Of a stretch of 64,000 nucleotides of DNA, positions 1-64,000 are shown piece after piece. Under the pieces are notes generated by a model. That model was not told the origin of the DNA, ran no database searches, and saw only the letters and a list, made by a program, of their open reading frames with translations. A program made the translations under genes and the position numbers. This DNA is from an uncultured Lachnospiraceae bacterium. GTDB taxonomy: Bacteria > Bacillota > Clostridia > Lachnospirales > Lachnospiraceae. Within the stretch, counting starts at the first letter, position 1, and every line of letters begins with the position of its first letter. The stretch is from assembly GCA_964483545.1 (NCBI GenBank), contig CAZACC010000001.1, forward strand, positions 5,883-69,882, read 5' to 3'.

Positions 1-90
1 TCCGCAGAAGATACAGTATCTGATACTAAAACGGAATAGGTGGCAGGAACTGTATTGATAGAAGCCTGCAATGGAAATCAAGGTGATATA

Positions 91-1470
91 ATGAGTCGTG
101 CAGTATATCAGAACGACTATGAGAAAATGACAAAGATGCCAGTTCAGCAATTGATTCTGAGTCTGAGTGTACCGACAACGATCAGTATGCTAGTTACGAA
201 TATCTATAATGTTGCAGACACATACTTTGTCAGCAGCATCGGAACCAGTGCCACTGGCGCAACGGGAATTGTATTTGCATTAATGGCGATCATACAGGCT
301 TTTGGATTTATGCTGGGGCATGGTGCAGGAAGCAATATCAGCAGAAAATTAGGAGCAAAGCACATTGAGGAGGCAAGGATATATGCCTCCACCAGTTTTT
401 TTCTGTCGATAGTATGCGGACTTCTGATTATGGTTATTGGATTGACGTTTTTGGATCCCCTTATGAGATTGCTAGGAAGCACTGATACCATACTGCCGTA
501 TGCCAGAAGCTATGCAACGTTTATTTTGATTGCAGCACCAGCTATGGCAGCAGGATGTGTGATGAACAATATATTACGCTATGAGGGCAAAGCCTTTTAT
601 GCCATGATTGGTCTGACTTCAGGTGGAATCATCAATATTTTTGGCGATATGCTGCTGATTTTTGGGTGTGGTATGGGAATTGCGGGTGCTGGACTGGCAA
701 CAGCTATTTCTCAATATATCAGCGCAGCGATTTTGATCATCCCTTATCTGACAGGTAAGACACAAAGCAGATTTTCAATCGGGCAGGTTTCGCATGATTC
801 TGTGGTCTTAAAAAATATTTTCTTTGTGGGGTTTCCAAGCATGATGCGACAGGGACTTCAGAGTATTTCTGTGATGGTATTGAACTTGATGGCTGCTGCA
901 TATGGCGATGCAGCAATTGCAGCTATGAGTATTGCATCAAGGGTGATTAATTTCCTGTTTTGTGTTGGACTTGGAATCGGACAAGGATTTCAGCCAGTCT
1001 GTGCTTTTAATTATGGAGCTGGTATCTATACGCGAGTGAAGAAGGGCGTATTTTTTGCACTTGCTTTTGGCACGTGTTTACTTGGAGTGTTCGCAATCAT
1101 AGGGTTTTTTTATAGTGAACGGATTGTGACATGGTTCAGAAATGATCCAGAGGTTATTTCTATCGGAGCCTATGCTTTAAAAGCACAATGCCTGTCCTTG
1201 TTTGTAGTACCGCTTTCCGTTTGTGGGAATATGCTGTTTCAGAGTGTAGGTAAGGGTGGTAAAGCTACATTTCTGGCAAGTTTACGAGGTGGTATTTGTT
1301 TTATTCCGTTGTTGTTGATTTTGACACCGCTTTTCGGAATCAGAGGAATACAATTATCACAGCCAATCGCTGATGTGATGTCGGCATTGATTACGCTTCC
1401 GTTTATCTTATCCTTTATCAGAGCGCTTCCAACTGACCGGCCGATATCTTCGGATGCTGTAAGCGAGTAA
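91..1470 (+). CDS. MATE family efflux transporter
   Basis: ORF 40..1470 starts at GTG. I prefer the ATG at 91, just downstream of AGGTGA. It is a polytopic hydrophobic protein with a MATE-type N-terminus (PVQQLILSLSVPTTISMLVTNIYNVADTYFVS). Confidence 0.85.
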   Translation: MSRAVYQNDYEKMTKMPVQQLILSLSVPTTISMLVTNIYNVADTYFVSSIGTSATGATGIVFALMAIIQAFGFMLGHGAGSNISRKLGAKHIEEARIYASTSFFLSIVCGLLIMVIGLTFLDPLMRLLGSTDTILPYARSYATFILIAAPAMAAGCVMNNILRYEGKAFYAMIGLTSGGIINIFGDMLLIFGCGMGIAGAGLATAISQYISAAILIIPYLTGKTQSRFSIGQVSHDSVVLKNIFFVGFPSMMRQGLQSISVMVLNLMAAAYGDAAIAAMSIASRVINFLFCVGLGIGQGFQPVCAFNYGAGIYTRVKKGVFFALAFGTCLLGVFAIIGFFYSERIVTWFRNDPEVISIGAYALKAQCLSLFVVPLSVCGNMLFQSVGKGGKATFLASLRGGICFIPLLLILTPLFGIRGIQLSQPIADVMSALITLPFILSFIRALPTDRPISSDAVSE

Positions 1471-1522
1471 GGTGTGTTTGAAAATTTGGATGATTGACAG
1501 AAGGGATTGCTGGGGATAATCT

Positions 1523-2167
1523 ATGGGAATATGCTATATTGTAGGTGCCGCAAATACTACACTTATACTGAAACAGTCAATGATAAAAAATGACGATTGT
1601 GTCATCGCAGCAGATGGCGGATATCGATTATTACAGCAGTGGGCAATCAAGTCAGATCAGGTTGTTGGGGATTTTGATTCACTTGGATATGTGCCGTCAG
1701 AGGAACAAGTGTCACAATATCCATCCGAAAAGGATGACACCGATATGATGATTGCTGTTAAAACTGGTCTTAGTCAGGGATACCGACAGTTTGTAATATT
1801 AGGTGGACTGGGTGGTAGACTGGATCATACATTGGCAAATATCCATGCACTAGACTATCTTGTAGAACATGGTGCCAGGGGTTGTCTGATGGGTGATGAG
1901 GAAAATGTTCTATTGATTGATTCTGGTAGTCATATCGTATTTCGTGCAGAGGCCGTTGACAGGTTTTCCATATTTGCGTACGGAGGCAAAGCGGAGGGAG
2001 TAAATCTCACTGGTCTGAAGTATCCGTTAAAGGATGCAGTCTTGACAACTGATTTTCCAATTGGTGTCAGCAATGAATTTACAGGCAGAGAGGCAACGAT
2101 TTCTATCAGAAGAGGAAAACTGCTGGTGATATGGACTGGTTCCATTACATTGTGTGATTGGATTTAG
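1523..2167 (+). CDS. thiN: thiamine diphosphokinase
   Basis: GDFDSLG, EKDDTDMMIAV and GGLGGRLDHTLANI motifs are typical of thiamine pyrophosphokinase, and the length (214 aa) fits. Confidence 0.85.
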   Translation: MGICYIVGAANTTLILKQSMIKNDDCVIAADGGYRLLQQWAIKSDQVVGDFDSLGYVPSEEQVSQYPSEKDDTDMMIAVKTGLSQGYRQFVILGGLGGRLDHTLANIHALDYLVEHGARGCLMGDEENVLLIDSGSHIVFRAEAVDRFSIFAYGGKAEGVNLTGLKYPLKDAVLTTDFPIGVSNEFTGREATISIRRGKLLVIWTGSITLCDWI

Positions 2168-2281
2168 TATTTTGGTAGTGACCACCAACAGCGTTAAATT
2201 TGCCTATCCCTTGTTATTTTTGACACTTAAGTTTGAATATGATATGGTATCAAGTAAAAATAAAGAAGAGGACGTGATTTT

Positions 2282-3196
2282 ATGCCAATTAAGATTCAAG
2301 ATCAGTTACCTGCGTGTGCTACACTGGAGAGCGAGAATATATTTGTCATGACGGAGCGACGCGCCATGCATCAGGATATCAGACCACTGAAGATGCTGAT
2401 TTTGAACCTCATGCCGACTAAAATCGTGACGGAGACACAGCTGCTGCGTAAATTATCAAATACACCACTACAGGTGAATGTGAATCTGCTGCAGACAGCA
2501 AGCTATATTCCACAGCATATTGATTCAAACCATCTGGAGTCTTTTTACACAACTTTCGATCAGATTAAGGATCAAAAATTTGATGGTATGATTATTACTG
2601 GTGCACCACTTGATTATGTGAAGTTCGAGGATGTGAACTACTGGGATGAGCTTTGCACGATCATGGAATGGAGCAAGACCCATGTGCATTCGACCTTCCA
2701 TCTCTGCTGGGGAATGTATGCTGCCTTATACTATTTCTATGGGCTGCAGAGATTTGATATGGATGAGAAGCTTTCAGGCGTTTATGCACATAAGGTGCTT
2801 AAGAAGACGTCTCCACTGTTCCGTGGATTCGATGATGTTTTTTATGCACCGCAGTCCCGTGCTATGGGAATCTCAGAAGAAGAGATAGCAAAGGTCCCCG
2901 AGTTGGAGCTTATGGCAGCCTCGGATGAAGCAGGTGTCACCATTGTGAAGACAACCGATAGTCGACATTTCTTCGTGTCCTGTCATCCAGAATATGATGA
3001 GGATACACTGGCAACCGAATATTTTCGTGATGTAAATAAGGGATTGAATCCTCACGTTCCATACAACTATTTCCCCGATGATGATCCTACCAAGGAACCG
3101 ATTGTTAACTGGCGGTCTGCAGGTCAGCTTTTGTATTCTAATTGGCTGAATTATTATGTTTATCAGACAACACCGTATGATGTTATGGATATATAG
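2282..3196 (+). CDS. metA: homoserine O-acyltransferase (MetA family)
   Basis: The MetA N-terminus is characteristic (MPIKIQDQLPA..ENIFVM..RAMHQDIRPLKMLILNLMPTK), as is the HLCWG active-site context. Length is 304 aa. Confidence 0.9.
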   Translation: MPIKIQDQLPACATLESENIFVMTERRAMHQDIRPLKMLILNLMPTKIVTETQLLRKLSNTPLQVNVNLLQTASYIPQHIDSNHLESFYTTFDQIKDQKFDGMIITGAPLDYVKFEDVNYWDELCTIMEWSKTHVHSTFHLCWGMYAALYYFYGLQRFDMDEKLSGVYAHKVLKKTSPLFRGFDDVFYAPQSRAMGISEEEIAKVPELELMAASDEAGVTIVKTTDSRHFFVSCHPEYDEDTLATEYFRDVNKGLNPHVPYNYFPDDDPTKEPIVNWRSAGQLLYSNWLNYYVYQTTPYDVMDI

Positions 3197-3464
3197 GGTT
3201 TATGCGGATAGACGCTACAGATGAGGATTTGTGAATCTATCGTAAATTAGCGCAGCTTATCATGTTTTGATTAAAAAATGAGACACATCACGTAGTATGA
3301 CATAAAATAGAAGGAATTTCATTAACACTATATGTTTGGCAATATGTGTTGTTATATTGAGTTATTTGTGTTAGTATTTATCGTGTGTATAACACCAATG
3401 ACTGAAAAGTTGCCAAAAATAGATTATAACAGGAAGAATTGAATACAAAACAGAAGGTATTACC

Positions 3465-4491
3465 ATGCTCTTTACCGAACTTTCCTATTTCTTTTTTTAC
3501 CAGTTGTGTTTACTGCATATGGGTTGCTTCCTCATGAATTTCGCTGGGTTTTTCTATTGATTGCCAGCTATTATTTTTATATGAGTTGGAGTATAAAGTA
3601 TGTTTCCATTATACTGTTTATCACTGCCATTTCGTATGGAACTGCTCTTCTAATGTCCCGTTTTTCAAAACAGCATCAAAAAAAGCTCCTTCTGGTCATT
3701 GCTTTAATCATGTGTCTGGGTGTTCTGTTTGTTTTCAAATACATTTACTTCTTCAGTCAGTCTTTAGCGGCTCTGATCAGTCAATTTGTATTGCCTGTTG
3801 CTCTGGTAACACTTAAACTCATTTTGCCTGTTGGCATATCGTTTTATACCTTCCAGATGCTCAGCTATGTAATTGATGTATATCGGGGTGAGATTGAACT
3901 GGAAAAGCATTTCGGAAAATATGCTTTATTTGTATCTTTTTTCCACAGCTGGTGGCAGGCTCCATCGAAAGAAGCAAAAAATCTGCTTCCACAGTTTCGT
4001 CAGGAAAAGTTCTTTCAATATGATGTGGCTTCGTACGGAATGCGTCTGATTTTGTGGGGTGCTTTTAAGAAGATGGTCATTGCAGACAGCCTTGCTTATT
4101 ATGTTGATGCTGTATTCAACAGCCTTGTGACTTTCCAAGGGTGTTCTCTGTTGCTTGCGGTTTTCTTCTTTACAATACAAATCTATTACGATTTTCTGGC
4201 TATTCTGATATTGCCATCAGAAGTGCAAATCTGCTTGGTTTTCAGCTTATGACTAATTTTAAATGTCCCTACTTTTCGACATCAGTCAAGGAGTTCTGGA
4301 TCAGATGGCATATGATCAATGTTTTGATTACTTTTACCGTAAGTGGGTTGTGGCATGTGGCATGGTGCGAATTGGACTTTGCCGTTTGGGGCTTTTACAT
4401 GGTCTTGCAAATGTTTTTAATTCTTTTTCTTAAAGGGTTTTCTAGAAGCTTCAAAGCAGGAAACTTTTTTCTGCCGCAGCCTGTATATTGA
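3465..4491 (+). pseudogene. MBOAT-family O-acyltransferase (AlgI/DltB-like), disrupted
   Basis: MBOAT blocks are spread over three frames: MLFTELSYFFF / LPVVFTAYG.., ILPVGISFYTFQMLSYVIDVYRG, YDF/SGYSDIAI, FWIRWH. Frame changes sit at homopolymers: T-run 3492-3498, about 3941-3944 with A-run 3976-3981, and T-run 4192-4195. The segment between RWH and SGLWH is missing when compared with the intact paralog at 60213. Confidence 0.75.
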
Positions 4492-4751
4492 CTTTCCTAT
4501 TCTGTATGCGGGCAAGGACATTTTTTCGTGAATACATTGCTTTTCAGCAACAGTTAGAATCAAAACTGGATTGTCCTGTTATTTCTGATTTCACAGACTA
4601 TTTTATTGACTATCAGTACTTCTTTGATACTGCATTCCACTTAACTGATGAAGGAACCAGAATCAGAACACAGCTTTTAGCAGATGATCTGAGAAAATAC
4701 ATGGACTCTCACATGAGTGAGCAGCATTTAAGCCTGACACAATCTCATTGA
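4488..4751 (+). pseudogene. 3' remnant of an SGNH/DltD-like MBOAT partner gene
   Basis: Only a C-terminal-like piece is present (YFFDTAFHLTDEGTR, a DxxH-type block as at the C-termini of DltD/SGNH proteins). There is no N-terminal anchor or Ser block, and it abuts the truncated MBOAT. Confidence 0.35.
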
Positions 4752-4767
4752 CCGGGGAGAGAGACGA

Positions 4768-6855
4768 ATGATAGAAAAGTTGTTTTGTAATATAATACGT
4801 TTTCTGATGATGATTGTACTGGGTTATCTGACAATTGTCAGTGTGTGTTCCACCTGCTATATTTCCGAGTATGAACATGTATTTTTTGTAAAGGATCAGG
4901 CGGTATTGAATTGTTTATGGATTATACTTGCGATCACAGCAGCTGTATTGGCTAAGAAGTATGTACATATATCAGATGACATATTACGTAGGATAGAAAT
5001 AGCCTGCTTAATTACGCTGACCTTCATTTTGCTTTATTTTGTGTTTAGCTCTCAACTGAAACCGATTTATGATCAGAATAAAATATTCCAGATAGCCGGC
5101 AGAATGTATGAACATGATTACATTGATTTTGTTCCGAGCGGGTATGCACAGCGATGTGATAATCAGTGGGGAATTCTTCTATTCCTGCTGGGTATATTTA
5201 AGCTGTTTGGTAATCAAAATCTGCTGATTCTGCAGATAATCAATGTGATCTCGATTATTATTGCAATTGTATTCATTCCGAAAATCTGTGACAGGGCAGC
5301 GAATCAAAGAACCGGCAGTCTGATCGGTATCGTGTTATGCTTTTTTATTCCTTTGTGGGGTTATGCTACATTTATATATGGAACGCTGCCGTCCTATGCC
5401 TTAGCCATAACGGCATGTTATTTTCTGATTGTGTATATAGAAGAGCATAAGATCAAGGACGCAGTTCTGATGGGCTTATGCATTGGAGCTGCCATAACCC
5501 TAAAGACGAACTCCGTCATATTTTGGATTGCAATCATGTTATTTCTCTTATTACAGACGATACTGCAGAAGAGACCTCGCATATTGCTTTCCGTGCTGTG
5601 GCTTGTCATTGTGTATTTTGGCAGCGCATTTATTGTGAATCAAAGTATAGCATCTATAACAGAGCTTCCGCATGAGGGGCTTCCCCGTACAGCGCAAATG
5701 GCAATGTCCCTACAGGATAATTCAATGAAGACATCCGGTTGGTATAACGGATATATGGAGAGTGTATATGAAGAGAACGGGTATTTACACAATCAAACAA
5801 ATCAGGCGGCTGTGGAAAATATAAAGGCGTCGTTAGAAGGATTTATTGCGAATCCATCTTATGCAGCAGGCTTTTTTGTGAGAAAGATTGTATCTCAGTG
5901 GAATGAACCGACGTTTGAGAGCTTATTTATTCAGACAAGAAGAGAATCTCTGGTAGAACCTCCCGGTTATCTGGATCTGCTTCTGCATAACAATCAGGGG
6001 AATCCGTTTGTAACCGACATGATGGATGTCATGCAGACCTTGATTTTGTTTGGAGCATTTTTCTTTTTCCTGAATGATAGTAAGAACCGGAATGTAATGA
6101 AATATTTACCCGCAGTCATTATTTTAGGAGGGTTTTTCTTTCACATCATCTGGGAAGCCAATTCACAATACATTATTACTTATTTTATACTGTTGATACC
6201 ATATGCAGTACTCGGTTATCTGAATGGTTCTGATTGTGTCTGCGAAATGATAACGGTTCATAGTGCTAAGAATAGATTTTTTTATGAAATATGTATCTTC
6301 ATTGGACTTGTATTAGTAATTAATGTATTGCCCCAAAATGATTTAACCAGTGTACTGAAGCCTCATTGGAATGATGAGGAGTATGCAGAGTATCGCAGTG
6401 AGTATGAGGAAGCCTTTCGACCCATCTCTTATGGACGATATTTCATTTCTCCTTATGATGCAAATGATGAGATTATGGGTTTGCCAGAAGCGTCAGCAGA
6501 AGAGGGCACGAGTATAGAGTTATATACTCTGGATAGTCAAAGAGACGACAGGGTGCTGATCAGTCCGTGTGAAGGAGGATATCATCTCAGGCGGCAGGAA
6601 TCGCAGCTTGTATTTGATGTGGCGGGCGGAGTTGTTGAGCCGGGAGGTATGCTGCAGCAGTGGAGATATATTGGCGAGGATGGACAGGTGTTTCATTTTG
6701 CAGATGCCGGAGATGATGCATACTTTATTCTGTGCGGGGAACGGTGTGCGGTGACATATGATCAGGGGAGCAGGAAGGTAAAGCTCGAAGAATTTATAGG
6801 TAAAGAGAACCAAATGTGGAGAATCAGAAAGAATAGAGAAAAAACAGATGAATAA
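4768..6855 (+). CDS. polytopic GT-C-like membrane glycosyltransferase with C-terminal ricin-type (beta-trefoil) lectin domain
   Basis: About 480 aa of multi-TM sequence resemble ArnT/PMT_2/YfhO-type proteins. A soluble tail carries QxW repeats (MLQQWRYIG, ENQMWRIRK). A good RBS (GGGGAGAGAG) precedes the start. Confidence 0.5.
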   Translation: MIEKLFCNIIRFLMMIVLGYLTIVSVCSTCYISEYEHVFFVKDQAVLNCLWIILAITAAVLAKKYVHISDDILRRIEIACLITLTFILLYFVFSSQLKPIYDQNKIFQIAGRMYEHDYIDFVPSGYAQRCDNQWGILLFLLGIFKLFGNQNLLILQIINVISIIIAIVFIPKICDRAANQRTGSLIGIVLCFFIPLWGYATFIYGTLPSYALAITACYFLIVYIEEHKIKDAVLMGLCIGAAITLKTNSVIFWIAIMLFLLLQTILQKRPRILLSVLWLVIVYFGSAFIVNQSIASITELPHEGLPRTAQMAMSLQDNSMKTSGWYNGYMESVYEENGYLHNQTNQAAVENIKASLEGFIANPSYAAGFFVRKIVSQWNEPTFESLFIQTRRESLVEPPGYLDLLLHNNQGNPFVTDMMDVMQTLILFGAFFFFLNDSKNRNVMKYLPAVIILGGFFFHIIWEANSQYIITYFILLIPYAVLGYLNGSDCVCEMITVHSAKNRFFYEICIFIGLVLVINVLPQNDLTSVLKPHWNDEEYAEYRSEYEEAFRPISYGRYFISPYDANDEIMGLPEASAEEGTSIELYTLDSQRDDRVLISPCEGGYHLRRQESQLVFDVAGGVVEPGGMLQQWRYIGEDGQVFHFADAGDDAYFILCGERCAVTYDQGSRKVKLEEFIGKENQMWRIRKNREKTDE

Positions 6856-7552
6856 ATTAATGATTGTAATGCCTGCATACAATGAGGAAGAAAATATTGA
6901 GATGGTAGTTAAGGAGTGGTATCCGCTGTTGGAATTAGCTGATGAAGAGTCAAGAATGGTTATTGCAGACAGCGGGAGTAGTGACCGGACTCATGAAATC
7001 TTAGCAGCCTTAATGGAGAGTCATCCACGACTGGAGATCCTGAGTGATACTTTAAAGCAGCATGGTCCGAAATTGATTGCATTGTATCAGTATGCCATTG
7101 ATGGCGGAGCAGACTACATTTTTCAGACGGATTCAGATGGGCAGACCATTCCGGAGGAGTTTGCTGCGTTCTGGGAGCTGAGAGAACAGTATGATGGAGT
7201 ATTTGGATATCGAAGTGTCAGAGGAGACGGACAATCAAGAGCGTTTGTGGAACGGGTTGTATGTTTACTTTTAAGAATGTATTATGGGATAAAGGTTCCT
7301 GATGCAAATGCCCCTTTCCGGCTGATGAAAACAGAGTCTGTGAGAAAATATCTTTCGAGATTCACTGCAGATTATAATTTACCCAACATCATGTTAACTG
7401 CTTATTTCGTATATTATAAGGAAAAGGCAGCTTTCAGATCCATAACATTTCAACCTAGACAGGGAGGCGTTAACTCTATTAACATTCCTAAAATTGTGAA
7501 GATTGGCTGGAAGGCTTTAAAAGACTTTTCTGATTTCAGGAAGGGAATGTAA
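6848..7552 (+). CDS. family 2 glycosyltransferase (polyprenyl-phosphate sugar synthase-like)
   Basis: GT-A signatures are present: MIVMPAYNEEENIEMVV and QTDSDGQ. It overlaps the stop of the upstream GT-C-like gene by 8 nt. Confidence 0.8.
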   Translation: MNKLMIVMPAYNEEENIEMVVKEWYPLLELADEESRMVIADSGSSDRTHEILAALMESHPRLEILSDTLKQHGPKLIALYQYAIDGGADYIFQTDSDGQTIPEEFAAFWELREQYDGVFGYRSVRGDGQSRAFVERVVCLLLRMYYGIKVPDANAPFRLMKTESVRKYLSRFTADYNLPNIMLTAYFVYYKEKAAFRSITFQPRQGGVNSINIPKIVKIGWKALKDFSDFRKGM

Positions 7553-7635
7553 TGGGTGATAAAACATATCAGACTGGGTGGCTTTTGCTTTGCTTTAGAA
7601 TCTAAATATTGAAAGAATTACTTATATTAAAATAA

Positions 7636-7667
7636 TATCATAATAGTATCATAAGATGTATCATAAG
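7636..7667. repeat. three phased TATCATAA(G) direct repeats upstream of the UPF0371 gene
   Basis: Copies start at 7636, 7647 and 7659, a spacing of 11 and 12 nt. They lie about 95-125 nt upstream of the ATG at 7760. Confidence 0.4.
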
Positions 7668-7759
7668 ACAAAGTAACCATGGAACATTCAAAATATATAT
7701 GTTAAAATCAAATAATGGTTTTAACGACATTGAAATGATACATTGGAGGGGAATGCACA

Positions 7760-9235
7760 ATGAAATTGGGTTTTGATAACGAGAAATATGTAAAGATGCA
7801 GTCTGAGCATATCAAGGAGCGAATCAGCAAGTTTGGAGATAAGCTGTATCTGGAGTTTGGAGGTAAGTTGTTCGATGATTATCACGCATCACGTGTGCTG
7901 CCAGGTTTTCAGCCAGATTCCAAGATGAAGATGCTGCTGCAGCTGGCAGATGATGCAGAAATCGTTATTGTAATCAGTGCGACGGATATTGAAAAGAATA
8001 AAGTGCGAGGTGATCTGGGGATTACTTATGATGTAGATGTCCTTCGTCTGATGGATGAATTTGCAGAACGTGGGTTATATGTTGGCAGTGTTGTAATCAC
8101 ACACTATGCAGGACAAGCAGCAGCAGATCAGTTCAAAAAGAAACTGAGAAAAATGAAGAAGAAGGTATATCTGCACTATGCAATCGAGGGATATCCTTCT
8201 AATATACCTCTGATTGTCAGCGATGAGGGATACGGAAAAAATGAGTATATCGAAACGACCAGACCATTGGTAGTCGTAACGGCTCCAGGACCAGGCAGCG
8301 GAAAGATGGCGACATGTCTGTCACAATTATACCATGATAATAAACGCGGTATCAAAGCTGGTTATGCAAAGTATGAGACATTTCCGATTTGGAACATCCC
8401 ACTGAAGCATCCGATCAATCTGGCATATGAAGCAGCAACAGCAGATTTAAATGATGTCAATATGATTGACCCGTTTCATCTGGAGGCTTATGAAGAAACA
8501 ACTGTTAATTATAACAGAGATATAGAAATATTTCCGGTACTGAACGCAATATTTGATGGTATCTATGGGGAGAACCCATACAAATCACCAACTGACATGG
8601 GTGTCAATATGGCAGGCAACTGTATCATAGATGACGAGATCTGCTGTCAGGCATCTAAGATGGAAATCATCAGGCGATACTATGCGACTTTGGAGAAGCT
8701 GGTCAATGAAGATGCCGATGAAAATGAGATTTACAAGATTGAGCTTTTGATGAATCAGGCAAAAATCACAACAGATGACCGTAGGGTGACTGTTGCGGCA
8801 AAGGAAAGAGCAGCAAAGCTGGGCGTTCCGACAGCTGCGATAGAACTTCAGGATGGTCACATCATAACATCCAAGACGACTGATTTACTGGGAGCTTCTG
8901 CAGCGTTACTTTTAAATGCATTAAAATATCTGGGCAATGTCGAGCATGATACCCACCTAATACCGGCATCAGCCATAGAACCGATCCAGGAACTTAAAGT
9001 AAAGTATCTGGGAGGAAAAAATCCACGTCTGCATACAGATGAGGTATTGGTGGCACTGAGTATGTCTGGTCTGACAGACCAAAAGGCAAAGACGGCTCTG
9101 GAGCAGCTGCCGAAACTGCGAGGATGTCAGGTACACACCTCTGTTATGCTATCTGAGGTAGATATCAAGACATTTAAGAGACTCGGTGTAGATCTGACTA
9201 GTGAGCCAATTAAAAAACAAAAAAAACAATACTAA
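7760..9235 (+). CDS. UPF0371 (DUF1846) family protein
   Basis: Strong family signature: KLYLEFGGKLFDDYHASRVLPGF, VVTAPGPGSGKMATCLSQLYHD, GYAKYETFPIWNIPLKHPINLAYEAATADLNDVNMIDPFH. Confidence 0.85.
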   Translation: MKLGFDNEKYVKMQSEHIKERISKFGDKLYLEFGGKLFDDYHASRVLPGFQPDSKMKMLLQLADDAEIVIVISATDIEKNKVRGDLGITYDVDVLRLMDEFAERGLYVGSVVITHYAGQAAADQFKKKLRKMKKKVYLHYAIEGYPSNIPLIVSDEGYGKNEYIETTRPLVVVTAPGPGSGKMATCLSQLYHDNKRGIKAGYAKYETFPIWNIPLKHPINLAYEAATADLNDVNMIDPFHLEAYEETTVNYNRDIEIFPVLNAIFDGIYGENPYKSPTDMGVNMAGNCIIDDEICCQASKMEIIRRYYATLEKLVNEDADENEIYKIELLMNQAKITTDDRRVTVAAKERAAKLGVPTAAIELQDGHIITSKTTDLLGASAALLLNALKYLGNVEHDTHLIPASAIEPIQELKVKYLGGKNPRLHTDEVLVALSMSGLTDQKAKTALEQLPKLRGCQVHTSVMLSEVDIKTFKRLGVDLTSEPIKKQKKQY

Positions 9236-9256
9236 AAAATCAAAAGGTCGGAGCAT

Positions 9257-10327
9257 ATGTCAGTTACGATTTTTACAATGACTCATAAGAAATTTGATGA
9301 ACCAAAGGATAGGATCTATATTCCGTTACATGTCGGCAGAGCAAAGGCGATGGATTTCGGGTATGCGGGAGATGATACTGGAGACCAGATATCAGAGATG
9401 AATTGCTATTATGGGGAACTGACAGGAGTATATTGGATTTGGAAAAACTTTAAAACAGCAGGTGCTGTTGGGGTATGCCACTACAGACGTTATCTTGTTG
9501 ATGCTCATAATGTGATATTGACAGAGAAGGAATATGAGACGCTGCTGCAGCACTATGATATTATCACGACAAAGGTACTGCGTCTGAATTGTGCATATTA
9601 TGATGGTTATGCAGCTAACCATCACATCAAAGATCTGATAGAAACGGGAAATGTGATCAGGGAGAAGTATCCAGATTACTATGATGTTTATGAACGGATT
9701 GTACATTCTAATAAAACATTATTCGGAAATATCATGGTAATCTCTAAGAATTTGTTTGATGAGTATGCGGCATGGTTGTTTGATATTTTTTTTGAGGTAC
9801 AGAAGAGAATTGATATCGATTCTTATGATGATTATCATAAGAGAGTATTTGGGTTTATATCTGAGATTCTGCTGTTGGTGTGGATCACGCAGAGAGAGCT
9901 GAGCTTCTGTGAATGTAAAGTGGGTATGCTGGGTGAGAAAAAGGAAACAATTGATATGAAGCATCAGCTCGCAGCTTATTTTAATAATAAGGACATCGCA
10001 GGAGCCAAGGCATATTTTCTATCATCTCTTGAGAAGCGTCCGGATGTTCTGATGGAGGCTTCGGATATCTATGGAGAACTGAAGTTATCCATGCAGGTTA
10101 TTAGTACCTGTGATTTGGAGAAAAAGCAATATGGAAGCTGTGTACTGGACAGGACAACAGATTTTAGAGAATTGATGCGGTATTTTTCGCGTTTGAATGA
10201 AATAGCGGTGCGTGAACGGGATGGAGAGACCACCGAGGAGGACAGATGTTATTTAAGAGATGAGAATATCTCACAGATTGCTCTGCAGATTGCAGACCAG
10301 ATTGCACAGGCACTCAGTAATTCTTAG
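9257..10327 (+). CDS. DUF4422 domain protein (putative glycosyltransferase) with C-terminal helical extension
   Basis: IFTMTHKKFDEP..IYIPLHVGRA..YGELTGVYWIWKN..GVCHYRRYL matches the DUF4422 pattern. Confidence 0.75.
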   Translation: MSVTIFTMTHKKFDEPKDRIYIPLHVGRAKAMDFGYAGDDTGDQISEMNCYYGELTGVYWIWKNFKTAGAVGVCHYRRYLVDAHNVILTEKEYETLLQHYDIITTKVLRLNCAYYDGYAANHHIKDLIETGNVIREKYPDYYDVYERIVHSNKTLFGNIMVISKNLFDEYAAWLFDIFFEVQKRIDIDSYDDYHKRVFGFISEILLLVWITQRELSFCECKVGMLGEKKETIDMKHQLAAYFNNKDIAGAKAYFLSSLEKRPDVLMEASDIYGELKLSMQVISTCDLEKKQYGSCVLDRTTDFRELMRYFSRLNEIAVRERDGETTEEDRCYLRDENISQIALQIADQIAQALSNS

Positions 10328-10372
10328 TATGAAACAGGCATCGAAACACCGTATTAAATGTAATGAAATGCG

Positions 10373-10386
10373 GTGACAAATGTCAC
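10373..10386. promoter_or_regulatory. perfect palindrome GTGACA-AA-TGTCAC (CRP/FNR-like half sites)
   Basis: GGTGACAAATGTCACG resembles TGTGA-N6-TCACA. It lies about 110 nt upstream of the ATG at 10498. Confidence 0.25.
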
Positions 10387-10497
10387 GAAATGGGGCATAT
10401 TGATTGAAAGTTAAATAAAGACAGTGTATGATTTAGCAAATGAAGGATATTGTGGATGATTATTAAATGGAATTTCACTTATGGAAGGGAGAGAGAA

Positions 10498-11700
10498 ATG
10501 AAGAAAATGAGAAAGAGAAGTATATTATTACTGACAGTCATGATGATATCACTGCTGGCCGGAAGTGTTACAGTTTATGCTGATACATCTGCAGATTTGG
10601 CGGCAGATGTGGTTGATGAAAAGGATTCAGCAGGTAATGCAATCATCTGTAAGACATCAGTGTCTGGCGAGAAGTATGCGGAAGATGTGTATTGGGCCGG
10701 TAACGACATGAGCATGAATGATTCCAAGATCGCCAATGATTTGATAGCTGTAGGTTATACACTATCGGTGAATGGTACTGAAATAGCAGGCAGTGCCCGT
10801 TCAGCCGGCTACAGTATCAGTCTGCAGGATGTGGAGGTAGCACATAATATCACAGTAGCAGGTAATATACTGAATATTGATTCAAATACAAAGGCAAAGG
10901 CAGTATATGCTGCGGGAAATATGATTACCTTCAGCGGTGAATGTGAATCATTTAATGCATCAGGTAATACAGTCATATTGAATGGTGTTGTAAATGGTGA
11001 TGCAAAAATCGATGCAAATGAAGTGACGATCGGACCGAATGCAGTAGTTACCGGAAAGCTGACGGTATCTGCAGCAGATGAAGCTACGATTCCTGATTCA
11101 GTAAAGATAGGTGAGTATGAGTATCATGACAGCCCGAATGTACCTGATGAAGACACTGTTGAAGCAGTTTCTAAGGGCGCAAGATTTGTACATAAGATTT
11201 TAAATCGTGTATATTGGGTTCCGGCTATGATTATTGTAGCATTGTTCTTCTGTCTGGTGATTCCGGGAGCAGTTGATGGTTCAGGTAAGATGCTTTTAAA
11301 GAAGCCGGTAGCGATGCCAATCACAGGTCTTGTTGCATTGTGTGCAATTCCGGTAGCACTAATTATTCTATGCATTACATTTATTGGATTGCCGCTTGCA
11401 GGACTGATTGCATTATTAGTAACAATTGCAACGATCTTTGCAGTTCCGTTTGCAGGAGCTTCAGCAGGAAGAATTGTTTTACCGAAGATGAACATATGGC
11501 TTTCTTCCATTATTGGATCGGCTGTATTAACGCTTGCCCTTGCAGTTCCGTTTATAGGAGGACTGATCAAGTTCTTGAGTATTCTCTATGTGCTTGGGTA
11601 TTTTATTCAGAAATGTTATGAGCAGATAAAGACTATCGGAAAAAAACCTGAACAGGAAATGCCTCAAGCGGCAGAAGAAGTTCAGGTAAATAAACAGTAA
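10498..11700 (+). CDS. membrane protein: signal peptide, beta-helix-like (bactofilin-like) repeat domain and C-terminal multi-TM domain
   Basis: Start trimmed to MKKMRKRSILLLTVMMISLLAGSVTVYA, preceded by GGAAGGGAGAG. Repeated xAGNxIxx strands occur (YWAGNDMSM, TVAGNILNI, YAAGNMITF, NASGNTVIL), followed by about 5-6 hydrophobic helices. Confidence 0.45.
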   Translation: MKKMRKRSILLLTVMMISLLAGSVTVYADTSADLAADVVDEKDSAGNAIICKTSVSGEKYAEDVYWAGNDMSMNDSKIANDLIAVGYTLSVNGTEIAGSARSAGYSISLQDVEVAHNITVAGNILNIDSNTKAKAVYAAGNMITFSGECESFNASGNTVILNGVVNGDAKIDANEVTIGPNAVVTGKLTVSAADEATIPDSVKIGEYEYHDSPNVPDEDTVEAVSKGARFVHKILNRVYWVPAMIIVALFFCLVIPGAVDGSGKMLLKKPVAMPITGLVALCAIPVALIILCITFIGLPLAGLIALLVTIATIFAVPFAGASAGRIVLPKMNIWLSSIIGSAVLTLALAVPFIGGLIKFLSILYVLGYFIQKCYEQIKTIGKKPEQEMPQAAEEVQVNKQ

Positions 11701-11706
11701 TTATTA

Positions 11707-12288
11707 TCACAGAAATGCTGGAGAAAGCACAATGCCAACCAGAAACGGTAGAATAATTCCAGAGACGATTTGTGCGATTGTATGACGCTTTAGTTTATAG
11801 CTTGATAAAAATACACAGACCAGCACAGGGATTCCGATTAAAAAAATCCATTGATGAAACATAATCAACATGGCTACGGGACCGGCCGAGCCGACGGCGT
11901 GACCACTTAGTTTAAAATGAAATACTTTACTGCTGATTAATATTACGAAACCGCAAATAAAGTAGGTCAGATAGATGAAAATGAGTTGTGGAGATTGCTG
12001 CAAGAATATGCTTGTAGCGAGTCCACATATATATCCTACTACAGACAGGATTATGGCAAGGTTGCGCTGACCATCACGTCCAGGAAACCATTTTTTCAGC
12101 GGTATCTGCAGTACATATGCCAGAGAGGGAAAAATACTAATAAAAGATACAGCCATAATATAATCCGATACATGTATAAAAATACCAGGAACAAAGACAA
12201 ATAAATAAGTAAATACCAGCAATGCTAATATAGGTGGAACTGTCAGTATACGTATGATTTTTGAAAGCAGTTCTTTTTTCATGTTCAT
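11707..12288 (-). CDS. small polytopic membrane protein, PAP2-like
   Basis: Hydrophobic 193-aa ORF. It carries KLSGHAVG (PSGH-like) and KRHTIAQIVSG (R..H...D/Q-like) motifs that weakly resemble the PAP2 phosphatase signature. Confidence 0.4.
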   Translation of the reverse strand: MNMKKELLSKIIRILTVPPILALLVFTYLFVFVPGIFIHVSDYIMAVSFISIFPSLAYVLQIPLKKWFPGRDGQRNLAIILSVVGYICGLATSIFLQQSPQLIFIYLTYFICGFVILISSKVFHFKLSGHAVGSAGPVAMLIMFHQWIFLIGIPVLVCVFLSSYKLKRHTIAQIVSGIILPFLVGIVLSPAFL

Positions 12289-12484
12289 TACCTCGCTTCA
12301 TGTAAAAGTTTTGAATAATACATCATGTAGTTTTCAATACTATGTTAGCAGACATTGATATGATTGTCAATTCTTTATTTTTATAAATATTGTGTCCAAA
12401 TCTGCTGGTTTTATGCGTACTGGACTTATATTTTTTAAATGGTATACTAAACCTATCATAGTGATAGAAAAGGAGGGTATCGAC

Positions 12485-12988
12485 ATGTATGATAAGCTGA
12501 CTCGCAGTGACATTCAGAAAATGGAGGAAGAGATCGAGCACAGAAAGGTAGTCGTCCGCCATGAATTGCTTGAGCACGTTAAGGTTGCAAGAGCACAGGG
12601 TGATCTGAGCGAGAACTTTGAGTATCATGCTGCCAAGAAAGAAAAAAATCAGAATGAAGGCAGAATCAGATTTCTGGAGAGGATGATTAAAACGGCCATT
12701 ATCGTAGAAGAAGAATCTCGCACAGATGAGGTGGGGATCAATAATACGGTAGAAGTTCTATTTGAAGAGGATCAGACAACGGAGAAGTTTCGGATTGTAA
12801 CGACAATGAGGCAGAACTCACTAAAAAATCTGATCAGTGTGGAATCACCAATGGGAAAAGCGTTAATGAAGCATAAAGTCGGTGATAAAGTACATATCCA
12901 AGTGAATGACCAATACGGATATGATGTGACCATTCAGTCCATTGATCAATTAGATGATGGCTCAGATGATGAAATAAGAAGCTTCTAA
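12485..12988 (+). CDS. greA: transcription elongation factor GreA
   Basis: Start trimmed to the ATG after AAAAGGAGGG. GreA hallmarks are present: ARAQGDLSENFEYHAAK, plus the C-terminal domain SVESPMGKALMKHKVGD. Confidence 0.9.
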   Translation: MYDKLTRSDIQKMEEEIEHRKVVVRHELLEHVKVARAQGDLSENFEYHAAKKEKNQNEGRIRFLERMIKTAIIVEEESRTDEVGINNTVEVLFEEDQTTEKFRIVTTMRQNSLKNLISVESPMGKALMKHKVGDKVHIQVNDQYGYDVTIQSIDQLDDGSDDEIRSF

Positions 12989-13003
12989 TTATATTTTAAA
13001 TCA

Positions 13004-13040
13004 GAAATACCTTCAGACAGTTTGATTCTGAAGGTATTTC
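13004..13040. terminator. bidirectional intrinsic terminator between greA and pheA
   Basis: Perfect 14-bp stem GAAATACCTTCAGA / TCTGAAGGTATTTC with a 9-nt loop and T-rich flanks. Confidence 0.7.
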
Positions 13041-13058
13041 AATTTTTAAGAATAGATA

Positions 13059-14201
13059 TTACATGATTTCCAAATAACTGCCGAGGTAACTGAACTGTTC
13101 ACTCATTTCATCAAGCTCACAAATCAGTTGAGTAAATTTGGGTGAATATACCGAGGTTTCCAGATCGAAATAGAACATAAATTCAAAATCTCTGTCCGGA
13201 AGAGGGCGACTCTCCAGCTTGACAAGATTAATTCCGAGAGCATAGAACCTAGATAAAACTTTATACAAAGAGCCGGGTTTGTGTCCGATAGTCATCATAA
13301 TCGATGTTCTATCTGCACCTGCATAGATCTCAAGTTTCTTCGTAATACAGATAAAGCGTGTGTAATTATTATCTGTATTTTGAATGGATTCACCGATGGA
13401 CTGCAGACCATATAGAACTGCACATTCATGAGAGGCAATGGCAGCAATGTCATTTCGTTCGGACTCTGCCACGAGCTTGGCAGCTGCCGCAGTATTTTCA
13501 CAGGCGGTTACTTTTACATCCTTTAACTCTTTTAGATAATCCGAACATTGTCCAATAGCCTGTTCATGTGTATAGATTTCTCGAATATCCTCTAATCTTG
13601 TGCCAGGCTTTACAAGCAGGCTGTGGTTAACCTTCAGACGGACACTGCGGACAATGCTGAAATGATATTTCATCATCAGGTCATAGATTGCATTGACAGA
13701 GCCAGCTGTACTGTTTTCTACAGGAAGCACACCATATTTACAAAGCCCTTTATCAATGGCTGAGAATACGCCTTCGAAATTGTTGAAATACATAATGTTA
13801 GGAATTTCAAAAATCTTCTCACAGGCATGCTGAGAGAATGCGCCCTCGACACCCTGACATGCAACAATACCATATGGTGGGAATACTTTATCCGTATTTT
13901 CAATGGCATTTGTAATTTTGTTCATCAGTGCGGTTGACGGATGAATCAGACTTTCTTCATAGGAGCGGCTGATGTCGAACATAAAGGAGTACATCATATA
14001 GACATAGGACCGCATGGTCTCATCAGTGTTTTCCATAATATCCTTTAATTTCTCCTGCACGTAGCCTCCGTCATAGAGTGGCATACCGTTTTTCTGCTTG
14101 TAATCAGCAATTTCTCCACATTTTTTCATACGACTGCTGACTAATTTGATTAATTCGTTGTCAATCTTTCCGATTTCTTCTCTCATATCCTTCATATCCA
14201 T
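13059..14201 (-). CDS. pheA: bifunctional chorismate mutase / prephenate dehydratase
   Basis: An N-terminal chorismate mutase helix (REEIGKIDNELIKLVSSRMK) is followed by a prephenate dehydratase domain (ACQGVEGAFSQ..VENSTAGSV) and a C-terminal ACT-like domain. Confidence 0.85.
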   Translation of the reverse strand: MDMKDMREEIGKIDNELIKLVSSRMKKCGEIADYKQKNGMPLYDGGYVQEKLKDIMENTDETMRSYVYMMYSFMFDISRSYEESLIHPSTALMNKITNAIENTDKVFPPYGIVACQGVEGAFSQHACEKIFEIPNIMYFNNFEGVFSAIDKGLCKYGVLPVENSTAGSVNAIYDLMMKYHFSIVRSVRLKVNHSLLVKPGTRLEDIREIYTHEQAIGQCSDYLKELKDVKVTACENTAAAAKLVAESERNDIAAIASHECAVLYGLQSIGESIQNTDNNYTRFICITKKLEIYAGADRTSIMMTIGHKPGSLYKVLSRFYALGINLVKLESRPLPDRDFEFMFYFDLETSVYSPKFTQLICELDEMSEQFSYLGSYLEIM

Positions 14202-14244
14202 TGTATGATCCTCCTTAGGTTTATAATATGTTATTATGCAAGCA

Positions 14245-15249
14245 TTACGAAGCTAGGGCTTTTTGTATCTTACGAACCTTTTCAGCTACCTTTGCAAACT
14301 GAGATGGTGTCAGTGACTGGGCTCCATCACACAAAGCCTTTGCTGGATTATTGTGAACCTCTATCATCAGCCCGTCAGCACCTGCTGCTACAGCAGCAAG
14401 CGCCATAGGTTCAACCATCCTTGCGATTCCAGTCGCATGACTCGGATCGACGACAATAGGTAGATGTGTCAGTTCTCTAAGTGCAGGAATTGCAGATAAG
14501 TCAAGAGTATTTCTTGTGTAGGTTTCAAAGGTTCTAATACCGCGTTCACAGAGAATGACTTGTTCATTACCGCCTGCCATAATGTACTCCGCACTCATCA
14601 ATAGCTCCTTTAATGTGTTAGCAAGCCCTCGCTTTAACAGAATGGGCTTTTTGATTTTGCCTAATTCCTTCAGCATTTCATGATTTTGCATATTGCGGGC
14701 ACCAACTTGAATAATGTCTACATTTTCAAATTTTGGAAGGTGATTGATGTTCATGATTTCAGTAATAATAGGCATACCTGTCTCCTTTTTAGCACCGAGC
14801 AGAAGATCAAGTCCTTCCGAACGCAGTCCTTGGAAGTCATAGGGAGAGGTTCTGGGTTTGTACGCTCCGCCTCTTAGGATGGTAGCACCAGCTGCCCTGA
14901 CTGCTTCAGCGACCTCACAGATTTGCTCATGGGATTCTACAGAGCAGGGACCTGCAATCATCTGAAAATGGCCCTGTCCAAGCAGCAGATCTCCGACCTG
15001 AATAATGGTATCCTCTGGGTGGAACTTCCGGTTGGAACTTTTGAAAGGGTCACTGACTCTCTTGACGGATTCTACAATGTCCAGACTTTCAATCAGTTCC
15101 ATATCCATTTTACCAGTATCTCCAATTAATCCAAAGACGGAGCAGTATTCTCCTTCGGATTCATGGACGCTGATTCCTTGATTCTCAATCCATTCCTTTA
15201 AATGCGTTTTCTGTCCTTCATCAATTCCTTGTTTTATAACAATGATCAT
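14245..15249 (-). CDS. aroF: 3-deoxy-7-phosphoheptulonate (DAHP) synthase, type I-beta with N-terminal regulatory domain
   Basis: AGPCSVES, RGGAYKPRTSPYDFQG and DPSHATG motifs; 334 aa. Confidence 0.9.
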   Translation of the reverse strand: MIIVIKQGIDEGQKTHLKEWIENQGISVHESEGEYCSVFGLIGDTGKMDMELIESLDIVESVKRVSDPFKSSNRKFHPEDTIIQVGDLLLGQGHFQMIAGPCSVESHEQICEVAEAVRAAGATILRGGAYKPRTSPYDFQGLRSEGLDLLLGAKKETGMPIITEIMNINHLPKFENVDIIQVGARNMQNHEMLKELGKIKKPILLKRGLANTLKELLMSAEYIMAGGNEQVILCERGIRTFETYTRNTLDLSAIPALRELTHLPIVVDPSHATGIARMVEPMALAAVAAGADGLMIEVHNNPAKALCDGAQSLTPSQFAKVAEKVRKIQKALAS

Positions 15250-15306
15250 GTGTGTCTCCTCCTTTTGATTGTCTGCGGGGTTTTCATATCGACATCATTA
15301 TGATAC

Positions 15307-15340
15307 AAAAAAGGCCCCACAGTGATTTACACTGCGAGGC
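15307..15340 (-). terminator. intrinsic terminator (attenuator) in the aroF leader
   Basis: The minus-strand RNA is GCCUCGCAGUG-UAAAU-CACUGUGGGGC followed by C plus U6. The stem is 11 bp, including 2 G-U pairs. It lies 57 nt upstream of the aroF ATG. Confidence 0.6.
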
Positions 15341-15366
15341 TCCTATAAACAATGATTATTTCATTC

Positions 15367-15480
15367 CTATACGGACGCTCTATTTTCCACAGCACAAATC
15401 ACCTTTTCGTCAAAGCTACTAAAGCTAAAGCCGAAAAAGTAAAAGAAAAAGTATGCTGCTGAAAATAAGAATTCTCTCAT
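15367..15480 (-). CDS. Phe-rich leader peptide (37 aa) of the aroF-pheA operon
   Basis: GGAGG RBS followed by ATG. The peptide is MREFLFSAAYFFFYFFGFSFSSFDEKVICAVENRASV*, with 10 Phe and 2 Tyr within residues 4-23. The terminator follows about 25 nt after the stop. Confidence 0.55.
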   Translation of the reverse strand: MREFLFSAAYFFFYFFGFSFSSFDEKVICAVENRASV

Positions 15481-15506
15481 CGTTTTCCTCCAAGTACATT
15501 TTCGTC

Positions 15507-15535
15507 ATTCTAACACTGAAAATATTGAATGTCAA
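15507..15535 (-). promoter_or_regulatory. sigma-A-type promoter for the aroF leader transcript
   Basis: The minus strand reads TTGACA, a 17-nt spacer, then TAGAAT, with a TG at the extended -10 position. Confidence 0.5.
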
Positions 15536-15552
15536 TGTCAGATTATGGGTAT

Positions 15553-15581
15553 TTGATAAATGAGTTCGTTTTTGCTATACT
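15553..15581 (+). promoter_or_regulatory. sigma-A-type promoter for the ABC-F gene
   Basis: TTGATA, a 17-nt spacer, then TATACT, about 30 nt upstream of the ATG at 15612. Confidence 0.45.
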
Positions 15582-15611
15582 ACTAGGGACGAAGAAGATA
15601 GAGGTACAGAA

Positions 15612-17606
15612 ATGTTATATCAGATATGTAATGGGGCAGTACGCTTTGCGGCTGAGACCATTTTAGAAAATGTAAATTTTGAGATTAGAAATACAGAAAA
15701 GATTGCCGTAGTCGGCAGAAACGGCAGTGGAAAGACAACACTGCTTAAATTGATTTCGGGGGAAGTAGACCTGTCAAAAAGAGACTCGGATGAGGATATG
15801 TCTATCTCACGTGCAGGGAATCCCACAATTGGTTATTTGAAACAGCTGACATTCGAGGATGAGAATCTAACCTTGGATGCGGAGATTCGGAAGGCTTTTG
15901 CTCCGATTTTAAGCATGAAGGAGAGACTGGCTGAGCTGGTAGAAGAAATGGAAACAGATGCAACAGAGAAGAAAGTTGAGGAATATACAGCACTCGAAGA
16001 AAAATTCAAGGATCTTGGCGGTTATTATTATGAAAAAGAGTATGATACAATGCTTCGCAGCTTTCGGTTCGATCTGTCAGATAAAGAGAAGAAGCTAAGC
16101 GAGTTCTCGGGAGGACAGAGAACAAAACTGGCATTTATTAAGCTGCTGCTTAGCAAGCCAGATATTCTGCTTTTGGATGAGCCAACCAATCATTTAGATA
16201 TTTCTACGATAGAGTGGTTGGAAAAATATATGCAGAACTATAATCGTGCTGTTGTAATCGTATCTCATGATCGTATGTTTCTAGATAAGGTCGTAGATGT
16301 AGTATACGAAATTGAACATCAGAAGGTGAAACGATATGTGGGTAACTATTCTGCTTTCATGAAGCAGAAACGTCAGAATTATGATAAGCAAATGAAGGGT
16401 TATATCGCCCAGAAGAAGGAAATCGCAAGGCTAGAAGCAATTGTGGAGAAATTCAAGAATAAACCGACCAAGGTTGCCATGACACGCTCCAAACTCAAGC
16501 AGATTGAGCATATGGAAATCATAGAGGCGCCTGATCGTTATGATAATCAGACATTCCATGCGAGCTTTGAGCCAGGAAAAGAGACAGGCAAAGATGTCCT
16601 GCTGGTAACAGATCTGATCATCGGATATGATCAGCCGCTTGCTAAGGTATCATTGAACGTTAAACGGGGTCAGAAGCTAGGAATCATAGGCGGCAATGGA
16701 ATCGGAAAGTCAACACTGCTCAAGACACTGGTTGGTATGATAGAACCGCTGTCAGGCTCATATCACTACGGAGACCGTGTAGAGGTGGGTTATTTTTATC
16801 AGCAGATGGCTCAGTATTCCAGTGAGAAGACAGTGTTGGATGAATTTTGGGATGAATTTCCGACCCTGATGCAGACTGAGGTCAGAAACTGTCTTGGAGC
16901 ATTTTTGTTTAGTGGGGATGATGTGTTTAAGAAGGTTAGCATGCTTTCTGGCGGAGAACGAGTGCGTCTTGCATTGGCCAAGATCTTTAAAAGAAAACCA
17001 AATTTTTTGATACTGGATGAGCCGACGAACCATATGGATATTGTGGGGAAAGAGACGTTGGAGTCCATGCTAAAGGATTTTTTGGGAACAGTCATTTTTA
17101 TTTCTCATGACCGCTATTTCATCAAGCAGGTATCAGATATTCTGCTTGTGATGGATAAGAACAAGGATATACATGGAGAAATGCTTGGAGAATATAAGCT
17201 GTATCCATTTGGATATGAACAATACATAGAGGAGACAGAGGCAGCTACAGTGAAAGCAGAGGCATCCAGTCAAAATCAAGACGTTAAGATAGAGAAAAAG
17301 AGAATGGTCGGAATTTCTTTTGGTAAGTCGGAGACTGAGGTAGATACAGCGGAAGCAGATAGCAAATATTATAATCCAGGAAAAGTACAATCAAAACTAG
17401 AGCGGAAAATTAAAAGAAAAGAAGAACAGCTAGAGGAATGCGAGACAGAGTTACAGCAACTGAAGGAAGACCTCCAGAATCCAGAATTGGTTAGCGATTA
17501 TGTACGATTACAAGAGATTCAGAAGGAAATTGATGAGCGAGAGGAACAGTTGCTGGATTTGATGTCTGAATGGGATGAACTACAGTCATTGTTAGCAAAA
17601 TGCTAA
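15612..17606 (+). CDS. ABC-F family ATPase (translation-associated) with C-terminal coiled-coil extension
   Basis: Two ABC cassettes without TM domains: GRNGSGKTT/LSGGQRTKL and GGNGIGKST/LSGGERVRL. An inter-domain linker is present, and the tail is E/K/Q-rich. Confidence 0.9.
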   Translation: MLYQICNGAVRFAAETILENVNFEIRNTEKIAVVGRNGSGKTTLLKLISGEVDLSKRDSDEDMSISRAGNPTIGYLKQLTFEDENLTLDAEIRKAFAPILSMKERLAELVEEMETDATEKKVEEYTALEEKFKDLGGYYYEKEYDTMLRSFRFDLSDKEKKLSEFSGGQRTKLAFIKLLLSKPDILLLDEPTNHLDISTIEWLEKYMQNYNRAVVIVSHDRMFLDKVVDVVYEIEHQKVKRYVGNYSAFMKQKRQNYDKQMKGYIAQKKEIARLEAIVEKFKNKPTKVAMTRSKLKQIEHMEIIEAPDRYDNQTFHASFEPGKETGKDVLLVTDLIIGYDQPLAKVSLNVKRGQKLGIIGGNGIGKSTLLKTLVGMIEPLSGSYHYGDRVEVGYFYQQMAQYSSEKTVLDEFWDEFPTLMQTEVRNCLGAFLFSGDDVFKKVSMLSGGERVRLALAKIFKRKPNFLILDEPTNHMDIVGKETLESMLKDFLGTVIFISHDRYFIKQVSDILLVMDKNKDIHGEMLGEYKLYPFGYEQYIEETEAATVKAEASSQNQDVKIEKKRMVGISFGKSETEVDTAEADSKYYNPGKVQSKLERKIKRKEEQLEECETELQQLKEDLQNPELVSDYVRLQEIQKEIDEREEQLLDLMSEWDELQSLLAKC

Positions 17607-17615
17607 GGTGATGAA

Positions 17616-17637
17616 ACGGAAACAACACGGAAACAAC
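17616..17637. repeat. perfect 11-bp tandem duplication ACGGAAACAAC x2
   Basis: Copies at 17616-17626 and 17627-17637, immediately upstream of the degV promoter. Confidence 0.5.
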
Positions 17638-17663
17638 ATAGTAACAAAAACTACATTATAGGG

Positions 17664-17692
17664 TTGACAAAACGACCGATTATCTGTAAACT
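17664..17692 (+). promoter_or_regulatory. sigma-A-type promoter for degV
   Basis: TTGACA, a 17-nt spacer, then TAAACT. Confidence 0.5.
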
Positions 17693-17724
17693 GGACACAG
17701 AATACAGTAAGAGAGGGCATTATT

Positions 17725-18561
17725 ATGATACAGATTATCACAGACAGCTCCAGTGATATTTCACAGGAGAAGGCAAAAAAACTCAACTTGATTGTGATGC
17801 CGTTAACCGTACGTTTTGGAGAAGATGTATATAAAAGCGGAATCGACATTACCAATGAGGAGTATTATCAAAGACTTGTTACCGAGAAAAATCTTCCGTC
17901 TACGGCACAGGTCAATCCTTTTGAATTTGAAGAGAAATACAAGGAATTGCTTGACCGTGGAGATGAGATTATCAGTATCCATATTTCAAGTGAACTGAGC
18001 GGCACCTGTCAGTCGGCATCTATTGCAAAGGACAATCTGGATACGAATCAAATTACTGTGATTGATTCTCGCAATGTTTGTAGTGCTTTGGGACTGCTTG
18101 CGATCATTGCTGGTCAGATGAGAGATCGGGGAGCCACAGCGGCAGAGATTACAGAGGCTATTCAGTCATATATACCAAAATTACATTTGTTTGTTGCACT
18201 TGAGACTCTTGATTATGTTAAAAAAGGCGGCAGAATATCACCGACAGTTGCATTTGTAGGTAGTGCACTGGGTCTGCATCCGATTGTATCCCTGATTGAG
18301 GGAAAGATCGAGGTGGTAGATAAGGCGAAAGGAAAGAAATCTTCAGTAAAGTGGATGTCAAAGAAGATTGCTGAGCTTCCTAATAAAAAGGATCTTCCGT
18401 TACTGGTAGGACATGCGAATGCTTCGGATAAGGGCGAAGAATTGTGGAAACTGCTTGAGGAGCAAGGTATTACAGGAATTGAGGATAATGTATGTATGGG
18501 ACCTGTAGTCGGCACATACAGTGGCCCGGGTGCAGTAGGAATCTTTTATATAGAAGATTAA
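17725..18561 (+). CDS. DegV family fatty-acid-binding protein
   Basis: MIQIITDSSSDIS.., ..STAQVNPFEF.., SSELSGTCQSA and GPGAVGIFY are typical DegV blocks. Confidence 0.9.
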   Translation: MIQIITDSSSDISQEKAKKLNLIVMPLTVRFGEDVYKSGIDITNEEYYQRLVTEKNLPSTAQVNPFEFEEKYKELLDRGDEIISIHISSELSGTCQSASIAKDNLDTNQITVIDSRNVCSALGLLAIIAGQMRDRGATAAEITEAIQSYIPKLHLFVALETLDYVKKGGRISPTVAFVGSALGLHPIVSLIEGKIEVVDKAKGKKSSVKWMSKKIAELPNKKDLPLLVGHANASDKGEELWKLLEEQGITGIEDNVCMGPVVGTYSGPGAVGIFYIED

Positions 18562-18762
18562 ATCTGAATATAGATAACAGATGGGTAAACAAGAATCAGT
18601 ATGTCTTATTAATTTCATAGGACTTTCTGGTTCTTTGTTTTATATTATGCTAAGCTTTTTGAAAATCGTTGAATGTTTGTGGTAGAAATGCTACTATATT
18701 TAAGATAGTCTATTGTTGTTATTTATGGAACACAAATGAGTAGAAAAGGGGGAAAATGAACT

Positions 18763-19848
18763 ATGGATGTAGTAAATTATCAATGTCCAAATTGTGATGC
18801 TCCGCTGAAATTCAGCAGCAGTAGCCAGAAATGGGATTGTGAGTTCTGCGGAAGCAGTTTTGTGCTGGATGATTTAAAGGGACAGGAAGCTAAGGGAGAG
18901 GGAATTGTCACCGGCGGTGAATATGATGCAAAGGAAAACGAATGGAGAGAAGAAGAGCTACAGGGAATGAGGGTTTATTCCTGCGAGCAGTGCGGTGGAG
19001 AAATCATTGCAGATGATACTACATCAGCTTCATTTTGTCCTTACTGTGGGAATACAGCAATATTTTCAAAGCAGTTTGAAGATGCTTTCAGGCCGGAATC
19101 TGTCATTCCGTTCAAAATGGATAAAAAACAGGCAAAAGAATCCTTCAAGCAGTTCTGTAAGGGAAAATGGCTGATTCCAAAGGACTTTACTTCAGAGAAT
19201 AAGATCAATGAAATTACAGGCATTTATGTTCCGTTTTGGATGTATGACTGTGAGGCGGATGCAGATATATCCTTCCACGCAACAAAGGTGAACACATGGA
19301 AACAAGGAGATTATCAATATACTAAGACGGATTACTATTCGGTAAAACGTGCTGGAACCATGAACTTTAACCAGGTACCAACTGATGGATCTACAAAGAT
19401 GGATGATAATCTAATGAGTGCAATTGAGCCATTTGATTATCAGGAATTTGCTCCGTTTTCAACGGCATATTTATCGGGATATTTTGCAGAAAAATATGAT
19501 CAGAGCGCAGAGGATGTAAAGCCGCGTGTTGACTCCAGAATGAGAAATTCGGCAGTTAGGGTGATGCAGGATACAGTCAGCGGCTATTCTTCGGTCAGTG
19601 TTGCTCAGAATGTTACAAATCTGAATTATGGCAAGACACATTATGTATTGCTTCCAGTATGGATGTTAGCCAGCAAATATAAGGATAAGGATTATATGTT
19701 TGCTATGAATGGGCAAACGGGGAAAATGGTAGGCAACCTTCCAGTTTCTGTACCCAGAACCATTGCTACATTCTTTGGAATTATGGGTGGTACAGCATTT
19801 GTCATATATCTTATAAATGTAATCAGGTTCTTGGTAGGAGGTGTGTGA
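18763..19848 (+). CDS. double zinc-ribbon protein with C-terminal TM anchor, unknown function
   Basis: Two CxxC...CxxC ribbons (CPNCDAPL..CEFCGSSF and CEQCGGEI..CPYCGNTA) and a C-terminal hydrophobic helix (IATFFGIMGGTAFVIYLINVI). Confidence 0.5.
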   Translation: MDVVNYQCPNCDAPLKFSSSSQKWDCEFCGSSFVLDDLKGQEAKGEGIVTGGEYDAKENEWREEELQGMRVYSCEQCGGEIIADDTTSASFCPYCGNTAIFSKQFEDAFRPESVIPFKMDKKQAKESFKQFCKGKWLIPKDFTSENKINEITGIYVPFWMYDCEADADISFHATKVNTWKQGDYQYTKTDYYSVKRAGTMNFNQVPTDGSTKMDDNLMSAIEPFDYQEFAPFSTAYLSGYFAEKYDQSAEDVKPRVDSRMRNSAVRVMQDTVSGYSSVSVAQNVTNLNYGKTHYVLLPVWMLASKYKDKDYMFAMNGQTGKMVGNLPVSVPRTIATFFGIMGGTAFVIYLINVIRFLVGGV

Positions 19849-20645
19849 TGATGAAAAAGAGAATAACAGCATCTATATTGATGGTACTTATGACAGTCAT
19901 AATGACGGTTCCTGTCTTTGCATATGAAGAACGTGTGGATGACAGCGCAGGACTGCTCAGTGATGAAGAGATTACACAGATTAACGAAAATATTGATTAT
20001 ATCAGAAATGCATATAGCTGTGATGTTGTTATTGTGACAACAAATGATAGTGAAGGCAAGAGTGCTATGGATTATGCTGATGATTATTACGATTACAATG
20101 GTTTTGGAATGGGTGATGAACAGGACGGAATCATTTTAACTGTTAATATGGACATTCAGGAGTATTGGATTTCTACATGTGGACAGGCAATTTTGTGGTT
20201 TTCAGATAGTGAAGTAGAGGATATGAAGTCTACTGTTCAGCCCTATCTGTCTGAAGGAGATTACGGGAATGGATTTCTGGCATGGCTCAGTGATGTGGAA
20301 TATTATTTAGAAACGGATGATGGATCAGGATATATTATAGAAGAAACCAATCCGTTTGCTGCGGCTTTGACATATCTTCCGATGGGTTTGATATTAGGAT
20401 TGGTTCTGGCGGTGATTATCATTATGATTATGATTAGAAAGTGTCGCACAGCAGTGCAGCCGACGCTTGCAAATGACTATCTGGATAAAGAACATATAAC
20501 GCTTCGCAGACAAGAAGACTTATTCCTGAGATCTCATACGTCTTCAGTCAAAATACAAACCGAAAGTAAAAGTGGGAGCGGCGGAAGTACAGTACACAGC
20601 AGCAGTAGCGGCAGGTCACATGGTGGCGGAGGCGGCAAATTTTAG
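19845..20645 (+). CDS. TPM (YgcG-like) domain membrane protein
   Basis: Signal/anchor, a TPM-like core (VDDSAGLLSDEE..CDVVIVTTND..GIILTVNM), a TM helix, and a Ser/Gly-rich tail ending GGGGGKF. It overlaps the upstream gene by 4 nt. Confidence 0.7.
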   Translation: MMMKKRITASILMVLMTVIMTVPVFAYEERVDDSAGLLSDEEITQINENIDYIRNAYSCDVVIVTTNDSEGKSAMDYADDYYDYNGFGMGDEQDGIILTVNMDIQEYWISTCGQAILWFSDSEVEDMKSTVQPYLSEGDYGNGFLAWLSDVEYYLETDDGSGYIIEETNPFAAALTYLPMGLILGLVLAVIIIMIMIRKCRTAVQPTLANDYLDKEHITLRRQEDLFLRSHTSSVKIQTESKSGSGGSTVHSSSSGRSHGGGGGKF

Positions 20646-20691
20646 ATGTCATTTATGAAGGGAAAATGAAAGGTTAAATAAGGAGGAGAAG

Positions 20692-21828
20692 ATGGATTTT
20701 TTGTTATCAAATTTACTTGTAATTACGTGGCAGCAGTTAGTGATGTATGCGGTGGGTCTTATTTTGATATACCTTGCCGTGAAGAAAGAGTATGAGCCAT
20801 CTTTATTATTACCAATGGGATTCGGAGCAATACTTGTTAATTTACCGAATACAGGAGTCATCGATCAGACTCTGACAGGGATTGGTGAGACAAATGGAAT
20901 CATACAATGGTTGTTTGAAATCGGAATAGAGGCTTCAGAGGCTCTTCCAATTCTGCTATTTATCGGCATCGGTGCTATGATTGACTTTGGACCACTTCTT
21001 TCACAGCCGATTATGTTTTTATTTGGCGCAGCAGCTCAGTTCGGTATTTTTGCAGCAGTTGTATTTGCGGCAATGGTTGGATTTGATTTAAAGGATGCGG
21101 CATCCATCGGCATTATTGGAGCGGCAGATGGTCCGACATCTATTTTGGTATCACAGATGCTAAAGTCTAACTATGTAGGAGCCATTGCGGTAGCAGCGTA
21201 TTCCTATATGGCACTTGTTCCGATTATTCAGCCTTTTGCAATCAAGCTCGTTACGACGAAAAAGGAACGTCAGATTAAGATGCCGTATAACCCGAAGAAT
21301 GTATCTAAGGCAACTAGGATTATATTCCCAATCGCAGTCACTTTTGTAGCAGGTCTGGTAGCTCCTACATCAGTAGCGCTGGTAGGCTTTTTGATGTTTG
21401 GTAATCTGATTAGGGAGTGCGGTGTTCTGGCAACTCTTTCAGACTCGGCACAGAATCAGCTGACAAATCTTATTACGTTATTACTTGGTATTACCATTGC
21501 TTTCAGTATGCGTGCAGAGGAATTTGTCAATATCAATACTATGATGATCATGGGTATCGGACTTTTGGCATTTGTTTTTGATACCATCAGTGGTGTACTG
21601 TTTGCAAAGCTAATCAATTTATTTAGAAAAGAAAAGATTAATCCGATGATTGGTGCTGCAGGAATTTCTGCATTTCCGATGTCATCCCGTGTGGTACAGA
21701 AGATGGCACTGAAAGAGGATCCGACTAATATTTTGATTATGCATGCTGCTGGAGCGAACGTATCTGGACAGATTGCATCTGTTGTGGCTGGCGGTCTGTT
21801 AATGAGTTTGGTATCTAACTATTTATAG
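20692..21828 (+). CDS. oadB: sodium ion-translocating decarboxylase, beta subunit
   Basis: OadB/GcdB/MmdB family N-terminus (WQQLVMYAVGLILIYLAVKKEYEPSLLLPMGFGAILVNLP) and later blocks (IGIIGAADGPTS, GAAGISAFPMSSR). Confidence 0.85.
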   Translation: MDFLLSNLLVITWQQLVMYAVGLILIYLAVKKEYEPSLLLPMGFGAILVNLPNTGVIDQTLTGIGETNGIIQWLFEIGIEASEALPILLFIGIGAMIDFGPLLSQPIMFLFGAAAQFGIFAAVVFAAMVGFDLKDAASIGIIGAADGPTSILVSQMLKSNYVGAIAVAAYSYMALVPIIQPFAIKLVTTKKERQIKMPYNPKNVSKATRIIFPIAVTFVAGLVAPTSVALVGFLMFGNLIRECGVLATLSDSAQNQLTNLITLLLGITIAFSMRAEEFVNINTMMIMGIGLLAFVFDTISGVLFAKLINLFRKEKINPMIGAAGISAFPMSSRVVQKMALKEDPTNILIMHAAGANVSGQIASVVAGGLLMSLVSNYL

Positions 21829-21843
21829 AAGGAGAACATAAAT

Positions 21844-21993
21844 ATGAATATGACGAACGTAATCATAGCACTAAACATGATGTGGAAGGGTATGGCTGGT
21901 ATTTTTGTAGTAATCATTCTAGTGATGCTGATTGTTATGCTGCTGACAAAGGTAACAAAGGAAAAACCTGAAGCAGAGCAGAATCAGAAATAG
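21844..21993 (+). CDS. OadG-like small membrane subunit (49 aa)
   Basis: Not in the ORF track because it is short. The peptide is MNMTNVIIALNMMWKGMAGIFVVIILVMLIVMLLTKVTKEKPEAEQNQK, a single TM with the GMxxxFxV pattern seen in decarboxylase gamma subunits. It starts 15 nt after oadB, with a GGAGAA RBS. Confidence 0.45.
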   Translation: MNMTNVIIALNMMWKGMAGIFVVIILVMLIVMLLTKVTKEKPEAEQNQK

Positions 21994-22028
21994 GAAAAAG
22001 AAGTAAGCAGTGCACAGGAGGAAACGGT

Positions 22029-22508
22029 ATGTTGGAACAATCATACTATGATAAAACTGACGAAATCATACAAAGTCATGGGACCGAAGCCAGGTATCTT
22101 ATTCCGATCATGCAGGACATACAAAATGAGTATAGGTATTTGCCATCTGAACTTCTGATTTATGTCGCGAAGAAGCTGGACATTACTGAGGCAAAGGCTT
22201 ATAGTGTTGCGACCTTTTATGAGAACTTTTCTTTTGAAAAGAAAGGAAAGTACATTATTAAAGTATGTGATGGAACGGCTTGCCATGTGAGAAAATCTTT
22301 ACCGCTTTTGGAACGTTTGTATCAGGAATTAGGACTATCGTCCAATCAGCATACAACAGACGATATGCAGTTTACGGTAGAAACGGTTTCTTGTCTGGGC
22401 GCATGTGGTCTTGCGCCAGTATTGACGGTGAATGAAAAAGTACATCCCTCTATGACACCAGATAAGGTATCAGAACTTATAGAGAAGCTGAGAGGTGAGG
22501 ATGCATGA
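22029..22508 (+). CDS. hydC: [FeFe] hydrogenase NuoE-like [2Fe-2S] subunit
   Basis: Thioredoxin-like 2Fe-2S pattern: VCDGTACHV...SCLGACGLAPV. Confidence 0.85.
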   Translation: MLEQSYYDKTDEIIQSHGTEARYLIPIMQDIQNEYRYLPSELLIYVAKKLDITEAKAYSVATFYENFSFEKKGKYIIKVCDGTACHVRKSLPLLERLYQELGLSSNQHTTDDMQFTVETVSCLGACGLAPVLTVNEKVHPSMTPDKVSELIEKLRGEDA

Positions 22509-24394
22509 GAATACAATCAGGGGAAGCGTTGGATCAGAAGAGGGAAAAAACGCTATCCAGAATTAAGAGTGATGATGTGAGGATTTTGATCTGTGCGGGA
22601 ACAGGTTGTCTTGCAGGCGGCTCCGCATCCATCTATGAACGTCTCTGTGAACTGACCCAAAATGATGCAGGAACAAGTGTAGAATTCGGAGTAGAAATTG
22701 CCCACAGACTGGAAGATCATAAACAAGTCGGAATCAAGAAGAGCGGATGCCATGGTTTTTGTGAGATGGGACCGCTTGTCCGGATTGAGCCATATAATAT
22801 CCTCTATATTAAGGTTCAAGAAGAAGATTGTGAAGAAATCTATGAAAAGACGATTTTGAAGGGTGAACCGATTGAACGTCTTTTATATGAGTCAAATGGG
22901 GTAAAGTATCAGACTCAGGAGGATATCCCTTTTTATGCAAAGCAAACCCGTCTGGTATTAAAAAATTGCGGACATATTGATGCAGAACATATTGACGAAT
23001 CTATTGCCTTTGGTGGATATCAAGCCTTAAAGAAGGCTTTATTTGAGATGTCGCCTGAAGATGTCGTCAATGAGATTTTAGAATCTAATCTGCGTGGCAG
23101 AGGCGGCGGGGGATTTCAGACAGGTTATAAGTGGAAACAGGTTGCCAGACAAGCAGAGAAGATTCGTTATGTGGTCTGCAACGGTGATGAGGGAGATCCA
23201 GGTGCTTTCATGGACAGGAGTGTTATGGAAGGCGATCCTCATAAGATGATCGAAGGAATGATCATTGCTGGATACGCTGTAGGAGCGCAGGAAGGCTATA
23301 TCTACGTGCGTGCAGAATATCCGCTCGCTATCAGCCGTTTAAAGATTGCCATTGGACAGGCGGAGGAAGCAGGTCTTCTGGGCAATCGTATTATGGGTTC
23401 AGACTACAGTTTTACATTACAGATTAACCGTGGTGCAGGTGCTTTTGTGTGTGGTGAAGGCAGCGCATTGACTGCTTCTATTGAAGGAGAACGCGGAATG
23501 CCGAGAACCAAACCGCCGCGTACGGTAGAACAGGGTCTTTTTGGCAAGCCAACAGTTTTGAATAACGTAGAAACCTATGTCAATGTGCCAATGATTATCA
23601 CAAGAGGTGCAGCATGGTATCATACGATTGGAACAGAAAAGAGTCCAGGAACAAAAGCATTTGCTGTAACTGGAAGCATTAATAATACAGGATTAATTGA
23701 GGTTCCCATGGGGACGACATTGCAGAAAATTGTCTATGATATCGGTGGCGGAATCAAAAATGGAAAGAACTTTAAAGCGGTTCAGATAGGCGGACCATCT
23801 GGTGGATGTCTGATGGAGACACATTTAGATCTGCCGCTCGATTTTGATTCTCTGAAAAAGATGGGAGCAATGATCGGCTCTGGCGGACTGGTCATCATGG
23901 ATGAGGATACCTGCATGGTAGAGGTAGCCAGATTCTTTATGAATTTTACCCAGAATGAAAGCTGTGGCAAGTGTGTGCCATGTCGCGAGGGTACAAAACG
24001 AATGCTGGAGATTTTGGAGGATCTAGTTGCAGGAAGAGGAACTCTGGAACAATTGGATATCCTGCAAGAACTGGGAGAAGCCATCACGGATACAGCTCTA
24101 TGTGGTCTGGGCAAGAGTGCGGCACTTCCTGTACTATCAACCCTCAGGCTGTTTAGAGATGAATATGAAGAACATGTAACACAGAAAAAGTGCAGGACAG
24201 GAACCTGTCAAGCATTGCGTACATATAAGATTGATCCGAAGAAGTGTAAGGGCTGTTCCAAGTGTGCAAGGAGCTGTCCAGTTAGTGCTATCAGCGGTGA
24301 AATTAAGAACCCGTTCAGCATTGATATAAGCAAATGCATTAAGTGTGGAGCATGCGAAAGCTCATGTCCTTTTAAGGCAATATCAGCTTCATAG
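22505..24394 (+). CDS. hydB: [FeFe] hydrogenase NuoF-like flavoprotein subunit
   Basis: GRGGGGFQTG (FMN/NADH site), ESCGKCVPCREG, and a C-terminal 2x[4Fe-4S] ferredoxin domain (CKGCSKCARSCP, CIKCGACESSCP). Confidence 0.9.
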   Translation: MRIQSGEALDQKREKTLSRIKSDDVRILICAGTGCLAGGSASIYERLCELTQNDAGTSVEFGVEIAHRLEDHKQVGIKKSGCHGFCEMGPLVRIEPYNILYIKVQEEDCEEIYEKTILKGEPIERLLYESNGVKYQTQEDIPFYAKQTRLVLKNCGHIDAEHIDESIAFGGYQALKKALFEMSPEDVVNEILESNLRGRGGGGFQTGYKWKQVARQAEKIRYVVCNGDEGDPGAFMDRSVMEGDPHKMIEGMIIAGYAVGAQEGYIYVRAEYPLAISRLKIAIGQAEEAGLLGNRIMGSDYSFTLQINRGAGAFVCGEGSALTASIEGERGMPRTKPPRTVEQGLFGKPTVLNNVETYVNVPMIITRGAAWYHTIGTEKSPGTKAFAVTGSINNTGLIEVPMGTTLQKIVYDIGGGIKNGKNFKAVQIGGPSGGCLMETHLDLPLDFDSLKKMGAMIGSGGLVIMDEDTCMVEVARFFMNFTQNESCGKCVPCREGTKRMLEILEDLVAGRGTLEQLDILQELGEAITDTALCGLGKSAALPVLSTLRLFRDEYEEHVTQKKCRTGTCQALRTYKIDPKKCKGCSKCARSCPVSAISGEIKNPFSIDISKCIKCGACESSCPFKAISAS

Positions 24395-24412
24395 GATAGG
24401 GAGGAAAATACC

Positions 24413-26098
24413 ATGGATTATATGACAATAGATTCCTTAACGGTACCTATTGAAGGAGAAAAGAATATATTATCAGTTATCCGTAAAGCGGGTATAGATT
24501 TGCCTACATTTTGCTATCACTCTGAACTATCTATCTACGGTGCATGCCGTATGTGTGTGGTGGAGGATGACAAGGGACGCATTTTTGCGTCCTGTTCTGA
24601 GCAGCCGAGACCAGGCATGGTCATTCAGACGAATACGAAGAAGATTCAGCAGTACCGTAAACTGATCATAGAATTGCTGCTGTCGACACACTGTCGTGAC
24701 TGTACAGTATGCACCAAGAATGGAATGTGTGATCTGCAGAGTCTGGCCTATCGTGTAGGAGTTCATGCAGTCAGATTTCTGAATAACAGAAAAGAAAAGC
24801 CTCTTGATATGAGCTCTCCAAGTATTGTCAGAGACCCAAATAAATGCATTCTATGTGGGGATTGTGTACGTACATGTTCAGAAATTCAGGGAATTGGTGC
24901 ATTAGATTTTGCATATCGTGGATCTAAAATGGAGGTAACGCCTGCATTTGGCAAGACACTTGCCGAGACAGACTGTGTTGGCTGTGGTCAATGTCGATCA
25001 GTATGTCCTACAGCAGCGATATCTATTAGAACCAATGTAACTGAGGTATGGGATGCAATTGCGAATCCAAAGGTACGTGTGGTGGCTCAGATCGCACCAG
25101 CAGTACGCGTGGCGGTTGGAGATCGGTTTGGATTGCCGAAGGGCGAGAACAGTATGGGCAAGCTGGTATCTGCACTCCGTATGATGGGATTTGATGCGGT
25201 ATATGATACTAATTTTGGTGCAGATTTAACTGTTATGGAGGAGTCTAAAGAGTTTGCGGAGAGACTGGAAAAGAATGAAAAACTTCCGCTTTTTACTTCC
25301 TGCTGTCCTGCATGGGTGAAATATTGTGAGACGAAACATCCTGAATTTGCAGAGAATGTTTCCTCCTGCCGTTCGCCGCAGGGTATGTTTTCTGCGGTTG
25401 TAAAGGAGTATTTTAAGGAAAAGGATAAGGAAGAAGATAAAACGACTTATATTGTGTCTATTATGCCCTGTACGGCCAAGAAGGCAGAAATTCTTCGACC
25501 TGATAATCATACCAACGGTGTACAGGATACAGATATTGTTCTGACTACGGTTGAGATCGTTCGTATGATTCGTCAGGTTGGAATAAAGTTTGAGGAGTTA
25601 GACGGAGAGGCACCAGATATGCCGTTTGGCATGGCATCTGGAGGAGCAGCTATCTTTGGTGTGACAGGTGGCGTCACAGAGGCAGTGCTTCGTCATTTAT
25701 CTGAGAAACATATACATAGTGCGTTATCTGAGATTCAGTACAGTGGAATCAGAGGAACAGAGAACCTCAAGGAAGCAACGGTGATGCTAGGCGACCAGGA
25801 GGTTAAGATTGCTGTGATTCATGGACTTGCGAATGCAGGCAGGCTGCTGGACAGAATCAAAGCAGGAGAAGTATACTATGATTTTGTAGAAGTTATGGCA
25901 TGCCGACGAGGATGTATTCTGGGCGGAGGACAGCCTCTTCCGATGGGATCACGTACCCGTGCTGGACGTACAGAGGGTATCTATCGTGTAGATAAGCAGT
26001 CACAAATTCGGTTTACGGATGACAACCCCGTACTGTCACAGGTTTATGAGGAGATTATTTGTGGGAATGAACATAAACTTTTACATCGGGCGAATTAA
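24413..26098 (+). CDS. hydA: [FeFe] hydrogenase catalytic subunit
   Basis: N-terminal 2Fe-2S and 4Fe-4S domains plus the H-cluster motifs TSCCPAWV, MPCTAKK and VMACRRGCILGGGQP. Confidence 0.9.
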   Translation: MDYMTIDSLTVPIEGEKNILSVIRKAGIDLPTFCYHSELSIYGACRMCVVEDDKGRIFASCSEQPRPGMVIQTNTKKIQQYRKLIIELLLSTHCRDCTVCTKNGMCDLQSLAYRVGVHAVRFLNNRKEKPLDMSSPSIVRDPNKCILCGDCVRTCSEIQGIGALDFAYRGSKMEVTPAFGKTLAETDCVGCGQCRSVCPTAAISIRTNVTEVWDAIANPKVRVVAQIAPAVRVAVGDRFGLPKGENSMGKLVSALRMMGFDAVYDTNFGADLTVMEESKEFAERLEKNEKLPLFTSCCPAWVKYCETKHPEFAENVSSCRSPQGMFSAVVKEYFKEKDKEEDKTTYIVSIMPCTAKKAEILRPDNHTNGVQDTDIVLTTVEIVRMIRQVGIKFEELDGEAPDMPFGMASGGAAIFGVTGGVTEAVLRHLSEKHIHSALSEIQYSGIRGTENLKEATVMLGDQEVKIAVIHGLANAGRLLDRIKAGEVYYDFVEVMACRRGCILGGGQPLPMGSRTRAGRTEGIYRVDKQSQIRFTDDNPVLSQVYEEIICGNEHKLLHRAN

Positions 26099-26130
26099 TT
26101 CAGCATGCGGATGAAAATGGAGAAATCCTG

Positions 26131-27660
26131 ATGAAGGAATGGAATAAGCATCGATATAAATTTATTATGATGGCAGTTTTGTTTGTCACTGAAATAGTAT
26201 GTGGATTTTATGTATGCTATTTTCAGGGAAGGATATTGAATGATGCGTTCAGTCGTACTGCCAATGCTTTTTATGTAATTTTTGTAAAACCGTCCAGATA
26301 TGCCTCCATAGGTCTTGTCTGGAATCCACTACCAAGTACTCTCCAGCTTCCTTTTATTGCACTGGCTAAGATCTGGAGACCATTTGCATCCAGCGGAATT
26401 TGTGCGGTTGTTGTAACAGCAATCTTTGCGGCATTAGCTTCCTATATCATTCTGGATACATTTGAGAGATTAAGTATCGATAAAAAATATGCAATTACGA
26501 TCACTTTGCTTTATACGTTTAATCCGTTTATCTTTTTCTACGGCTGCAATGGTATGAGTGAATCCATTTTTTTTACTCTTGTAATTTACATTGTCTGCAA
26601 TTTATCTATATGGATGAAAATGGGTAAAAGTAAACATCTGGTTAAGATTGCGTTTGCGCTTGTTTTTCTGTTTTTCACGAGATATGAAGCAATTCCTTTT
26701 GCGGCTGCAGTTGGATTATGTGTGATTATACATATTCTGTTTAATAAGAAAGAGCGTATTTACTGGCTTAACAATTCTTTTCGGGAGCGTTACTTTTATG
26801 CAGAGGGGACAATGGTATTGCTGTATACCCCTATGGCTTATGGTGTTTTCTTGTGGATTATCTTTAATTGGGTGATTAACGGAAATCCTCTATATTTTCT
26901 TAATTCAGCTTATTCTAATGTATCACAGAGTATTTTCACACGGGATTTTGGATCACGGTGGGATATTTTGTTCTATGAGATTGAGAGACTGATTCCATTT
27001 ATCCCATTGTTTTTATTGATTATACTTATCTATTTTTACCGCAGACAAATTACTACGACGGATTTTATTGTAATCTTTATATTAAATATCACTCTTATGA
27101 TTTTTCATTTCTGGATGCTGACAAGCGGAAGTTCGTTTGGCTGGCTGAGGTTCTTTTCTTATACGCTGCCTGTCAGTATATCGTTTGTCCCATATATCTT
27201 ATCAGAATCAAAAAAGAAGTCTCTAAAGGTGGATAAGACAGCGATTGTGATTGTCCTGCTGATATCAGGAGGACTTTGCGCCTATGCATTACAGGATAAA
27301 GAATTGGCGAAGGAGGAACTTAATATTACGATTTCTAATGAAGTATATAAAATATCTGATTATATAAACGAAAATCTGTCAGATGAAATGGTATTGATGG
27401 ATGCTTTCTTGACGAATGGAGTCATTTTAAATATAGAAAATATAGATCACCTTGTAGTGAGCAGCAGTCTGAATTTCTATGATTGCGTTGCTGATCCTGT
27501 CGGGAAGGGAATTAACCATATTCTGGTTCCGGACACAAGCGGAGTCGGAAATCTAGATGCCATTAATCTGGCCTATCCAGATCTATATAGTGCAGGGGCA
27601 GATTGGTGTGAGCTAGAAGAAGAATTTGAAGGCTTTAAACTATTTAGGGTAACAGATTAA
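26131..27660 (+). CDS. polytopic membrane protein, GT-C-like, with C-terminal soluble domain
   Basis: At least 10 hydrophobic helices with an acidic first loop (ILNDAFSRT), then about 130 aa of soluble tail. It is the first gene of the MshEN-synthase cluster. Confidence 0.4.
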   Translation: MKEWNKHRYKFIMMAVLFVTEIVCGFYVCYFQGRILNDAFSRTANAFYVIFVKPSRYASIGLVWNPLPSTLQLPFIALAKIWRPFASSGICAVVVTAIFAALASYIILDTFERLSIDKKYAITITLLYTFNPFIFFYGCNGMSESIFFTLVIYIVCNLSIWMKMGKSKHLVKIAFALVFLFFTRYEAIPFAAAVGLCVIIHILFNKKERIYWLNNSFRERYFYAEGTMVLLYTPMAYGVFLWIIFNWVINGNPLYFLNSAYSNVSQSIFTRDFGSRWDILFYEIERLIPFIPLFLLIILIYFYRRQITTTDFIVIFILNITLMIFHFWMLTSGSSFGWLRFFSYTLPVSISFVPYILSESKKKSLKVDKTAIVIVLLISGGLCAYALQDKELAKEELNITISNEVYKISDYINENLSDEMVLMDAFLTNGVILNIENIDHLVVSSSLNFYDCVADPVGKGINHILVPDTSGVGNLDAINLAYPDLYSAGADWCELEEEFEGFKLFRVTD

Positions 27661-27683
27661 AGAAAGAAAAAGAGTCAAAGAAG

Positions 27684-29897
27684 ATGCAAAGAGCAGACAT
27701 GCTAGGTGAGAGACTGGTCAGATCCGGTTATATCAGCAGGGAACAGCTGGAATATGCAGTTTATCGTCAGAAGGAGCTGGGCGGTAAACTGGGTGATATT
27801 TTAGTTGCGGAAAGATATCTGACAGACAAAGAGTTATCTGATTTTATATTTGAAAGTAAAAGCACAAAAATAGGGGAACTTCTGCTGCAGGAGAGATATA
27901 TCACGGAGAGACAGCTGGCTCAGGCGTTGGACTATCAGAAACGTAATGGGGGTCGTATCGGAGATATCTGTGTAGCATTTGGATATGTAAGTGAAGAAAA
28001 GCTTAAAAGAATCATGAACAAACGAAAAAGAGCGCACAGTAAGCTTGGAGAGACACTTATTCAAAAAGAAATCATCAGCGAGGAACAGCTGGATGATGTA
28101 GTTGAGATGCAGCAACGAAGTGGCGGAAAACTTGGCGAGATCTTGTTATTCATGGGATATGTTACGGAAGAAGATCTATATCGTGAACTGGCAAATCAGT
28201 CAGAAATGGGTCGTACTGGAGAAGATAATGGATTGGGTGTTACGGAAAGGCTTCCTTTTGCGCTTGCGACAAAATATAATGCTGTAGTGATTAATAAAAG
28301 GGGTAGTGTCTGTGTAGTAGCTGTAGCCAGTCAATTACCTGAAGATGGGGTTAGAGAAATTGAAAAATTTCTTGGAAAGAAAACGGAGCAGGTATTGGCA
28401 ACCCAAGGTGAAATGAATCAATATTGGGATATCATATATAGAAGAAAGCAGAAACATCAAAGTATATTCGACCTGTACGATTCCCAGCCCGATAACTCAG
28501 CAATCGTTACATTCACATCAAAGCAGTTGGGAGTATTGATTGCAATCGGAGTGTTGCTTGTGTCAGGGTTAATCTTGAACTGGAGAGTAACGCTGTTTTC
28601 AATTAATATCTTTTTTCAGGTACTTTATGCGATCATGACTATATTGAAGCTTTGGATTGTATTAAAAGGAGAGAGAAAAAACACTCAGATTAAGTACAGT
28701 GCAAAGCGTCTTTCAGAGATAGATGAAACCAAGCTACCGATTTATACATTATTAATTCCGGTGTATAAAGAAACGGAGGTTCTGAAGCAGCTGATTTATA
28801 ATATAGAGCAATTAGATTACCCGAAGTATAAGCTTGATGTCAGAATTTTACTGGAAGAGGATGATCGGGAAACAATAGAGTTGGTAAGAACCATGAATCT
28901 ACCGAGCTGTTATAGTTCTATTGTAGTGCCGTCTTCCGCACCTCAGACAAAACCAAAAGCTTGTAACTATGGTCTGATACATGCAAAGGGCGAGTATGTG
29001 GTCATTTATGATGCAGAAGACAGACCTGAACCAGATCAGCTGAAAAAGGCATATTTGGCATTTCAGGAGCTACCGGAAGAATATGTATGCATTCAAGCAA
29101 AACTGAATTATTTTAACAGTAACCAAAACTTTTTAACTAAACTGTTTACCCAGGAGTATAGTATGTGGTTTGAACTGCTGCTGGTAGGAATCATGCAGAT
29201 GGATGTGCCAGTGCCCTTGGGTGAAACATCTAATCATTTCAAGATCAGTTTTCTGAAAGAGGTAGGAGGATGGGATCCCTTCAATGTTACAGAGGATGCG
29301 GATCTAGGAATCCGGCTGTTCAAGTTTGATTATAAAACAGCGATTCTTGATTCACGGACATGGGAAGAAGCTAATTCGAATGTAATTAACTGGATCAGAC
29401 AACGCTCCCGTTGGATAAAGGGGTATATGCAGACATGGCTGGTACATATGCGCCATCCAGTCACATTATACAAAACTCTTGGATTGAGAGGATTTGTCGG
29501 ATATCAGGCAATGATATTAGGCACACCGCTGCTTCCTTTAATCAATCCGATATTTTGGTTTATGATGGTTTTATGGTATACTACTGGAGCAGGATGGATA
29601 CAGGAATTATTTCCCGGCGTATTTTATTATCTGGCTGCCTTTCAATTGATATTTGGGAATTTCATGTTTACCTATATTAATATTATGGGTATGTATAGTG
29701 TAATCAGAGATTGTGCCTTGAAGAAAAAAAGTGTATTTTCATATAAACTGATCAAGTATGCACTATTTACGCCAATATATTGGTTATTAATGAGTATTGC
29801 TTCCTATAAAGCATTGTTTCAATTACTGTCGAACCCATTTTATTGGGAAAAGACGCACCATGGATTATCTGAAGAGGAGGGCGAAGGAGAAACATGA
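27684..29897 (+). CDS. processive family 2 glycosyltransferase (exopolysaccharide synthase) with three N-terminal MshEN/T2SSE_N-type modules
   Basis: Residues 6-172 carry six 24-residue xLGxxLLxxGyIxxxxLxxxLxxQ motifs, paired through 5-residue xxxGG spacers. The T2SSE_N alpha/beta part follows (LPFALATKYNAVVI). The TM/GT2 core has IYDAEDRP, VTEDADLG and RQRSRWIKG. Confidence 0.8.
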   Translation: MQRADMLGERLVRSGYISREQLEYAVYRQKELGGKLGDILVAERYLTDKELSDFIFESKSTKIGELLLQERYITERQLAQALDYQKRNGGRIGDICVAFGYVSEEKLKRIMNKRKRAHSKLGETLIQKEIISEEQLDDVVEMQQRSGGKLGEILLFMGYVTEEDLYRELANQSEMGRTGEDNGLGVTERLPFALATKYNAVVINKRGSVCVVAVASQLPEDGVREIEKFLGKKTEQVLATQGEMNQYWDIIYRRKQKHQSIFDLYDSQPDNSAIVTFTSKQLGVLIAIGVLLVSGLILNWRVTLFSINIFFQVLYAIMTILKLWIVLKGERKNTQIKYSAKRLSEIDETKLPIYTLLIPVYKETEVLKQLIYNIEQLDYPKYKLDVRILLEEDDRETIELVRTMNLPSCYSSIVVPSSAPQTKPKACNYGLIHAKGEYVVIYDAEDRPEPDQLKKAYLAFQELPEEYVCIQAKLNYFNSNQNFLTKLFTQEYSMWFELLLVGIMQMDVPVPLGETSNHFKISFLKEVGGWDPFNVTEDADLGIRLFKFDYKTAILDSRTWEEANSNVINWIRQRSRWIKGYMQTWLVHMRHPVTLYKTLGLRGFVGYQAMILGTPLLPLINPIFWFMMVLWYTTGAGWIQELFPGVFYYLAAFQLIFGNFMFTYINIMGMYSVIRDCALKKKSVFSYKLIKYALFTPIYWLLMSIASYKALFQLLSNPFYWEKTHHGLSEEEGEGET

Positions 29898-32167
29898 TCA
29901 ATAAAGTACAGCAGTGGCTTCTATATACAGTATGGGTGATCACAGTATTTTTAGTTTTATCGGTAATGAAGGAAACGGTATATGCAGCTGAAGTAGGCTA
30001 TGTAGATCTGCAATTGTTTGAGAAAACAAAAAAAATGGACATGCCTAAAAATACGGCTTCATATTGGTTCACTTTACCAGAAGGTACAATGGTAGATGAG
30101 AACAGCTATCTGATGCTGAATATGAAATTATCCAATACATTGATATATGAGCGTTCCAGCATTACACTGGAGATTAATGAGACAGCATTGGAGACTCAAT
30201 GGCTTCTTGATCTGCAGGAGGATACTGTACGTTCATGGAAGGTGGAGATACCTGTAGATGTGCTGAAAATAGGAGAATTAAATGAACTGAAAATTATTAC
30301 AACTCAACGATCGATAGAAGGAGACTGTGCAGATATAGATAATCCAAGTAACTGGATTAATATATTAAATACATCATATCTTCATATCGCAATAGATAAG
30401 TTTGCAGCACCCAGAATTAATAATCTATATACGTTTCTCTATGATGGTCTTGGGAATAAGGGAACTCTTGAGAACGAATATATATTACCAAAGACAGTGA
30501 CAGATGATCAGATAGAGGGAATGTTTCAGATCTCATCAGCAGTCGGTATGTACTATCCGTATAATGATAATTTGAGTTACTGTGTGTCAACGGGGGCACC
30601 ATCTTCTTCGGAGATCAAGAATAAATATTTTATTGGTTATGATAACAGCTACTCGGAAGATCAGGGAATTACATTTCCTTCTGCACCAATGTCGGAAAAT
30701 ATGGGGTATATTTCAGTTGCGGACAAAACTACGACAGCTCCCTATTATAAAACTCTGATCGTCGGGAAAGATGCCGTTGGATTACAAAAGGCTGTTCAAT
30801 TCTTCTGTGTTAAGGATTTCATGGAAGAAATAACAGGTACACAGATAACGGTCGTAAGTGATCTGGCAACACTACAAAATAAAAACATTCGTCAGGAAGC
30901 TGAAAAAAAAGAATCAGGATATTATAAGCTGGATGATTTCGGATATGATTCGGTCAATCTTGTAGGAGCCTTTCATCAGAGCACAAATTTCTCGTTCTTA
31001 CAGCCAGACGGAATACAAAGTGGAGATGATTCCTACATATTAGTCAGATTCCGACATTCAAAGGCGCTGGAATCAGATCATTCTCTCATGACGGTATATT
31101 TTGATGAGATTGCTGCGGGCAGTGTCAAGCTTTCAGCTTCCAATGCGGATTATGGAGAAATCAAAGTCACAATACCAGATGAATGCCTGAAAAAAAATAC
31201 GATTAATGTAAAGATAGACTGCTATAACTATCTTGGAAAAATTGATTGTTCGAAGGATTATTATGATACTGCATGGACTGTGATTGATAAAGCTACGGAA
31301 ATATACTTTGAACCAGGTGATACAGGTGTTATTCCGACCTTGGCCAATACACCATCTTTTTATTCAAATGGCAATCAGAACAGTATTGTGATGGGGTTAT
31401 CAAAACAACCCTCAGAACAGCAACTGGCAATGGCATGTGAGTTGGCAACTAGGGCAGGACAGAACAACAGAGAAGCTATTTCATGGTCTTTATGCAGGGA
31501 TTGTGGGAAACTTACCGAGGAAGAGACGAAGCAGGATATGATCTTCCTGCAGCAAAATGATGATATCAGCCTCCCAGCGGAAGTTCAGACGGAACTTGGA
31601 ATTGTTCCGCTTGGAGAATACAAGTATTCAATTGCGGGAGATGTTCCTGTAACAGCAGAGATGCTGGCCGGAAAGATTATTGTACAGGTAATCCGTTCTC
31701 CGTGGGACTTTGAGAAGAGAATTTATACCATTACATATAGTGAAGGGGCATCGGAAACATTAGATCAAGTACTTTCTGATAAAGCTATCATAGAAAAGCT
31801 GACAGGGCAGATTGCATTAATTGATCCGACGGGAAAGGTCACAAATTATGAACGTATAGATACCAATCAAAAGGAAGAAAAGGTGCCCGTCACATGGGAG
31901 AGAATAAAGTATCTGGTAGAAAAAAGAACTGGCGTTTCAATCTGGATCGTGATAGGCGCAGCAGCCTTGATTATCATAGCAATCATAGTTTTATTCCGAG
32001 TGATCGGAAACAGGAAGCGGTTTAAACAGGCGGCAAAAAACATGGAACGTGCAAATCAAAAAAGAGACACGACATCGGAGCAAAATGAAGATTTTCCGAT
32101 GGATGAAGAGGAAATCGTATATAAATTTCAGGAGTATGGAGATCATTATCCTGAGGATGAAGAATAA
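29894..32167 (+). CDS. BcsB-like extracytoplasmic synthase partner (N-terminal signal/anchor, C-terminal TM anchor)
   Basis: 4-nt overlap with the synthase gene. A large extracytoplasmic region is followed by one C-terminal TM (VSIWIVIGAAALIIIAIIVLF) and an acidic tail, which is BcsB-like topology. One segment (YLMLNMKLSNTLIYERSSITLEINETAL) resembles the BcsB repeat pattern. Confidence 0.45.
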   Translation: MINKVQQWLLYTVWVITVFLVLSVMKETVYAAEVGYVDLQLFEKTKKMDMPKNTASYWFTLPEGTMVDENSYLMLNMKLSNTLIYERSSITLEINETALETQWLLDLQEDTVRSWKVEIPVDVLKIGELNELKIITTQRSIEGDCADIDNPSNWINILNTSYLHIAIDKFAAPRINNLYTFLYDGLGNKGTLENEYILPKTVTDDQIEGMFQISSAVGMYYPYNDNLSYCVSTGAPSSSEIKNKYFIGYDNSYSEDQGITFPSAPMSENMGYISVADKTTTAPYYKTLIVGKDAVGLQKAVQFFCVKDFMEEITGTQITVVSDLATLQNKNIRQEAEKKESGYYKLDDFGYDSVNLVGAFHQSTNFSFLQPDGIQSGDDSYILVRFRHSKALESDHSLMTVYFDEIAAGSVKLSASNADYGEIKVTIPDECLKKNTINVKIDCYNYLGKIDCSKDYYDTAWTVIDKATEIYFEPGDTGVIPTLANTPSFYSNGNQNSIVMGLSKQPSEQQLAMACELATRAGQNNREAISWSLCRDCGKLTEEETKQDMIFLQQNDDISLPAEVQTELGIVPLGEYKYSIAGDVPVTAEMLAGKIIVQVIRSPWDFEKRIYTITYSEGASETLDQVLSDKAIIEKLTGQIALIDPTGKVTNYERIDTNQKEEKVPVTWERIKYLVEKRTGVSIWIVIGAAALIIIAIIVLFRVIGNRKRFKQAAKNMERANQKRDTTSEQNEDFPMDEEEIVYKFQEYGDHYPEDEE

Positions 32168-32182
32168 CAGAAGGAGTAAGAG

Positions 32183-33100
32183 ATGGATAAACCAGTTTTG
32201 GTCATTATGGCAGCAGGAATGGGGAGCCGATATGGAGGTTTGAAACAGATTGATCCTGTAGACAAGGAGGGGCACAAAATCATAGATTTTTCTATCTATG
32301 ATGCCGTAAGAGCAGGATTTCAAAAGGTAATCTTTATTATTAAGAAGGAAAATGAGGCAGACTTTCGAACCTGTATTGGGGATGTAGTCAAGGGACAGAT
32401 TGAGGTAGAGTATATTTATCAGGAACTGACAGATATTCCACAGGGCTGTACCATCCCAGAGGGGCGTGCAAAGCCTTGGGGCACGGCTCATGCGATTTTA
32501 AGCTGTAGAAATGTAATCAATGGATCTTTTGCAGTCATTAATGCAGATGATTATTATGGCAGAGAGGCTTTCCAGGCAATTTATGATTATATGGCGGTTA
32601 CAACGGATGATGAGAAATATCGTTATGCAATGGTAGGCTATGAGCTTGGAAAGACATTGACAGAGAATGGATATGTATCCAGAGGTGTCTGTGAGACCGA
32701 TGTAGATTCATATTTAACTGATCTTGTGGAACGTACACATATTGAAAAGACTGCTGAAGGTGCGATCTATACAGAGGATGACATACATTATACAGAGATA
32801 TCAACAGACAGTCTGGTATCCATGAATATGTGGGGTTTTTCTAAGAGCTTTATGAAGGAGGCAGAAATTGCGTTTGAGAAGTTCTTTCAGGAAGAAGTAT
32901 CAGAGAATCCCTTGAAGGCAGAGTGTTATCTGCCATCAGTCGTAGATAGTCTGCTCAAGGTGGGAAAGGCGACTGTTAAAGTGCTTTATTCTAAAGACCG
33001 CTGGTTTGGTGTAACGTACAAAGAAGATAAACCTTTTGTAATGGAGTCAATCGCGGCATTGAAGGCAAGCGGCGTCTATCCGCAGAAGCTGTGGGGTTAA
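32183..33100 (+). CDS. sugar-phosphate nucleotidyltransferase
   Basis: N-terminal pyrophosphorylase loop VIMAAGMGSRYGGLKQ and NADDYYG, in a GT-A-like nucleotidyltransferase fold pattern. Confidence 0.7.
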   Translation: MDKPVLVIMAAGMGSRYGGLKQIDPVDKEGHKIIDFSIYDAVRAGFQKVIFIIKKENEADFRTCIGDVVKGQIEVEYIYQELTDIPQGCTIPEGRAKPWGTAHAILSCRNVINGSFAVINADDYYGREAFQAIYDYMAVTTDDEKYRYAMVGYELGKTLTENGYVSRGVCETDVDSYLTDLVERTHIEKTAEGAIYTEDDIHYTEISTDSLVSMNMWGFSKSFMKEAEIAFEKFFQEEVSENPLKAECYLPSVVDSLLKVGKATVKVLYSKDRWFGVTYKEDKPFVMESIAALKASGVYPQKLWG

Positions 33101-34137
33101 TGAAAGATTGATTCGTAATCGTATTGCATTGCGTAATCATACATATGAATCAACGTATCATAATAGTTGTCTTTTGTCAGTTCATGCCTTCCGTCACGCA
33201 TATCTTCGTATAGCATATAGCTGATTTCCTGTGAAAAATGGGAATAGTCACGATAATGATTGAGATCGGTAATAATGTCTGTATCATCTTGAAAATAGAA
33301 GATACGGACATTTTCATATTCTAATAAAGATTCAAAGACATTGATCATTGCAGATACTTCAGCAGCAGCTTCACCACGTCTCGTGCTGTCATCCCAGAAT
33401 AAGATACTATAAGGAGGACAGTAAAAATAGAATTCTACATCAGGACGAGCTTCGATATAGGGCGTAATGGATGCAATAAAGTGATTGCTGTAGTCCATGT
33501 AGGTATCGTAATTTTTTTCGGGCAATATCTGCAGACTTCTCTGTGTATTATAGATACCGAGAACAGTCGACTGATTAAATTGATACTTATGTGCCCATGA
33601 ATAAGCATTGTCAGCGCTGTAATGTTCCCACTTATTATTGATGAGAAATTCGGGCAGATACTCAAATAGAACATCTTTATTCCAGATATAATATACATCA
33701 TTCAGATAATTATGATCGGATAGATAATATGGAATGGTAGTTGGATAATCTCCAGGAACATTTGTCAACAGGTAGGTGTCCATGGAAAAAAGTACATTTT
33801 TCACATGATCCTGCTGCAGTACTTCGTTGAACATGATATCATAATCATCGAAATGTGCACCCTGTAGGCAAAGCTTGACACACCTTTCTCCAAATACGCC
33901 GTCTTCGAACCAGGATTCCTTGAAGTTTTCACTCATGGAAGAACCAATCAGAGCAGTATCATAATCCATGTTGCGGGCGACACCAATCAGTGCATAACGC
34001 TCCTCAGTCTCTACTGCTGCTAATTTGCCAAGCGGTGCATGATAGTGAATAAAAGGGTCAACAATCACTACTGCAGCAGCAATCATGAGCAGTATTCCAG
34101 CAATCCATGCAATTGTAGTGAGTGCAAATTTTTTCAT
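33097..34137 (-). CDS. membrane-anchored DltD/SGNH-like protein (MBOAT partner)
   Basis: Start trimmed to MKKFALTT, preceded by AAGAGG. An N-terminal anchor, a Ser block (ALIGSSMSENF) and a C-terminal DxxH-like block (YRDYSHFS) are present. It lies directly downstream of an MBOAT gene. Confidence 0.45.
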   Translation of the reverse strand: MKKFALTTIAWIAGILLMIAAAVVIVDPFIHYHAPLGKLAAVETEERYALIGVARNMDYDTALIGSSMSENFKESWFEDGVFGERCVKLCLQGAHFDDYDIMFNEVLQQDHVKNVLFSMDTYLLTNVPGDYPTTIPYYLSDHNYLNDVYYIWNKDVLFEYLPEFLINNKWEHYSADNAYSWAHKYQFNQSTVLGIYNTQRSLQILPEKNYDTYMDYSNHFIASITPYIEARPDVEFYFYCPPYSILFWDDSTRRGEAAAEVSAMINVFESLLEYENVRIFYFQDDTDIITDLNHYRDYSHFSQEISYMLYEDMRDGRHELTKDNYYDTLIHMYDYAMQYDYESIFH

Positions 34138-34147
34138 AATAGCCTCT

Positions 34148-35617
34148 TTAAAAATTAACATACAGGAAGGTTCCTACCTCCGAGAAGGAAAGAACAGACC
34201 AGATGAACAGTAGAATCAAGGTGAACATGGTACGTTTATTTGGTTGGAAAGTGGCTGCCCTCTGTCGGATGTTTTTCATGCATGTTCCTGCAATCAAAGC
34301 AAATAGAAGAAAGGCGATTAACAGAACACTGCCCGTATAGTATACAGAGAGGGGTCTGTAGTGCAGCACAATTTTCTGAATCAGGTTGAATTCACTTGGC
34401 AGTACTGTGGCAACCATATCTGCAGAAATTGGCGTAAATCGAAAGGAAATCAGCTGTTGAAGCATCATGTTGGCATAGGTAATGTCTTCTGCTCTGAAGT
34501 AAACCCATGCGATATTTATAAACAGGAAAGTACCGAGCCACCTGAGAAAGGACGGAACCTTCTGCATAAAGCTTTTGCATAGTTTACTGAGACAGATACC
34601 AATTCCATGCAGGATGCCCCAGAGGATAAAAGTGAATGCAGCACCGTGCCATAAGCCGCTGAGCAGGAAAATCAGGAACATATTCAGATAAGTTCGAACC
34701 TTTCCTTTACGATTGCCACCAAGTGGAAAGTAAACATAAACCCGAAAAAAACGAGTCAGCGTGATATGCCAGCGTTTCCAGAATTCATCAATTGATTTTG
34801 CTTTATAGGGAGAATCGAAGTTATCTATCAAATCTATATTCAGTATCAGACAGATACCAGAGGCCATATCACAGTAGCCGCTGAAGTCAAAATAAATTTG
34901 CAGAGTATAGGATAAAATAACGATCAGAGAATTCAGCGTTCCAAGAGATGGAATATTGATGTAACCCCAGTCGACAATGGAACCAAGGTTATCAGCCAAC
35001 AACATTTTTTTTGCAAGACCAAAGGAAAAAGCCAGCATACCTTTGGAAATATTTTCATAATTCAAGGATTTTTTATTCACATCGTTAAACTGGGGGATTA
35101 GCTCATTGTGAAATACGATTGGACCTTGTGTAATTTTTGGGAAAAATGAAACAAATAATGCATAGTCCAGTATTCGATAGCGAATGGAGGAATCACGATA
35201 GCTGTCGACGATAAAAGCAATTTGCTGGAAAGTGAAAAAGCTGATGCCAAGCGGCAGGAGTAGATTACGAAGTAATAAAGAGGTTCCTAAATGCTGATTC
35301 AGAGTTATTGAGAAAAAATCCAGATACTTGAATATGAATAAAGCACCAAGATTGATGCAAATGCCTGCAATCAGAATGATTTTTTTCGGGACTGATTGGT
35401 GAACATGGTCAAATAGAAAAACAATAAAGTAATTTAATAGAATGCTGATTAGAATGACGGGAAGAAATGCGATATTGGTATATGCATAAAACCATAATGA
35501 CATGCCAAGCAGGAACAGCTTGGCAAAATCATAATGGTTTGTTTTGTTGATTGTATAGTAGCCAATTACCGATATTGGCAAAAAGACCAGTACAAACAGA
35601 AAAGAATTGAATATCAT
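34148..35617 (-). CDS. MBOAT family O-acyltransferase (AlgI/DltB-like)
   Basis: LPLGISFFTFQQIAFIVDSYR, FDFSGYCDMA, FWKRWHITLTRFFRVYVYFPLGGNR and SGLWHGA. Confidence 0.85.
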   Translation of the reverse strand: MIFNSFLFVLVFLPISVIGYYTINKTNHYDFAKLFLLGMSLWFYAYTNIAFLPVILISILLNYFIVFLFDHVHQSVPKKIILIAGICINLGALFIFKYLDFFSITLNQHLGTSLLLRNLLLPLGISFFTFQQIAFIVDSYRDSSIRYRILDYALFVSFFPKITQGPIVFHNELIPQFNDVNKKSLNYENISKGMLAFSFGLAKKMLLADNLGSIVDWGYINIPSLGTLNSLIVILSYTLQIYFDFSGYCDMASGICLILNIDLIDNFDSPYKAKSIDEFWKRWHITLTRFFRVYVYFPLGGNRKGKVRTYLNMFLIFLLSGLWHGAAFTFILWGILHGIGICLSKLCKSFMQKVPSFLRWLGTFLFINIAWVYFRAEDITYANMMLQQLISFRFTPISADMVATVLPSEFNLIQKIVLHYRPLSVYYTGSVLLIAFLLFALIAGTCMKNIRQRAATFQPNKRTMFTLILLFIWSVLSFSEVGTFLYVNF

Positions 35618-35805
35618 AGTTTTCTCCGTGGAAGTAACATGTATCTTATTTTATACAAACCTCCATAGATATTATAGTGAAGTGTATGCTAAAAATCCAG
35701 TCTTTTCGAAAACTTTAGAATTCCTTTACAAACTACTTATTGATTTATGAGGAAAGAGTACCTATAATGAAATAGATGTTGTATGAAAGAAAATGGAGAA
35801 TAAAC

Positions 35806-37830
35806 ATGGATAATAATCATCCCAATCCTTCGGGAAATCAAGATAATGGAAATAAAGGGAACAATAATAAGAACCAGCCTCCCAAAAATAAACAGACGCT
35901 GCTCGTACTGCTGATAGCATCTCTGGTTACGCTGCTCTTCCTTTCCTATTTTAGAACAGTTGTATCTAAGGCATCGGAGCAGGAAATATCTTACAATGAG
36001 TTTATCGCCATGGTAGAAGAAGGAAAGGTGGATAAAGTTGTTGTAGATTCCGATCAGATTACAATCATACCGAAACAGCAGGATAATCCCTTGATGCCTT
36101 TGACCTACTATACAGGCGTGGTTGATGATCCTGAACGTTCGGATCGTTTATTAAAGGCGGGCGTTACCTATTCACAGGAAATACCAGATTCTTCTGGAAC
36201 AATCACGTATATTTTGGTCAGCTATGTGCTGCCTCTGGTGCTTGTATGGGTTGCTCTCAGCTTTTTAATGAAGCATATGAACAAGGGCGGAGGCGTGATG
36301 GGCGTCGGTAAGAGCAACGCTAAGGTTTATGTGGAAAAGGAAACAGGTGTTACCTTCAAAGATGTTGCAGGACAGGATGAGGCGAAGGAGTCTTTGCAGG
36401 AAGTAGTGGACTTTTTGCATAATCCAGGTAAGTATGTCCAGATTGGTGCAAAACTGCCAAAGGGAGCGTTGCTGGTAGGACCGCCTGGAACAGGTAAGAC
36501 ATTATTAGCAAAGGCTGTAGCGGGGGAAGCGCATGTTCCGTTCTTTTCACTTGCTGGATCGGATTTTGTAGAGATGTATGTGGGTGTCGGGGCTTCAAGA
36601 GTACGTGATTTGTTCAAGGAAGCGCAGAAAAGTGCACCATGTATTATTTTTATAGACGAAATTGATGCTATCGGCAAGAGTCGTGACAGCAGATACGGCG
36701 GTGGAAATGATGAGCGGGAGCAGACCTTGAATCAGCTGCTTTCTGAGATGGATGGATTTGATACTTCAAAGGGGCTGCTGATTCTGGCAGCGACGAACAG
36801 ACCTGAGATACTGGATAAAGCCTTATTAAGACCAGGTCGTTTTGATAGAAGAATTATCGTAGATAAGCCTGATTTGAAGGGTAGACGGGATACATTGCGT
36901 GTACACTCCAAGGATGTATTGATGGATGATACTGTGGATTTGGAAGAAATCGCACTTGCAACAGCAGGAGCGGTGGGATCTGATCTGGCCAATATGATTA
37001 ATGAAGCGGCCATTAATGCAGTAAAATGTGGTAGAAAGGTTGTAACACAGGCAGATCTGTTTGAGGCGATAGAGCTTGTTATGATGGGGAAAGAAAAGAA
37101 AGACAGCATCATGACGAAAGAAGAAAGAAGAATTGTGTCCTTTCATGAAATCGGTCATGCACTGGCAAGTGCGTTGCAGAAAAATACGGAACCAGTGCAG
37201 AAGATTACGATTGTTCCACGTACGATGGGCGCTTTGGGTTATGTATTACAGGTGCCTGAGGAGGAAAAGCATCTACTGAATAAAAAGGAATTGGAAGAAC
37301 GGCTGGTTACTTTCCTAGCAGGACGTGCCGCAGAGGAATTGGTTTTTGATTCTGTTACGACAGGGGCATCTAATGATATCGAAAAGGCTACAGAAATTGC
37401 AAGATCCATGGTAACACAGTATGGTATGTCAGAGAGGTTCGGTCTGATCAAGCTGGAGTCAGTGGAAGATAAATACCTGAGTGGCAGAACTGTTATGGAA
37501 TGTTCCGATTCAACAGCAGCGCAGATTGATTCTGAAATTATGATGATGCTAGATGGCTCTTATAAAAAAGCGAAGGAACTGCTGCAGGAGAATCTGGAAC
37601 TGTTGCATAAGCTAGCAGATTATCTGATTGAGAAAGAGACGATTACAGGAAAAGAATTTATGCAGATCTTCCGCAAGGAGAAGGGGCTGCCTGAACCGAA
37701 AACCAAAGAATCTGAAGAGATAAAGTCAGAAGAGCCAAAACAGGAAGAGCCAAAACAGGAAGAGCTAAAACAGGAAGAGCTAAAACAGGAAGAGCCAAAA
37801 CAGGAAGAGCAGCTAAACGAAGAAGTATAG
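35806..37830 (+). CDS. ftsH: ATP-dependent zinc metalloprotease FtsH
   Basis: [13 protein letters not shown], the IIFIDEIDA Walker B and the HEIGHA zinc site. Start trimmed to MDNNHPNP after GGAGA. Confidence 0.95.
37729..37812 (+). repeat. 15-nt tandem repeat (about 5.6 copies) encoding ([10 protein letters not shown])n at the FtsH C-terminus
   Basis: GAAGAGCCAAAACAG and GAAGAGCTAAAACAG units start at 37729, 37744, 37759, 37774 and 37789, plus a partial copy. Confidence 0.9.
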
Positions 37831-37886
37831 AATCCAAGGGACAAATATTTAAACTTTGAAATCCCTTGCACATGATGTATAATAAA

Positions 37887-37919
37887 AAAGACTTGAGTTA
37901 TCTATATGCTCAAGTCTTT
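37887..37919 (+). terminator. putative ftsH terminator hairpin
   Basis: AAAGACTTGAG, an 11-nt loop, then CTCAAGTCTTT. The T-tract is weak. Confidence 0.45.
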
Positions 37920-37958
37920 CGTTCTGTACAGCAGCCATTTTACGGTATGAGGTATGCA

Positions 37959-39041
37959 ATGTCGATATTCAGCAAGATGAAATCCAGACTGACCATAGGT
38001 AACAAAGATAAGGCACTGACAGTGCTTTTGATTGTGATATCGGCAATTATGTTAATCATAACCGCCCTTAGTCTGGTATATTTCAGGGTGCAGGTAACCA
38101 ATCTGAATACAGTTGAAAACACAGAATACAGCGAATATGATCGTCATTATGCGTTGATTACCGATGACCTGGAGAAGTCTTTTTGGGACTCAGTGTATAC
38201 AGGAACCAAGGAAGAGGGAGACAGAAGCGGAGCATATGTGGAGCGACTTGGAAAAAATCTGGCAGTCTCCTATACGAAAAATGAATTAATGGACATTGCG
38301 ATTGATTCGCATGTAGATGGTATTATTCTGGAGGCTGATGAAAGTGATGAGACAACACAGCTGATCCAACGGGCTGCAGAAAACGATATACCAGTAATAA
38401 CCGTACTGAGTGACTGTTCCAATAGCGATAGGAAAAGCTATATTGGAGTCAGTAACTATAATTTGGGCGGAGAATACGGTAAACAGATTATGAAGCTGCT
38501 CAATGGAGAAAATCAGAAGGTACTGGTTCTGATGAATGTTAATACGGAAGATTCTTCCCAGAATATTATCTTTACGGCCATTCAGGAAACCTTGGAAAAA
38601 GCTGGTGTAGATATGAGTCATATTGATATTGATACAGCAGCAATTAGCGATGATGGCGCATTTAGCGCAGAGGAGTCAATACGTGATATTTTTATGGATT
38701 CAGAAAATCTGCCTGATATTATGATTTGCCTGAATGAGCTGAATACTACAAGTGCTTATCAGGCTGTAGTAGATTATAATAAAGTAGGTATCATCAATAT
38801 CATAGGATATTATAGTTCCGACACAATACTGAAAGCGATTGACAGAAATATCATTCAGGCGACTATATCCGTAGACACTGCTCAAATGGGAAGGTACTGT
38901 GTACAGGCATTGGATGAATATATAGCTACAGGGCATGTCAGCGAGTATTTTTCAGTAGACATATCTCAAATTACGATGGAAAATGTAAATCATTATCTGA
39001 CCGAAGAGGAAGCGGATGAAAGTAAAGATCAAGAAAACTAA
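37959..39041 (+). CDS. membrane-anchored periplasmic-binding-protein (type I, sugar-binding-like) sensor accessory protein
   Basis: The ORF opens at 37866, but that region contains the ftsH terminator, so I prefer the ATG at 37959 (start uncertain). One TM (ALTVLLIVISAIMLIITALSLVYF) is followed by a PBP-I-like fold. It overlaps the kinase gene. Confidence 0.55.
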   Translation: MSIFSKMKSRLTIGNKDKALTVLLIVISAIMLIITALSLVYFRVQVTNLNTVENTEYSEYDRHYALITDDLEKSFWDSVYTGTKEEGDRSGAYVERLGKNLAVSYTKNELMDIAIDSHVDGIILEADESDETTQLIQRAAENDIPVITVLSDCSNSDRKSYIGVSNYNLGGEYGKQIMKLLNGENQKVLVLMNVNTEDSSQNIIFTAIQETLEKAGVDMSHIDIDTAAISDDGAFSAEESIRDIFMDSENLPDIMICLNELNTTSAYQAVVDYNKVGIINIIGYYSSDTILKAIDRNIIQATISVDTAQMGRYCVQALDEYIATGHVSEYFSVDISQITMENVNHYLTEEEADESKDQEN

Positions 39042-40521
39042 CATCAGCCTCAAGCTGACCATACAGTCCAAGTTAATACTTGTCTTTATATTCACGTCTA
39101 TCATTATTTTTATCGTGAATCTGTTTGTGTATGTCAACCTGAATCGGATGATCAGCAAGATTGAGGAAATCTATGCAAGTAATGTGAATCTGAATGATTT
39201 GACAGAGGCGTTATCGGATGTTCAGATCAGCATGACAGACTATTTGAACACAAAGAGCTCTGATGCCATTGAACAGTATTACCGCAGTGAACAGGACTAT
39301 GCCAATCTTCTTAACGATCTGGATGTTACTACAACAAACAGTGATATGAAGCTTATGGAAAAGGGAATCAAGAATATGTCAGATACCTATCTGAAGATTA
39401 CAAATGAAACCGTCCAAAGCAAACGAGGTAGAAATGTCGAGAAATATAAGAATAGTTATGAGGAAGCCAGTACACTTTTTTCTTATATAAATACATATAT
39501 TTACAGTTTGAATAATGAACAATTCAAGTACAATTCGGGTAATTATGAGGTATTACTTTCATCAATGAAGTATTCGGAAGTGATCAGTCTGTCGATTCTG
39601 GTAGCGGTTGCATTTTGCAACACCATGATTATCATTTTTATGACACGCAGTATTACAAATCCATTAAAGGAGCTCGCAAAGATTGCAAATGAGGTAGCTA
39701 GTGGAAGACTGGATGTAGAGCTGCTGAAGATCAAATCAAATGACGAAGTCGGAGTTGTGGCAAAGGCATTTAATAAAATGATTCTCAGTATCAGAGAATA
39801 TATTGAACAGATACGGGTTCGTATGGAGATGGAAAGCGCCATGAAGGAAAAAGAGCTTATGATGGCGACACATCTAAAGGATGCACAGCTGAAATATCTG
39901 CAGGCACAGATCAATCCTCATTTTTTATTTAATACCTTGAATGCTGGAGCGCAGTTGGCTATGCTGGAGGATGCTGAGAGAACCAATGTCTATATTCAGA
40001 ACATGGCAGATTTTTTCAGGTATAATGTAAAAAAGAATAATGATAGTGTTACGCTCAGAGAAGAGGTCGAGCTGATTGACAGCTACATATACATTCTGAA
40101 TGTGAGGTTTTCTGGAGATATCCATTTTGAAAAGAAGATCAATCAGGAGCTGTTGGATATAAAGATGCCAAGTATGATTTTGCAGCCAATCGTGGAAAAC
40201 AGTGTCAATTACGGCATTCGTAATATTGACTGGGAGGGCTTAATCACGTTATCTGTTTATGAGGAGAAGGGCAAGGTTTGTGTCAGCATCAAGGATAATG
40301 GTGCAGGTATGACCGCAGAGAAGATACAGCAGATCATGGCAAAGGAAGTACAGCAGTCAGAAACAGCAGACCACTCCAATGGTGTAGGTCTGGAGAATGT
40401 AATCAATCGTCTGCAGATATTCTTTAATGATGAAGATATCTTCATCATTCAGAGTGAAGGTGAAAATAAAGGTTCAGAAGTCATCATCAGATTACCAAAG
40501 TCAAAGAAAGAGGTTTCGTAA
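39016..40521 (+). CDS. sensor histidine kinase, LytS/YesM type
   Basis: Two TM helices flank a sensor domain. A HAMP domain, the QINPHFLFNTLN histidine-kinase box, and the HATPase domain (SIKDNGAGM, GVGLENV) follow. Confidence 0.85.
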   Translation: MKVKIKKTNISLKLTIQSKLILVFIFTSIIIFIVNLFVYVNLNRMISKIEEIYASNVNLNDLTEALSDVQISMTDYLNTKSSDAIEQYYRSEQDYANLLNDLDVTTTNSDMKLMEKGIKNMSDTYLKITNETVQSKRGRNVEKYKNSYEEASTLFSYINTYIYSLNNEQFKYNSGNYEVLLSSMKYSEVISLSILVAVAFCNTMIIIFMTRSITNPLKELAKIANEVASGRLDVELLKIKSNDEVGVVAKAFNKMILSIREYIEQIRVRMEMESAMKEKELMMATHLKDAQLKYLQAQINPHFLFNTLNAGAQLAMLEDAERTNVYIQNMADFFRYNVKKNNDSVTLREEVELIDSYIYILNVRFSGDIHFEKKINQELLDIKMPSMILQPIVENSVNYGIRNIDWEGLITLSVYEEKGKVCVSIKDNGAGMTAEKIQQIMAKEVQQSETADHSNGVGLENVINRLQIFFNDEDIFIIQSEGENKGSEVIIRLPKSKKEVS

Positions 40522-42119
40522 TGTATAGAATTATGTTGGCAGATGACGAGGGAATTGTCATTGATTCCCTGAAGTTTATCATTGAGAAGCATTTTAAGGA
40601 AGATTGTATCATTGAATCAGCAAAGACAGGCAGAAGCGTCATAGAGCTCGCTGAACAATTTCGTCCAGATATTGCCTTTATGGATATTCAGATGCCTGGT
40701 ATTAATGGGATTGATGCCATGCGTGAAATCTGTAAGGTAGCCCCCTCTACCATATTTATAGTAATGTCAGCGTATGATAAATTTGACTATGCAAAGGAAG
40801 CTATTAATCTCGGTGTATTAGAATATCTGAACAAGCCTGTTGAACAGGCGAAGATTGTTGAAGTACTGAAACGTGCAATGAAGATGATCGATGATGATAG
40901 GGAGAAGCGAAGTGAGGATCTGCTGATTCGTGAGAAGATGGAAACTGTTGTGCCGATTATAGAAAATGGCTTGATCTATTCTGTATTGTTTCAGGAGCAT
41001 TTTGAAGAAGATATTGATAATTTTAAGAATCTGCTCAGAATGGAAGAGGACTATGGCTATATGGCAGTGCTTGTATGCGGAGAGTCGCAAGAGGGCAATT
41101 ATATGACCAATGCCGTAGGCAGCGGCATTAAGGCCCAGAATGAATACCATGAAGTACGTGAAATTATCCGAGAATTTTTCACATGTGTAATCAGTTCAGT
41201 CATGGCAAACAAAATTGCGGTGTATGTTCCCTGCAAAGGAGATCATGCATTGGATTATAACGAACGTATTGAAGTAATCGAAAAAGCACGTGAGATGTCA
41301 CGCAAGCTGAAAAAACGACTAGATATACATTTCAGAGTCGGTATTGGTTCTGTCAGGCGGCTGAATGAAGCGATGACATCCTACCAGGAGGCGTTGACTT
41401 CACTGGTCAGTACAACGGGTACGGTTGCACATGTTGATGATTTGCCGTTGGTATGTGATTACGAATCGGATTACCCTATCGATATAGAGAAAATCATCTT
41501 TGAACGGACGGAAAAGGGTGATGTAGAGGGTGCGACCATGTATGCAAATCAGTTCTTCGACTGGATGTTGGAAACCTACGGAGATTACATAACAGATATT
41601 AAGTTAAAATGTCTTGAGTTTGTATTATGGGCAGAGCATGTAGCTTATGAAACAGGCGGCATGACATATCATTTTCGTTCTCGCCAAGATTATTTGCCAT
41701 CACTGATGGCGTTTCAGAACTATGATGATTTGCGGATCTGGTTCGTTTCTAAGGTCAGTGAGGCAAGTCGGAATGTAACATCCAAAAAAGAGGAGCAGTC
41801 CAGTGGTGTCATTGCTCAGGCAAAGAACTATATTGATACACACTATAACAAAGATATCTCATTGGACGATGTGTCCAGAGAGGTTGAGATTAGCCCGTAC
41901 TATTTCAGCAAACTGTTTAAAGAAGAAACAGGAGAGAACTTTATAGAATATGTTACAAACATTCGCCTTGAAAGGGCGAGGGAACTGCTGGCAAAGACAG
42001 AATACAGCATGAAGGAGATCTGTGGTGAGATCGGATATGCAGATCCGAATTATTTCAGCAGAATATTCAAGAAGAATGTCGGTTTGACACCTACTGAGTA
42101 CAAGGAGGGGAGTAATTGA
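40521..42119 (+). CDS. response regulator with AraC-type DNA-binding domain (YesN-like)
   Basis: Receiver domain (MLADDEGIV..PDIAFMDIQMPGINGID) and a C-terminal AraC HTH (ICGEIGYADPNYFSRIFKKNVGLTPTEYK). Confidence 0.9.
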   Translation: MYRIMLADDEGIVIDSLKFIIEKHFKEDCIIESAKTGRSVIELAEQFRPDIAFMDIQMPGINGIDAMREICKVAPSTIFIVMSAYDKFDYAKEAINLGVLEYLNKPVEQAKIVEVLKRAMKMIDDDREKRSEDLLIREKMETVVPIIENGLIYSVLFQEHFEEDIDNFKNLLRMEEDYGYMAVLVCGESQEGNYMTNAVGSGIKAQNEYHEVREIIREFFTCVISSVMANKIAVYVPCKGDHALDYNERIEVIEKAREMSRKLKKRLDIHFRVGIGSVRRLNEAMTSYQEALTSLVSTTGTVAHVDDLPLVCDYESDYPIDIEKIIFERTEKGDVEGATMYANQFFDWMLETYGDYITDIKLKCLEFVLWAEHVAYETGGMTYHFRSRQDYLPSLMAFQNYDDLRIWFVSKVSEASRNVTSKKEEQSSGVIAQAKNYIDTHYNKDISLDDVSREVEISPYYFSKLFKEETGENFIEYVTNIRLERARELLAKTEYSMKEICGEIGYADPNYFSRIFKKNVGLTPTEYKEGSN

Positions 42120-43159
42120 TGAAAGCCAAACGTTGCATCAGCATTATTTGTGCATTGCTTTTGGTCGTTTCTCTGGCGGCTTGTGGCAAAAATGAAATGG
42201 CCAGAGAAGAAAAAATCGAAGAGGCTGAAGATAAACTTCAGATCGGAATGACGTTTGACTCTTTTGTCATTGAAAGATGGCAGAGAGACAGAGATGTCTT
42301 TGTGGCAGCGGCGAAAGAACTGGGTGCTGAGGTCAACGTTCAGAATGCAAATGGTGAGGTAGATGAACAGATTGCCCAGATAGAATATTTCATTGATCGT
42401 AATGTAGATGTCATTGTTGTTATTCCAATAGATGGAGAGAAGCTAGTTTCGTCGGTTGCAAAGGCAAAGAAAGCAGGAATTAAAGTGATTGCATATGACC
42501 GTCCGATTAAATATGCAGATTCAGATCTATATATTTCATTTGATAATGAGGCCGTAGGCAGAATCATGGGAGAGGTTTTGTGCAGCAAGCTTCCAGCAGG
42601 CAGTAAGATCATAATGATCAGCGGACCGATGGCTGACAGCAACGTACCGATGGTCAATGCGGGATTTGAGAACATTGTAAAGCGGAATAAAAATACAATC
42701 ATTGATATTACATATGCTGAGGGATGGAGAGCGGAAGAGGCATACAATTATATTAATGATCACGTAACTGCTGTTTCAGAGGCCGATGCCATCATGTGTG
42801 GTAATGACAATCTTGCTGGTCAGGCAATTAAGGCCTTGTCTGAACGTCGTCTGGCAGGAAAGGTATTGGTGGTCGGTCAGGATGCTGAACTAGAGGCGTG
42901 TCAGAGAATTGTAGAGGGGACACAGCTGATGACTGTCTTTAAGCCAGTGGAAAAGCTAGCCAGAGAAGCAGCTGAGTATGCAGTGAAACTGGCCAAAGGT
43001 GAAGATATCGGAGTGAAAGAGACATATATGGAAGGCGCTTATGAGATTCCATGTGTGACACTGGAGCCGATCAAGGTCACGGAAGACAATATGGATGAAG
43101 TAGTCATCAACAGCGGGTTCCATCTTCGTGAAGATGTTTATATGAATGTAATGGAGTAA
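42116..43159 (+). CDS. sugar-binding lipoprotein (PBP type I), probable sensor-associated binding protein
   Basis: Lipobox LAAC, IGMTFDSFVIERWQRD, VIAYDRPI. 4-nt overlap with the regulator gene. Confidence 0.8.
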   Translation: MMKAKRCISIICALLLVVSLAACGKNEMAREEKIEEAEDKLQIGMTFDSFVIERWQRDRDVFVAAAKELGAEVNVQNANGEVDEQIAQIEYFIDRNVDVIVVIPIDGEKLVSSVAKAKKAGIKVIAYDRPIKYADSDLYISFDNEAVGRIMGEVLCSKLPAGSKIIMISGPMADSNVPMVNAGFENIVKRNKNTIIDITYAEGWRAEEAYNYINDHVTAVSEADAIMCGNDNLAGQAIKALSERRLAGKVLVVGQDAELEACQRIVEGTQLMTVFKPVEKLAREAAEYAVKLAKGEDIGVKETYMEGAYEIPCVTLEPIKVTEDNMDEVVINSGFHLREDVYMNVME

Positions 43160-43168
43160 TCATCAGCT

Positions 43169-43190
43169 AGTTGCTTCATAGTTGCTTCAT
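43169..43190. promoter_or_regulatory. perfect 11-bp tandem direct repeat AGTTGCTTCAT x2 (candidate regulator site)
   Basis: Copies at 43169-43179 and 43180-43190. They sit between the sensing genes and the transporter operon, upstream of a TTGACA at 43273. Confidence 0.35.
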
Positions 43191-43355
43191 AATACAAAAA
43201 AATGCTAGTACAAAACACAAAAATGTGCTAGCTTTTTTATTCTTAAATTTTTATAAAATGAAAATATGAAGAAGTTGACAAATATGTACTATTGGAAGTG
43301 TGTTATAGTTTATACTGTAGCAAGTAACAAACCAATTCAAAGGGAGGATTTTGAA

Positions 43356-44504
43356 ATGAAGAAAAAATTACTTAGTGCCATCCTTAGTGTAGCTATGGTA
43401 GCTACATTACTCGTAGGATGCGGAAGCAAAGCAGAAGAAGCAGCACCGGCAGCAGATGCAGCAGCAGAAGAAGCAGCACCGGCAGCAGATGCAGCAGAAG
43501 AAGCAGCACCAGCAGCAGATGCAGCAGGCGGACTCGTTGGTGTAGCAATGCCTACAAAGGATTTACAGCGTTGGAATCAGGACGGCGAGAACATGAAGGC
43601 ACAGCTTGAAGCAGCTGGTTACACAGTTGATCTTCAGTACGCTAATAACGATGTAGCAACTCAGGTATCAGTTCTTGAGAACATGATTGCTAATGGATGT
43701 AAGTTACTGGTTGTAGCTTCTATCGATGGTAGTGCTCTTGGTACAGTTCTGGAGCAGGCTAAAGAAGCAGCTATCCCGGTTATCGCTTATGATCGTCTGA
43801 TCATGAACACAGATGCTTGCTCATATTATGCATCATTCGATAACTACAAGGTTGGTACTATGCAGGGTGAGTACGTTAGAGACGCTTTAAAGCTTGATAC
43901 AGAAGCAGGTCCTTTCAACGTAGAGTTCTTTGGTGGTGACCCTGGTGATAACAATGCACTTCTGTTCTTCGGTGGCGCTATGGACGTTTTAAAGCCATAC
44001 ATCGATGAGGGTAAAATCGTTGTTCAGTCAGGTCAGAAGGAATTCGCAGAATGCGCAACAGCTTCATGGTCAACAGAGAATGCACAGAGCAGAATGGAGA
44101 ACATCGTTTCTTCATACTACGCTGATGGAACTAAGATCGATGCAGTTTGCTGTTCAAACGATTCTACATCACTTGGTGTTCAGAACGCATTAGAGAGCTC
44201 ATACAATGGCGAGTGGCCAGTTATCACAGGTCAGGATTGTGATATCGCTAATATGCCTAACATCATTGCTGGAAAGCAGTCAATGTCAGTATTCAAGGAT
44301 ACTCGTGATCTGGCAGCTAAAACAGTCGAGATGGTTGACGCTATCATGAAGGGCGGAGAGGCTCCTGTTAACAACACTACAGATTATGACAACGGTGTTA
44401 TGGTAGTTCCTTCATACCTCTGCGATCCTAAGTTCGCTGATAAGGATAACTACAAAGAGCTGTTAGTTGATTCAGGTTACTATACAGAGGATCAGTTAAA
44501 ATAG
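43356..44504 (+). CDS. sugar ABC transporter substrate-binding lipoprotein (ChvE/multiple-sugar type)
   Basis: Start trimmed to the ATG after AGGGAGG. Lipobox LLVGCGS, an A/E/P-rich linker, then a PBP-I core (VGVAMPTKDLQRWNQDG, PVIAYDRLI). Confidence 0.85.
   Translation: MKKKLLSAILSVAMVATLLVGCGSKAEEAAPAADAAAEEAAPAADAAEEAAPAADAAGGLVGVAMPTKDLQRWNQDGENMKAQLEAAGYTVDLQYANNDVATQVSVLENMIANGCKLLVVASIDGSALGTVLEQAKEAAIPVIAYDRLIMNTDACSYYASFDNYKVGTMQGEYVRDALKLDTEAGPFNVEFFGGDPGDNNALLFFGGAMDVLKPYIDEGKIVVQSGQKEFAECATASWSTENAQSRMENIVSSYYADGTKIDAVCCSNDSTSLGVQNALESSYNGEWPVITGQDCDIANMPNIIAGKQSMSVFKDTRDLAAKTVEMVDAIMKGGEAPVNNTTDYDNGVMVVPSYLCDPKFADKDNYKELLVDSGYYTEDQLK
43434..43526 (+). repeat. 33/30/30-nt tandem repeat encoding EEAAPAADAA(A) x3 in the lipoprotein linker
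   Basis: Units span 43434-43466, 43467-43496 and 43497-43526. They are nearly identical, with one synonymous difference (ccg versus cca). Confidence 0.9.
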
Positions 44505-44543
44505 TCAGTTATAATCAGATAAGTGTCTGAAAGATTTGAATAG

Positions 44544-44567
44544 ACAGGCGGGTATTATCCCGCCTGT
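44544..44567 (+). terminator. hairpin after the binding-protein gene (partial terminator or mRNA stabiliser)
   Basis: ACAGGCGGG, a 6-nt loop, then CCCGCCTGT, followed by TGTATTCT. Confidence 0.5.
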
Positions 44568-44770
44568 TGTATTCTGAACAAGTATGATATACGGAGTTAA
44601 ATGCGCACATAGCATATATTATATATCCGATCTAGACATATGTTATATGCTGTTTGCACATTTGGAGCTCTGTGGAGGACAGAAGTTCTTGAACCTCCGT
44701 ACAAAATTTGTTACATTAGTAATAGGGTTATAATCGTATTTGGGCAAATTACAATTTGGGAGGGATACAA

Positions 44771-46309
44771 TTGGCTAGTATAATATTGGAAATGAAGAAT
44801 ATCACCAAGATCTTTCCAGGCGTTAAGGCACTGGATAACGTAAACTTTAAGGTAGAAGAGGGCGAGATACATGCTCTCGTAGGTGAAAACGGTGCAGGTA
44901 AGTCAACGCTGATGAACGTGCTCAGCGGTATCTATCCTCATGGCACCTATGAAGGAGATATCATATACAAAGGCGAAGTGTGCAACTTCCAGACGATTAA
45001 GGACAGCGAGAAAAAAGGAATCGTCATCATCCATCAGGAGCTGGCACTAGTACCATATCTGACAATCGGAGAGAACATGTTCCTCGGAAATGAAAGAGGA
45101 AAGAAATCATCGATTGACTGGGACGAGACCTATGGAAAGGCAAATGAGTATCTGAGGACAGTTGGATTGCATGAATCCTCCCGTACGCTGGTCAAAGATA
45201 TCGGAGTCGGCAAACAGCAGTTAGTAGAGATTGCGAAGGCACTGGCAAAGAAAGCCAAGCTGCTGATCTTAGATGAGCCGACATCATCACTGAATGAAGC
45301 AGATTCACAGGCATTACTGAATCTGTTGCTGCAGTTCAAGAAGGAGGGAATGACCTCCATCATCATATCCCACAAACTAAACGAAGTATCCTACGTAGCA
45401 GATAAGATCACAATCCTGAGAGATGGAGCCACGATCGAGACGCTGGATAAGGGTCAAGAAGCCATAGATGAGGAACGGATCATCAAGGGAATGGTAGGAC
45501 GAGAGCTGACGGATCGTTTTCCGGAGAGGGAGAATACGAATATCGGAGAGGTCAGCATGGAGGTTCGGAACTGGAGTGTGTACCATCCGCTGTATACAGA
45601 GAGAAAGATGGTAGACGATGTATCACTGAAAGTCCGAAAGGGCGAGGTGGTAGGAATCTCAGGACTGATGGGCGCAGGACGTACAGAGCTTGCGATGAGC
45701 GTATTTGGAAAGAGCTATGGAACCAATATCAGCGGAGAGTTGTATATCAATGGGGAGAAGGTAGAATTACATAATCCAAAGCAGGCAATCGAACATAAGT
45801 TAGCCTACGTCACAGAGGACAGAAAAGGAAATGGACTGATCCTATCGAATCCGATTAGAGTGAATACAACACTTGCGAATCTGGAAGCTGTTAGCAGCAA
45901 CTCTGTCATCGATAAGGATAAAGAGATCGCAGTAGCTGGAGAGTATAAAGAGAAGCTGAAGACAAAGTGTCCGACGATCGAGCAGAATGTAGGAAATCTA
46001 AGCGGAGGAAATCAGCAGAAGGTGCTGCTTGCGAAGTGGATGTTTGCAGATCCAGAAGTCCTAATCCTAGATGAGCCAACACGAGGAATCGATGTCGGAG
46101 CGAAATATGAGATCTACTGCATCATCAATCGTCTGGTGGCAGAAGGGAAGTCCGTAATCATGATTTCATCGGAGTTGCCTGAGATTCTCGGAATGTGTGA
46201 CCGGATCTATATCATGAATGAGGGAAAGATGGTCGGAGAGTTGGGCAGGCAAGAAGCGACGCAGGAAGTCATCATGTCCCATATATTGAAATCTAGTAAA
46301 GGAGCATAG
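44771..46309 (+). CDS. sugar ABC transporter ATP-binding protein (GguA/XylG-like, duplicated cassette)
   Basis: TTG start after GGGAGGG, chosen so that the conserved [18 protein letters not shown]-terminus is retained. GENGAGKST; LSGGNQQKV. Confidence 0.9.
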
Positions 46310-46312
46310 ACA

Positions 46313-47467
46313 ATGGATAAAGCAATAGGTGTATTAAAGAAAAACACAATGGTCATTGCGCTTATTGTGGTGTTGGTCTTCTTCACAGTAGCAACTGGAG
46401 GAAAGATGCTGTTACCACAGAACGTGAATAACCTGATTTCGCAGAATGCGTATGTATTTATTTTAGCAACTGGTATGCTGTTGTGTATTCTGACTGGTGG
46501 CAATATTGACCTTTCGGTTGGCTGTATAGTATGTATTTCAGGAGCAATCGGTGGCAGCTTGATGGTTCAAAAAGATGCCAGTCCGGCACTTGCTATTCCA
46601 GTCATGCTGCTGATGGGTATTGTGATTGGTATTTGGCAGGGTTTCTGGATTGCATATGTCAGGATTCCCCCCTTTATCGTAACGTTGGCTGGTATGTTGA
46701 TTTGGAGAGGTCTTTCCAATGTTATTTTGCAGGGACTTACATTGGCACCGCTTCCTGACAGCTACCTTGCACTATTTAATAATTATGTGCCTGATTTTCT
46801 TGGTGGAAGTACGATTAACTATACATGTATTCTAGTTGGAATTATCGCATGCATTATATATATAATGTCGCAGCTTCGTAGCCGCGTATCAAAAGCGAAG
46901 AAGGGATATGAAACAGAAAAAATATCTTCTATGATCTTGAAAATCGTAGTGATTTGTGTCGTGATTTTGTGGTTTACTTATAAGCTATCACAGTATAAGG
47001 GTATTCCATTTATGCTTCTTTGGATTGCTGCCATTGTATTTATCTATACATACATTACAAAAAAGACGGTGATTGGTCGTCACATTTACGCAGTCGGTGG
47101 TAATGAAAAGGCAACAAAGCTTTCTGGTATCAATACAAATCATATTTACTTCATTGTATACCTAAACATGGCATTTTTGGCAGCGGTGGCAGGGCTTGTA
47201 ACAGCTGCACGTTTAAATTCCGCAAATCCTACAGCTGGTACAAACTATGAAATGGATGCTATCGGGGCCTGCTTTATTGGTGGTGCCTCAGCGTATGGCG
47301 GTATCGGTTCTACAGGTGGGGTTGTAGTAGGAGCTCTGCTGATGGGTGTCATCAACCAAGGTATGATTATCATGGGTGTAGATGCAAACTGGCAGAAGGT
47401 TGTAAAAGGTGGCGTATTGCTACTAGCAGTTATTTTTGATGTTCTTTCTAAGAAGAACGATAAGTAA
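46313..47467 (+). CDS. sugar ABC transporter permease (GguB/XylH-like)
   Basis: Polytopic protein with GGNIDLSVG and NYEMDAIGACFIGGAS motifs of the ribose/xylose-type permease family. Confidence 0.9.
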   Translation: MDKAIGVLKKNTMVIALIVVLVFFTVATGGKMLLPQNVNNLISQNAYVFILATGMLLCILTGGNIDLSVGCIVCISGAIGGSLMVQKDASPALAIPVMLLMGIVIGIWQGFWIAYVRIPPFIVTLAGMLIWRGLSNVILQGLTLAPLPDSYLALFNNYVPDFLGGSTINYTCILVGIIACIIYIMSQLRSRVSKAKKGYETEKISSMILKIVVICVVILWFTYKLSQYKGIPFMLLWIAAIVFIYTYITKKTVIGRHIYAVGGNEKATKLSGINTNHIYFIVYLNMAFLAAVAGLVTAARLNSANPTAGTNYEMDAIGACFIGGASAYGGIGSTGGVVVGALLMGVINQGMIIMGVDANWQKVVKGGVLLLAVIFDVLSKKNDK

Positions 47468-47482
47468 TTCGAAAGAAAATAG

Positions 47483-47512
47483 AGAGACCCTGATTTTAGT
47501 TACAGGGTCTCT
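47483..47512 (+). terminator. intrinsic terminator of the sugar transporter operon
   Basis: AGAGACCCTG, a 10-nt loop, then CAGGGTCTCT, followed by TTTT. Confidence 0.65.
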
Positions 47513-47632
47513 TTTCTAGTGTTTTGATTTGTAATCAATCATGATATAATGAGCGCAAGAGAGCCATAGGGAGCTTGCTCACTTTTGGCGAACGGCGAAT
47601 GTCGATGATATGTAACGTAGGAGAGAAGATCT

Positions 47633-49543
47633 ATGTTTGATATAGAAGAAGAGTTAAAAAAGCTGCCGCATAAACCAGGTGTTTATATCATGCATGATCA
47701 GGATGATGCAATTATATATGTAGGAAAGGCCATCATCCTGCGAAATCGTGTTCGTTCATATTTCCGTGAGAGTACAAATAAAACTGCAAAAATTCAAAAA
47801 ATGGTATCGTTAATCAAACGTTTTGAGTATATTGTGACAGACTCTGAGCTGGAAGCGCTGGTACTGGAAAACAATCTGATTAAAGAATACCAGCCAAAGT
47901 ATAATACCATGCTCAAGGATGACAAAACGTATCCTTATATCAAGGTCACCACAGGTGAAGAGTATCCTAGAGTGTTGATTACAAGAGAGCAGAAAAAGGA
48001 TAACGCCAAGTATTATGGACCCTATTCTGCAGTGGGCGCTGTAAAGGATACAGTGGAATTGCTAAGAAGATTATATAAGCTTCGTACCTGTACCAGAAAC
48101 TTTTCTGCAGGAACTGACTCAGGAAAACCCTGTCTGTATTATCATATCAATCAATGCAGTGCGCCATGTATTGGTGCAGTTTCAAAGGAAGACTACAGAG
48201 CAGCGATTGATCAGGCGGTAGATTTTCTCGGAGGAAACTATAAGCCGGTTCTTCAAGAACTAGAAAGAAAGATGGAGAAGGCATCTGAGGAAATGGATTA
48301 TGAGAAGGCAAAAGAGTACCGGGATCTGCTCTATAGTGTAAAGGGAGTGGCACAAAAGCAGAAGATTACCAATCACACTGGAGATGATAGGGATATCATA
48401 GCACTGGCAACAAACGAAAGTGCAGGGGTGATCCAGATCTTTTTTGTACGTGATGGGAAACTGATTGGACGGGAACATTTTTATATGACCAATATCGATG
48501 AGAACGATAGAGGAAAGATTATACAGGGATTTATCCAACAGTTTTATGCTGGTACACCCTTTATTCCGCGAGAGATGATGATCCAGGAGACGATAGAGGA
48601 TACAGAATTGATTGAGCAGTGGCTTAGCGAGCTGCGAGGGAAAAAGGTCAGAATCGTAGTTCCGCAAAAAGGTCAGAAGGAAAAGCTGGTTGAACTTGCA
48701 GCGCAGAATGCAGCAATTATACTCAAACAGGATGAAGACAAGCTAAAACGTGAGGTCAGCAAGACATCTGGTGCACTGCAGGAGATTGCAGATTTGCTGG
48801 ATATCAGAAGTGTTCATCGTATAGAAGCGTTTGATATTTCAAATATTAGTGGATATGAATCTGTTGGCTCCATGGTGGTATATGAAGGCGGTAAACCTAA
48901 AAGAAGTGATTATAGAAAGTTCAAGATTAAGTCAGTTCAAGGACCGAATGACTATGCAAGTATGGAAGAGGTATTGGGTCGCAGATTTGCACACGGTCTG
49001 CACGAGCTGGAGGAAATCAAGGGAAATACAAGTCATTCCATGAGTTTTTCAGCGGAGTCCGAGGTGGCAGAAGCAGTGCGATATGGTAATTTTACAAAGT
49101 TTCCCGATTTGATTATGATGGATGGAGGAAAAGGACAGGTTCATGTGGCAACAAAGGTTCTGGGAGAATTGGGACTAGATATTCCTGTATGTGGTATGGT
49201 CAAGGATGATCATCATAGGACAAGAGGGCTTTACTTCAATGACATTGAACTTCCGATAGACAGAGGGTCGGAGGGCTTTAAACTAATTACGAGGGTTCAG
49301 GATGAGGCACACAGATTTGCCATTGAGTATCACCGTTCACTGCGAACAAAAGGACAGGTACATTCGATTCTGGATGATATCCAAGGAGTCGGTGAGAAGC
49401 GTCGCAGAGCATTGATGAAGCACTTTGAATCTATTGATGATCTAAAGGAAGCTTCGGTTGATGATATTATAAAAGTTCCAAGTTTGAACCGTCCGGCAGC
49501 AGAACAAATCTATGCATTCTTTCATGAAAAGGCAGTAAAATAG
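47633..49543 (+). CDS. uvrC: excinuclease ABC subunit C
   Basis: GIY-YIG N-terminus ([21 protein letters not shown]), the UVR domain ([11 protein letters not shown]), and a C-terminal endonuclease/HhH region. Confidence 0.95.
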
Positions 49544-49624
49544 AGAGGCAGGATGGTTGATGTTCAAAGTTTTGTATGTTATCATTAATAAAGTGGTCTA
49601 AAACAGACAAAGGAGAGATAGATT

Positions 49625-50572
49625 ATGGCAACAGTAGCGTTAACAAAGTTAATTGATAAGATGAAGCTTCAGAATCTGACACCAGATATTGATATTTCCA
49701 GTATCAAAATCACACAGCCGGATATTAATAGACCGGCATTGCAGTTAACTGGTTTTTTTGAGCATTTTGAGAGAGCTCGTGCTCAAATCATTGGTTTTGT
49801 CGAGTATACTTATATAGAAAAGATGGAAAATGATCGAAAACAGGAGATCTTTACGAAGATGATGGATGATGAGGTGGCGATTCCATGTTTCGTATTCTGT
49901 CGTGATTTGACACCAGATCCTTTGTTTTTAGATGTAGCAGTGAAACATGGTGTTCCTGTTTTAAGCACATCAAAGTCAACCTCTTCCTTTATGTCTGAGA
50001 TTATCAGATGGCTGAATGTAAAACTGGCACCTTGTATTTCAGTACATGGAGTATTGGTGGATGTATATGGCGAAGGTGTAATGATTACGGGCGAAAGTGG
50101 TATTGGTAAGAGCGAGGCTGCGCTGGAGTTGATCAAGAGAGGACATCGTTTGGTTACAGATGATGTGGTTGAGATCAGAAAGGTAAGCGATGATACACTG
50201 ATCGGGTCTGCACCAGATATTACACGGTATATGATCGAACTGAGAGGAATAGGAATCGTTGATGTAAAGACATTGTTTGGTGTCTCTTCCGTAAAGGATA
50301 CACAGGCTATTGATCTGGTTATCAAACTGGAGGAGTGGGATAAAGACAGGGAATACGATAGGATTGGTCTTGAAGAAGAGTATACAGAGTATCTGGGAAA
50401 TAAGATTGTATGTCATAGCATTCCAATCAGACCCGGACGTAATCTCGCGATTATCTGTGAATCAGCGGCCGTAAATTACAGACAGAAAAAGATGGGATAT
50501 AATGCTGCAAAAGAGCTATATACCCGTGTACAGAATTCTTTGAATAAAAGAAATGAAGAAGATGCAGAATAG
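49625..50572 (+). CDS. hprK: HPr kinase/phosphorylase
   Basis: HGVLVDVYGEGVMITGESGIGKSEAALELIKRGHRLVTDD and ELRGIGIVDV. Confidence 0.95.
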   Translation: MATVALTKLIDKMKLQNLTPDIDISSIKITQPDINRPALQLTGFFEHFERARAQIIGFVEYTYIEKMENDRKQEIFTKMMDDEVAIPCFVFCRDLTPDPLFLDVAVKHGVPVLSTSKSTSSFMSEIIRWLNVKLAPCISVHGVLVDVYGEGVMITGESGIGKSEAALELIKRGHRLVTDDVVEIRKVSDDTLIGSAPDITRYMIELRGIGIVDVKTLFGVSSVKDTQAIDLVIKLEEWDKDREYDRIGLEEEYTEYLGNKIVCHSIPIRPGRNLAIICESAAVNYRQKKMGYNAAKELYTRVQNSLNKRNEEDAE

Positions 50573-50580
50573 GAGAACGT

Positions 50581-51516
50581 ATGACGAGTCAGTATTGTTT
50601 TGGGATAGATGTGGGTGGAACGACAGTAAAAATGGGTCTTTTCAGCATCGAAGGAGAATTGCTGGATAACTGGGAGATTGTAACGAGAATAGAAAATGAG
50701 GGGGTTCATATTGTCCCAGATATTGCGGCTTCCATTTTGGCTAAGGTTGCAGAGAAGTCAATATCACGCGAGGAAATTGTTGGTGTTGGAATTGGGGTGC
50801 CGGGACCTGTAGATGACGATGGAATTGTTTATAAAACGGCAAACACAGGATGGGGAGTTTTTAATCTAAAAAAGGAACTGCAAGACCTTTTGAACATGAA
50901 TGTTAAGACAGGAAATGATGCAAATGTCGCAGCACTTGGAGAGATGTGGAAGGGTGGTGCACAGGGCTATCATAATGTTGTGCTTGTGACACTAGGTACT
51001 GGTGTTGGCGGAGGGATTATCATCAACGGAAAGATATTGACGGGTGCGACAGGAGCAGGCGGAGAGATTGGTCACATGCATATACAGGATGGTGAGCTGG
51101 AAAAATGCGGATGTGGTAATTATGGCTGCCTGGAGCAATATGCATCTGCAACAGGAGTTGTCAGATTGGCGAATAAAAAACTAGAGACCTGTGACAAACC
51201 ATCTGTTTTACGAAAAGGTGAGGTCAGCGCAAAGGCGATATTTGATGCTGTTAAAAGCGGTGACGCATTGGCAGCAGAGATTTTAGAGGAGTTTGGAGAG
51301 TATCTTGGAAAAGGTCTGGCTTTAGTTGGCGGAGTGTGTAACCCAGAGGTATTTGTACTGGGTGGAGGAGTCTCCAAGGCAGGTACAATGTTGATCGATT
51401 ATGTACAGAAGTATTATAAGAAGTATGTATTTAATGGTAGTAGTGAAGCAAAGTTTACTCTTGCAACACTGGGTAATAGTGCAGGTATCTATGGAGCAGC
51501 AAAGATGGTACTATAA
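50581..51516 (+). CDS. glcK: ROK family glucokinase
   Basis: GIDVGGTTVK, NDANVAALGE and the zinc motif GHMHI..CGCGNYGCLEQYAS. Confidence 0.85.
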   Translation: MTSQYCFGIDVGGTTVKMGLFSIEGELLDNWEIVTRIENEGVHIVPDIAASILAKVAEKSISREEIVGVGIGVPGPVDDDGIVYKTANTGWGVFNLKKELQDLLNMNVKTGNDANVAALGEMWKGGAQGYHNVVLVTLGTGVGGGIIINGKILTGATGAGGEIGHMHIQDGELEKCGCGNYGCLEQYASATGVVRLANKKLETCDKPSVLRKGEVSAKAIFDAVKSGDALAAEILEEFGEYLGKGLALVGGVCNPEVFVLGGGVSKAGTMLIDYVQKYYKKYVFNGSSEAKFTLATLGNSAGIYGAAKMVL

Positions 51517-51538
51517 AAAAGAAATCAGGAGAGCAGAT

Positions 51539-52453
51539 TTGAGACAGGAATCATTAGAGCTGATACGTCAGATCTTACAACCATCAGATTTATTATTAGA
51601 TGAACCGATGAAAAATCATACGACCTTTCGGGCAGGCGGAAATGCTGCTGTGTTTTTGACACCAGAAAACGAGGAACAGCTGTCAAAGGTACTGCAGATT
51701 CTTCGAGAGAAAAATGAGGATTATTATATTCTCGGCAAGGGTAGTAATTTGCTAGTTAGTGACAGAGGATATGCAGGTACCGTAATACAAATTAATGAAA
51801 ATATGAGCTTTATACGGTTTACGGATACCGTTATGGAGGTATCGGCAGGAGTGCTTTTATCACAGGCAGCGTCTGCGGCATGTGAACATGAGCTGACTGG
51901 CATGGAATTTGCATCTGGTATTCCAGGCACTCTGGGCGGTGCTGTCGTTATGAATGCAGGGGCATACGGCGAAGAAATGAAACAGATTGTGAAGTCTGTG
52001 AGAGTGTTACAGGATAATGGACAGATTATGACCCTCGGCTGTGAGGATATGGAATTTGGTTATAGAACCAGTCTGATTAAAAAAAGACCCTATATCGTGC
52101 TGAGTGCAGAACTGCAGCTGATTCTCGGTGAACAGAATCAAATCAGAGAAAGAATGAATGAGTTGAAAACAAAGCGTATAGAGAAGCAGCCGCTGGAATA
52201 TCCGAGTGCTGGAAGCACTTTTAAAAGACCAGAGGGATATTTCGCAGGCAAACTGATTATGGATGCAGGACTTCAAGGACATCAGATAGGGGGAGCACAG
52301 GTGTCAGAGAAGCATTGTGGCTTTATTATCAATCGCAAGGATGCCACAGCTTCGGAGATTATAATGTTGATTCGCTATGTAGTACAGGAGGTGAACAGGC
52401 AGTTCGGAGTGACGCTGGAGCCGGAGGTCTGTATGTTGGGAGAGTTTGACTAA
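51539..52453 (+). CDS. murB: UDP-N-acetylenolpyruvoylglucosamine reductase
   Basis: The ORF opens at 51401 inside glcK. I prefer the in-frame TTG at 51539 after AGGAGA. HTTFRAGG, GKGSNLL, GSTFKRP. Confidence 0.85.
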   Translation: MRQESLELIRQILQPSDLLLDEPMKNHTTFRAGGNAAVFLTPENEEQLSKVLQILREKNEDYYILGKGSNLLVSDRGYAGTVIQINENMSFIRFTDTVMEVSAGVLLSQAASAACEHELTGMEFASGIPGTLGGAVVMNAGAYGEEMKQIVKSVRVLQDNGQIMTLGCEDMEFGYRTSLIKKRPYIVLSAELQLILGEQNQIRERMNELKTKRIEKQPLEYPSAGSTFKRPEGYFAGKLIMDAGLQGHQIGGAQVSEKHCGFIINRKDATASEIIMLIRYVVQEVNRQFGVTLEPEVCMLGEFD

Positions 52454-52465
52454 GGAGCTGCAAAT

Positions 52466-53338
52466 ATGAGATTTGTGATTGTAACAGGGATGTCAGGAGC
52501 GGGAAAGAGCACGGCGTTAAAGATGCTGGAGGATGTAGGATACTACTGTGTGGATAATCTGCCAGTACCCTTGATTGAGAAATTCTCAGAATTGGTTTCC
52601 ATGCCAAACAGTGAGACGGAAAAGGTCGCATTGGGCGTCGATGTACGTACGGGACAGGCATTTGAAGAATTAGCAAAGGTATTGGACAGCATGAAGACGG
52701 CGGGATTTCCGTACGAAGTGCTGTTTTTTGAGTCCTCTGACGAGGTGCTGATGAAGAGATATAAGGAGACAAGACGCAGTCACCCGCTGGCGGCAGGAGG
52801 ACGGATTGATCAGGGAATCAAAAGAGAAAGAGCCAAGCTGAGTGATATTAAAAAGCGGGCTGACTATATACTGGATACCAGCCAACTGCTGACACGCGAA
52901 TTAAAAGCAGAGCTGGAACGGATATTTGTGTGCAATCAGAATTATAACAGTTTGTACATCACGATTTTATCTTTTGGATTTAAGTATGGGATTCCAACAG
53001 ATTCCGATCTGGTGTTTGATGTGAGATTTTTGCCGAATCCTTATTATTTTGATGAAATGAAACATAAAACAGGAAATGATGAGATTGTAAGAAATTATGT
53101 CATGAATTTTAAAGAGGCAGGTATTTTTCTAGAAAAACTGGAAGATATGCTGCAGTTTTTAATACCAAACTATATTCTAGAGGGGAAGAACCAGCTGATC
53201 ATATCCATAGGATGTACTGGTGGTAAACACAGAAGTGTAACACTGGCAAATGAGTTATACCAGCGGATTAAGGACAAAGGTGACTATGGACTGAGAGTCG
53301 AGCATAAAGATATTATGAAGGACGCATTGAGAAAATAA
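52466..53338 (+). CDS. rapZ: RNase adapter protein RapZ (YvcJ family)
   Basis: VTGMSGAGKSTALK Walker A, RFLPNPY, GCTGGKHRSV. Confidence 0.9.
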   Translation: MRFVIVTGMSGAGKSTALKMLEDVGYYCVDNLPVPLIEKFSELVSMPNSETEKVALGVDVRTGQAFEELAKVLDSMKTAGFPYEVLFFESSDEVLMKRYKETRRSHPLAAGGRIDQGIKRERAKLSDIKKRADYILDTSQLLTRELKAELERIFVCNQNYNSLYITILSFGFKYGIPTDSDLVFDVRFLPNPYYFDEMKHKTGNDEIVRNYVMNFKEAGIFLEKLEDMLQFLIPNYILEGKNQLIISIGCTGGKHRSVTLANELYQRIKDKGDYGLRVEHKDIMKDALRK

Positions 53339-53354
53339 CAAGAGAGGTGACACG

Positions 53355-54404
53355 ATGTCCTTTTCAGGTACTGTCAAGGAAGAACTCTCAAAACAGATAG
53401 GGACTTCGAGACATTGTATGATCGCTGAAACCGCTGCAATGATTATGTGTTGCGGAAAAATCAGTGAGGAGTCAACAGGTGGTTATTGCATTAGAATGCA
53501 AACAGAGAAAATACTCGTTGCTAGAAAAGTCTTTACATTACTTCGAAAAACATATAATATATATACGAATGTTTGCGTGAGAACACATGCAAGAGTCGGC
53601 AAGAGTCCTGTATATGAGGTATCTGTCAATGAACCAGAGGATGTAAAGAAGGTTCTGATGGCAATCAAGTATATGGATGAGCAAGGAAGACTGCTGACAG
53701 CGGACAGGTGTATCAATTCGATGATTATTCAGCAGACATGTTGCAGACGCGCATTTATACGAGGTTGTTTTTTGTCAGCTGGTTCGATTAGCAATCCAGA
53801 AAAATCCTATCACTTTGAGATTGTATGTGAAACACAGGAGATGGCAGAGCAGATCAGAGATGTAATTAATACCTTTTCACTGGATGCCAAAACGGTTCAG
53901 AGAAAGAGATACTATGTTGTATATCTTAAAGAAGGTGCACAGATTGTTGAAGTTTTGAATATTATGGGGGCGCATATTGCACTGATGGATCTGGAAAATA
54001 TGCGTATTGTGAAGGAAGTAAGGAATTCGGTCAACAGACGGGTGAACTGTGAGACTGCAAATATTGGAAAGACGGTATCTGCTGCGGTCAAACAGATGGA
54101 GGATATACAATATCTGATGGATATGTCTGAGTTTGGAAATCTTCCGTTGGGTCTGCGTGAGATAGCACAGGCAAGAATGGACGATCCGAATGCAACACTT
54201 GCAGAACTGGGGGAATCATTAACTCCTGCTATTGGTAAGTCAGGAGTCAACCATAGATTGAGGAAATTAAGTGAACTAGCGGACAGACTGAGAGGTCAAA
54301 AGGAGGAGCATTATTATGATTCAGAAGCCAATATCAATTCAATTAGAGAACGGACTGGAGGCAAGACCAGTGGCAGTATTGGTACAGGTAGCAAGCCAGT
54401 ATGA
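53355..54404 (+). CDS. whiA: DNA-binding protein WhiA
   Basis: MSFSGTVKEEL N-terminus, RRAFIRGCFLSAGSISNPEKSYHFE, and a C-terminal HTH (KSGVNHRLRKL). Its last about 30 codons overlap the next gene. Confidence 0.9.
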   Translation: MSFSGTVKEELSKQIGTSRHCMIAETAAMIMCCGKISEESTGGYCIRMQTEKILVARKVFTLLRKTYNIYTNVCVRTHARVGKSPVYEVSVNEPEDVKKVLMAIKYMDEQGRLLTADRCINSMIIQQTCCRRAFIRGCFLSAGSISNPEKSYHFEIVCETQEMAEQIRDVINTFSLDAKTVQRKRYYVVYLKEGAQIVEVLNIMGAHIALMDLENMRIVKEVRNSVNRRVNCETANIGKTVSAAVKQMEDIQYLMDMSEFGNLPLGLREIAQARMDDPNATLAELGESLTPAIGKSGVNHRLRKLSELADRLRGQKEEHYYDSEANINSIRERTGGKTSGSIGTGSKPV

Positions 54405-54570
54405 TAGCGTAATCTATATTGAGGCTGAAGGGAAAAGAGTGAATGCAAAAAGCATTATGGGAATGATGTCACTCGGAATGGCAAATGGTGAGATCCTGAA
54501 TGTATCGGCAGATGGGGCAGATGAACAGGCCGCCATGGAGGGAATTGAGGATTATCTGAGCGGAAAGTAA
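54316..54570 (+). CDS. crh: HPr-family protein lacking His15 (Crh-like)
   Basis: AGGAGG RBS. The protein is MIQKPISIQLENGLEARPVAVLVQ..VNAKSIMGMMSLG. The Ser46 region is conserved, and the His15 position is Glu. Confidence 0.8.
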   Translation: MIQKPISIQLENGLEARPVAVLVQVASQYDSVIYIEAEGKRVNAKSIMGMMSLGMANGEILNVSADGADEQAAMEGIEDYLSGK

Positions 54571-54577
54571 TAGGAAT

Positions 54578-55495
54578 ATGAAAAATCGAAAACTGTTTTT
54601 TATTTATAATCCACGTGCGGGAAAAGGTCAGATTAAAAATCATATAGTTCGTATACTTGATATTTTTGCGAAAGAAGGTTATGAGATCACAATATATCCT
54701 ACTAAATATCCTGGAGATGCTATTACTGCAGTGCAGAATGTGACAGAGGGTTATGATTTATGCGTATGCAGCGGCGGTGACGGGACATTGGATGAAGTAG
54801 TGACAGGCATGATGAAACGGGACAATAAATTGCCGATAGGATATATTCCAGCAGGGAGTACGAATGACTTTGCAAATAGCTTGAAAATACCTAAAACAAT
54901 GGAAAAGGCAGCGGAAGTAGTAGTGCGGGGTTATCGTTTCCCATGTGACATAGGATCTTTTAATGACGATGTATTTGCCTATATTGCAGCATTTGGTCTG
55001 TTTACAGATGTTTCTTACGGTACGCCTCAGGAAATCAAGAATCTTCTAGGACATATGGCTTATCTGTTGGAAGGCATGAGAAGACTGCCTGCTGTGAATA
55101 GTGCCTGTCGCTTAAGAGTGGAGAGTAATGGAAAACAGATTGAAGAGGATTTTATTTTTGGTATGGTCACAAATTCCTATTCAGTGGGAGGTTTTAAAAG
55201 TATTACAGGTAAATATGTGAAACTCAACGACGGACTATTTGAAGTCACCTTGATCAAACGTCCCCAGAATCCACTGGAAATGCAGGGAATCATGACCGCT
55301 CTGCTGGCACAGGAAACAGATGAAAGGTATATGTATAGTTTTAAAACAAAGGAAATTATCATAGAGGCACAGAAGAAGATTCCATGGACTTTAGATGGTG
55401 AGTTTGGTGGTGAGCATAAGAAAGTTCAAATCAGAAATAACAGAGAAACACTAGAATTCATCGTTCCAGAAAGAAAAATGAAAATACTCCCATAA
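54578..55495 (+). CDS. diacylglycerol kinase family lipid kinase (YegS/DagK-like)
   Basis: NPRAGKG and CSGGDGTLDEVV motifs. Confidence 0.85.
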   Translation: MKNRKLFFIYNPRAGKGQIKNHIVRILDIFAKEGYEITIYPTKYPGDAITAVQNVTEGYDLCVCSGGDGTLDEVVTGMMKRDNKLPIGYIPAGSTNDFANSLKIPKTMEKAAEVVVRGYRFPCDIGSFNDDVFAYIAAFGLFTDVSYGTPQEIKNLLGHMAYLLEGMRRLPAVNSACRLRVESNGKQIEEDFIFGMVTNSYSVGGFKSITGKYVKLNDGLFEVTLIKRPQNPLEMQGIMTALLAQETDERYMYSFKTKEIIIEAQKKIPWTLDGEFGGEHKKVQIRNNRETLEFIVPERKMKILP

Positions 55496-55503
55496 AAGGG
55501 AGG

Positions 55504-55530
55504 ATGCCAAGCGACCGGGTCACTTGGCAT
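55504..55530 (+). terminator. terminator after the lipid kinase gene
   Basis: ATGCCAAGCGAC, a 3-nt loop, then GTCACTTGGCAT (one mismatch), followed by TTATT. Confidence 0.55.
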
Positions 55531-55688
55531 TTATTATGAAAAAGTATTAAAATAGTAATGTTACTATGAGTTTGGCTTTTTGATTTCGTTCTTATTTGTT
55601 TATGTACTTAGTATAGTTCACATAAATGGATAAACAATGTTATGTAAATGAACTTTATTAAAATGATTTATGAATAATTTATGAACAA

Positions 55689-55723
55689 GTCAGGGGTTTC
55701 TCACGCAGTGAGAAACCCCTGAC
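55689..55723 (-). terminator. terminator after the cyclophilin gene
   Basis: Perfect 16-bp stem GTCAGGGGTTTCTCAC / GTGAGAAACCCCTGAC with a 3-nt loop, 18 nt past the stop. Confidence 0.65.
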
Positions 55724-55740
55724 AGATGAGGAGAGAGTTC

Positions 55741-56265
55741 TCACGCCTTTGTTGGCTCTGGGTATTCTACTCCAAAGGTTTCAATGGTCATAGATTTAAC
55801 TTTCTGTTCTTGAACGGGTTTGTCAGAATAGTCTACCTGTACGGACGCGATTTTATCTACGATATCCAATCCCTCTGTAACCTTGCCAAATGCAGCATAG
55901 GCTCCATCCAGATGTGGAGAGGTCTTGTGCATCAAGAAAAACTGTGATCCTGCTGAATCAGGATGTGCACTTCTTGCCATAGATAATACTCCGGGATCAT
56001 GTGCGAGATCGTTTTGAAAGCCATTTTGTGAGAACTCGCCTGGAATGTTGTATCCTGGACCGTCATATCCTGTGCCTGAGGGACAACCTCCTTGAATCAT
56101 GAAGCCATTGATGACTCTGTGAAAAATGAGACCATCATAGAATCCTTTTGAAACAAGACTGATAAAATTATTGACTGTGTTGGGAGCGATATCAGGATAA
56201 AGCTCCGCTTTCATCATATCTCCGTTTTCCATTGTAATCGTAACGATTGGGTTTTGTGAAATCAT
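55741..56265 (-). CDS. peptidylprolyl isomerase, cyclophilin type
   Basis: Start trimmed to MISQNPIV after GGAGGAA. FHRVINGFMIQGG and SMARSAHPDSAGSQFF. Confidence 0.9.
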   Translation of the reverse strand: MISQNPIVTITMENGDMMKAELYPDIAPNTVNNFISLVSKGFYDGLIFHRVINGFMIQGGCPSGTGYDGPGYNIPGEFSQNGFQNDLAHDPGVLSMARSAHPDSAGSQFFLMHKTSPHLDGAYAAFGKVTEGLDIVDKIASVQVDYSDKPVQEQKVKSMTIETFGVEYPEPTKA

Positions 56266-56439
56266 TGTAATTCCTCCATATAATTGATTTAAAATAAAAA
56301 GTGCTTTGTTTATTGTAACGAAATGTGGTAAGATAGTAAAGAAAAATTCCTCCGATTTAGGGATAAATGAAGGAAATTTTATATAATGAATGTAAATGTA
56401 TAAGTTGAGCCAAAGAGCTGGATACAGAAAGAGGCATTT

Positions 56440-57003
56440 ATGGGACATATGATATTTCAACTGCCGACAATTCATAAGGAGAATTATTTTACTACAGAGG
56501 TGATTGTTTTTGCAATTTCTGTGCTTGTACTAATTATCGGAATTCTTCTATGTCTATGGGGATATAAGTATTTTCAAACATTAGCTGTTATTATACTGGG
56601 ATGCCTATCAGGCTATGTAGGAATCAAATTAACAGATCATCTGACCAATAGTCCTATTATTAAGATGTTTATCTTTACAATTTTTACATTTTTAGGATGT
56701 TGTCTCTTTTATTTTCTATCTATTCTGATTGATGGCTTTCTGAAGATGATTCATTTGAAGAAGGGAATTGCTGGAAAGATGTATATATTGTCAAGTTTAT
56801 TAGGGGCCGCACTGATTGCTTTCATAGTATACCGTATGGTATACGACGGCTGGATAATTTGTGTGATTATTTTTGTTCTCTTTGCAGTTATGGGGATGAT
56901 TTATCAGAAGATTAAAAAGGCATCAAGACCTGAGTTCCACTGTTATGAAGATATCTTCAAGATGAAACCGTTACCAAAAGAGGAGAATAAACAGAATGCT
57001 TGA
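56440..57003 (+). CDS. polytopic membrane protein of unknown function (first gene of the VTC/CotH operon)
   Basis: About 5 hydrophobic helices and an AAGAGG RBS. It overlaps the VTC gene by 8 nt. Confidence 0.5.
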   Translation: MGHMIFQLPTIHKENYFTTEVIVFAISVLVLIIGILLCLWGYKYFQTLAVIILGCLSGYVGIKLTDHLTNSPIIKMFIFTIFTFLGCCLFYFLSILIDGFLKMIHLKKGIAGKMYILSSLLGAALIAFIVYRMVYDGWIICVIIFVLFAVMGMIYQKIKKASRPEFHCYEDIFKMKPLPKEENKQNA

Positions 57004-57691
57004 CGTATATAGAAAAGAGCTGAAATATCTGATTGATCCGATGGAAATGGTGAGAATGAAATCTGTTCTAGACAAGATTATGAGCAGCGATAGTCATAAC
57101 GGAGTGAATGGATACCGTGTTCGCTCATTATATTTTGATACATTGTTGGATTCGGATTTTGAGGAAAAACTAGCAGGTTATGATTCCAGACAGAAAATCA
57201 GAATTCGTGTTTATGATGGAAACAGTCAGGTATATAAGCTGGAATTGAAGGCAAAAGAAAAAGATATGCAGAGAAAAATATCGCTTCTCTTATCAAGGGA
57301 GGAGACAGAATCCATGATGCGGGCAGACTATTCCTTTCTGCTGGATCGACCTGAAAAACCTGCATCGTCTCTTTATATAAAACTGATTATGCACAGCTAT
57401 CGACCCAAATGTATTGTTGAATATGATCGATATGCATATATAAGAAATACAAACAACATTAGGATCACATTTGACATGAACCTGAGGGCGACAGAAAGCA
57501 ATCTGAACCTGCTGGACGAGAATCTGATTTTATATCCAGTGTGCAGACCAGGTGAGATTACAATGGAAGTAAAGTATGACAAGTTTCTATTTTCTTTTAT
57601 CAAAAATGCAATCAAACAGATTGATCGAACACAAATTTCTAACAGTAAATACTGCAAGGCCAGAAAAATTTCCAAGAAGGGAAGAATTTAA
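56996..57691 (+). CDS. VTC-domain protein (triphosphate-tunnel / polyphosphate-polymerase-like)
   Basis: Alternating charged beta-strand motifs of the tunnel fold are present: RKELKYLI, YRVRSLYFDT, KIRIRVY, YKLELKAKE, ITMEVKYD. The size (231 aa) is typical of bacterial VTC-domain proteins. Confidence 0.65.
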   Translation: MLDVYRKELKYLIDPMEMVRMKSVLDKIMSSDSHNGVNGYRVRSLYFDTLLDSDFEEKLAGYDSRQKIRIRVYDGNSQVYKLELKAKEKDMQRKISLLLSREETESMMRADYSFLLDRPEKPASSLYIKLIMHSYRPKCIVEYDRYAYIRNTNNIRITFDMNLRATESNLNLLDENLILYPVCRPGEITMEVKYDKFLFSFIKNAIKQIDRTQISNSKYCKARKISKKGRI

Positions 57692-57694
57692 CTT

Positions 57695-58381
57695 ATGAAA
57701 GAATACTTGTATGAAGGACTATTGAACAGTTCGGGTTCTTTAACACTTAGGGATGTCATTATCAATTTTGCTGCGGCATGTATTATCAGCCTCCTAATCT
57801 TTATCTCCTATCGATTGACACATTCGGGAGTGGTATACAGCAAGAAATTTAATGTATCGCTGGTTATGCTTACCTTGATTACAACACTTGTAATGAACGT
57901 CATTGGGAATAACATAGCACTTTCTCTTGGTATGGTAGGAGCACTTTCCATTGTTAGATTTCGAACGGCAATTAAGGATTCCAGAGATACAGCCTATATT
58001 TTCTGGGCAATTGCTGTCGGTATCTGCTGTGGAGTATCAGATTATTTAGTTGCTGGTATTGGAACGTTTGTTATTTTTTTAGTTCTAGTCCTGTTCGGAG
58101 TGGTAAAGGATAATGAACGAATCATGATTATTATAAAAACGGATTCAGAAATGATTAAGATGGTTGATGTAAGTGTGACCTCTCTTTTTGATGGTAAGGC
58201 AGTGTTGCGTGTTCAAAACAACTCGGTAGAATCCGGTGTAGCAGAGATGATATATGAAGCATCTGATAGCATTCTCATAAAAACGGAAAAAAAGAATGGC
58301 TCTGTTATTAGAAAATTGTCAGAAATTGACGGGGTGTATACTGTCAGCATCGTACAGCAGGATGATGAAATCAGCCAGTAG
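57695..58381 (+). CDS. DUF4956-like membrane protein
   Basis: About 4 TM helices with the conserved-looking GALSIVRFRTAIKDSRDTAYIFWAIAVG block, plus a C-terminal soluble domain of about 90 aa. Confidence 0.55.
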   Translation: MKEYLYEGLLNSSGSLTLRDVIINFAAACIISLLIFISYRLTHSGVVYSKKFNVSLVMLTLITTLVMNVIGNNIALSLGMVGALSIVRFRTAIKDSRDTAYIFWAIAVGICCGVSDYLVAGIGTFVIFLVLVLFGVVKDNERIMIIIKTDSEMIKMVDVSVTSLFDGKAVLRVQNNSVESGVAEMIYEASDSILIKTEKKNGSVIRKLSEIDGVYTVSIVQQDDEISQ

Positions 58382-58392
58382 GGGGATAATTC

Positions 58393-60009
58393 ATGTTTTA
58401 TAACAAACGAGTGGTCTGGATCCTGACTGTCGGAATGATAGGAATACTGTCTCTGCTTGTGCTGAGCCTGATTCGGGTGGAATTTGATCATATAGAAAAT
58501 GGGAATGATGGCAGCTATCATAGACTAGCAAAAGATACATCTGCAGAAGATCCGCTAAAGTATATACAAGAGGACTTTTTAGTTACGGAGGGCTTTCATA
58601 CGAATCTTCCTATTGTCATACTGTCCATTGATGGAGAAATCCCAGATTATAAGAACTTTGAGAATAGTCAGGAAGTTGTTTTTGATGGTGTAGACCCTTA
58701 TATAACAGGAAATATGGCAGTGATTGACCGAGGAAAAAATGACAATTTCCTGACGGATACACCTTCTTATTTTGGACAGATTAAGCTTAAGAAGAGGGGC
58801 CACACTTCGTATTCTTATGATAAACTACAGTATCTTGTGAAAACAGTAAAAGCAGATGGCACAGATGACAGTCCAAATCTGTTAGGTATGGGTGAGGGTG
58901 ACAGTTGGATCTTAAACGGAAGCATGGCAGATAAGAGTATGATTCGTAATTATCTTCCTTACCGTATTGCATCTGAGATTGGTGGCAATCGGATGGCTCC
59001 GGATAGTCAGTTTTGTGAGGTATTGCTGAAAAAGGATCAAGGTTATGAGTATCAAGGTGTTTTTCTTTTGATGGAGACGGTATCAAGAGGGAGTTCGAGA
59101 GTCAATATTGATCAATACAGAGAGAAAAATATTTATTCCAGCTATATAGTGCGTCGTGACAGGTTTACTAATTTTGATGTGATGTTGGATACTTACGGTC
59201 GTCTCAATGGCTTTTCTGAGCAGTGGATTGGTATGAAATATCCGTCAGCAGCAAAATTGTCCGATCAGACGAAACAGTTTATTGAAAAGGATTTTTCTAA
59301 GACGGAGCAGATTCTGTATGCTGAAGACGAAGCAACTTTTAAGATTTATGATAAATATATCAATATTAATTCATTTGTTGATTATTTCTTAATCAATGAG
59401 TATTTTGGCAACTACGATGCAGGGGAACATTCAACTTATATGTATAAGAATTCTGGGGATCTTTTGAACATCGGTCCAGTGTGGGATTTTGACCAGGCAA
59501 TGAATAATTACTTTTTGGAAGAGATGAATGCAGAGACGCTTGCATTTCAGACAAAGCCTCTCTTTATTCAGTTAATGAATGATAAACGATTTATAGAAGC
59601 GTTGAAAGATCGGTACAGTAAACTCCGCAACAAGGCATTATCAGAGGAGCATGTTTTTTCCGTTATAGATGAGACAATTGAATACTTGAAATCTGCAAGG
59701 GTGAGAGAGTGGTATCGTTGGGCGGCAGATTATGAAGAAGGTTCCTTTGCTAATAACCATAATTATTACCTACAGGATTACGTTGTAGATAATGTAACTA
59801 TTAGTCGATTTAATGATAACTACAATCAGGAAATCTATAATATCAAGAATTATTTACATCAGCACGGACAGGTTATCCAGACCGAGTTGTCTAAGATGAG
59901 TAAGTCGGCAGAGTTTAATTCTTCGCTGAATAATGAGAATGAATTGTTGCTTTTGATTATCATGGTTCTGTTTTTGATTCCGTCATTTTTTATTAACAGA
60001 GAGGGTTAG
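58393..60009 (+). CDS. CotH-family kinase-like protein anchored by N- and C-terminal TM helices
   Basis: CotH-like blocks: LNGSMADKSMIRNYLPYRIASEIG, YQGVFLLMETV, INEYFGNYDAGEHSTYMYK, GPVWDFDQAM. Hydrophobic helices sit at residues about 8-27 and at the extreme C-terminus. Confidence 0.7.
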   Translation: MFYNKRVVWILTVGMIGILSLLVLSLIRVEFDHIENGNDGSYHRLAKDTSAEDPLKYIQEDFLVTEGFHTNLPIVILSIDGEIPDYKNFENSQEVVFDGVDPYITGNMAVIDRGKNDNFLTDTPSYFGQIKLKKRGHTSYSYDKLQYLVKTVKADGTDDSPNLLGMGEGDSWILNGSMADKSMIRNYLPYRIASEIGGNRMAPDSQFCEVLLKKDQGYEYQGVFLLMETVSRGSSRVNIDQYREKNIYSSYIVRRDRFTNFDVMLDTYGRLNGFSEQWIGMKYPSAAKLSDQTKQFIEKDFSKTEQILYAEDEATFKIYDKYININSFVDYFLINEYFGNYDAGEHSTYMYKNSGDLLNIGPVWDFDQAMNNYFLEEMNAETLAFQTKPLFIQLMNDKRFIEALKDRYSKLRNKALSEEHVFSVIDETIEYLKSARVREWYRWAADYEEGSFANNHNYYLQDYVVDNVTISRFNDNYNQEIYNIKNYLHQHGQVIQTELSKMSKSAEFNSSLNNENELLLLIIMVLFLIPSFFINREG

Positions 60010-60017
60010 GGATACAT

Positions 60018-60209
60018 ATGTGTTACAGCTGTAATTTGTTGCTTGCTTCCATAGTGGATTCTGAACAGGTAAAACCAAGAAGATTCTTTTTGATGGATTT
60101 TCAGGATCCGTATATCGTCTGGACATTTCGTATTGCAGCAATGCTGATTTTAGTAATTGCTTTGATCATATATGTAGTTAAAAGAAAGAATCAAAAGAAC
60201 GGAGAATGA
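60018..60209 (+). CDS. small single-TM protein
   Basis: 63-aa ORF with one helix (FRIAAMLILVIALIIYVV) and a basic tail. It fits tightly between CotH and MBOAT, with gaps of 8 and 3 nt. Confidence 0.35.
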   Translation: MCYSCNLLLASIVDSEQVKPRRFFLMDFQDPYIVWTFRIAAMLILVIALIIYVVKRKNQKNGE

Positions 60210-60212
60210 TCA

Positions 60213-61646
60213 ATGCTATTTTCCAGTATTGTATTTCTGTTTTATTTTCTGCCGATTGTATTTATACTTTATTATTTGCTAGCATTTTCCAGAATGCTTC
60301 AGAATATTCTGTTGCTCATAGCGAGCTTGATTTTCTATGCTTGGGGTGAGCCGGTTTATGTTTTTTTGATGCTAGCTTCGATTATCTTCAACTCGATCAT
60401 GGGGTATTTAGTAGAGAGACCGAAAAAAGCATCTGGAAAAAAAATAGCTTTGGTAGTTGATATCGTAGTAAATCTATTAGTGCTATTTGTATTTAAGTAT
60501 CTTGGATTTGTACTGAAATCAATTGGATTGGCTGCGAATCTTGATTTCTCAGAGTTTCAATTGTCATTACCGATTGGTATTTCTTTTTTTACATTTCAGG
60601 CACTATCCTATGTGATTGATGTATACCGTGGCACCACAAAAGCTGAGAATCCGTTCTATGTAGGACTATATATAGCATTTTTTCCGCAGTTGATTGCCGG
60701 ACCGATTGTGCAGTACAATACGGTTGCTGATCAGATCCGGAATAGAAAATCCAGTTTTGATAAAATCTCAGTCGGGCTAAGCCGGTTTACAGTAGGATTG
60801 GGGAAGAAAGTGCTCTTATCAAACTGTTTTGCAGCAATTGCAGATCATGTATTTGAGTGGTCGGCAATAGGAACAGACAGACTTCAGGTTCCAGTGATGC
60901 TGGCGTGGTTGGGAAGTATCTCATATACACTGCAGATTTATTTTGATTTCTCTGCTTATTCAGATATGGCAATCGGGTTGGGACTTTGCTTTGGTTTTAA
61001 ATTTGGAGAGAACTTTAATTATCCGTACATCGCAGATTCTGTTACGAACTTTTGGAAGCGGTGGCATATTTCATTGACTGACTGGTTTCATGATTATGTA
61101 TATTTTCCACTGGGTGGGAGTCGGGTTAATAATCAGGACTACATGGTGCGCAACATATTTATTGTATGGCTGCTGACTGGTATCTGGCACGGTGCCAACT
61201 GGACATTTATTTTCTGGGGATTGATGTATTTTGTATTTCAACTGGCTGAACGTTTTTTTGAGTATCCTAAGAAATTGAAGAGTAAGTTTGCAAAGCACTT
61301 ATATACATTGATGGTGGTCAATGCTGCGTGGGTCATATTCAGGGCTGATGATCTCTACCAGGCAGGAAGGTTTTTTATGAACATGCTTGGTGTCAACCGA
61401 AATGGGTTTTACAGTGAGACAGCAATGATGCTAATTCGTGAGAATTGGGTATTTCTTCTTTTGGGAGTTATTTTCTCCATGCCGGTTGCAAGAAATATGA
61501 ATGAGATCCTTTATAAGGATCCTAAATCCTGGATTAATAAATTGTATACGATTGTATATCCAATCGGATTGATGTTGATATTGGTCTTGTGTGTTTGTTA
61601 TTTGGCGAGCGGAACATATAATCCGTTTATTTATTTCAACTTCTAG
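60213..61646 (+). CDS. MBOAT family O-acyltransferase (AlgI/PatA/WssH-like)
   Basis: LPIGISFFTFQALSYVIDVYRG, FFPQLIAGPIVQY, YFDFSAYSDMAIG, FWKRWHISLTDWFHDYVYFPLGGSR, TGIWHGA. Confidence 0.9.
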   Translation: MLFSSIVFLFYFLPIVFILYYLLAFSRMLQNILLLIASLIFYAWGEPVYVFLMLASIIFNSIMGYLVERPKKASGKKIALVVDIVVNLLVLFVFKYLGFVLKSIGLAANLDFSEFQLSLPIGISFFTFQALSYVIDVYRGTTKAENPFYVGLYIAFFPQLIAGPIVQYNTVADQIRNRKSSFDKISVGLSRFTVGLGKKVLLSNCFAAIADHVFEWSAIGTDRLQVPVMLAWLGSISYTLQIYFDFSAYSDMAIGLGLCFGFKFGENFNYPYIADSVTNFWKRWHISLTDWFHDYVYFPLGGSRVNNQDYMVRNIFIVWLLTGIWHGANWTFIFWGLMYFVFQLAERFFEYPKKLKSKFAKHLYTLMVVNAAWVIFRADDLYQAGRFFMNMLGVNRNGFYSETAMMLIRENWVFLLLGVIFSMPVARNMNEILYKDPKSWINKLYTIVYPIGLMLILVLCVCYLASGTYNPFIYFNF

Positions 61647-61665
61647 GTGTGAGGCGACTGATACT

Positions 61666-62871
61666 ATGAAAAGTTATTTGCTGAAAAAAAGAATATTTGC
61701 TATTATATTTATGCTGACGGTCTTCGGATACTCTGCATTGAATATACAGCACACATACGAACCATTAATGACTTTACTGAAATCTTTGAAAACCATAGAT
61801 GTTGCAGAGATTGAGAACGAGATTTCAAGCAACTTGTACGAGAGAATTAAATTCATTGAAACATATGCATATATTCAGGTTCTGTTGGATAAGAGAGAAT
61901 GTAATAACTTTACTATGATCAGGGATGAGCAGAATTATCTGCACTATGCTTCTTTTTTTCGAGAGGGGGACACGCAGCTGTTTGAGTATGCAATGCGTGT
62001 AAAACGGCTGCAGGATTATGTCGAAGCAAACGGGACTAAGGTACTTTTCGTAGTAGCTCCGTCTAAATACTCTTCCAAGTATTCCGAGCTACGAGCTGGA
62101 ACACCCATCAATAATCCAGAGAGTACGGTAACAGAGCTTCTGTTTTATTTGAATCGTTTGGGAATAGAAACATTGAATCTAGGAGAGACAATGCCAAATG
62201 AGGATCTCTCTTATAAGGAGACTTTTTTTAAATCAGATCATCACTGGACAATCCCGGCAGCGTTCTATGCCACACAGAAGGTGACGGAACAGCTGCATGA
62301 AAGATTTGGATTGGATCTGGATCCGGAGCATTACTATATGAATCCGGACAGTTATCAACAGGTAACATATTATGGGGGAATGCTTGGCTCCATGGGAAGA
62401 AAAACCGGCGCTTGCTTTTCGGGGGTGGATGATTTTACGGCTTTTTGGCCGACTTTTGAAGGGGACTTTCATCGAGAGTCGATGACAAATGACGGTGCCA
62501 TCGTTAAGTCAAAGGGTTCCTTTGTGAAAGCATTTATGAATTTAGATGCACTGACGGATAAAGAGGATCTGTATTCTGGATCACAGTATTCTTTGTACCT
62601 GAACGAACTTCGTATTTATGAAAAAATCACAAATGATGAAAAACCGGACGGATGCAAAATGTTTATGATTAGAGACTCCTATTTTTCGCCGGTTATTGCC
62701 TTTATGATGCCAATGTGTGGTGAAATTGATGCCATTTGGTCCTTAGAGGAGTCTGATTATGTGGACATTGAGACTTATGTCAGAAACAATCAATTTGATT
62801 ATATCATTATTGAAGTTTATCCATATAACATCAATAGTGAAGCATTTAATTATTTCAAAGAAAAGGAGTGA
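61666..62871 (+). CDS. DHHW family protein (AlgJ/AlgX-like O-acetyltransferase partner)
   Basis: Start trimmed to MKSYLLKKRIFAIIFML (N-terminal anchor). The eponymous FFKSDHHWT motif is present. Confidence 0.7.
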   Translation: MKSYLLKKRIFAIIFMLTVFGYSALNIQHTYEPLMTLLKSLKTIDVAEIENEISSNLYERIKFIETYAYIQVLLDKRECNNFTMIRDEQNYLHYASFFREGDTQLFEYAMRVKRLQDYVEANGTKVLFVVAPSKYSSKYSELRAGTPINNPESTVTELLFYLNRLGIETLNLGETMPNEDLSYKETFFKSDHHWTIPAAFYATQKVTEQLHERFGLDLDPEHYYMNPDSYQQVTYYGGMLGSMGRKTGACFSGVDDFTAFWPTFEGDFHRESMTNDGAIVKSKGSFVKAFMNLDALTDKEDLYSGSQYSLYLNELRIYEKITNDEKPDGCKMFMIRDSYFSPVIAFMMPMCGEIDAIWSLEESDYVDIETYVRNNQFDYIIIEVYPYNINSEAFNYFKEKE

Positions 62872-62879
62872 GAAGAGAG

Positions 62880-64000
62880 ATGGCTAAATTCAATACAAGA
62901 CTACATAATGCAAAAGGAAAAGCATGGTTTCTGATAAATATGTTTTTTACGATTGTATATTTAATCTGGAGAATCTTCTTTACTATACCTTTAGAATATG
63001 GATGGGTGTCCATTGTTGCGGGTATTGCATTACTGATCGTAGAGGTGTTGGGAATGGTGGAAGCATTTATTCATTATGCCAATATGTATAACGTTGAGAA
63101 CTATCCTCTGCCAGTGGTTCCGATTGAACGTTACCCAGATGTCGATGTTTTTATTGCAACCTACAGCGAAGAAACAAGGCTTCTTTATAAAACGATTAAT
63201 GGATGCCGATACATGGATTATCCGGATAAGAGCAAGGTACATATTTATCTGTGTGATGACAACAGACGCCCTGAAATGAAAGAACTTGCAGAGAAGATGG
63301 GTATTAATTATTTGGACAGACCCGATAATGAAGGAGCGAAGGCAGGCAATTTGAATCATGCAATGGCACATAGTCAATCGCCGCTTGTTGTAACGCTTGA
63401 TGCAGATATGATTCCAAAACGGGATTTTCTGATGAAGACCGTTCCGTATTTTGTGGACAATGAAATCAAAAATGAGGGAAGAAAGGATGAGGATAAGATT
63501 AAAATTGGCTTTGTTCAGACGCCTCAGTGCTTCTATAATCCGGACTTGTTTCAGTTCAATCTGTTCTCTGAAGGACGTATTCCGAACGAACAGGATTATT
63601 TTTATAAGGACATACAGGTTGCAAGAACGCGTAGCAACAGTGTAATCTATGGTGGATCCAACACAGTTCTGCGGAGAGAGGCAATTAACGATGTTGGTGG
63701 ATTCTATACCGATGCTATAACAGAGGATTTTGCTACTGGAATCTTGATGGAAAAGAAGGGCTATGTCTCTTTGGGGATTGGGGAACCTTTGGCATCTGGG
63801 ATGTCACCGACTGATTTGCAGGGCTTGATCCAGCAGCGTACCCGTTGGGCAAGAGGTGTGATTGCTACCGGAAGAAAAATGCACATTTATACATCTTCGG
63901 ACTTGTCCTTTTCACAAAAGATGAATTACTGGGCATCCATATGGTATTGGTATGCACCGCTTAAGAGATTAATTTATATAATGTCACCAATTCTGTTTGC
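62880..64000 (+). CDS. bcsA: cellulose synthase-like catalytic subunit (BcsA-type GT2), 3' end outside the window
   Basis: My own translation from the ATG at 62880; the ORF is absent from the track because no stop occurs in the window. DVFIATYSEE, LCDDNRRPE, KAGNLNHA, TLDADMIP, VQTPQCFYNPD, ITEDFATG, QQRTRWARG. Confidence 0.85.
   Translation, partial: MAKFNTRLHNAKGKAWFLINMFFTIVYLIWRIFFTIPLEYGWVSIVAGIALLIVEVLGMVEAFIHYANMYNVENYPLPVVPIERYPDVDVFIATYSEETRLLYKTINGCRYMDYPDKSKVHIYLCDDNRRPEMKELAEKMGINYLDRPDNEGAKAGNLNHAMAHSQSPLVVTLDADMIPKRDFLMKTVPYFVDNEIKNEGRKDEDKIKIGFVQTPQCFYNPDLFQFNLFSEGRIPNEQDYFYKDIQVARTRSNSVIYGGSNTVLRREAINDVGGFYTDAITEDFATGILMEKKGYVSLGIGEPLASGMSPTDLQGLIQQRTRWARGVIATGRKMHIYTSSDLSFSQKMNYWASIWYWYAPLKRLIYIMSPILF

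What the first reader, a model, noticed from the sequence alone, without database searches (positions are those of the whole stretch)
56440..60209. VTC-domain protein, DUF4956 membrane protein and extracytoplasmic CotH-family kinase-like protein: a possible bacterial polyphosphate-synthesis/export module feeding an outside kinase
Seen: five co-directional genes are packed with overlaps or gaps of at most 11 nt (starts at 56440, 56996, 57695, 58393, 60018). The 231-aa protein has the alternating charged strands of a triphosphate-tunnel/VTC domain and no TM segment. The next protein is polytopic (DUF4956-like, GALSIVRFRTAIKD block). The CotH-like protein has a hydrophobic helix at each end, with KR before the first helix. 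This predicts that the kinase-like domain (VWDFDQ acidic motif) faces outside.
Established: in yeast, the VTC catalytic domain polymerises polyphosphate from ATP and passes it through an associated membrane channel. CotH proteins are atypical ATP-dependent protein kinases.
Inference: an outward-facing kinase has no ATP supply. A cytoplasmic VTC polymerase plus a DUF4956 channel could deliver polyphosphate to it as donor or cofactor. Alternatively, polyphosphate itself could be the exported product. As far as I know this trio has no experimentally defined function.
Basis: partly seen in the sequence, partly recalled or inferred. Interest (0 to 1): 0.8.

Follow-up and report, generated by a model that had tools for sequence, protein, structure and literature searches.

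The report
Polyphosphate-kinase trio inside a cellulose operon
The five genes are real and are the front half of a nine-gene operon for an acetylated cellulose-like biofilm sugar in a gut Lachnospiraceae bacterium, where a polyphosphate-polymerase-like enzyme, its membrane partner and an outward-facing kinase-like enzyme form an add-on cassette that has been described before but whose chemistry is still unknown.

Summary
The ORFs lie at the stated coordinates and hit Pfam VTC (1e-30), DUF4956 (1.6e-14) and CotH (4e-45). The VTC-like protein models as a Vtc4-type tunnel and keeps the triphosphate-binding residues that could be aligned. CotH keeps both catalytic aspartates and has a hydrophobic helix at each end.

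The finding stops too early. The operon continues into an MBOAT/DHHW O-acetyltransferase pair, a BcsA-like GT2+PilZ synthase cut by the window end, and a GH5 cellulase just beyond it. This is a ccs-type acetyl-cellulose locus.

In 80 species-level loci, VTC and DUF4956 are adjacent in 75 of 76. CotH is present in 66 of 73. 61 of 66 CotH loci also carry a processive GT2 synthase, against 0 of 14 loci without CotH.

The trio is already published as a Pel-operon accessory group. In S. intermedius, deleting the CotH or the DUF4956 gene changes Pel level and aggregation; deleting the VTC gene does not.

New here: the trio occurs outside Pel loci, VTC–DUF4956 is the core pair, and CotH tracks the synthase. 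The idea that exported polyphosphate feeds the outside kinase is plausible but untested, and one genetic result argues against it. It is a new variant of a known, uncharacterised kind, of moderate interest.

The parts
56256..56439 (+). Intergenic region that probably carries the operon promoter and the ribosome-binding site of the first gene
   Evidence: The cyclophilin gene on the minus strand really starts at 56265 (GGAGG followed by ATG, read). That leaves 174 nt before 56440. There is a promoter-like GTGAAA-17-TATAAT at 56256-56284 (10 of 12 matches; a consensus match only). An AGAAAGAGG ribosome-binding site precedes the ATG at 56440. No Rfam family matches here.
56440..57003 (+). Gene A: a 187-aa membrane protein with about 5 helices and a Lys/Arg-rich C-terminal tail. 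Function unknown.
   Evidence: ORF; no Pfam or NCBIfam hit; hydropathy. It lies directly upstream of VTC in 44 of 78 testable loci. Longer relatives give only a sub-threshold TM7S3/TM198-like hit.
56996..57691 (+). Gene V: a 231-aa cytoplasmic VTC-type triphosphate-tunnel protein, a candidate polyphosphate polymerase
   Evidence: Pfam VTC E=1.1e-30. AF2 pLDDT 89.9. The best Foldseek match is the yeast Vtc4 catalytic domain 3g3q (E=3.3e-14, TMq 0.72). A profile alignment hits Vtc4 at E=4.8e-10. Residues R6, K10, R69, R71, K85, K94, Y143, R145 and R156 align with Vtc4 R196, K200, R264, R266, K281, K294, Y359, R361 and R373. No hydrophobic segment.
57695..58381 (+). Gene D: a 228-aa DUF4956 protein with about 5 membrane helices and a cytoplasmic ACT-like C-terminal domain (MgtC-like layout). 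It is the obligate neighbour of V.
   Evidence: Pfam DUF4956 E=1.6e-14; MgtC 24.3 bits, below the 31.4 cut-off. AF2: helices 18-134 at pLDDT about 55, and a beta-alpha-beta-beta-alpha-beta domain at 142-222 at pLDDT about 80. The best Foldseek match is the MgtC C-terminal domain 2lqj (E=1.5e-3). It lies directly after V in 75 of 76 loci.
58393..60009 (+). Gene C: a 538-aa CotH-family kinase-like protein anchored by a helix at each end, with the catalytic domain predicted to face outside
   Evidence: Pfam CotH E=4.2e-45. Profile A7 hits B. cereus CotH 5jd9 at E=4.1e-11 over residues 38-358. D342 and D365 align with its two Asp residues, which are 23 apart; these correspond to B. subtilis D228 and D251 (PMC7821199). 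Helices at 7-29 and 516-534, with KR before the first. Both helices are present in 119 of 119 orthologues.
60018..60209 (+). Gene s: a 63-aa single-pass membrane protein (the true start may be the internal Met26). Function unknown.
   Evidence: ORF; also called as a gene on L083. One helix at 33-51 followed by KRKNQK. Conserved between CotH and MBOAT in 42 of 73 loci.
60213..61646 (+). MBOAT membrane O-acyltransferase (CcsH/WssH/PatA-like)
   Evidence: Pfam MBOAT E=1.9e-27. It matches the DltB model at 139 bits, far below the 375 cut-off, so it is not DltB itself. Present in 59 of 72 loci.
61666..62871 (+). DHHW/AlgX-like SGNH O-acetyltransferase partner (CcsI/WssI/PatB-like), with an N-terminal signal anchor and an outside-facing domain
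   Evidence: Pfam ALGX E=1.1e-12 and DHHW E=2.7e-7. The DHHW motif is visible in the translation. The gene call on L083 gives 401 aa starting at the position equal to window 61666. KKR followed by a hydrophobic helix. Present in 57 of 69 loci.
62880..64000 (+). 5' part (373 aa) of a BcsA/CcsA-like processive GT2 glycan synthase, cut off by the window end
   Evidence: The ORF runs off the window, so the ORF listing did not report it. It was found by translation, with an AAAGGAG ribosome-binding site. Pfam GT2 families and Cellulose_synt. TED and QxxRW (QRTRW) motifs are visible. The full-length gene on L083 is 776 aa with a PilZ hit and is followed by a GH5 cellulase. It lies directly after the DHHW gene in 57 loci.

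Best explanation
The five genes are an accessory cassette at the head of a nine-gene, synthase-dependent exopolysaccharide operon. The operon is A, VTC, DUF4956, CotH, s, MBOAT, DHHW, BcsA-like GT2+PilZ and GH5, and it most likely makes an O-acetylated beta-glucan (cellulose-like) polymer.

Shown:
- The operon structure.
- The family memberships.
- The conserved active-site residues.
- The predicted topology.
- VTC and DUF4956 form an almost inseparable core pair.
- CotH is an optional third member whose presence tracks a neighbouring processive glycan synthase.

Inferred mechanism:
- The cytoplasmic VTC-like tunnel enzyme polymerises phosphate from a nucleoside triphosphate at the inner face of the membrane.
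- It is held there by DUF4956, and perhaps also by protein A.
- DUF4956 acts as the conduit and/or gate that passes this phosphoanhydride polymer outward.
- The outward-facing, membrane-tethered CotH phosphotransferase uses it as phosphate donor. Its target is the nascent polysaccharide, or a surface or matrix component made with it.
- The MBOAT/DHHW pair O-acetylates the same polymer.
For: Operon:
- Gene junctions are an 8-nt overlap and gaps of 3 to 19 nt from 56440 to 62880.
- The complete nine-gene unit is seen on L083, bounded by opposite-strand genes.
- The MBOAT, DHHW, GT2+PilZ and GH5 genes match the ccsH, ccsI, ccsA and ccsZ set described for C. difficile (PMC7710045).

VTC-like protein:
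- Pfam E=1e-30.
- Confident model, with Vtc4 as the best structural match.
- Seven of the residues whose mutation lowers polyphosphate in yeast (K200, R264, R266, K281, Y359, R361 by alignment; K458 by pattern) are invariant here (residue roles from bioRxiv 10.1101/2023.01.27.525886).
- Two of the top 150 family representatives fuse a polytopic membrane domain to the VTC domain. This fits an enzyme that works at the membrane.

Pairing:
- DUF4956 follows VTC in 75 of 76 loci.
- The pair also stands alone in 10 loci and occurs as second copies.
- The same pairing is found on a Planococcus plasmid and on a Deinococcus plasmid, the latter with the order CotH, VTC, DUF4956.

DUF4956:
- Its Lys/Arg-rich loops and its C-terminal domain are all predicted on the cytoplasmic side, where VTC sits.
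- Its membrane helices carry invariant polar residues N68, N72, N73 and D116.

CotH:
- Both catalytic Asp residues are kept.
- An N-terminal signal or anchor is present in 119 of 119 close relatives and 13 of 13 distant ones.
- 61 of 66 CotH loci carry a processive GT2 synthase. Four of the other five are truncated, and the fifth has a CotH that has lost both Asp residues.
- 0 of 14 loci without CotH carry a synthase. For loci with complete flanks, Fisher p=7e-9, not corrected for shared ancestry.

Links to polysaccharide:
- The trio sits next to three different synthase types: Pel, ccs-type (this work), and a GT2/HEAT type also seen in C. perfringens NELoc-2.
- Knockouts of the CotH and DUF4956 homologues change Pel level and aggregation.
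Against: - Nothing here shows that polyphosphate is made, exported or used.
- In S. intermedius the VTC knockout showed no change in aggregation or Pel level. The CotH knockout made less Pel and the DUF4956 knockout made more. The opposite signs, and a dispensable VTC, do not fit a simple supply chain unless another polyphosphate source is redundant.
- DUF4956 resembles MgtC, which is known as a regulator rather than a channel. Its membrane part modelled poorly (pLDDT about 55).
- The VTC-like protein keeps a Glu (E8) where Vtc4 has Thr198. This is closer to the ExExK motif that, as I recall it, marks hydrolytic tunnel enzymes, so a hydrolase role is not excluded.
- The C-terminal Vtc4 residues E426, S457 and K458 could not be aligned and are matched by pattern only.
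- The trio accompanies chemically different polysaccharides. This fits a general or regulatory role at least as well as a sugar-specific kinase.
- VTC–DUF4956 pairs without CotH sit in housekeeping surroundings.
Confidence: 0.4

Rival explanations
1. Regulatory cassette with no polyphosphate export. DUF4956 (MgtC-like membrane domain plus a ligand-binding ACT-like domain) and the VTC-like enzyme sense or adjust cytoplasmic phosphate and energy state, with polyphosphate staying inside the cell. CotH is a surface protein kinase, or a non-catalytic partner, that tunes the output or assembly of the synthase complex.
For: - In S. intermedius the DUF4956 knockout raises Pel and the CotH knockout lowers it. 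That is a change in amount, as expected of regulators, and the VTC knockout shows no change.
- DUF4956 has a sub-threshold MgtC hit and an MgtC-like C-terminal fold.
- The published view is that the polyphosphate may stay cytoplasmic and that CotH may regulate by protein phosphorylation.
- VTC–DUF4956 pairs occur without CotH or a synthase, in a cysS, rlmB, sigma-factor housekeeping neighbourhood.
- The trio accompanies chemically unrelated polysaccharides.
Against: - The CotH domain is predicted outside the membrane in every homologue examined and keeps its catalytic Asp residues. It would still need a phosphate donor outside the cell, which this model does not supply.
- The near-absolute VTC–DUF4956 adjacency, and the fusions of a membrane domain to VTC, point to an enzyme working at the membrane rather than a soluble store-builder.
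- The antibody blot that measured Pel could also be affected by chemical modification of Pel.
Confidence: 0.28
2. Polyphosphate itself is the exported product. VTC and DUF4956 secrete it into the wall or matrix, where it binds cations or bridges polymers, for example cationic Pel. CotH binds, anchors, trims or caps it rather than acting as a classical kinase.
For: - VTC–DUF4956 pairs exist without CotH, so the pair must have an output of its own.
- The Vtc4-like active site is kept.
- Yeast VTC couples synthesis to passage across the membrane.
- One trio locus (L079) also encodes a purple-acid-phosphatase-like enzyme.
Against: - CotH keeps both catalytic Asp residues in 22 of 23 diverse homologues. 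This argues for catalysis rather than mere binding.
- There is no evidence for a channel in DUF4956.
- The VTC knockout shows no aggregation or Pel-level change in S. intermedius.
Confidence: 0.12
3. The VTC-like protein is not a polymerase. It is a tunnel-fold tri- or polyphosphate hydrolase, or a phosphate-ligand sensor, that controls DUF4956. The name 'polyphosphate polymerase domain' would then be misleading for the bacterial branch.
For: - E8 replaces Vtc4 Thr198 in the first strand, giving R-x-E-x-K. This is closer to the ExExK motif that, as I recall it, marks hydrolytic tunnel enzymes.
- Hydrolytic tunnel enzymes (E. coli YgiF, CYTH proteins) are also significant structural matches (E=1e-9 to 1e-8).
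- No bacterial VTC-domain protein has been characterised in the papers I could search.
- The yeast paralogues Vtc2 and Vtc3 show that the fold can be catalytically silent.
Against: - Vtc4 is the best match by both sequence and structure.
- All six aligned triphosphate-binding residues are invariant.
- The pattern S217-K218 matches Vtc4 S457-K458, and K458 is the residue that separates active Vtc4 from inactive Vtc2 and Vtc3. This match is by pattern only.
Confidence: 0.1
4. The adjacency is chance, or the ORFs are not genes.
For: None found.
Against: - Strong Pfam hits.
- Hundreds to thousands of homologues.
- The same order recurs in dozens of species.
- The trio recurs in Planococcus and Deinococcus, with a different order in Deinococcus.
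Confidence: 0.01

Closest known systems
cotH / poly-phosphate polymerase / DUF4956 accessory gene group of Gram-positive pel operons (Whitfield et al. 2020, bioRxiv 10.1101/768473; S. intermedius SIR_1594, SIR_1593 and SIR_1592, mBio 2025, PMC12345266)
   Same: The same three families are contiguous and co-directional, next to a synthase-dependent exopolysaccharide operon. CotH is predicted secreted or outside-facing. DUF4956 is described as a membrane domain plus an ACT domain. The VTC-like protein is cytoplasmic with its catalytic residues.
   Different: - Here the partner operon is ccs-type (BcsA-like GT2+PilZ, MBOAT/DHHW, GH5), not pelDEA(DA)FG.
- The order is VTC, DUF4956, CotH at the head of the operon, rather than downstream of pel.
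- There is no DUF4832 gene and no FN3 domain on CotH. Instead CotH has a C-terminal membrane helix.
- There are two extra small membrane proteins (A and s).
- The mBio paper states that the three-gene arrangement was not found outside the Pel locus. The loci here show that it is.
Yeast VTC complex (Vtc4 catalytic tunnel domain with the Vtc1/2/3/4 membrane channel)
   Same: Same Pfam family and same fold. The aligned triphosphate-binding residues are kept. The enzyme is encoded next to, and in a few homologues fused to, membrane proteins. This suggests synthesis at the membrane.
   Different: - There is no SPX domain and no membrane domain of the kind found in the Vtc subunits.
- The partner is DUF4956 (MgtC-like), which is unrelated to the Vtc1-type three-helix subunits.
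- Glu replaces Thr198.
- Activity and translocation are untested.
Clostridial cellulose synthase locus ccsZABHI (Scott et al. 2020, PMC7710045)
   Same: A GT2+PilZ synthase, an MBOAT plus DHHW O-acetylation pair and a GH5 hydrolase are all present in one operon.
   Different: The gene order is different. No CcsB (CBM11-like) gene was found. The VTC, DUF4956 and CotH cassette and proteins A and s are added; that paper does not mention them.
Bacillus spore-coat kinase CotH (structures 5jd9 and 5jda) and related secretory-pathway kinases of the Fam20 type
   Same: Same Pfam family. Full-length profile alignment at E=4e-11. Both catalytic Asp residues are kept with identical spacing.
   Different: Bacillus CotH works in the mother-cell cytoplasm, where ATP is available, on the coat proteins CotB and CotG. 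This protein is membrane-anchored with its domain outside the cell, sits in a polysaccharide operon, and has no known donor or substrate.
MgtC/SapB family
   Same: A membrane domain followed by an ACT-like cytoplasmic domain. There is a weak sequence match and a weak structural match.
   Different: The Pfam score is below the family cut-off. MgtC is known as a regulator of ATP synthase and phosphate signalling (as cited), not as a partner of a tunnel enzyme.
Phosphoethanolamine cellulose (mentioned in PMC7710045; enzyme name BcsG from my own knowledge)
   Same: It is a precedent for a phosphate-bearing group being added to cellulose outside the cytoplasm, using a donor that is available there.
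   Different: The enzyme family and the donor (a membrane lipid) are unrelated. This is a functional analogy only.

Membership tests
VTC-type triphosphate-tunnel polyphosphate polymerase (Pfam PF09359; yeast Vtc4) | Sequence match to the family model above the curated cut-off | tested here: met
   107.4 bits against a cut-off of 23, E=1.1e-30, covering 2-232 of 235 model positions.
VTC-type triphosphate-tunnel polyphosphate polymerase (Pfam PF09359; yeast Vtc4) | Closed beta-barrel tunnel fold | tested here: met
   AF2 pLDDT 89.9, pTM 0.87, with eight long strands. The top Foldseek matches are all Vtc4 catalytic domains (3g3q E=3.3e-14, TMq 0.72), ahead of other tunnel enzymes.
VTC-type triphosphate-tunnel polyphosphate polymerase (Pfam PF09359; yeast Vtc4) | Triphosphate-binding residues K200, R264, R266, K281, Y359 and R361 | tested here: met
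   They align with K10, R69, R71, K85, Y143 and R145, which are invariant in 22 diverse homologues.
VTC-type triphosphate-tunnel polyphosphate polymerase (Pfam PF09359; yeast Vtc4) | Metal-binding E426, and S457/K458 (K458 separates active Vtc4 from inactive Vtc2 and Vtc3) | tested here: inconclusive
   The HMMER alignment ends at Vtc4 residue 382. A profile of the C-terminal part alone found nothing. The invariant E191-x-K193 and S217-K218-Y219 fit the pattern but are not aligned.
VTC-type triphosphate-tunnel polyphosphate polymerase (Pfam PF09359; yeast Vtc4) | SPX regulatory domain and Vtc-type membrane channel domain, in the same protein or complex | tested here: not met
   The protein carries only the VTC domain and has no hydrophobic segment. 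None of the neighbours has these domains.
VTC-type triphosphate-tunnel polyphosphate polymerase (Pfam PF09359; yeast Vtc4) | Polyphosphate synthesis from ATP | not testable with these tools
   This needs an enzyme assay.
DUF4956 (Pfam PF16316) | Sequence match above the curated cut-off | tested here: met
   54.4 bits against a cut-off of 30.6. Orthologues carry the same precomputed assignment.
MgtC/SapB family (Pfam PF02308) | Sequence match above the curated cut-off | tested here: not met
   24.3 bits against a cut-off of 31.4. The NCBIfam MgtC/SapB model gives 18 bits against 214. The C-terminal domain resembles the MgtC C-terminal domain only weakly (2lqj, E=1.5e-3).
CotH kinase family (Pfam PF08757) | Sequence match above the curated cut-off, and alignment to a solved CotH structure | tested here: met
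   155 bits against a cut-off of 23.8. Profile A7 against B. cereus CotH 5jd9 gives E=4.1e-11 over chain residues 38-358.
CotH kinase family (Pfam PF08757) | Catalytic Asp and metal-binding Asp (B. subtilis D228 and D251) | tested here: met
   D342 and D365 align with the two Asp residues of 5jd9, which are 23 apart. This is the same spacing as D228 and D251. They are kept in 22 of 23 homologues, the exception being L076.
CotH kinase family (Pfam PF08757) | ATP-dependent protein kinase activity on spore-coat proteins | not testable with these tools
   The context differs: the domain is predicted outside the cell and the gene is in a polysaccharide operon. Donor and substrate are unknown.
ccs-type O-acetyl-cellulose locus (PMC7710045) | GT2 synthase with a PilZ domain | tested here: met
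   The window holds 373 aa with GT2 and Cellulose_synt hits and the TED and QxxRW motifs. The full-length gene on L083 and the orthologue on L026 carry PilZ.
ccs-type O-acetyl-cellulose locus (PMC7710045) | MBOAT plus DHHW-family pair | tested here: met
   Pfam MBOAT, and ALGX plus DHHW. The DHHW motif is in the translation.
ccs-type O-acetyl-cellulose locus (PMC7710045) | GH5 hydrolase (CcsZ) | tested here: met
   It lies beyond the window end but on the same organism's contig L083, directly after the synthase. It is present in 24 related loci.
ccs-type O-acetyl-cellulose locus (PMC7710045) | CcsB (membrane protein with a CBM11-like domain) | tested here: not met
   None of the nine operon genes has such a domain.
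Pel-associated cotH / PPP / DUF4956 accessory group (Whitfield 2020) | The three families contiguous and co-directional | tested here: met
   Seen in 66 of 73 related loci.
Pel-associated cotH / PPP / DUF4956 accessory group (Whitfield 2020) | Contiguity with pelDEA(DA)FG, and presence of DUF4832 (or a diguanylate cyclase/phosphodiesterase gene) | tested here: not met
   The operon is bounded by opposite-strand genes and holds ccs-type genes instead. No DUF4832 hit in any operon protein.

The most novel reading that the evidence does not exclude
A bacterial counterpart of the yeast VTC system, with a soluble Vtc4-like polymerase docked on a DUF4956 membrane protein, exports polyphosphate. An outward-facing CotH enzyme then uses that polyphosphate in place of ATP as phosphate donor to phosphorylate a nascent exopolysaccharide. 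The product would be a phosphorylated, acetylated cellulose-like polymer. This would be the first energy supply line for a kinase outside the bacterial cytoplasm. It might also explain the extracellular CotH domains found in cellulosomes.
Probability: 0.2. Interest if true: 0.85.

Novelty: new variant of a known kind. Interest (0 to 1): 0.55.

Why it matters
An active-looking kinase fold placed outside the bacterial membrane has no obvious phosphate donor. The gene that always travels with it looks like the eukaryotic polyphosphate polymerase. If the link is real, it would define a new way to power chemistry outside the cell and a new chemical modification of biofilm polysaccharides.

The cassette is common in gut and rumen Lachnospiraceae. 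It also occurs in pathogens: the S. intermedius Pel locus and C. perfringens NELoc-2. Its function therefore bears on biofilm formation and colonisation.

Three results here sharpen the problem for experimenters:
- The trio is not confined to Pel loci, contrary to a published statement.
- VTC–DUF4956 is the core pair.
- CotH appears only where a processive glycan synthase is next door.

Tried and rejected
- Single-sequence PDB searches with the VTC-like and CotH proteins found nothing useful. The profile of close orthologues (A1) also missed Vtc4. Only profiles that included distant homologues worked (A3, A7).
- Profiles of the C-terminal parts alone (A4 for the CotH C-lobe, A5 for the VTC C-terminus) gave no PDB hit. 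Vtc4 E426, S457 and K458 therefore remain matched by pattern only.
- The AF2 model of DUF4956 has a low-confidence membrane part (pLDDT about 55). Its Foldseek matches say something only about the C-terminal domain. No statement about a pore can be made.
- A defence-system origin was considered and dropped: no PADLOC hits.
- A c-di-GMP or other riboswitch upstream of the operon was looked for; no credible Rfam match.
- I tested whether the membrane domain fused to VTC in P0441 and P0507 is homologous to protein A. BLASTP found only a 23-residue motif (E=0.008) and the profile search gave E=0.19 with high compositional bias. This is not significant, so it is reported only as 'a polytopic domain fused to VTC'.
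- Co-folding VTC with DUF4956 was not possible. The structure tool takes one chain and accepts only restricted inputs.
- The original CotH kinase paper (Nguyen et al. 2016) is not held. The residue numbers D228 and D251 were taken from PMC7821199.
- D-alanylation (a DltB-like role) for the MBOAT gene was considered and rejected. The score is far below the DltB cut-off, and the partner is a DHHW/AlgX-type protein next to a BcsA-like synthase.

Full report
**1. Observation**

- A: 56440-57003, 187 aa.
- V: 56996-57691, 231 aa.
- D: 57695-58381, 228 aa.
- C: 58393-60009, 538 aa.
- s: 60018-60209, 63 aa.

The junctions are an 8-nt overlap, then gaps of 3, 11 and 8 nt. Pfam assigns V to VTC (E=1.1e-30), D to DUF4956 (E=1.6e-14, plus a sub-threshold MgtC match) and C to CotH (E=4.2e-45). 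A and s have no family. NCBIfam adds nothing for these five. A gene caller run by others on a contig of the same organism gives identical genes (L083). The organism is a Lachnospiraceae; the nearest genome locus, L001, has 73% identity for V.

**2. The unit is larger than the finding**

The tight packing continues:
- MBOAT at 60213, after a 3-nt gap.
- A DHHW/AlgX-like SGNH protein, whose real start is 61666.
- An ORF starting at 62880 that runs off the window end and was therefore not listed by the ORF listing. Translation shows a BcsA-type processive GT2 with TED and QxxRW motifs.

On L083 this synthase is 776 aa with a PilZ hit. It is followed by a GH5 cellulase and then by an opposite-strand gene. 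Upstream, the cyclophilin gene on the minus strand really starts at 56265. This leaves a 174-nt promoter region, and no riboswitch is detected there.

So the unit is a nine-gene operon. Its back half matches the ccsH, ccsI, ccsA and ccsZ set proposed for O-acetylated cellulose in C. difficile (PMC7710045). That paper does not mention the front half.

**3. Comparative genomics**

A scan of one genome per species returned 80 loci around V homologues. I called ORFs and searched them with iterated profiles of the window proteins. Counting only loci long enough to contain each gene:

| Gene | Loci with it / loci testable |
|---|---|
| D directly after V | 75 / 76 |
| C | 66 / 73 |
| MBOAT | 59 / 72 |
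| DHHW | 57 / 69 |
| A | 44 / 78 |
| s | 42 / 73 |

Further points:
- A BcsA-like GT2+PilZ follows the DHHW gene in 57 loci, and a GH5 follows in 24.
- V–D pairs also occur alone in 10 loci, after a sigma-factor gene in a cysS/rlmB housekeeping neighbourhood.
- V–D pairs occur as second copies after the synthase. There they are followed by a second, divergent CotH carrying Fn3_assoc and CHB_HEX_C domains.
- In Coriobacteriia and Murimonas the trio precedes a different cluster: an unknown 744-aa protein, a HEAT-repeat protein and a chitin-synthase-like GT2.
- The same layout is on a Planococcus plasmid. A Deinococcus plasmid has the trio alone, in the order C, V, D. These two were the only CotH hits in the whole plasmid collection.
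- 61 of 66 loci with C have a processive GT2 synthase in the fetched region. Four of the other five end within 2.6 kb of C. The fifth, L076, has a CotH that has lost both catalytic Asp residues.
- None of the 14 loci without C has a synthase. For loci with complete flanks, Fisher p=7e-9. The loci are related, so this p-value overstates independence. The rearranged and cross-phylum cases are the stronger argument.

**4. The three proteins**

*V (VTC-like).*
- AF2 gives pLDDT 89.9.
- Foldseek ranks the yeast Vtc4 catalytic domain first (3g3q, E=3.3e-14), ahead of YgiF and CYTH enzymes.
- A profile of diverse homologues aligns to Vtc4 residues 190-382 at E=4.8e-10.
- In that alignment, Vtc4 K200, R264, R266, K281, Y359 and R361 match K10, R69, R71, K85, Y143 and R145. 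All are invariant. These are the residues that bind triphosphate and are needed for polyphosphate in yeast.
- E426, S457 and K458 lie beyond the aligned part. The invariant E191-x-K193 and S217-K218 fit by pattern only.
- One difference: Glu8 stands where Vtc4 has Thr198.
- The family is large, with 7,621 clusters at 50% identity at E<=1e-3.
- Two of the top 150 representatives carry a polytopic membrane domain fused in front of the VTC domain. Homology of that domain to A is not significant.

*D (DUF4956).*
- It has about five helices at 18-134, with invariant polar residues.
- It has an invariant basic loop, R88-F-R90-T-A-I-K94-D-x-R97.
- It has a C-terminal beta-alpha-beta-beta-alpha-beta domain whose best, weak, structural match is the MgtC C-terminal domain.
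- By the positive-inside rule, the basic loops and the C-terminal domain face the cytoplasm.
- Nothing shows a pore.

*C (CotH).*
- A profile aligns over the full length to B. cereus CotH (E=4.1e-11).
- D342 and D365 fall on its two Asp residues, which are 23 apart. These are the equivalents of B. subtilis D228 and D251, whose mutation kills the kinase.
- Every homologue examined has an N-terminal signal or anchor. The close orthologues also have a C-terminal helix.
- The catalytic domain is therefore predicted to lie outside the membrane.

**5. What is already known**

- Whitfield et al. described cotH, a poly-phosphate polymerase gene, DUF4956 and DUF4832 as an accessory group contiguous with Gram-positive pel operons.
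- C. perfringens NELoc-2 holds a CotH gene, two VTC genes, a HEAT-repeat gene and a glycosyltransferase.
- The S. intermedius study (preprint, mBio 2025) deleted each gene. Loss of CotH lowered Pel and loss of DUF4956 raised it, and both reduced aggregation in sputum medium by more than half. No change in aggregation or Pel level was reported for the VTC mutant.
- The same paper says the three-gene arrangement was not found outside the Pel locus. The loci analysed here show otherwise.
- I found no biochemical characterisation of any bacterial VTC-domain protein, of DUF4956 or of an extracellular CotH. Extracellular CotH domains in cellulosomes are likewise unexplained.

**6. Explanation**

The best-supported reading is that the finding is an accessory cassette of a synthase-dependent exopolysaccharide operon.
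- The V–D pair is a membrane-associated unit that makes, and probably hands outward, polyphosphate.
- CotH is an outward-facing phosphotransferase recruited whenever a glycan synthase is present.
- It most likely uses the V–D product to phosphorylate the polymer or something assembled with it, alongside O-acetylation by the MBOAT/DHHW pair.

I put this at 0.4.

The main rival, at 0.28, is a regulatory cassette with no export. It explains the opposite-sign Pel phenotypes and the dispensable VTC better, but it leaves the outside kinase without a donor. Two smaller rivals are polyphosphate as the secreted product with CotH as its handler (0.12), and a hydrolase or sensor role for the VTC-like protein (0.1). 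Chance is excluded.

**7. Verdict**

The family, fold, topology and co-occurrence predictions hold. The mechanism is untested, and one genetic result argues against it.
- This is a new variant of a known but biochemically uncharacterised cassette.
- The results that go beyond the literature are: the association with ccs-type and GT2/HEAT-type loci, the V–D core pair, and the link between CotH and a neighbouring synthase.

Noticed in passing
window 62880-64000: A BcsA/CcsA-like GT2 synthase gene runs off the window end. The ORF listing does not show it because ORFs that touch an end are not listed. It is the key to the context of the finding.
   Followed up: yes
window 55741-56475 (minus strand): The mechanical ORF for the cyclophilin-type prolyl isomerase is over-extended and appears to overlap gene A. 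The real start is the ATG at 56265, preceded by GGAGG, which gives a protein of about 174 aa and a 174-nt divergent intergenic region.
   Followed up: yes
L010 18317-20688; also L012, L016, L025, L027, L028, L047, L058: Eight related species carry a second VTC–DUF4956 pair directly after the synthase. It is followed by a divergent CotH with N-terminal Fn3_assoc and CHB_HEX_C (carbohydrate-enzyme-associated) domains. These species therefore have two trios flanking one polysaccharide operon.
   Followed up: partly
L031, L033, L039, L043, L045, L046, L049, L050 (about 7800-11500 in each): VTC–DUF4956 pairs without CotH sit after a sigma-70-family gene and a 494-aa GDSL/SGNH protein, in a conserved cysS, rlmB-like housekeeping neighbourhood. 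The pair therefore has a role independent of polysaccharide operons.
   Followed up: partly
L076 11383-12999: This Oscillospiraceae CotH has Gly in place of both catalytic Asp residues (NRGAG and VWGFNS). Its locus is the only full-length CotH locus without a glycan synthase. It is a likely pseudokinase.
   Followed up: partly
L079 17727-19598: A purple-acid-phosphatase-like metallophosphoesterase lies at the end of a trio plus HEAT plus GT2 cluster in Murimonas intestini. It is another phosphate-handling enzyme in the same neighbourhood.
   Followed up: no
P0441 and P0507 (representatives): These proteins have an N-terminal polytopic membrane domain, an acidic and Pro-rich linker and a C-terminal VTC domain. 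Other long representatives (P0375, P0376, P0498, P0500) have long low-complexity or coiled-coil N-terminal extensions. P0370 joins a truncated VTC domain to an EAL fragment and may be an assembly or gene-calling artefact.
   Followed up: partly
L052 8179-9612: A GGDEF diguanylate cyclase lies directly upstream of the trio in a Coriobacteriia genome. This echoes the cyclase/phosphodiesterase gene reported next to the trio in bifidobacterial pel loci.
   Followed up: no
window 51401-55495: The genes upstream of the operon look like housekeeping genes. Only the YegS-type lipid kinase at 54578-55495 was checked against Pfam and NCBIfam. By eye the others resemble murB (51401-52453), a RapZ-like P-loop protein (52466-53338), WhiA (53355-54404) and an HPr-like protein (54316-54570). 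The WhiA-like and HPr-like ORFs overlap by 89 nt as mechanically called.
   Followed up: no

Follow-up and report, generated by a model that had tools for sequence, protein, structure and literature searches.

The locus raises the question of why genes for the synthesis and O-acetylation of a beta-glucan lie directly behind a VTC/CotH gene module, and whether the two halves serve the same product. The window, i.e., the whole 64,000-nt stretch of DNA analysed, ends within a closely packed operon of nine genes, which encode in order a 187-aa membrane protein (TM187), a VTC-domain protein, a DUF4956 protein, a CotH-family protein, a 63-aa microprotein, an MBOAT acyltransferase, a DHHW protein, a processive synthase and a GH5 glucanase. 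The reading preferred here, and considered reasonably probable, is that they form a single operon for a secreted O-acetylated cellulose-type beta-glucan, belonging to a branch of the ccs systems in which CcsB has been replaced by the trio VTC-DUF4956-CotH. The host is a Lachnospiraceae bacterium of the gut or rumen.

The CotH gene is followed after 8 nt by the 63-aa ORF starting at 60018, and the next gaps are 3, 19 and 8 nt long. All coordinates and gaps of the original prediction, which placed MBOAT, the DHHW protein and a BcsA-like synthase behind CotH with spacings of 3-19 nt, were reproduced. Ribosome-binding sites are present internally across the operon. The prediction also saw no terminator hairpin from 56440 to the window end, and in agreement with this, a terminator scan of the operon gave no signal above chance (five weak sites, with 5.5 expected from shuffled sequence). 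A sigma-70-type promoter (GTGAAA-17-TATAAT, 56256..56284, + strand, 10/12 matches; L002 139-167) is located in the 175-nt gap between a divergent cyclophilin gene and the operon's first gene, but it is a candidate only, since promoter-like sites across the region are no more numerous than in shuffles. From the spacing and the synteny, it can be inferred that all nine genes are placed on a single transcript.

The synthase is of the BcsA/CcsA type, a processive GT2 enzyme whose first 373 aa lie in the window (62880..64000, +; TIGR03030 CelA, E=1.4e-88) and include the motifs QTPQ, TED and QQRTRW. Beyond position 64000 the gene is complete, with 776 aa, up to window-equivalent 65210 (G000:C1:68762-71092), and residues 19-555 match E. 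coli BcsA 7LBY (E=1.6e-67). The PilZ domain that had been expected there is present and intact (PF07238, residues 519-598). On the contrary, the BcsB partner sought in the same region is missing, as neither BcsB nor CcsB follows and the next gene encodes the GH5 glucanase. In the full-length synthase, the c-di-GMP-binding motifs of PilZ, RKSER and DVSETG, are kept, as is FKVTNK of the gating loop; therefore, c-di-GMP probably switches on polymerisation and export. The genome contains about 20 GGDEF genes.

In the case of acetylation, the MBOAT O-acyltransferase of the CcsH type (477 aa, 60213..61646, +; PF03062 E=1.9e-27, DltB-like E=1.7e-40) ends in its translation with FIYFNF, which fits the FxYxxF acyl-shuttle motif. 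The role of this motif, the shuttle mechanism and its extension to CcsHI have been described (10.1101/2024.09.17.613324). The neighbouring DHHW/AlgX-like protein, an SGNH-type partner of the CcsI type (401 aa, 61666..62871, +; PF16822 E=1e-12, PF14286 E=2.6e-7), has one N-terminal TM segment (residues 10-28), and its DHHW and RDSYF motifs are kept in 29 orthologues. Thus, the O-acetylated beta-glucan originally predicted as the product is supported, both by the FIYFNF terminus and by the combination of an MBOAT/DHHW pair with a BcsA-type synthase, which is that of the published CcsH/CcsI/CcsA model (PMC7710045). Similarly to PatA/PatB, WssH/WssI and AlgI/AlgJ/AlgX, an FxYxxF-tailed MBOAT is combined with a membrane-anchored SGNH-like transferase acting outside the membrane. 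Here, however, the acceptor is presumed to be the beta-glucan made by CcsA, and the operon carries no accessory protein of the AlgF/WssF type.

The acetyltransferase-synthase-glucanase part is the already described clostridial ccs system, minus CcsB. The ccsZABHI locus, known from Clostridioides difficile and further Clostridia (Scott et al. 2020, PMC7710045), has the same BcsA-like CcsA with GT2 and PilZ domains, the same O-acetylation pair CcsH (MBOAT) and CcsI (DHHW) and a membrane-anchored GH5, and it also lacks outer-membrane parts. CotH and polyphosphate go unmentioned in that work. The differences are the gene order, which is H-I-A-Z here, the absence of CcsB, and the addition of five genes, i.e., those of TM187, VTC, DUF4956, CotH and the microprotein. 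The glucanase also differs. This membrane-anchored GH5 (window-equivalent 65191-66306, beyond the window end; PF00150 E=4e-53), whose start overlaps the synthase end by 20 nt, is closer to GH5 endoglucanases and 1,3-1,4-glucanases (E about 1e-68) than to CcsZ of C. difficile (6UJE, 5e-18). A point against the preferred reading is that the polymer could be a mixed-linkage (1,3;1,4)-beta-glucan instead of cellulose, the GH5 being nearer to enzymes of broad or 1,3-1,4 specificity than to CcsZ.

Among the five additional proteins, TM187 (56440..57003, +) has five predicted hydrophobic TM segments and no Pfam match. About 30 Lachnospiraceae-type loci have a homologue as their first operon gene, whereas in a variant gene order the homologue immediately precedes CcsA, and in locus L079 it is fused in frame with CcsA; TM187 is a probable partner of the synthase. 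The 63-aa ORF (60018..60209, +) is, judging from its conservation, a real gene. It encodes a single-pass microprotein (TM segment 33-51) that has a basic tail and, ahead of the helix, the conserved motif [HD]-[YF]-F-L. Between CotH and MBOAT, about 40 of the 61 trio loci (about two thirds) have a similar ORF.

The comparison of 91 related loci showed that 61 carry the trio, 14 carry CcsB and none carries both, CcsB being absent from every trio-type locus; the linkage of the synthase to VTC/CotH genes, noted at first in a single operon, is thus conserved through three gene orders and several bacterial families. In the CcsA tree, the CcsB clade (aLRT 96), which contains the exact published Z-A-B-H-I layout, and the trio clade (aLRT 97) are sisters. 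The split is essentially one event of the tree, so the co-occurrence counts are not independent observations. The trio clade includes Lachnospiraceae, Oscillospiraceae, Clostridiaceae, Filifactoraceae, Anaerovoracaceae and an Enterococcus, and the phylogeny indicates that the gene block has been transferred intact across family and class boundaries. Every part is retained in all three gene orders. In this branch of the synthase family, the trio always takes the place of CcsB. TM187, the microprotein and the trio are inherited and transferred together with the synthase, and therefore they are regarded as parts of one machine.

The replacement of CcsB directs attention to the CotH-family kinase-like protein (538 aa, 58393..60009, +; PF08757 E=4.2e-45). 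Its model (pLDDT 86.6) matches B. cereus CotH 5JDA (E=1e-11, TM-score 0.72). As in CcsB, TM segments are found at both termini in 27 of 28 ccs-linked orthologues, and the domain between the two anchors is predicted to be extracytoplasmic. The C-terminal anchor is absent from two CotH copies unlinked to ccs. CotH might thus be chiefly structural, a membrane-anchored extracytoplasmic partner guiding the nascent chain like BcsB/CcsB, with kinase chemistry and VTC-DUF4956 secondary or regulatory. The strict exclusion of the trio and CcsB, the two-anchor topology and basic C-terminal tail shared with CcsB, the restriction of the C-terminal anchor to ccs-linked copies and the lack of any further large extracytoplasmic protein in the operon are in favor of such a role. 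Nevertheless, it appears unlikely: the catalytic aspartates D342 and D367 do not vary among the 28 orthologues (36-62% identity), and D365 is at least 90% conserved, for which a pure scaffold would have no need (D342 and D365 are spaced by 23, as are D228 and D251 in B. subtilis); VTC and DUF4956 always accompany CotH; and the same trio stands beside unrelated synthases (Pel, the NELoc-2 GT2) with other partner proteins.

The VTC-domain protein (231 aa, 56996..57691, +; PF09359 E=1.1e-30) is soluble, no TM segments being predicted. It is most readily placed among the triphosphate-tunnel enzymes like the polyphosphate polymerase domain of yeast Vtc4, with its activity predicted. A profile from 25 orthologues matches Vtc4 3G3Q (E=2.7e-7), and K10, R69/R71 and E83/K85, all invariant, align with RQTTKY, RLRWY and ERK. 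In the literature searched, no bacterial VTC-domain protein demonstrated to make polyphosphate was found. The DUF4956 membrane protein (228 aa, 57695..58381, +; PF16316 E=1.6e-14, weak MgtC match; model pLDDT 81.5) has four TM helices and a C-terminal ACT-like domain of MgtC type, which matches the MgtC C-domain 2LQJ (E=4e-3). An invariant basic stretch, SIVRFRT..KD.RD, between TM2 and TM3 would face the cytoplasm. Like the yeast VTC complex, the VTC-domain protein conserves the catalytic residues of the tunnel domain, and its constant pairing with a membrane protein parallels the membrane coupling of that complex, suggesting synthesis at the membrane. Unlike yeast, it has neither an SPX domain nor a fused DUF202 channel, and no fold similarity was detected between the DUF4956 model and the yeast VTC membrane channel. 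For bulk polyphosphate the genome already encodes PPK1 and PPX, and its three VTC-DUF4956 pairs differ in their partner protein, which in each case bears a signal peptide or membrane anchor; this argues for a dedicated role of the pair.

The trio has already been described beside Gram-positive pel loci. Genes for cotH, a polyphosphate polymerase and DUF4956 (/DUF4832) adjoin pelDEADAFG (Whitfield et al. 2020, 10.1101/768473), and the Streptococcus intermedius counterparts are SIR_1592-1594 (PMC12345266). There, as here, the genes of the three families directly adjoin an exopolysaccharide operon of the synthase-dependent kind, CotH is predicted extracellular and DUF4956 combines an MgtC-like TM part with an ACT-like domain. 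The present locus differs in its BcsA-type beta-glucan synthase in place of Pel, in the absence of DUF4832 and in the C-terminal membrane anchor of CotH, which has a secreted FN3 tail in the pel systems. In NELoc-2 of Clostridium perfringens (Lepp et al. 2010, PMC2879425), a VTC-domain gene, a ~225-aa membrane protein, which from size and position would be DUF4956, and CotH adjoin a processive GT2 'chitin synthase'; the synthase type differs, a HEAT-repeat protein is present and the MBOAT/DHHW pair is absent.

In S. intermedius, polymer synthesis did not need the trio and deletion of the VTC homologue had no reported phenotype, while deletion of the CotH or the DUF4956 homologue alters the Pel level and lowers aggregation (PMC12345266). 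The opposite direction of the two shifts looks regulatory. Together with the proposal of Pel regulation by protein phosphorylation (10.1101/768473), the nature of all characterised CotH enzymes, which are ATP-dependent Ser/Thr protein kinases, the ligand-binding ACT-like domain and the conserved microprotein adjoining CotH with its exposed Tyr/Phe motif, it would fit a trio that controls the synthase: CotH would phosphorylate a machine protein (e.g., the microprotein, CcsI or TM187) and not the polymer, and VTC-DUF4956 would act, through the ACT-like domain, as a sensor or buffer of phosphate or energy status. This is quite unlikely, as ATP is scarce outside the membrane, where the kinase domain is predicted, c-di-GMP already serves this synthase as a switch and the microprotein is absent in about a third of loci.

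That the halves are unrelated, the trio being a general envelope or polyphosphate function hitch-hiking beside exopolysaccharide genes, is very improbable: the genome does have a second CotH-VTC-DUF4956 set without a synthase on its (short) contig and a further VTC-DUF4956 pair, placed under a two-component system and accompanied by a carbohydrate-binding protein, and among 301 genomes of the order 136 contain CotH-domain genes against 11 with the synthase, but the adjacency persists in the 61 loci at 36-65% CotH identity through inter-family and inter-class transfers, the variant order places the trio between the synthase and acetyltransferase genes, and both the CcsB exclusion and the linked-specific C-terminal anchor tie CotH to the synthase.

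Returning to the single acetylated-glucan machine, acetate from acetyl-CoA would, by analogy to PatA/PatB, be loaded on the Tyr of FIYFNF and passed outside the membrane to the DHHW/SGNH-like protein, which would acetylate the glucan, and the anchored GH5 would trim or release chains. At the inner membrane face, the soluble VTC protein, docked on the MgtC-like DUF4956, would make polyphosphate or catalyse a similar reaction in its tunnel, and the CotH kinase domain would be held outside by its two anchors in the position of CcsB/BcsB. In the least certain step, CotH may phosphorylate the nascent polymer or a machine component. A phosphoryl-type modification of the polymer can be hypothesised and fits the intact catalytic residues and predicted outside location of CotH, yet the family has no precedent for glycan phosphorylation or for a polyphosphate donor. 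For the trio itself, a 2025 paper sought its synteny beyond Pel loci and did not find it (PMC12345266); the trio loci found here contradict that report and place these three families beside a BcsA-type synthase as well.

The operon begins with the gene of a 187-aa membrane protein with five predicted transmembrane (TM) segments and no Pfam family (TM187, 56440-57003, plus strand), and ORF listing and translation showed all of its genes from 56440 onward to be co-directional. Next on this strand are the genes of a VTC-domain protein (56996-57691; PF09359, E=1.1e-30), a DUF4956 membrane protein (57695-58381; DUF4956, E=1.6e-14) and a CotH-family kinase-like protein (58393-60009; PF08757, E=4.2e-45), referred to here as the trio. 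They are followed by an ORF for a 63-aa single-pass protein, found in the same listing and translation (60018-60209, plus strand), an MBOAT gene (60213-61646, plus; PF03062, E=1.9e-27; DltB-like, E=1.7e-40), a DHHW gene (61666-62871, plus; AlgX SGNH-like PF16822, E=1e-12; DHHW PF14286, E=2.6e-7) and, from 62880 on the plus strand, a BcsA-type synthase gene (TIGR03030, E=1.4e-88). The original prediction had placed the MBOAT, DHHW and synthase genes close behind CotH, and the ORF listing confirmed their positions and spacing. From TM187 to the synthase, the junctions are an 8-nt overlap and then gaps of 3, 11, 8, 3, 19 and 8 nt, with ribosome-binding sites sitting within the preceding genes. 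The further claim that no terminator-like hairpin lies between 56440 and the window end also agrees with the scan, in which 5 weak sites were returned while shuffled sequence would give 5.5. For the DHHW and synthase genes, the ATGs at 61666 and 62880 were preferred over longer GTG starts (61591 and 62868), since they have ribosome-binding sites and fit the orthologues.

The contig runs another 9.6 kb past the end of the window (G000:C1:5883-69882), and the genes beyond 64000 were read there. The start of a GH5 gene overlaps the synthase gene end by 20 nt, and a convergent ORF for a small membrane protein abuts the GH5 stop codon; the end of the operon was therefore placed after GH5. Across the whole operon, Rfam (E<=1) gave no match to any RNA, riboswitches for c-di-GMP or other ligands included.

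Two observations concern the flanks. A cyclophilin ORF on the minus strand was listed as 244 aa (window 55741-56475); its 70-residue N-terminal extension is implausible and would overlap the start of the first operon gene, and the true start is probably the ATG near 56265 (MISQNPIV...). Beyond the convergent ORF lies a separate plus-strand glycan cluster (L002:10799-17353 in the locus spanning the operon, window-equivalent 66916-73470) with two GT2 genes, an epimerase/dehydratase, a GHMP kinase, a nucleotidyltransferase-HAD fusion, a SIS isomerase and a transaldolase-family protein, which resembles a heptose-type nucleotide-sugar pathway.

Read beyond the window, the synthase is intact and complete (776 aa), with the motifs DDN, DAD, TED and QQRTRW all present and FKVTNK as its gating-loop motif. 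A PilZ domain had been anticipated past 64000 and is indeed located there (PF07238, residues 519-598), carrying RKSER and DVSETG; the operon is presumably controlled via this domain, and about 20 GGDEF genes are found in the genome. By phmmer, the synthase matches E. coli BcsA 7LBY (E=1.6e-67, residues 19-555) and Cereibacter BcsA 4HG6 (E=7e-60). The catalytic and channel core of BcsA is matched here, whereas the BcsB partner is absent: no BcsB-family protein is encoded beyond 64000, where any such partner had been expected to lie, and Pfam and NCBIfam gave no match to this family among the operon proteins. The homologue search with the synthase returned >3300 relatives, named only generically "glycosyltransferase", and did not show where it stands with respect to C. 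difficile CcsA or to RiGT2 of Romboutsia.

The MBOAT (CcsH) and DHHW (CcsI) genes are adjacent, with 19 nt between them. In likeness to PatA/PatB, the MBOAT C-terminus (...NPFIYFNF) fits the hexapeptide FxYxxF, the N. gonorrhoeae PatA version of which is FIYANF (10.1101/2024.09.17.613324). PatA auto-acetylates the tyrosine of this motif and then gives the acetyl to its SGNH partner, an acyl-shuttle mechanism which its authors explicitly extended to CcsHI (10.1101/2024.09.17.613324). The DHHW protein has a predicted AlgX SGNH-like domain, conserved DHHW and RDSYF motifs and one N-terminal TM segment.

The clostridial cellulose synthase operon ccsZABHI combines MBOAT and DHHW proteins with a PilZ-bearing CcsA and a GH5, and its proposed product is O-acetylated cellulose (PMC7710045). 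Common to the two operons are a CcsA with these motifs and PilZ and an adjacent CcsH/CcsI-type pair. On the contrary, CcsB, which in ccsZABHI is extracellular, bracketed by two terminal TM helices and next to ccsA, is absent here. The membrane-anchored GH5 after CcsA (PF00150, E=4e-53, N-terminal anchor) matches C. difficile CcsZ 6UJE at only 5e-18, against ~1e-68 for other GH5 broad-specificity endoglucanases and 1,3-1,4-glucanases. Since RiGT2, a related clostridial synthase with a QRDRW motif, makes a mixed-linkage glucan and the GH5 is nearer to 1,3-1,4-glucanases than to CcsZ, the product can safely be called a beta-glucan but only probably cellulose. As judged from family membership and motifs, the reading of the operon as an acetylated beta-glucan machine is well supported.

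Single-sequence searches of the CotH and VTC proteins against PDB sequences were uninformative and profiles were needed. The VTC profile, built from 25 orthologues, matches the catalytic domain of yeast Vtc4 (3G3Q, E=2.7e-7), and its invariant residues K10, R69/R71 and E83/K85 fall on the Vtc4 motifs RQTTKY, RLRWY and ERK. K10, R69, R71 and K85 correspond to the catalytic Lys/Arg positions of Vtc4, with roles as reported by Hothorn et al. 2009. The tunnel domain with its Lys/Arg residues is matched, whereas the SPX domain and the fused membrane channel of the eukaryotic complex are absent: domain and TM prediction gave neither an SPX match nor a TM segment in the 231-aa protein. Literature searches found nothing relevant on a characterized bacterial VTC-domain protein, and no example of one making polyphosphate from ATP.

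Foldseek matched the CotH model (pLDDT 86.6) to the B. cereus CotH structure 5JDA (E=1e-11, TM-score 0.72). Two aspartates, D342 and D367, are invariant among the orthologues, and a third, D365, is at least 90% conserved; D342 and D365 are spaced 23 residues apart, as are D228 and D251, the catalytic pair of B. subtilis. Fold and aspartate pair of this atypical kinase are matched here, but its setting in the mother cell, phosphorylating the spore-coat proteins CotB/CotG, is not; no CotB/CotG-like gene was found near the operon, which is an exopolysaccharide operon. N- and C-terminal TM segments with a basic tail are found in 27 of the 28 ccs-linked CotH proteins, with the CotH domain between the two anchors predicted to be extracytoplasmic. 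CcsB has the same topology. The C-terminal anchor is missing in the second CotH of this genome and in an extra CotH of L013, another of the compared loci. For CotH together with cellulose synthase, the literature searches found nothing relevant.

In the DUF4956 model (pLDDT 81.5), four TM helices are combined with an ACT-like domain at the C-terminus that is similar to the C-domain of MgtC. Conservation is highest in a basic segment that lies between TM2 and TM3 and would face the cytoplasm. The identification of DUF4956 as a VTC-type channel finds no structural support, as the fold search with this model returned only MgtC C-domain and ACT-like folds and nothing like the VTC channel.

A related synthase was found in 11 of 301 sampled genomes of the order, three of which (this genome, G064 and G227, Butyrivibrio hungatei XBD2006) contain the whole block of trio, CcsH, CcsI and CcsA. 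Species-representative genomes were then scanned for CcsA relatives; the 80 best, each with at least 50% identity, were pooled with the earlier loci, giving 91 loci. VTC, DUF4956 and CotH occur together with MBOAT and DHHW in 61 of them, and a CcsB homologue lies between CcsA and MBOAT in 14. No locus among the 91 has both the trio and CcsB, the 61 trio-type loci, the present one included, being free of any CcsB homologue. Of the other 16, 10 are cut off where their contigs end, and the remaining 6 have a divergent synthase and lack both trio and CcsB. The trio architecture thus accounts for 61 of the 75 classifiable loci among the closest synthase relatives.

In the CcsA tree, CcsB-type loci (aLRT 96) and trio-type loci (aLRT 97) form sister clades. 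Because of this, the exclusion cannot be counted as many independent cases and is essentially one evolutionary event. It is kept down to 36% CotH identity and across three gene orders, one of which is TM187-CcsA-VTC-DUF4956-CotH-MBOAT-DHHW-MBL-GH5. It is also kept across transfers of the intact block to Clostridiaceae, Filifactoraceae, Anaerovoracaceae, Oscillospiraceae and an Enterococcus. The locus of Candidatus Enterococcus willemsii CU12B (L070, 291-11370) reads GGDEF, VTC, DUF4956, CotH, MBOAT, DHHW, MBL, CcsA and GH5. In the CcsA tree this whole block falls within the Oscillospiraceae, which indicates a horizontal transfer of the complete operon with its own cyclase. A linkage that is conserved, resistant to rearrangement and horizontally co-transferred is good support for the view that trio and synthase are functionally coupled. 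Cultured carriers are B. hungatei XBD2006, Oribacterium sp. WCC10, Clostridium pascui DSM 10365 and Anaerophilus nitritogenes MJB2.

A few loci deserve separate mention. In genome G179, a 1078-aa protein (L006:7687-10923) has an N-terminal GH5-like domain fused to a CcsA-type synthase, which is a long branch within the trio clade; no MBOAT, DHHW, trio or CcsB was found in the 16.7 kb examined around it. L020 and L021 are contigs labeled "uncultured Bacteroides sp.", with operons nesting deep in Lachnospiraceae (65% CcsA identity to the window); they were probably misbinned and do not come from Bacteroidota. In a CcsB-type locus of genome G252 (L007:8743-11000), the synthase match is broken by several stops into frames of 480 and 258 aa and is probably a pseudogene.

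The possibility that the 63-aa ORF is spurious was rejected for its conservation in related loci: a microprotein family with the pattern [HD]-[YF]-F-L, a TM helix and a basic tail fills the gap between CotH and MBOAT in ~40 loci. Homologues of TM187 are at the operon head in Lachnospiraceae-type loci and directly before CcsA in the variant gene order. In one contig of a yak-rumen Lachnospiraceae MAG (L079:3886-7236), a single 1116-aa frame contains a signal peptide and extracellular domain, a TM187-like domain (192-351) and CcsA (355-1107). Either a genuine fusion or a faulty assembly may explain this frame; the in-frame joining, seen in this single MAG contig, points to a physical association of TM187 and CcsA. 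About 22 trio-type loci (e.g., L046:9021-9884, L070:7086-7934 and L026:18020-18925) include a TM-anchored, ComEC-like metallo-beta-lactamase-fold gene with an HxDxDH motif, located between DHHW and CcsA or before GH5; it is absent from all CcsB-type loci and from the window.

This genome has three VTC-DUF4956 pairs, that of the operon included, each with its own different third protein. The second (L093, G000:C131:1-5207) is a CotH-VTC-DUF4956 set at 343-4556 on the minus strand of a 5.2-kb contig that has no synthase. Its CotH (512 aa) is without the C-terminal anchor, the set is followed by a 419-aa protein without Pfam family, and an impB/DinB-type gene adjoins. The third (L094, G000:C33:4000-18000, at 4694-9980) shows an OmpR-type response regulator, a histidine kinase, the pair and then a 525-aa carbohydrate-binding protein of the Cthe_2159 family (PF14262, E=6e-72), so that the VTC-DUF4956 core pairs with different outside proteins. 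All three partners probably act outside the membrane, as the two CotH proteins have N-terminal hydrophobic segments and the third has a carbohydrate-binding domain. Since PPK1 and PPX are also encoded, the pairs are additional to ordinary polyphosphate metabolism.

VTC, DUF4956 and CotH are already known as accessory genes that directly adjoin pel operons in Gram-positive bacteria (10.1101/768473). The three families are common to both settings, but the synthase here is of the BcsA type and not pelDEADAFG; no DUF4832 match was found in the operon. In Streptococcus intermedius, deletion of the CotH or DUF4956 homologue changes Pel levels and halves aggregation, deletion of the VTC homologue has no reported effect, and the authors state that they found no instance of the three-gene synteny away from Pel loci (PMC12345266). 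In NELoc-2 of C. perfringens, a similar gene set neighbors a GT2 named "chitin synthase" (PMC2879425).

For the way in which the trio works we favor a relay, in which VTC would make a phosphoanhydride polymer at the membrane and DUF4956 would receive or conduct it. The outward-facing CotH, at the place of CcsB/BcsB, might then use the phosphoanhydride for phosphoryl transfer to the polymer or a machine component. Against this relay are the silent mutant of the VTC homologue in Streptococcus, the failure to match any channel-like fold and the lack of precedent in the CotH kinase family for a polyphosphate donor or a glycan substrate. The fullest version, in which a two-anchor CotH replaced CcsB as outer partner of the synthase, VTC-DUF4956 exports polyphosphate and CotH draws on its phosphate-bond energy to phosphorylate the emerging acetyl-glucan, appears improbable to us.

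The contributions of this work are the CcsB exclusion with its tree, the C-terminal anchor specific to ccs-linked CotH, the candidate fusion of TM187 to CcsA, the family of microproteins, the FxYxxF motif, the difference in GH5 subfamily and the three VTC-DUF4956 contexts in one genome. To our knowledge, biofilm polymers of the cellulose type have barely been studied in Gram-positive bacteria of the gut and rumen, and their sole published model, ccsZABHI, includes CcsB. Most of the closest synthase relatives have, in place of CcsB, a kinase together with a membrane protein and an enzyme resembling polyphosphate polymerases. With the trio linked to two polymers of different chemistry, the range of possible mechanisms becomes smaller; exclusion of CcsB and the anchor specific to the linked type of CotH offer a concrete structural hypothesis, and cultured carriers make the question testable. 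The mechanism matters beyond this organism because the trio influences aggregation through Pel in a pathogenic Streptococcus and is also part of a disease-associated locus of C. perfringens. If the fullest version were true, kinase chemistry would take place outside a Gram-positive cell without external ATP, and the matrix polymer would be phospho-acetyl-cellulose-like.
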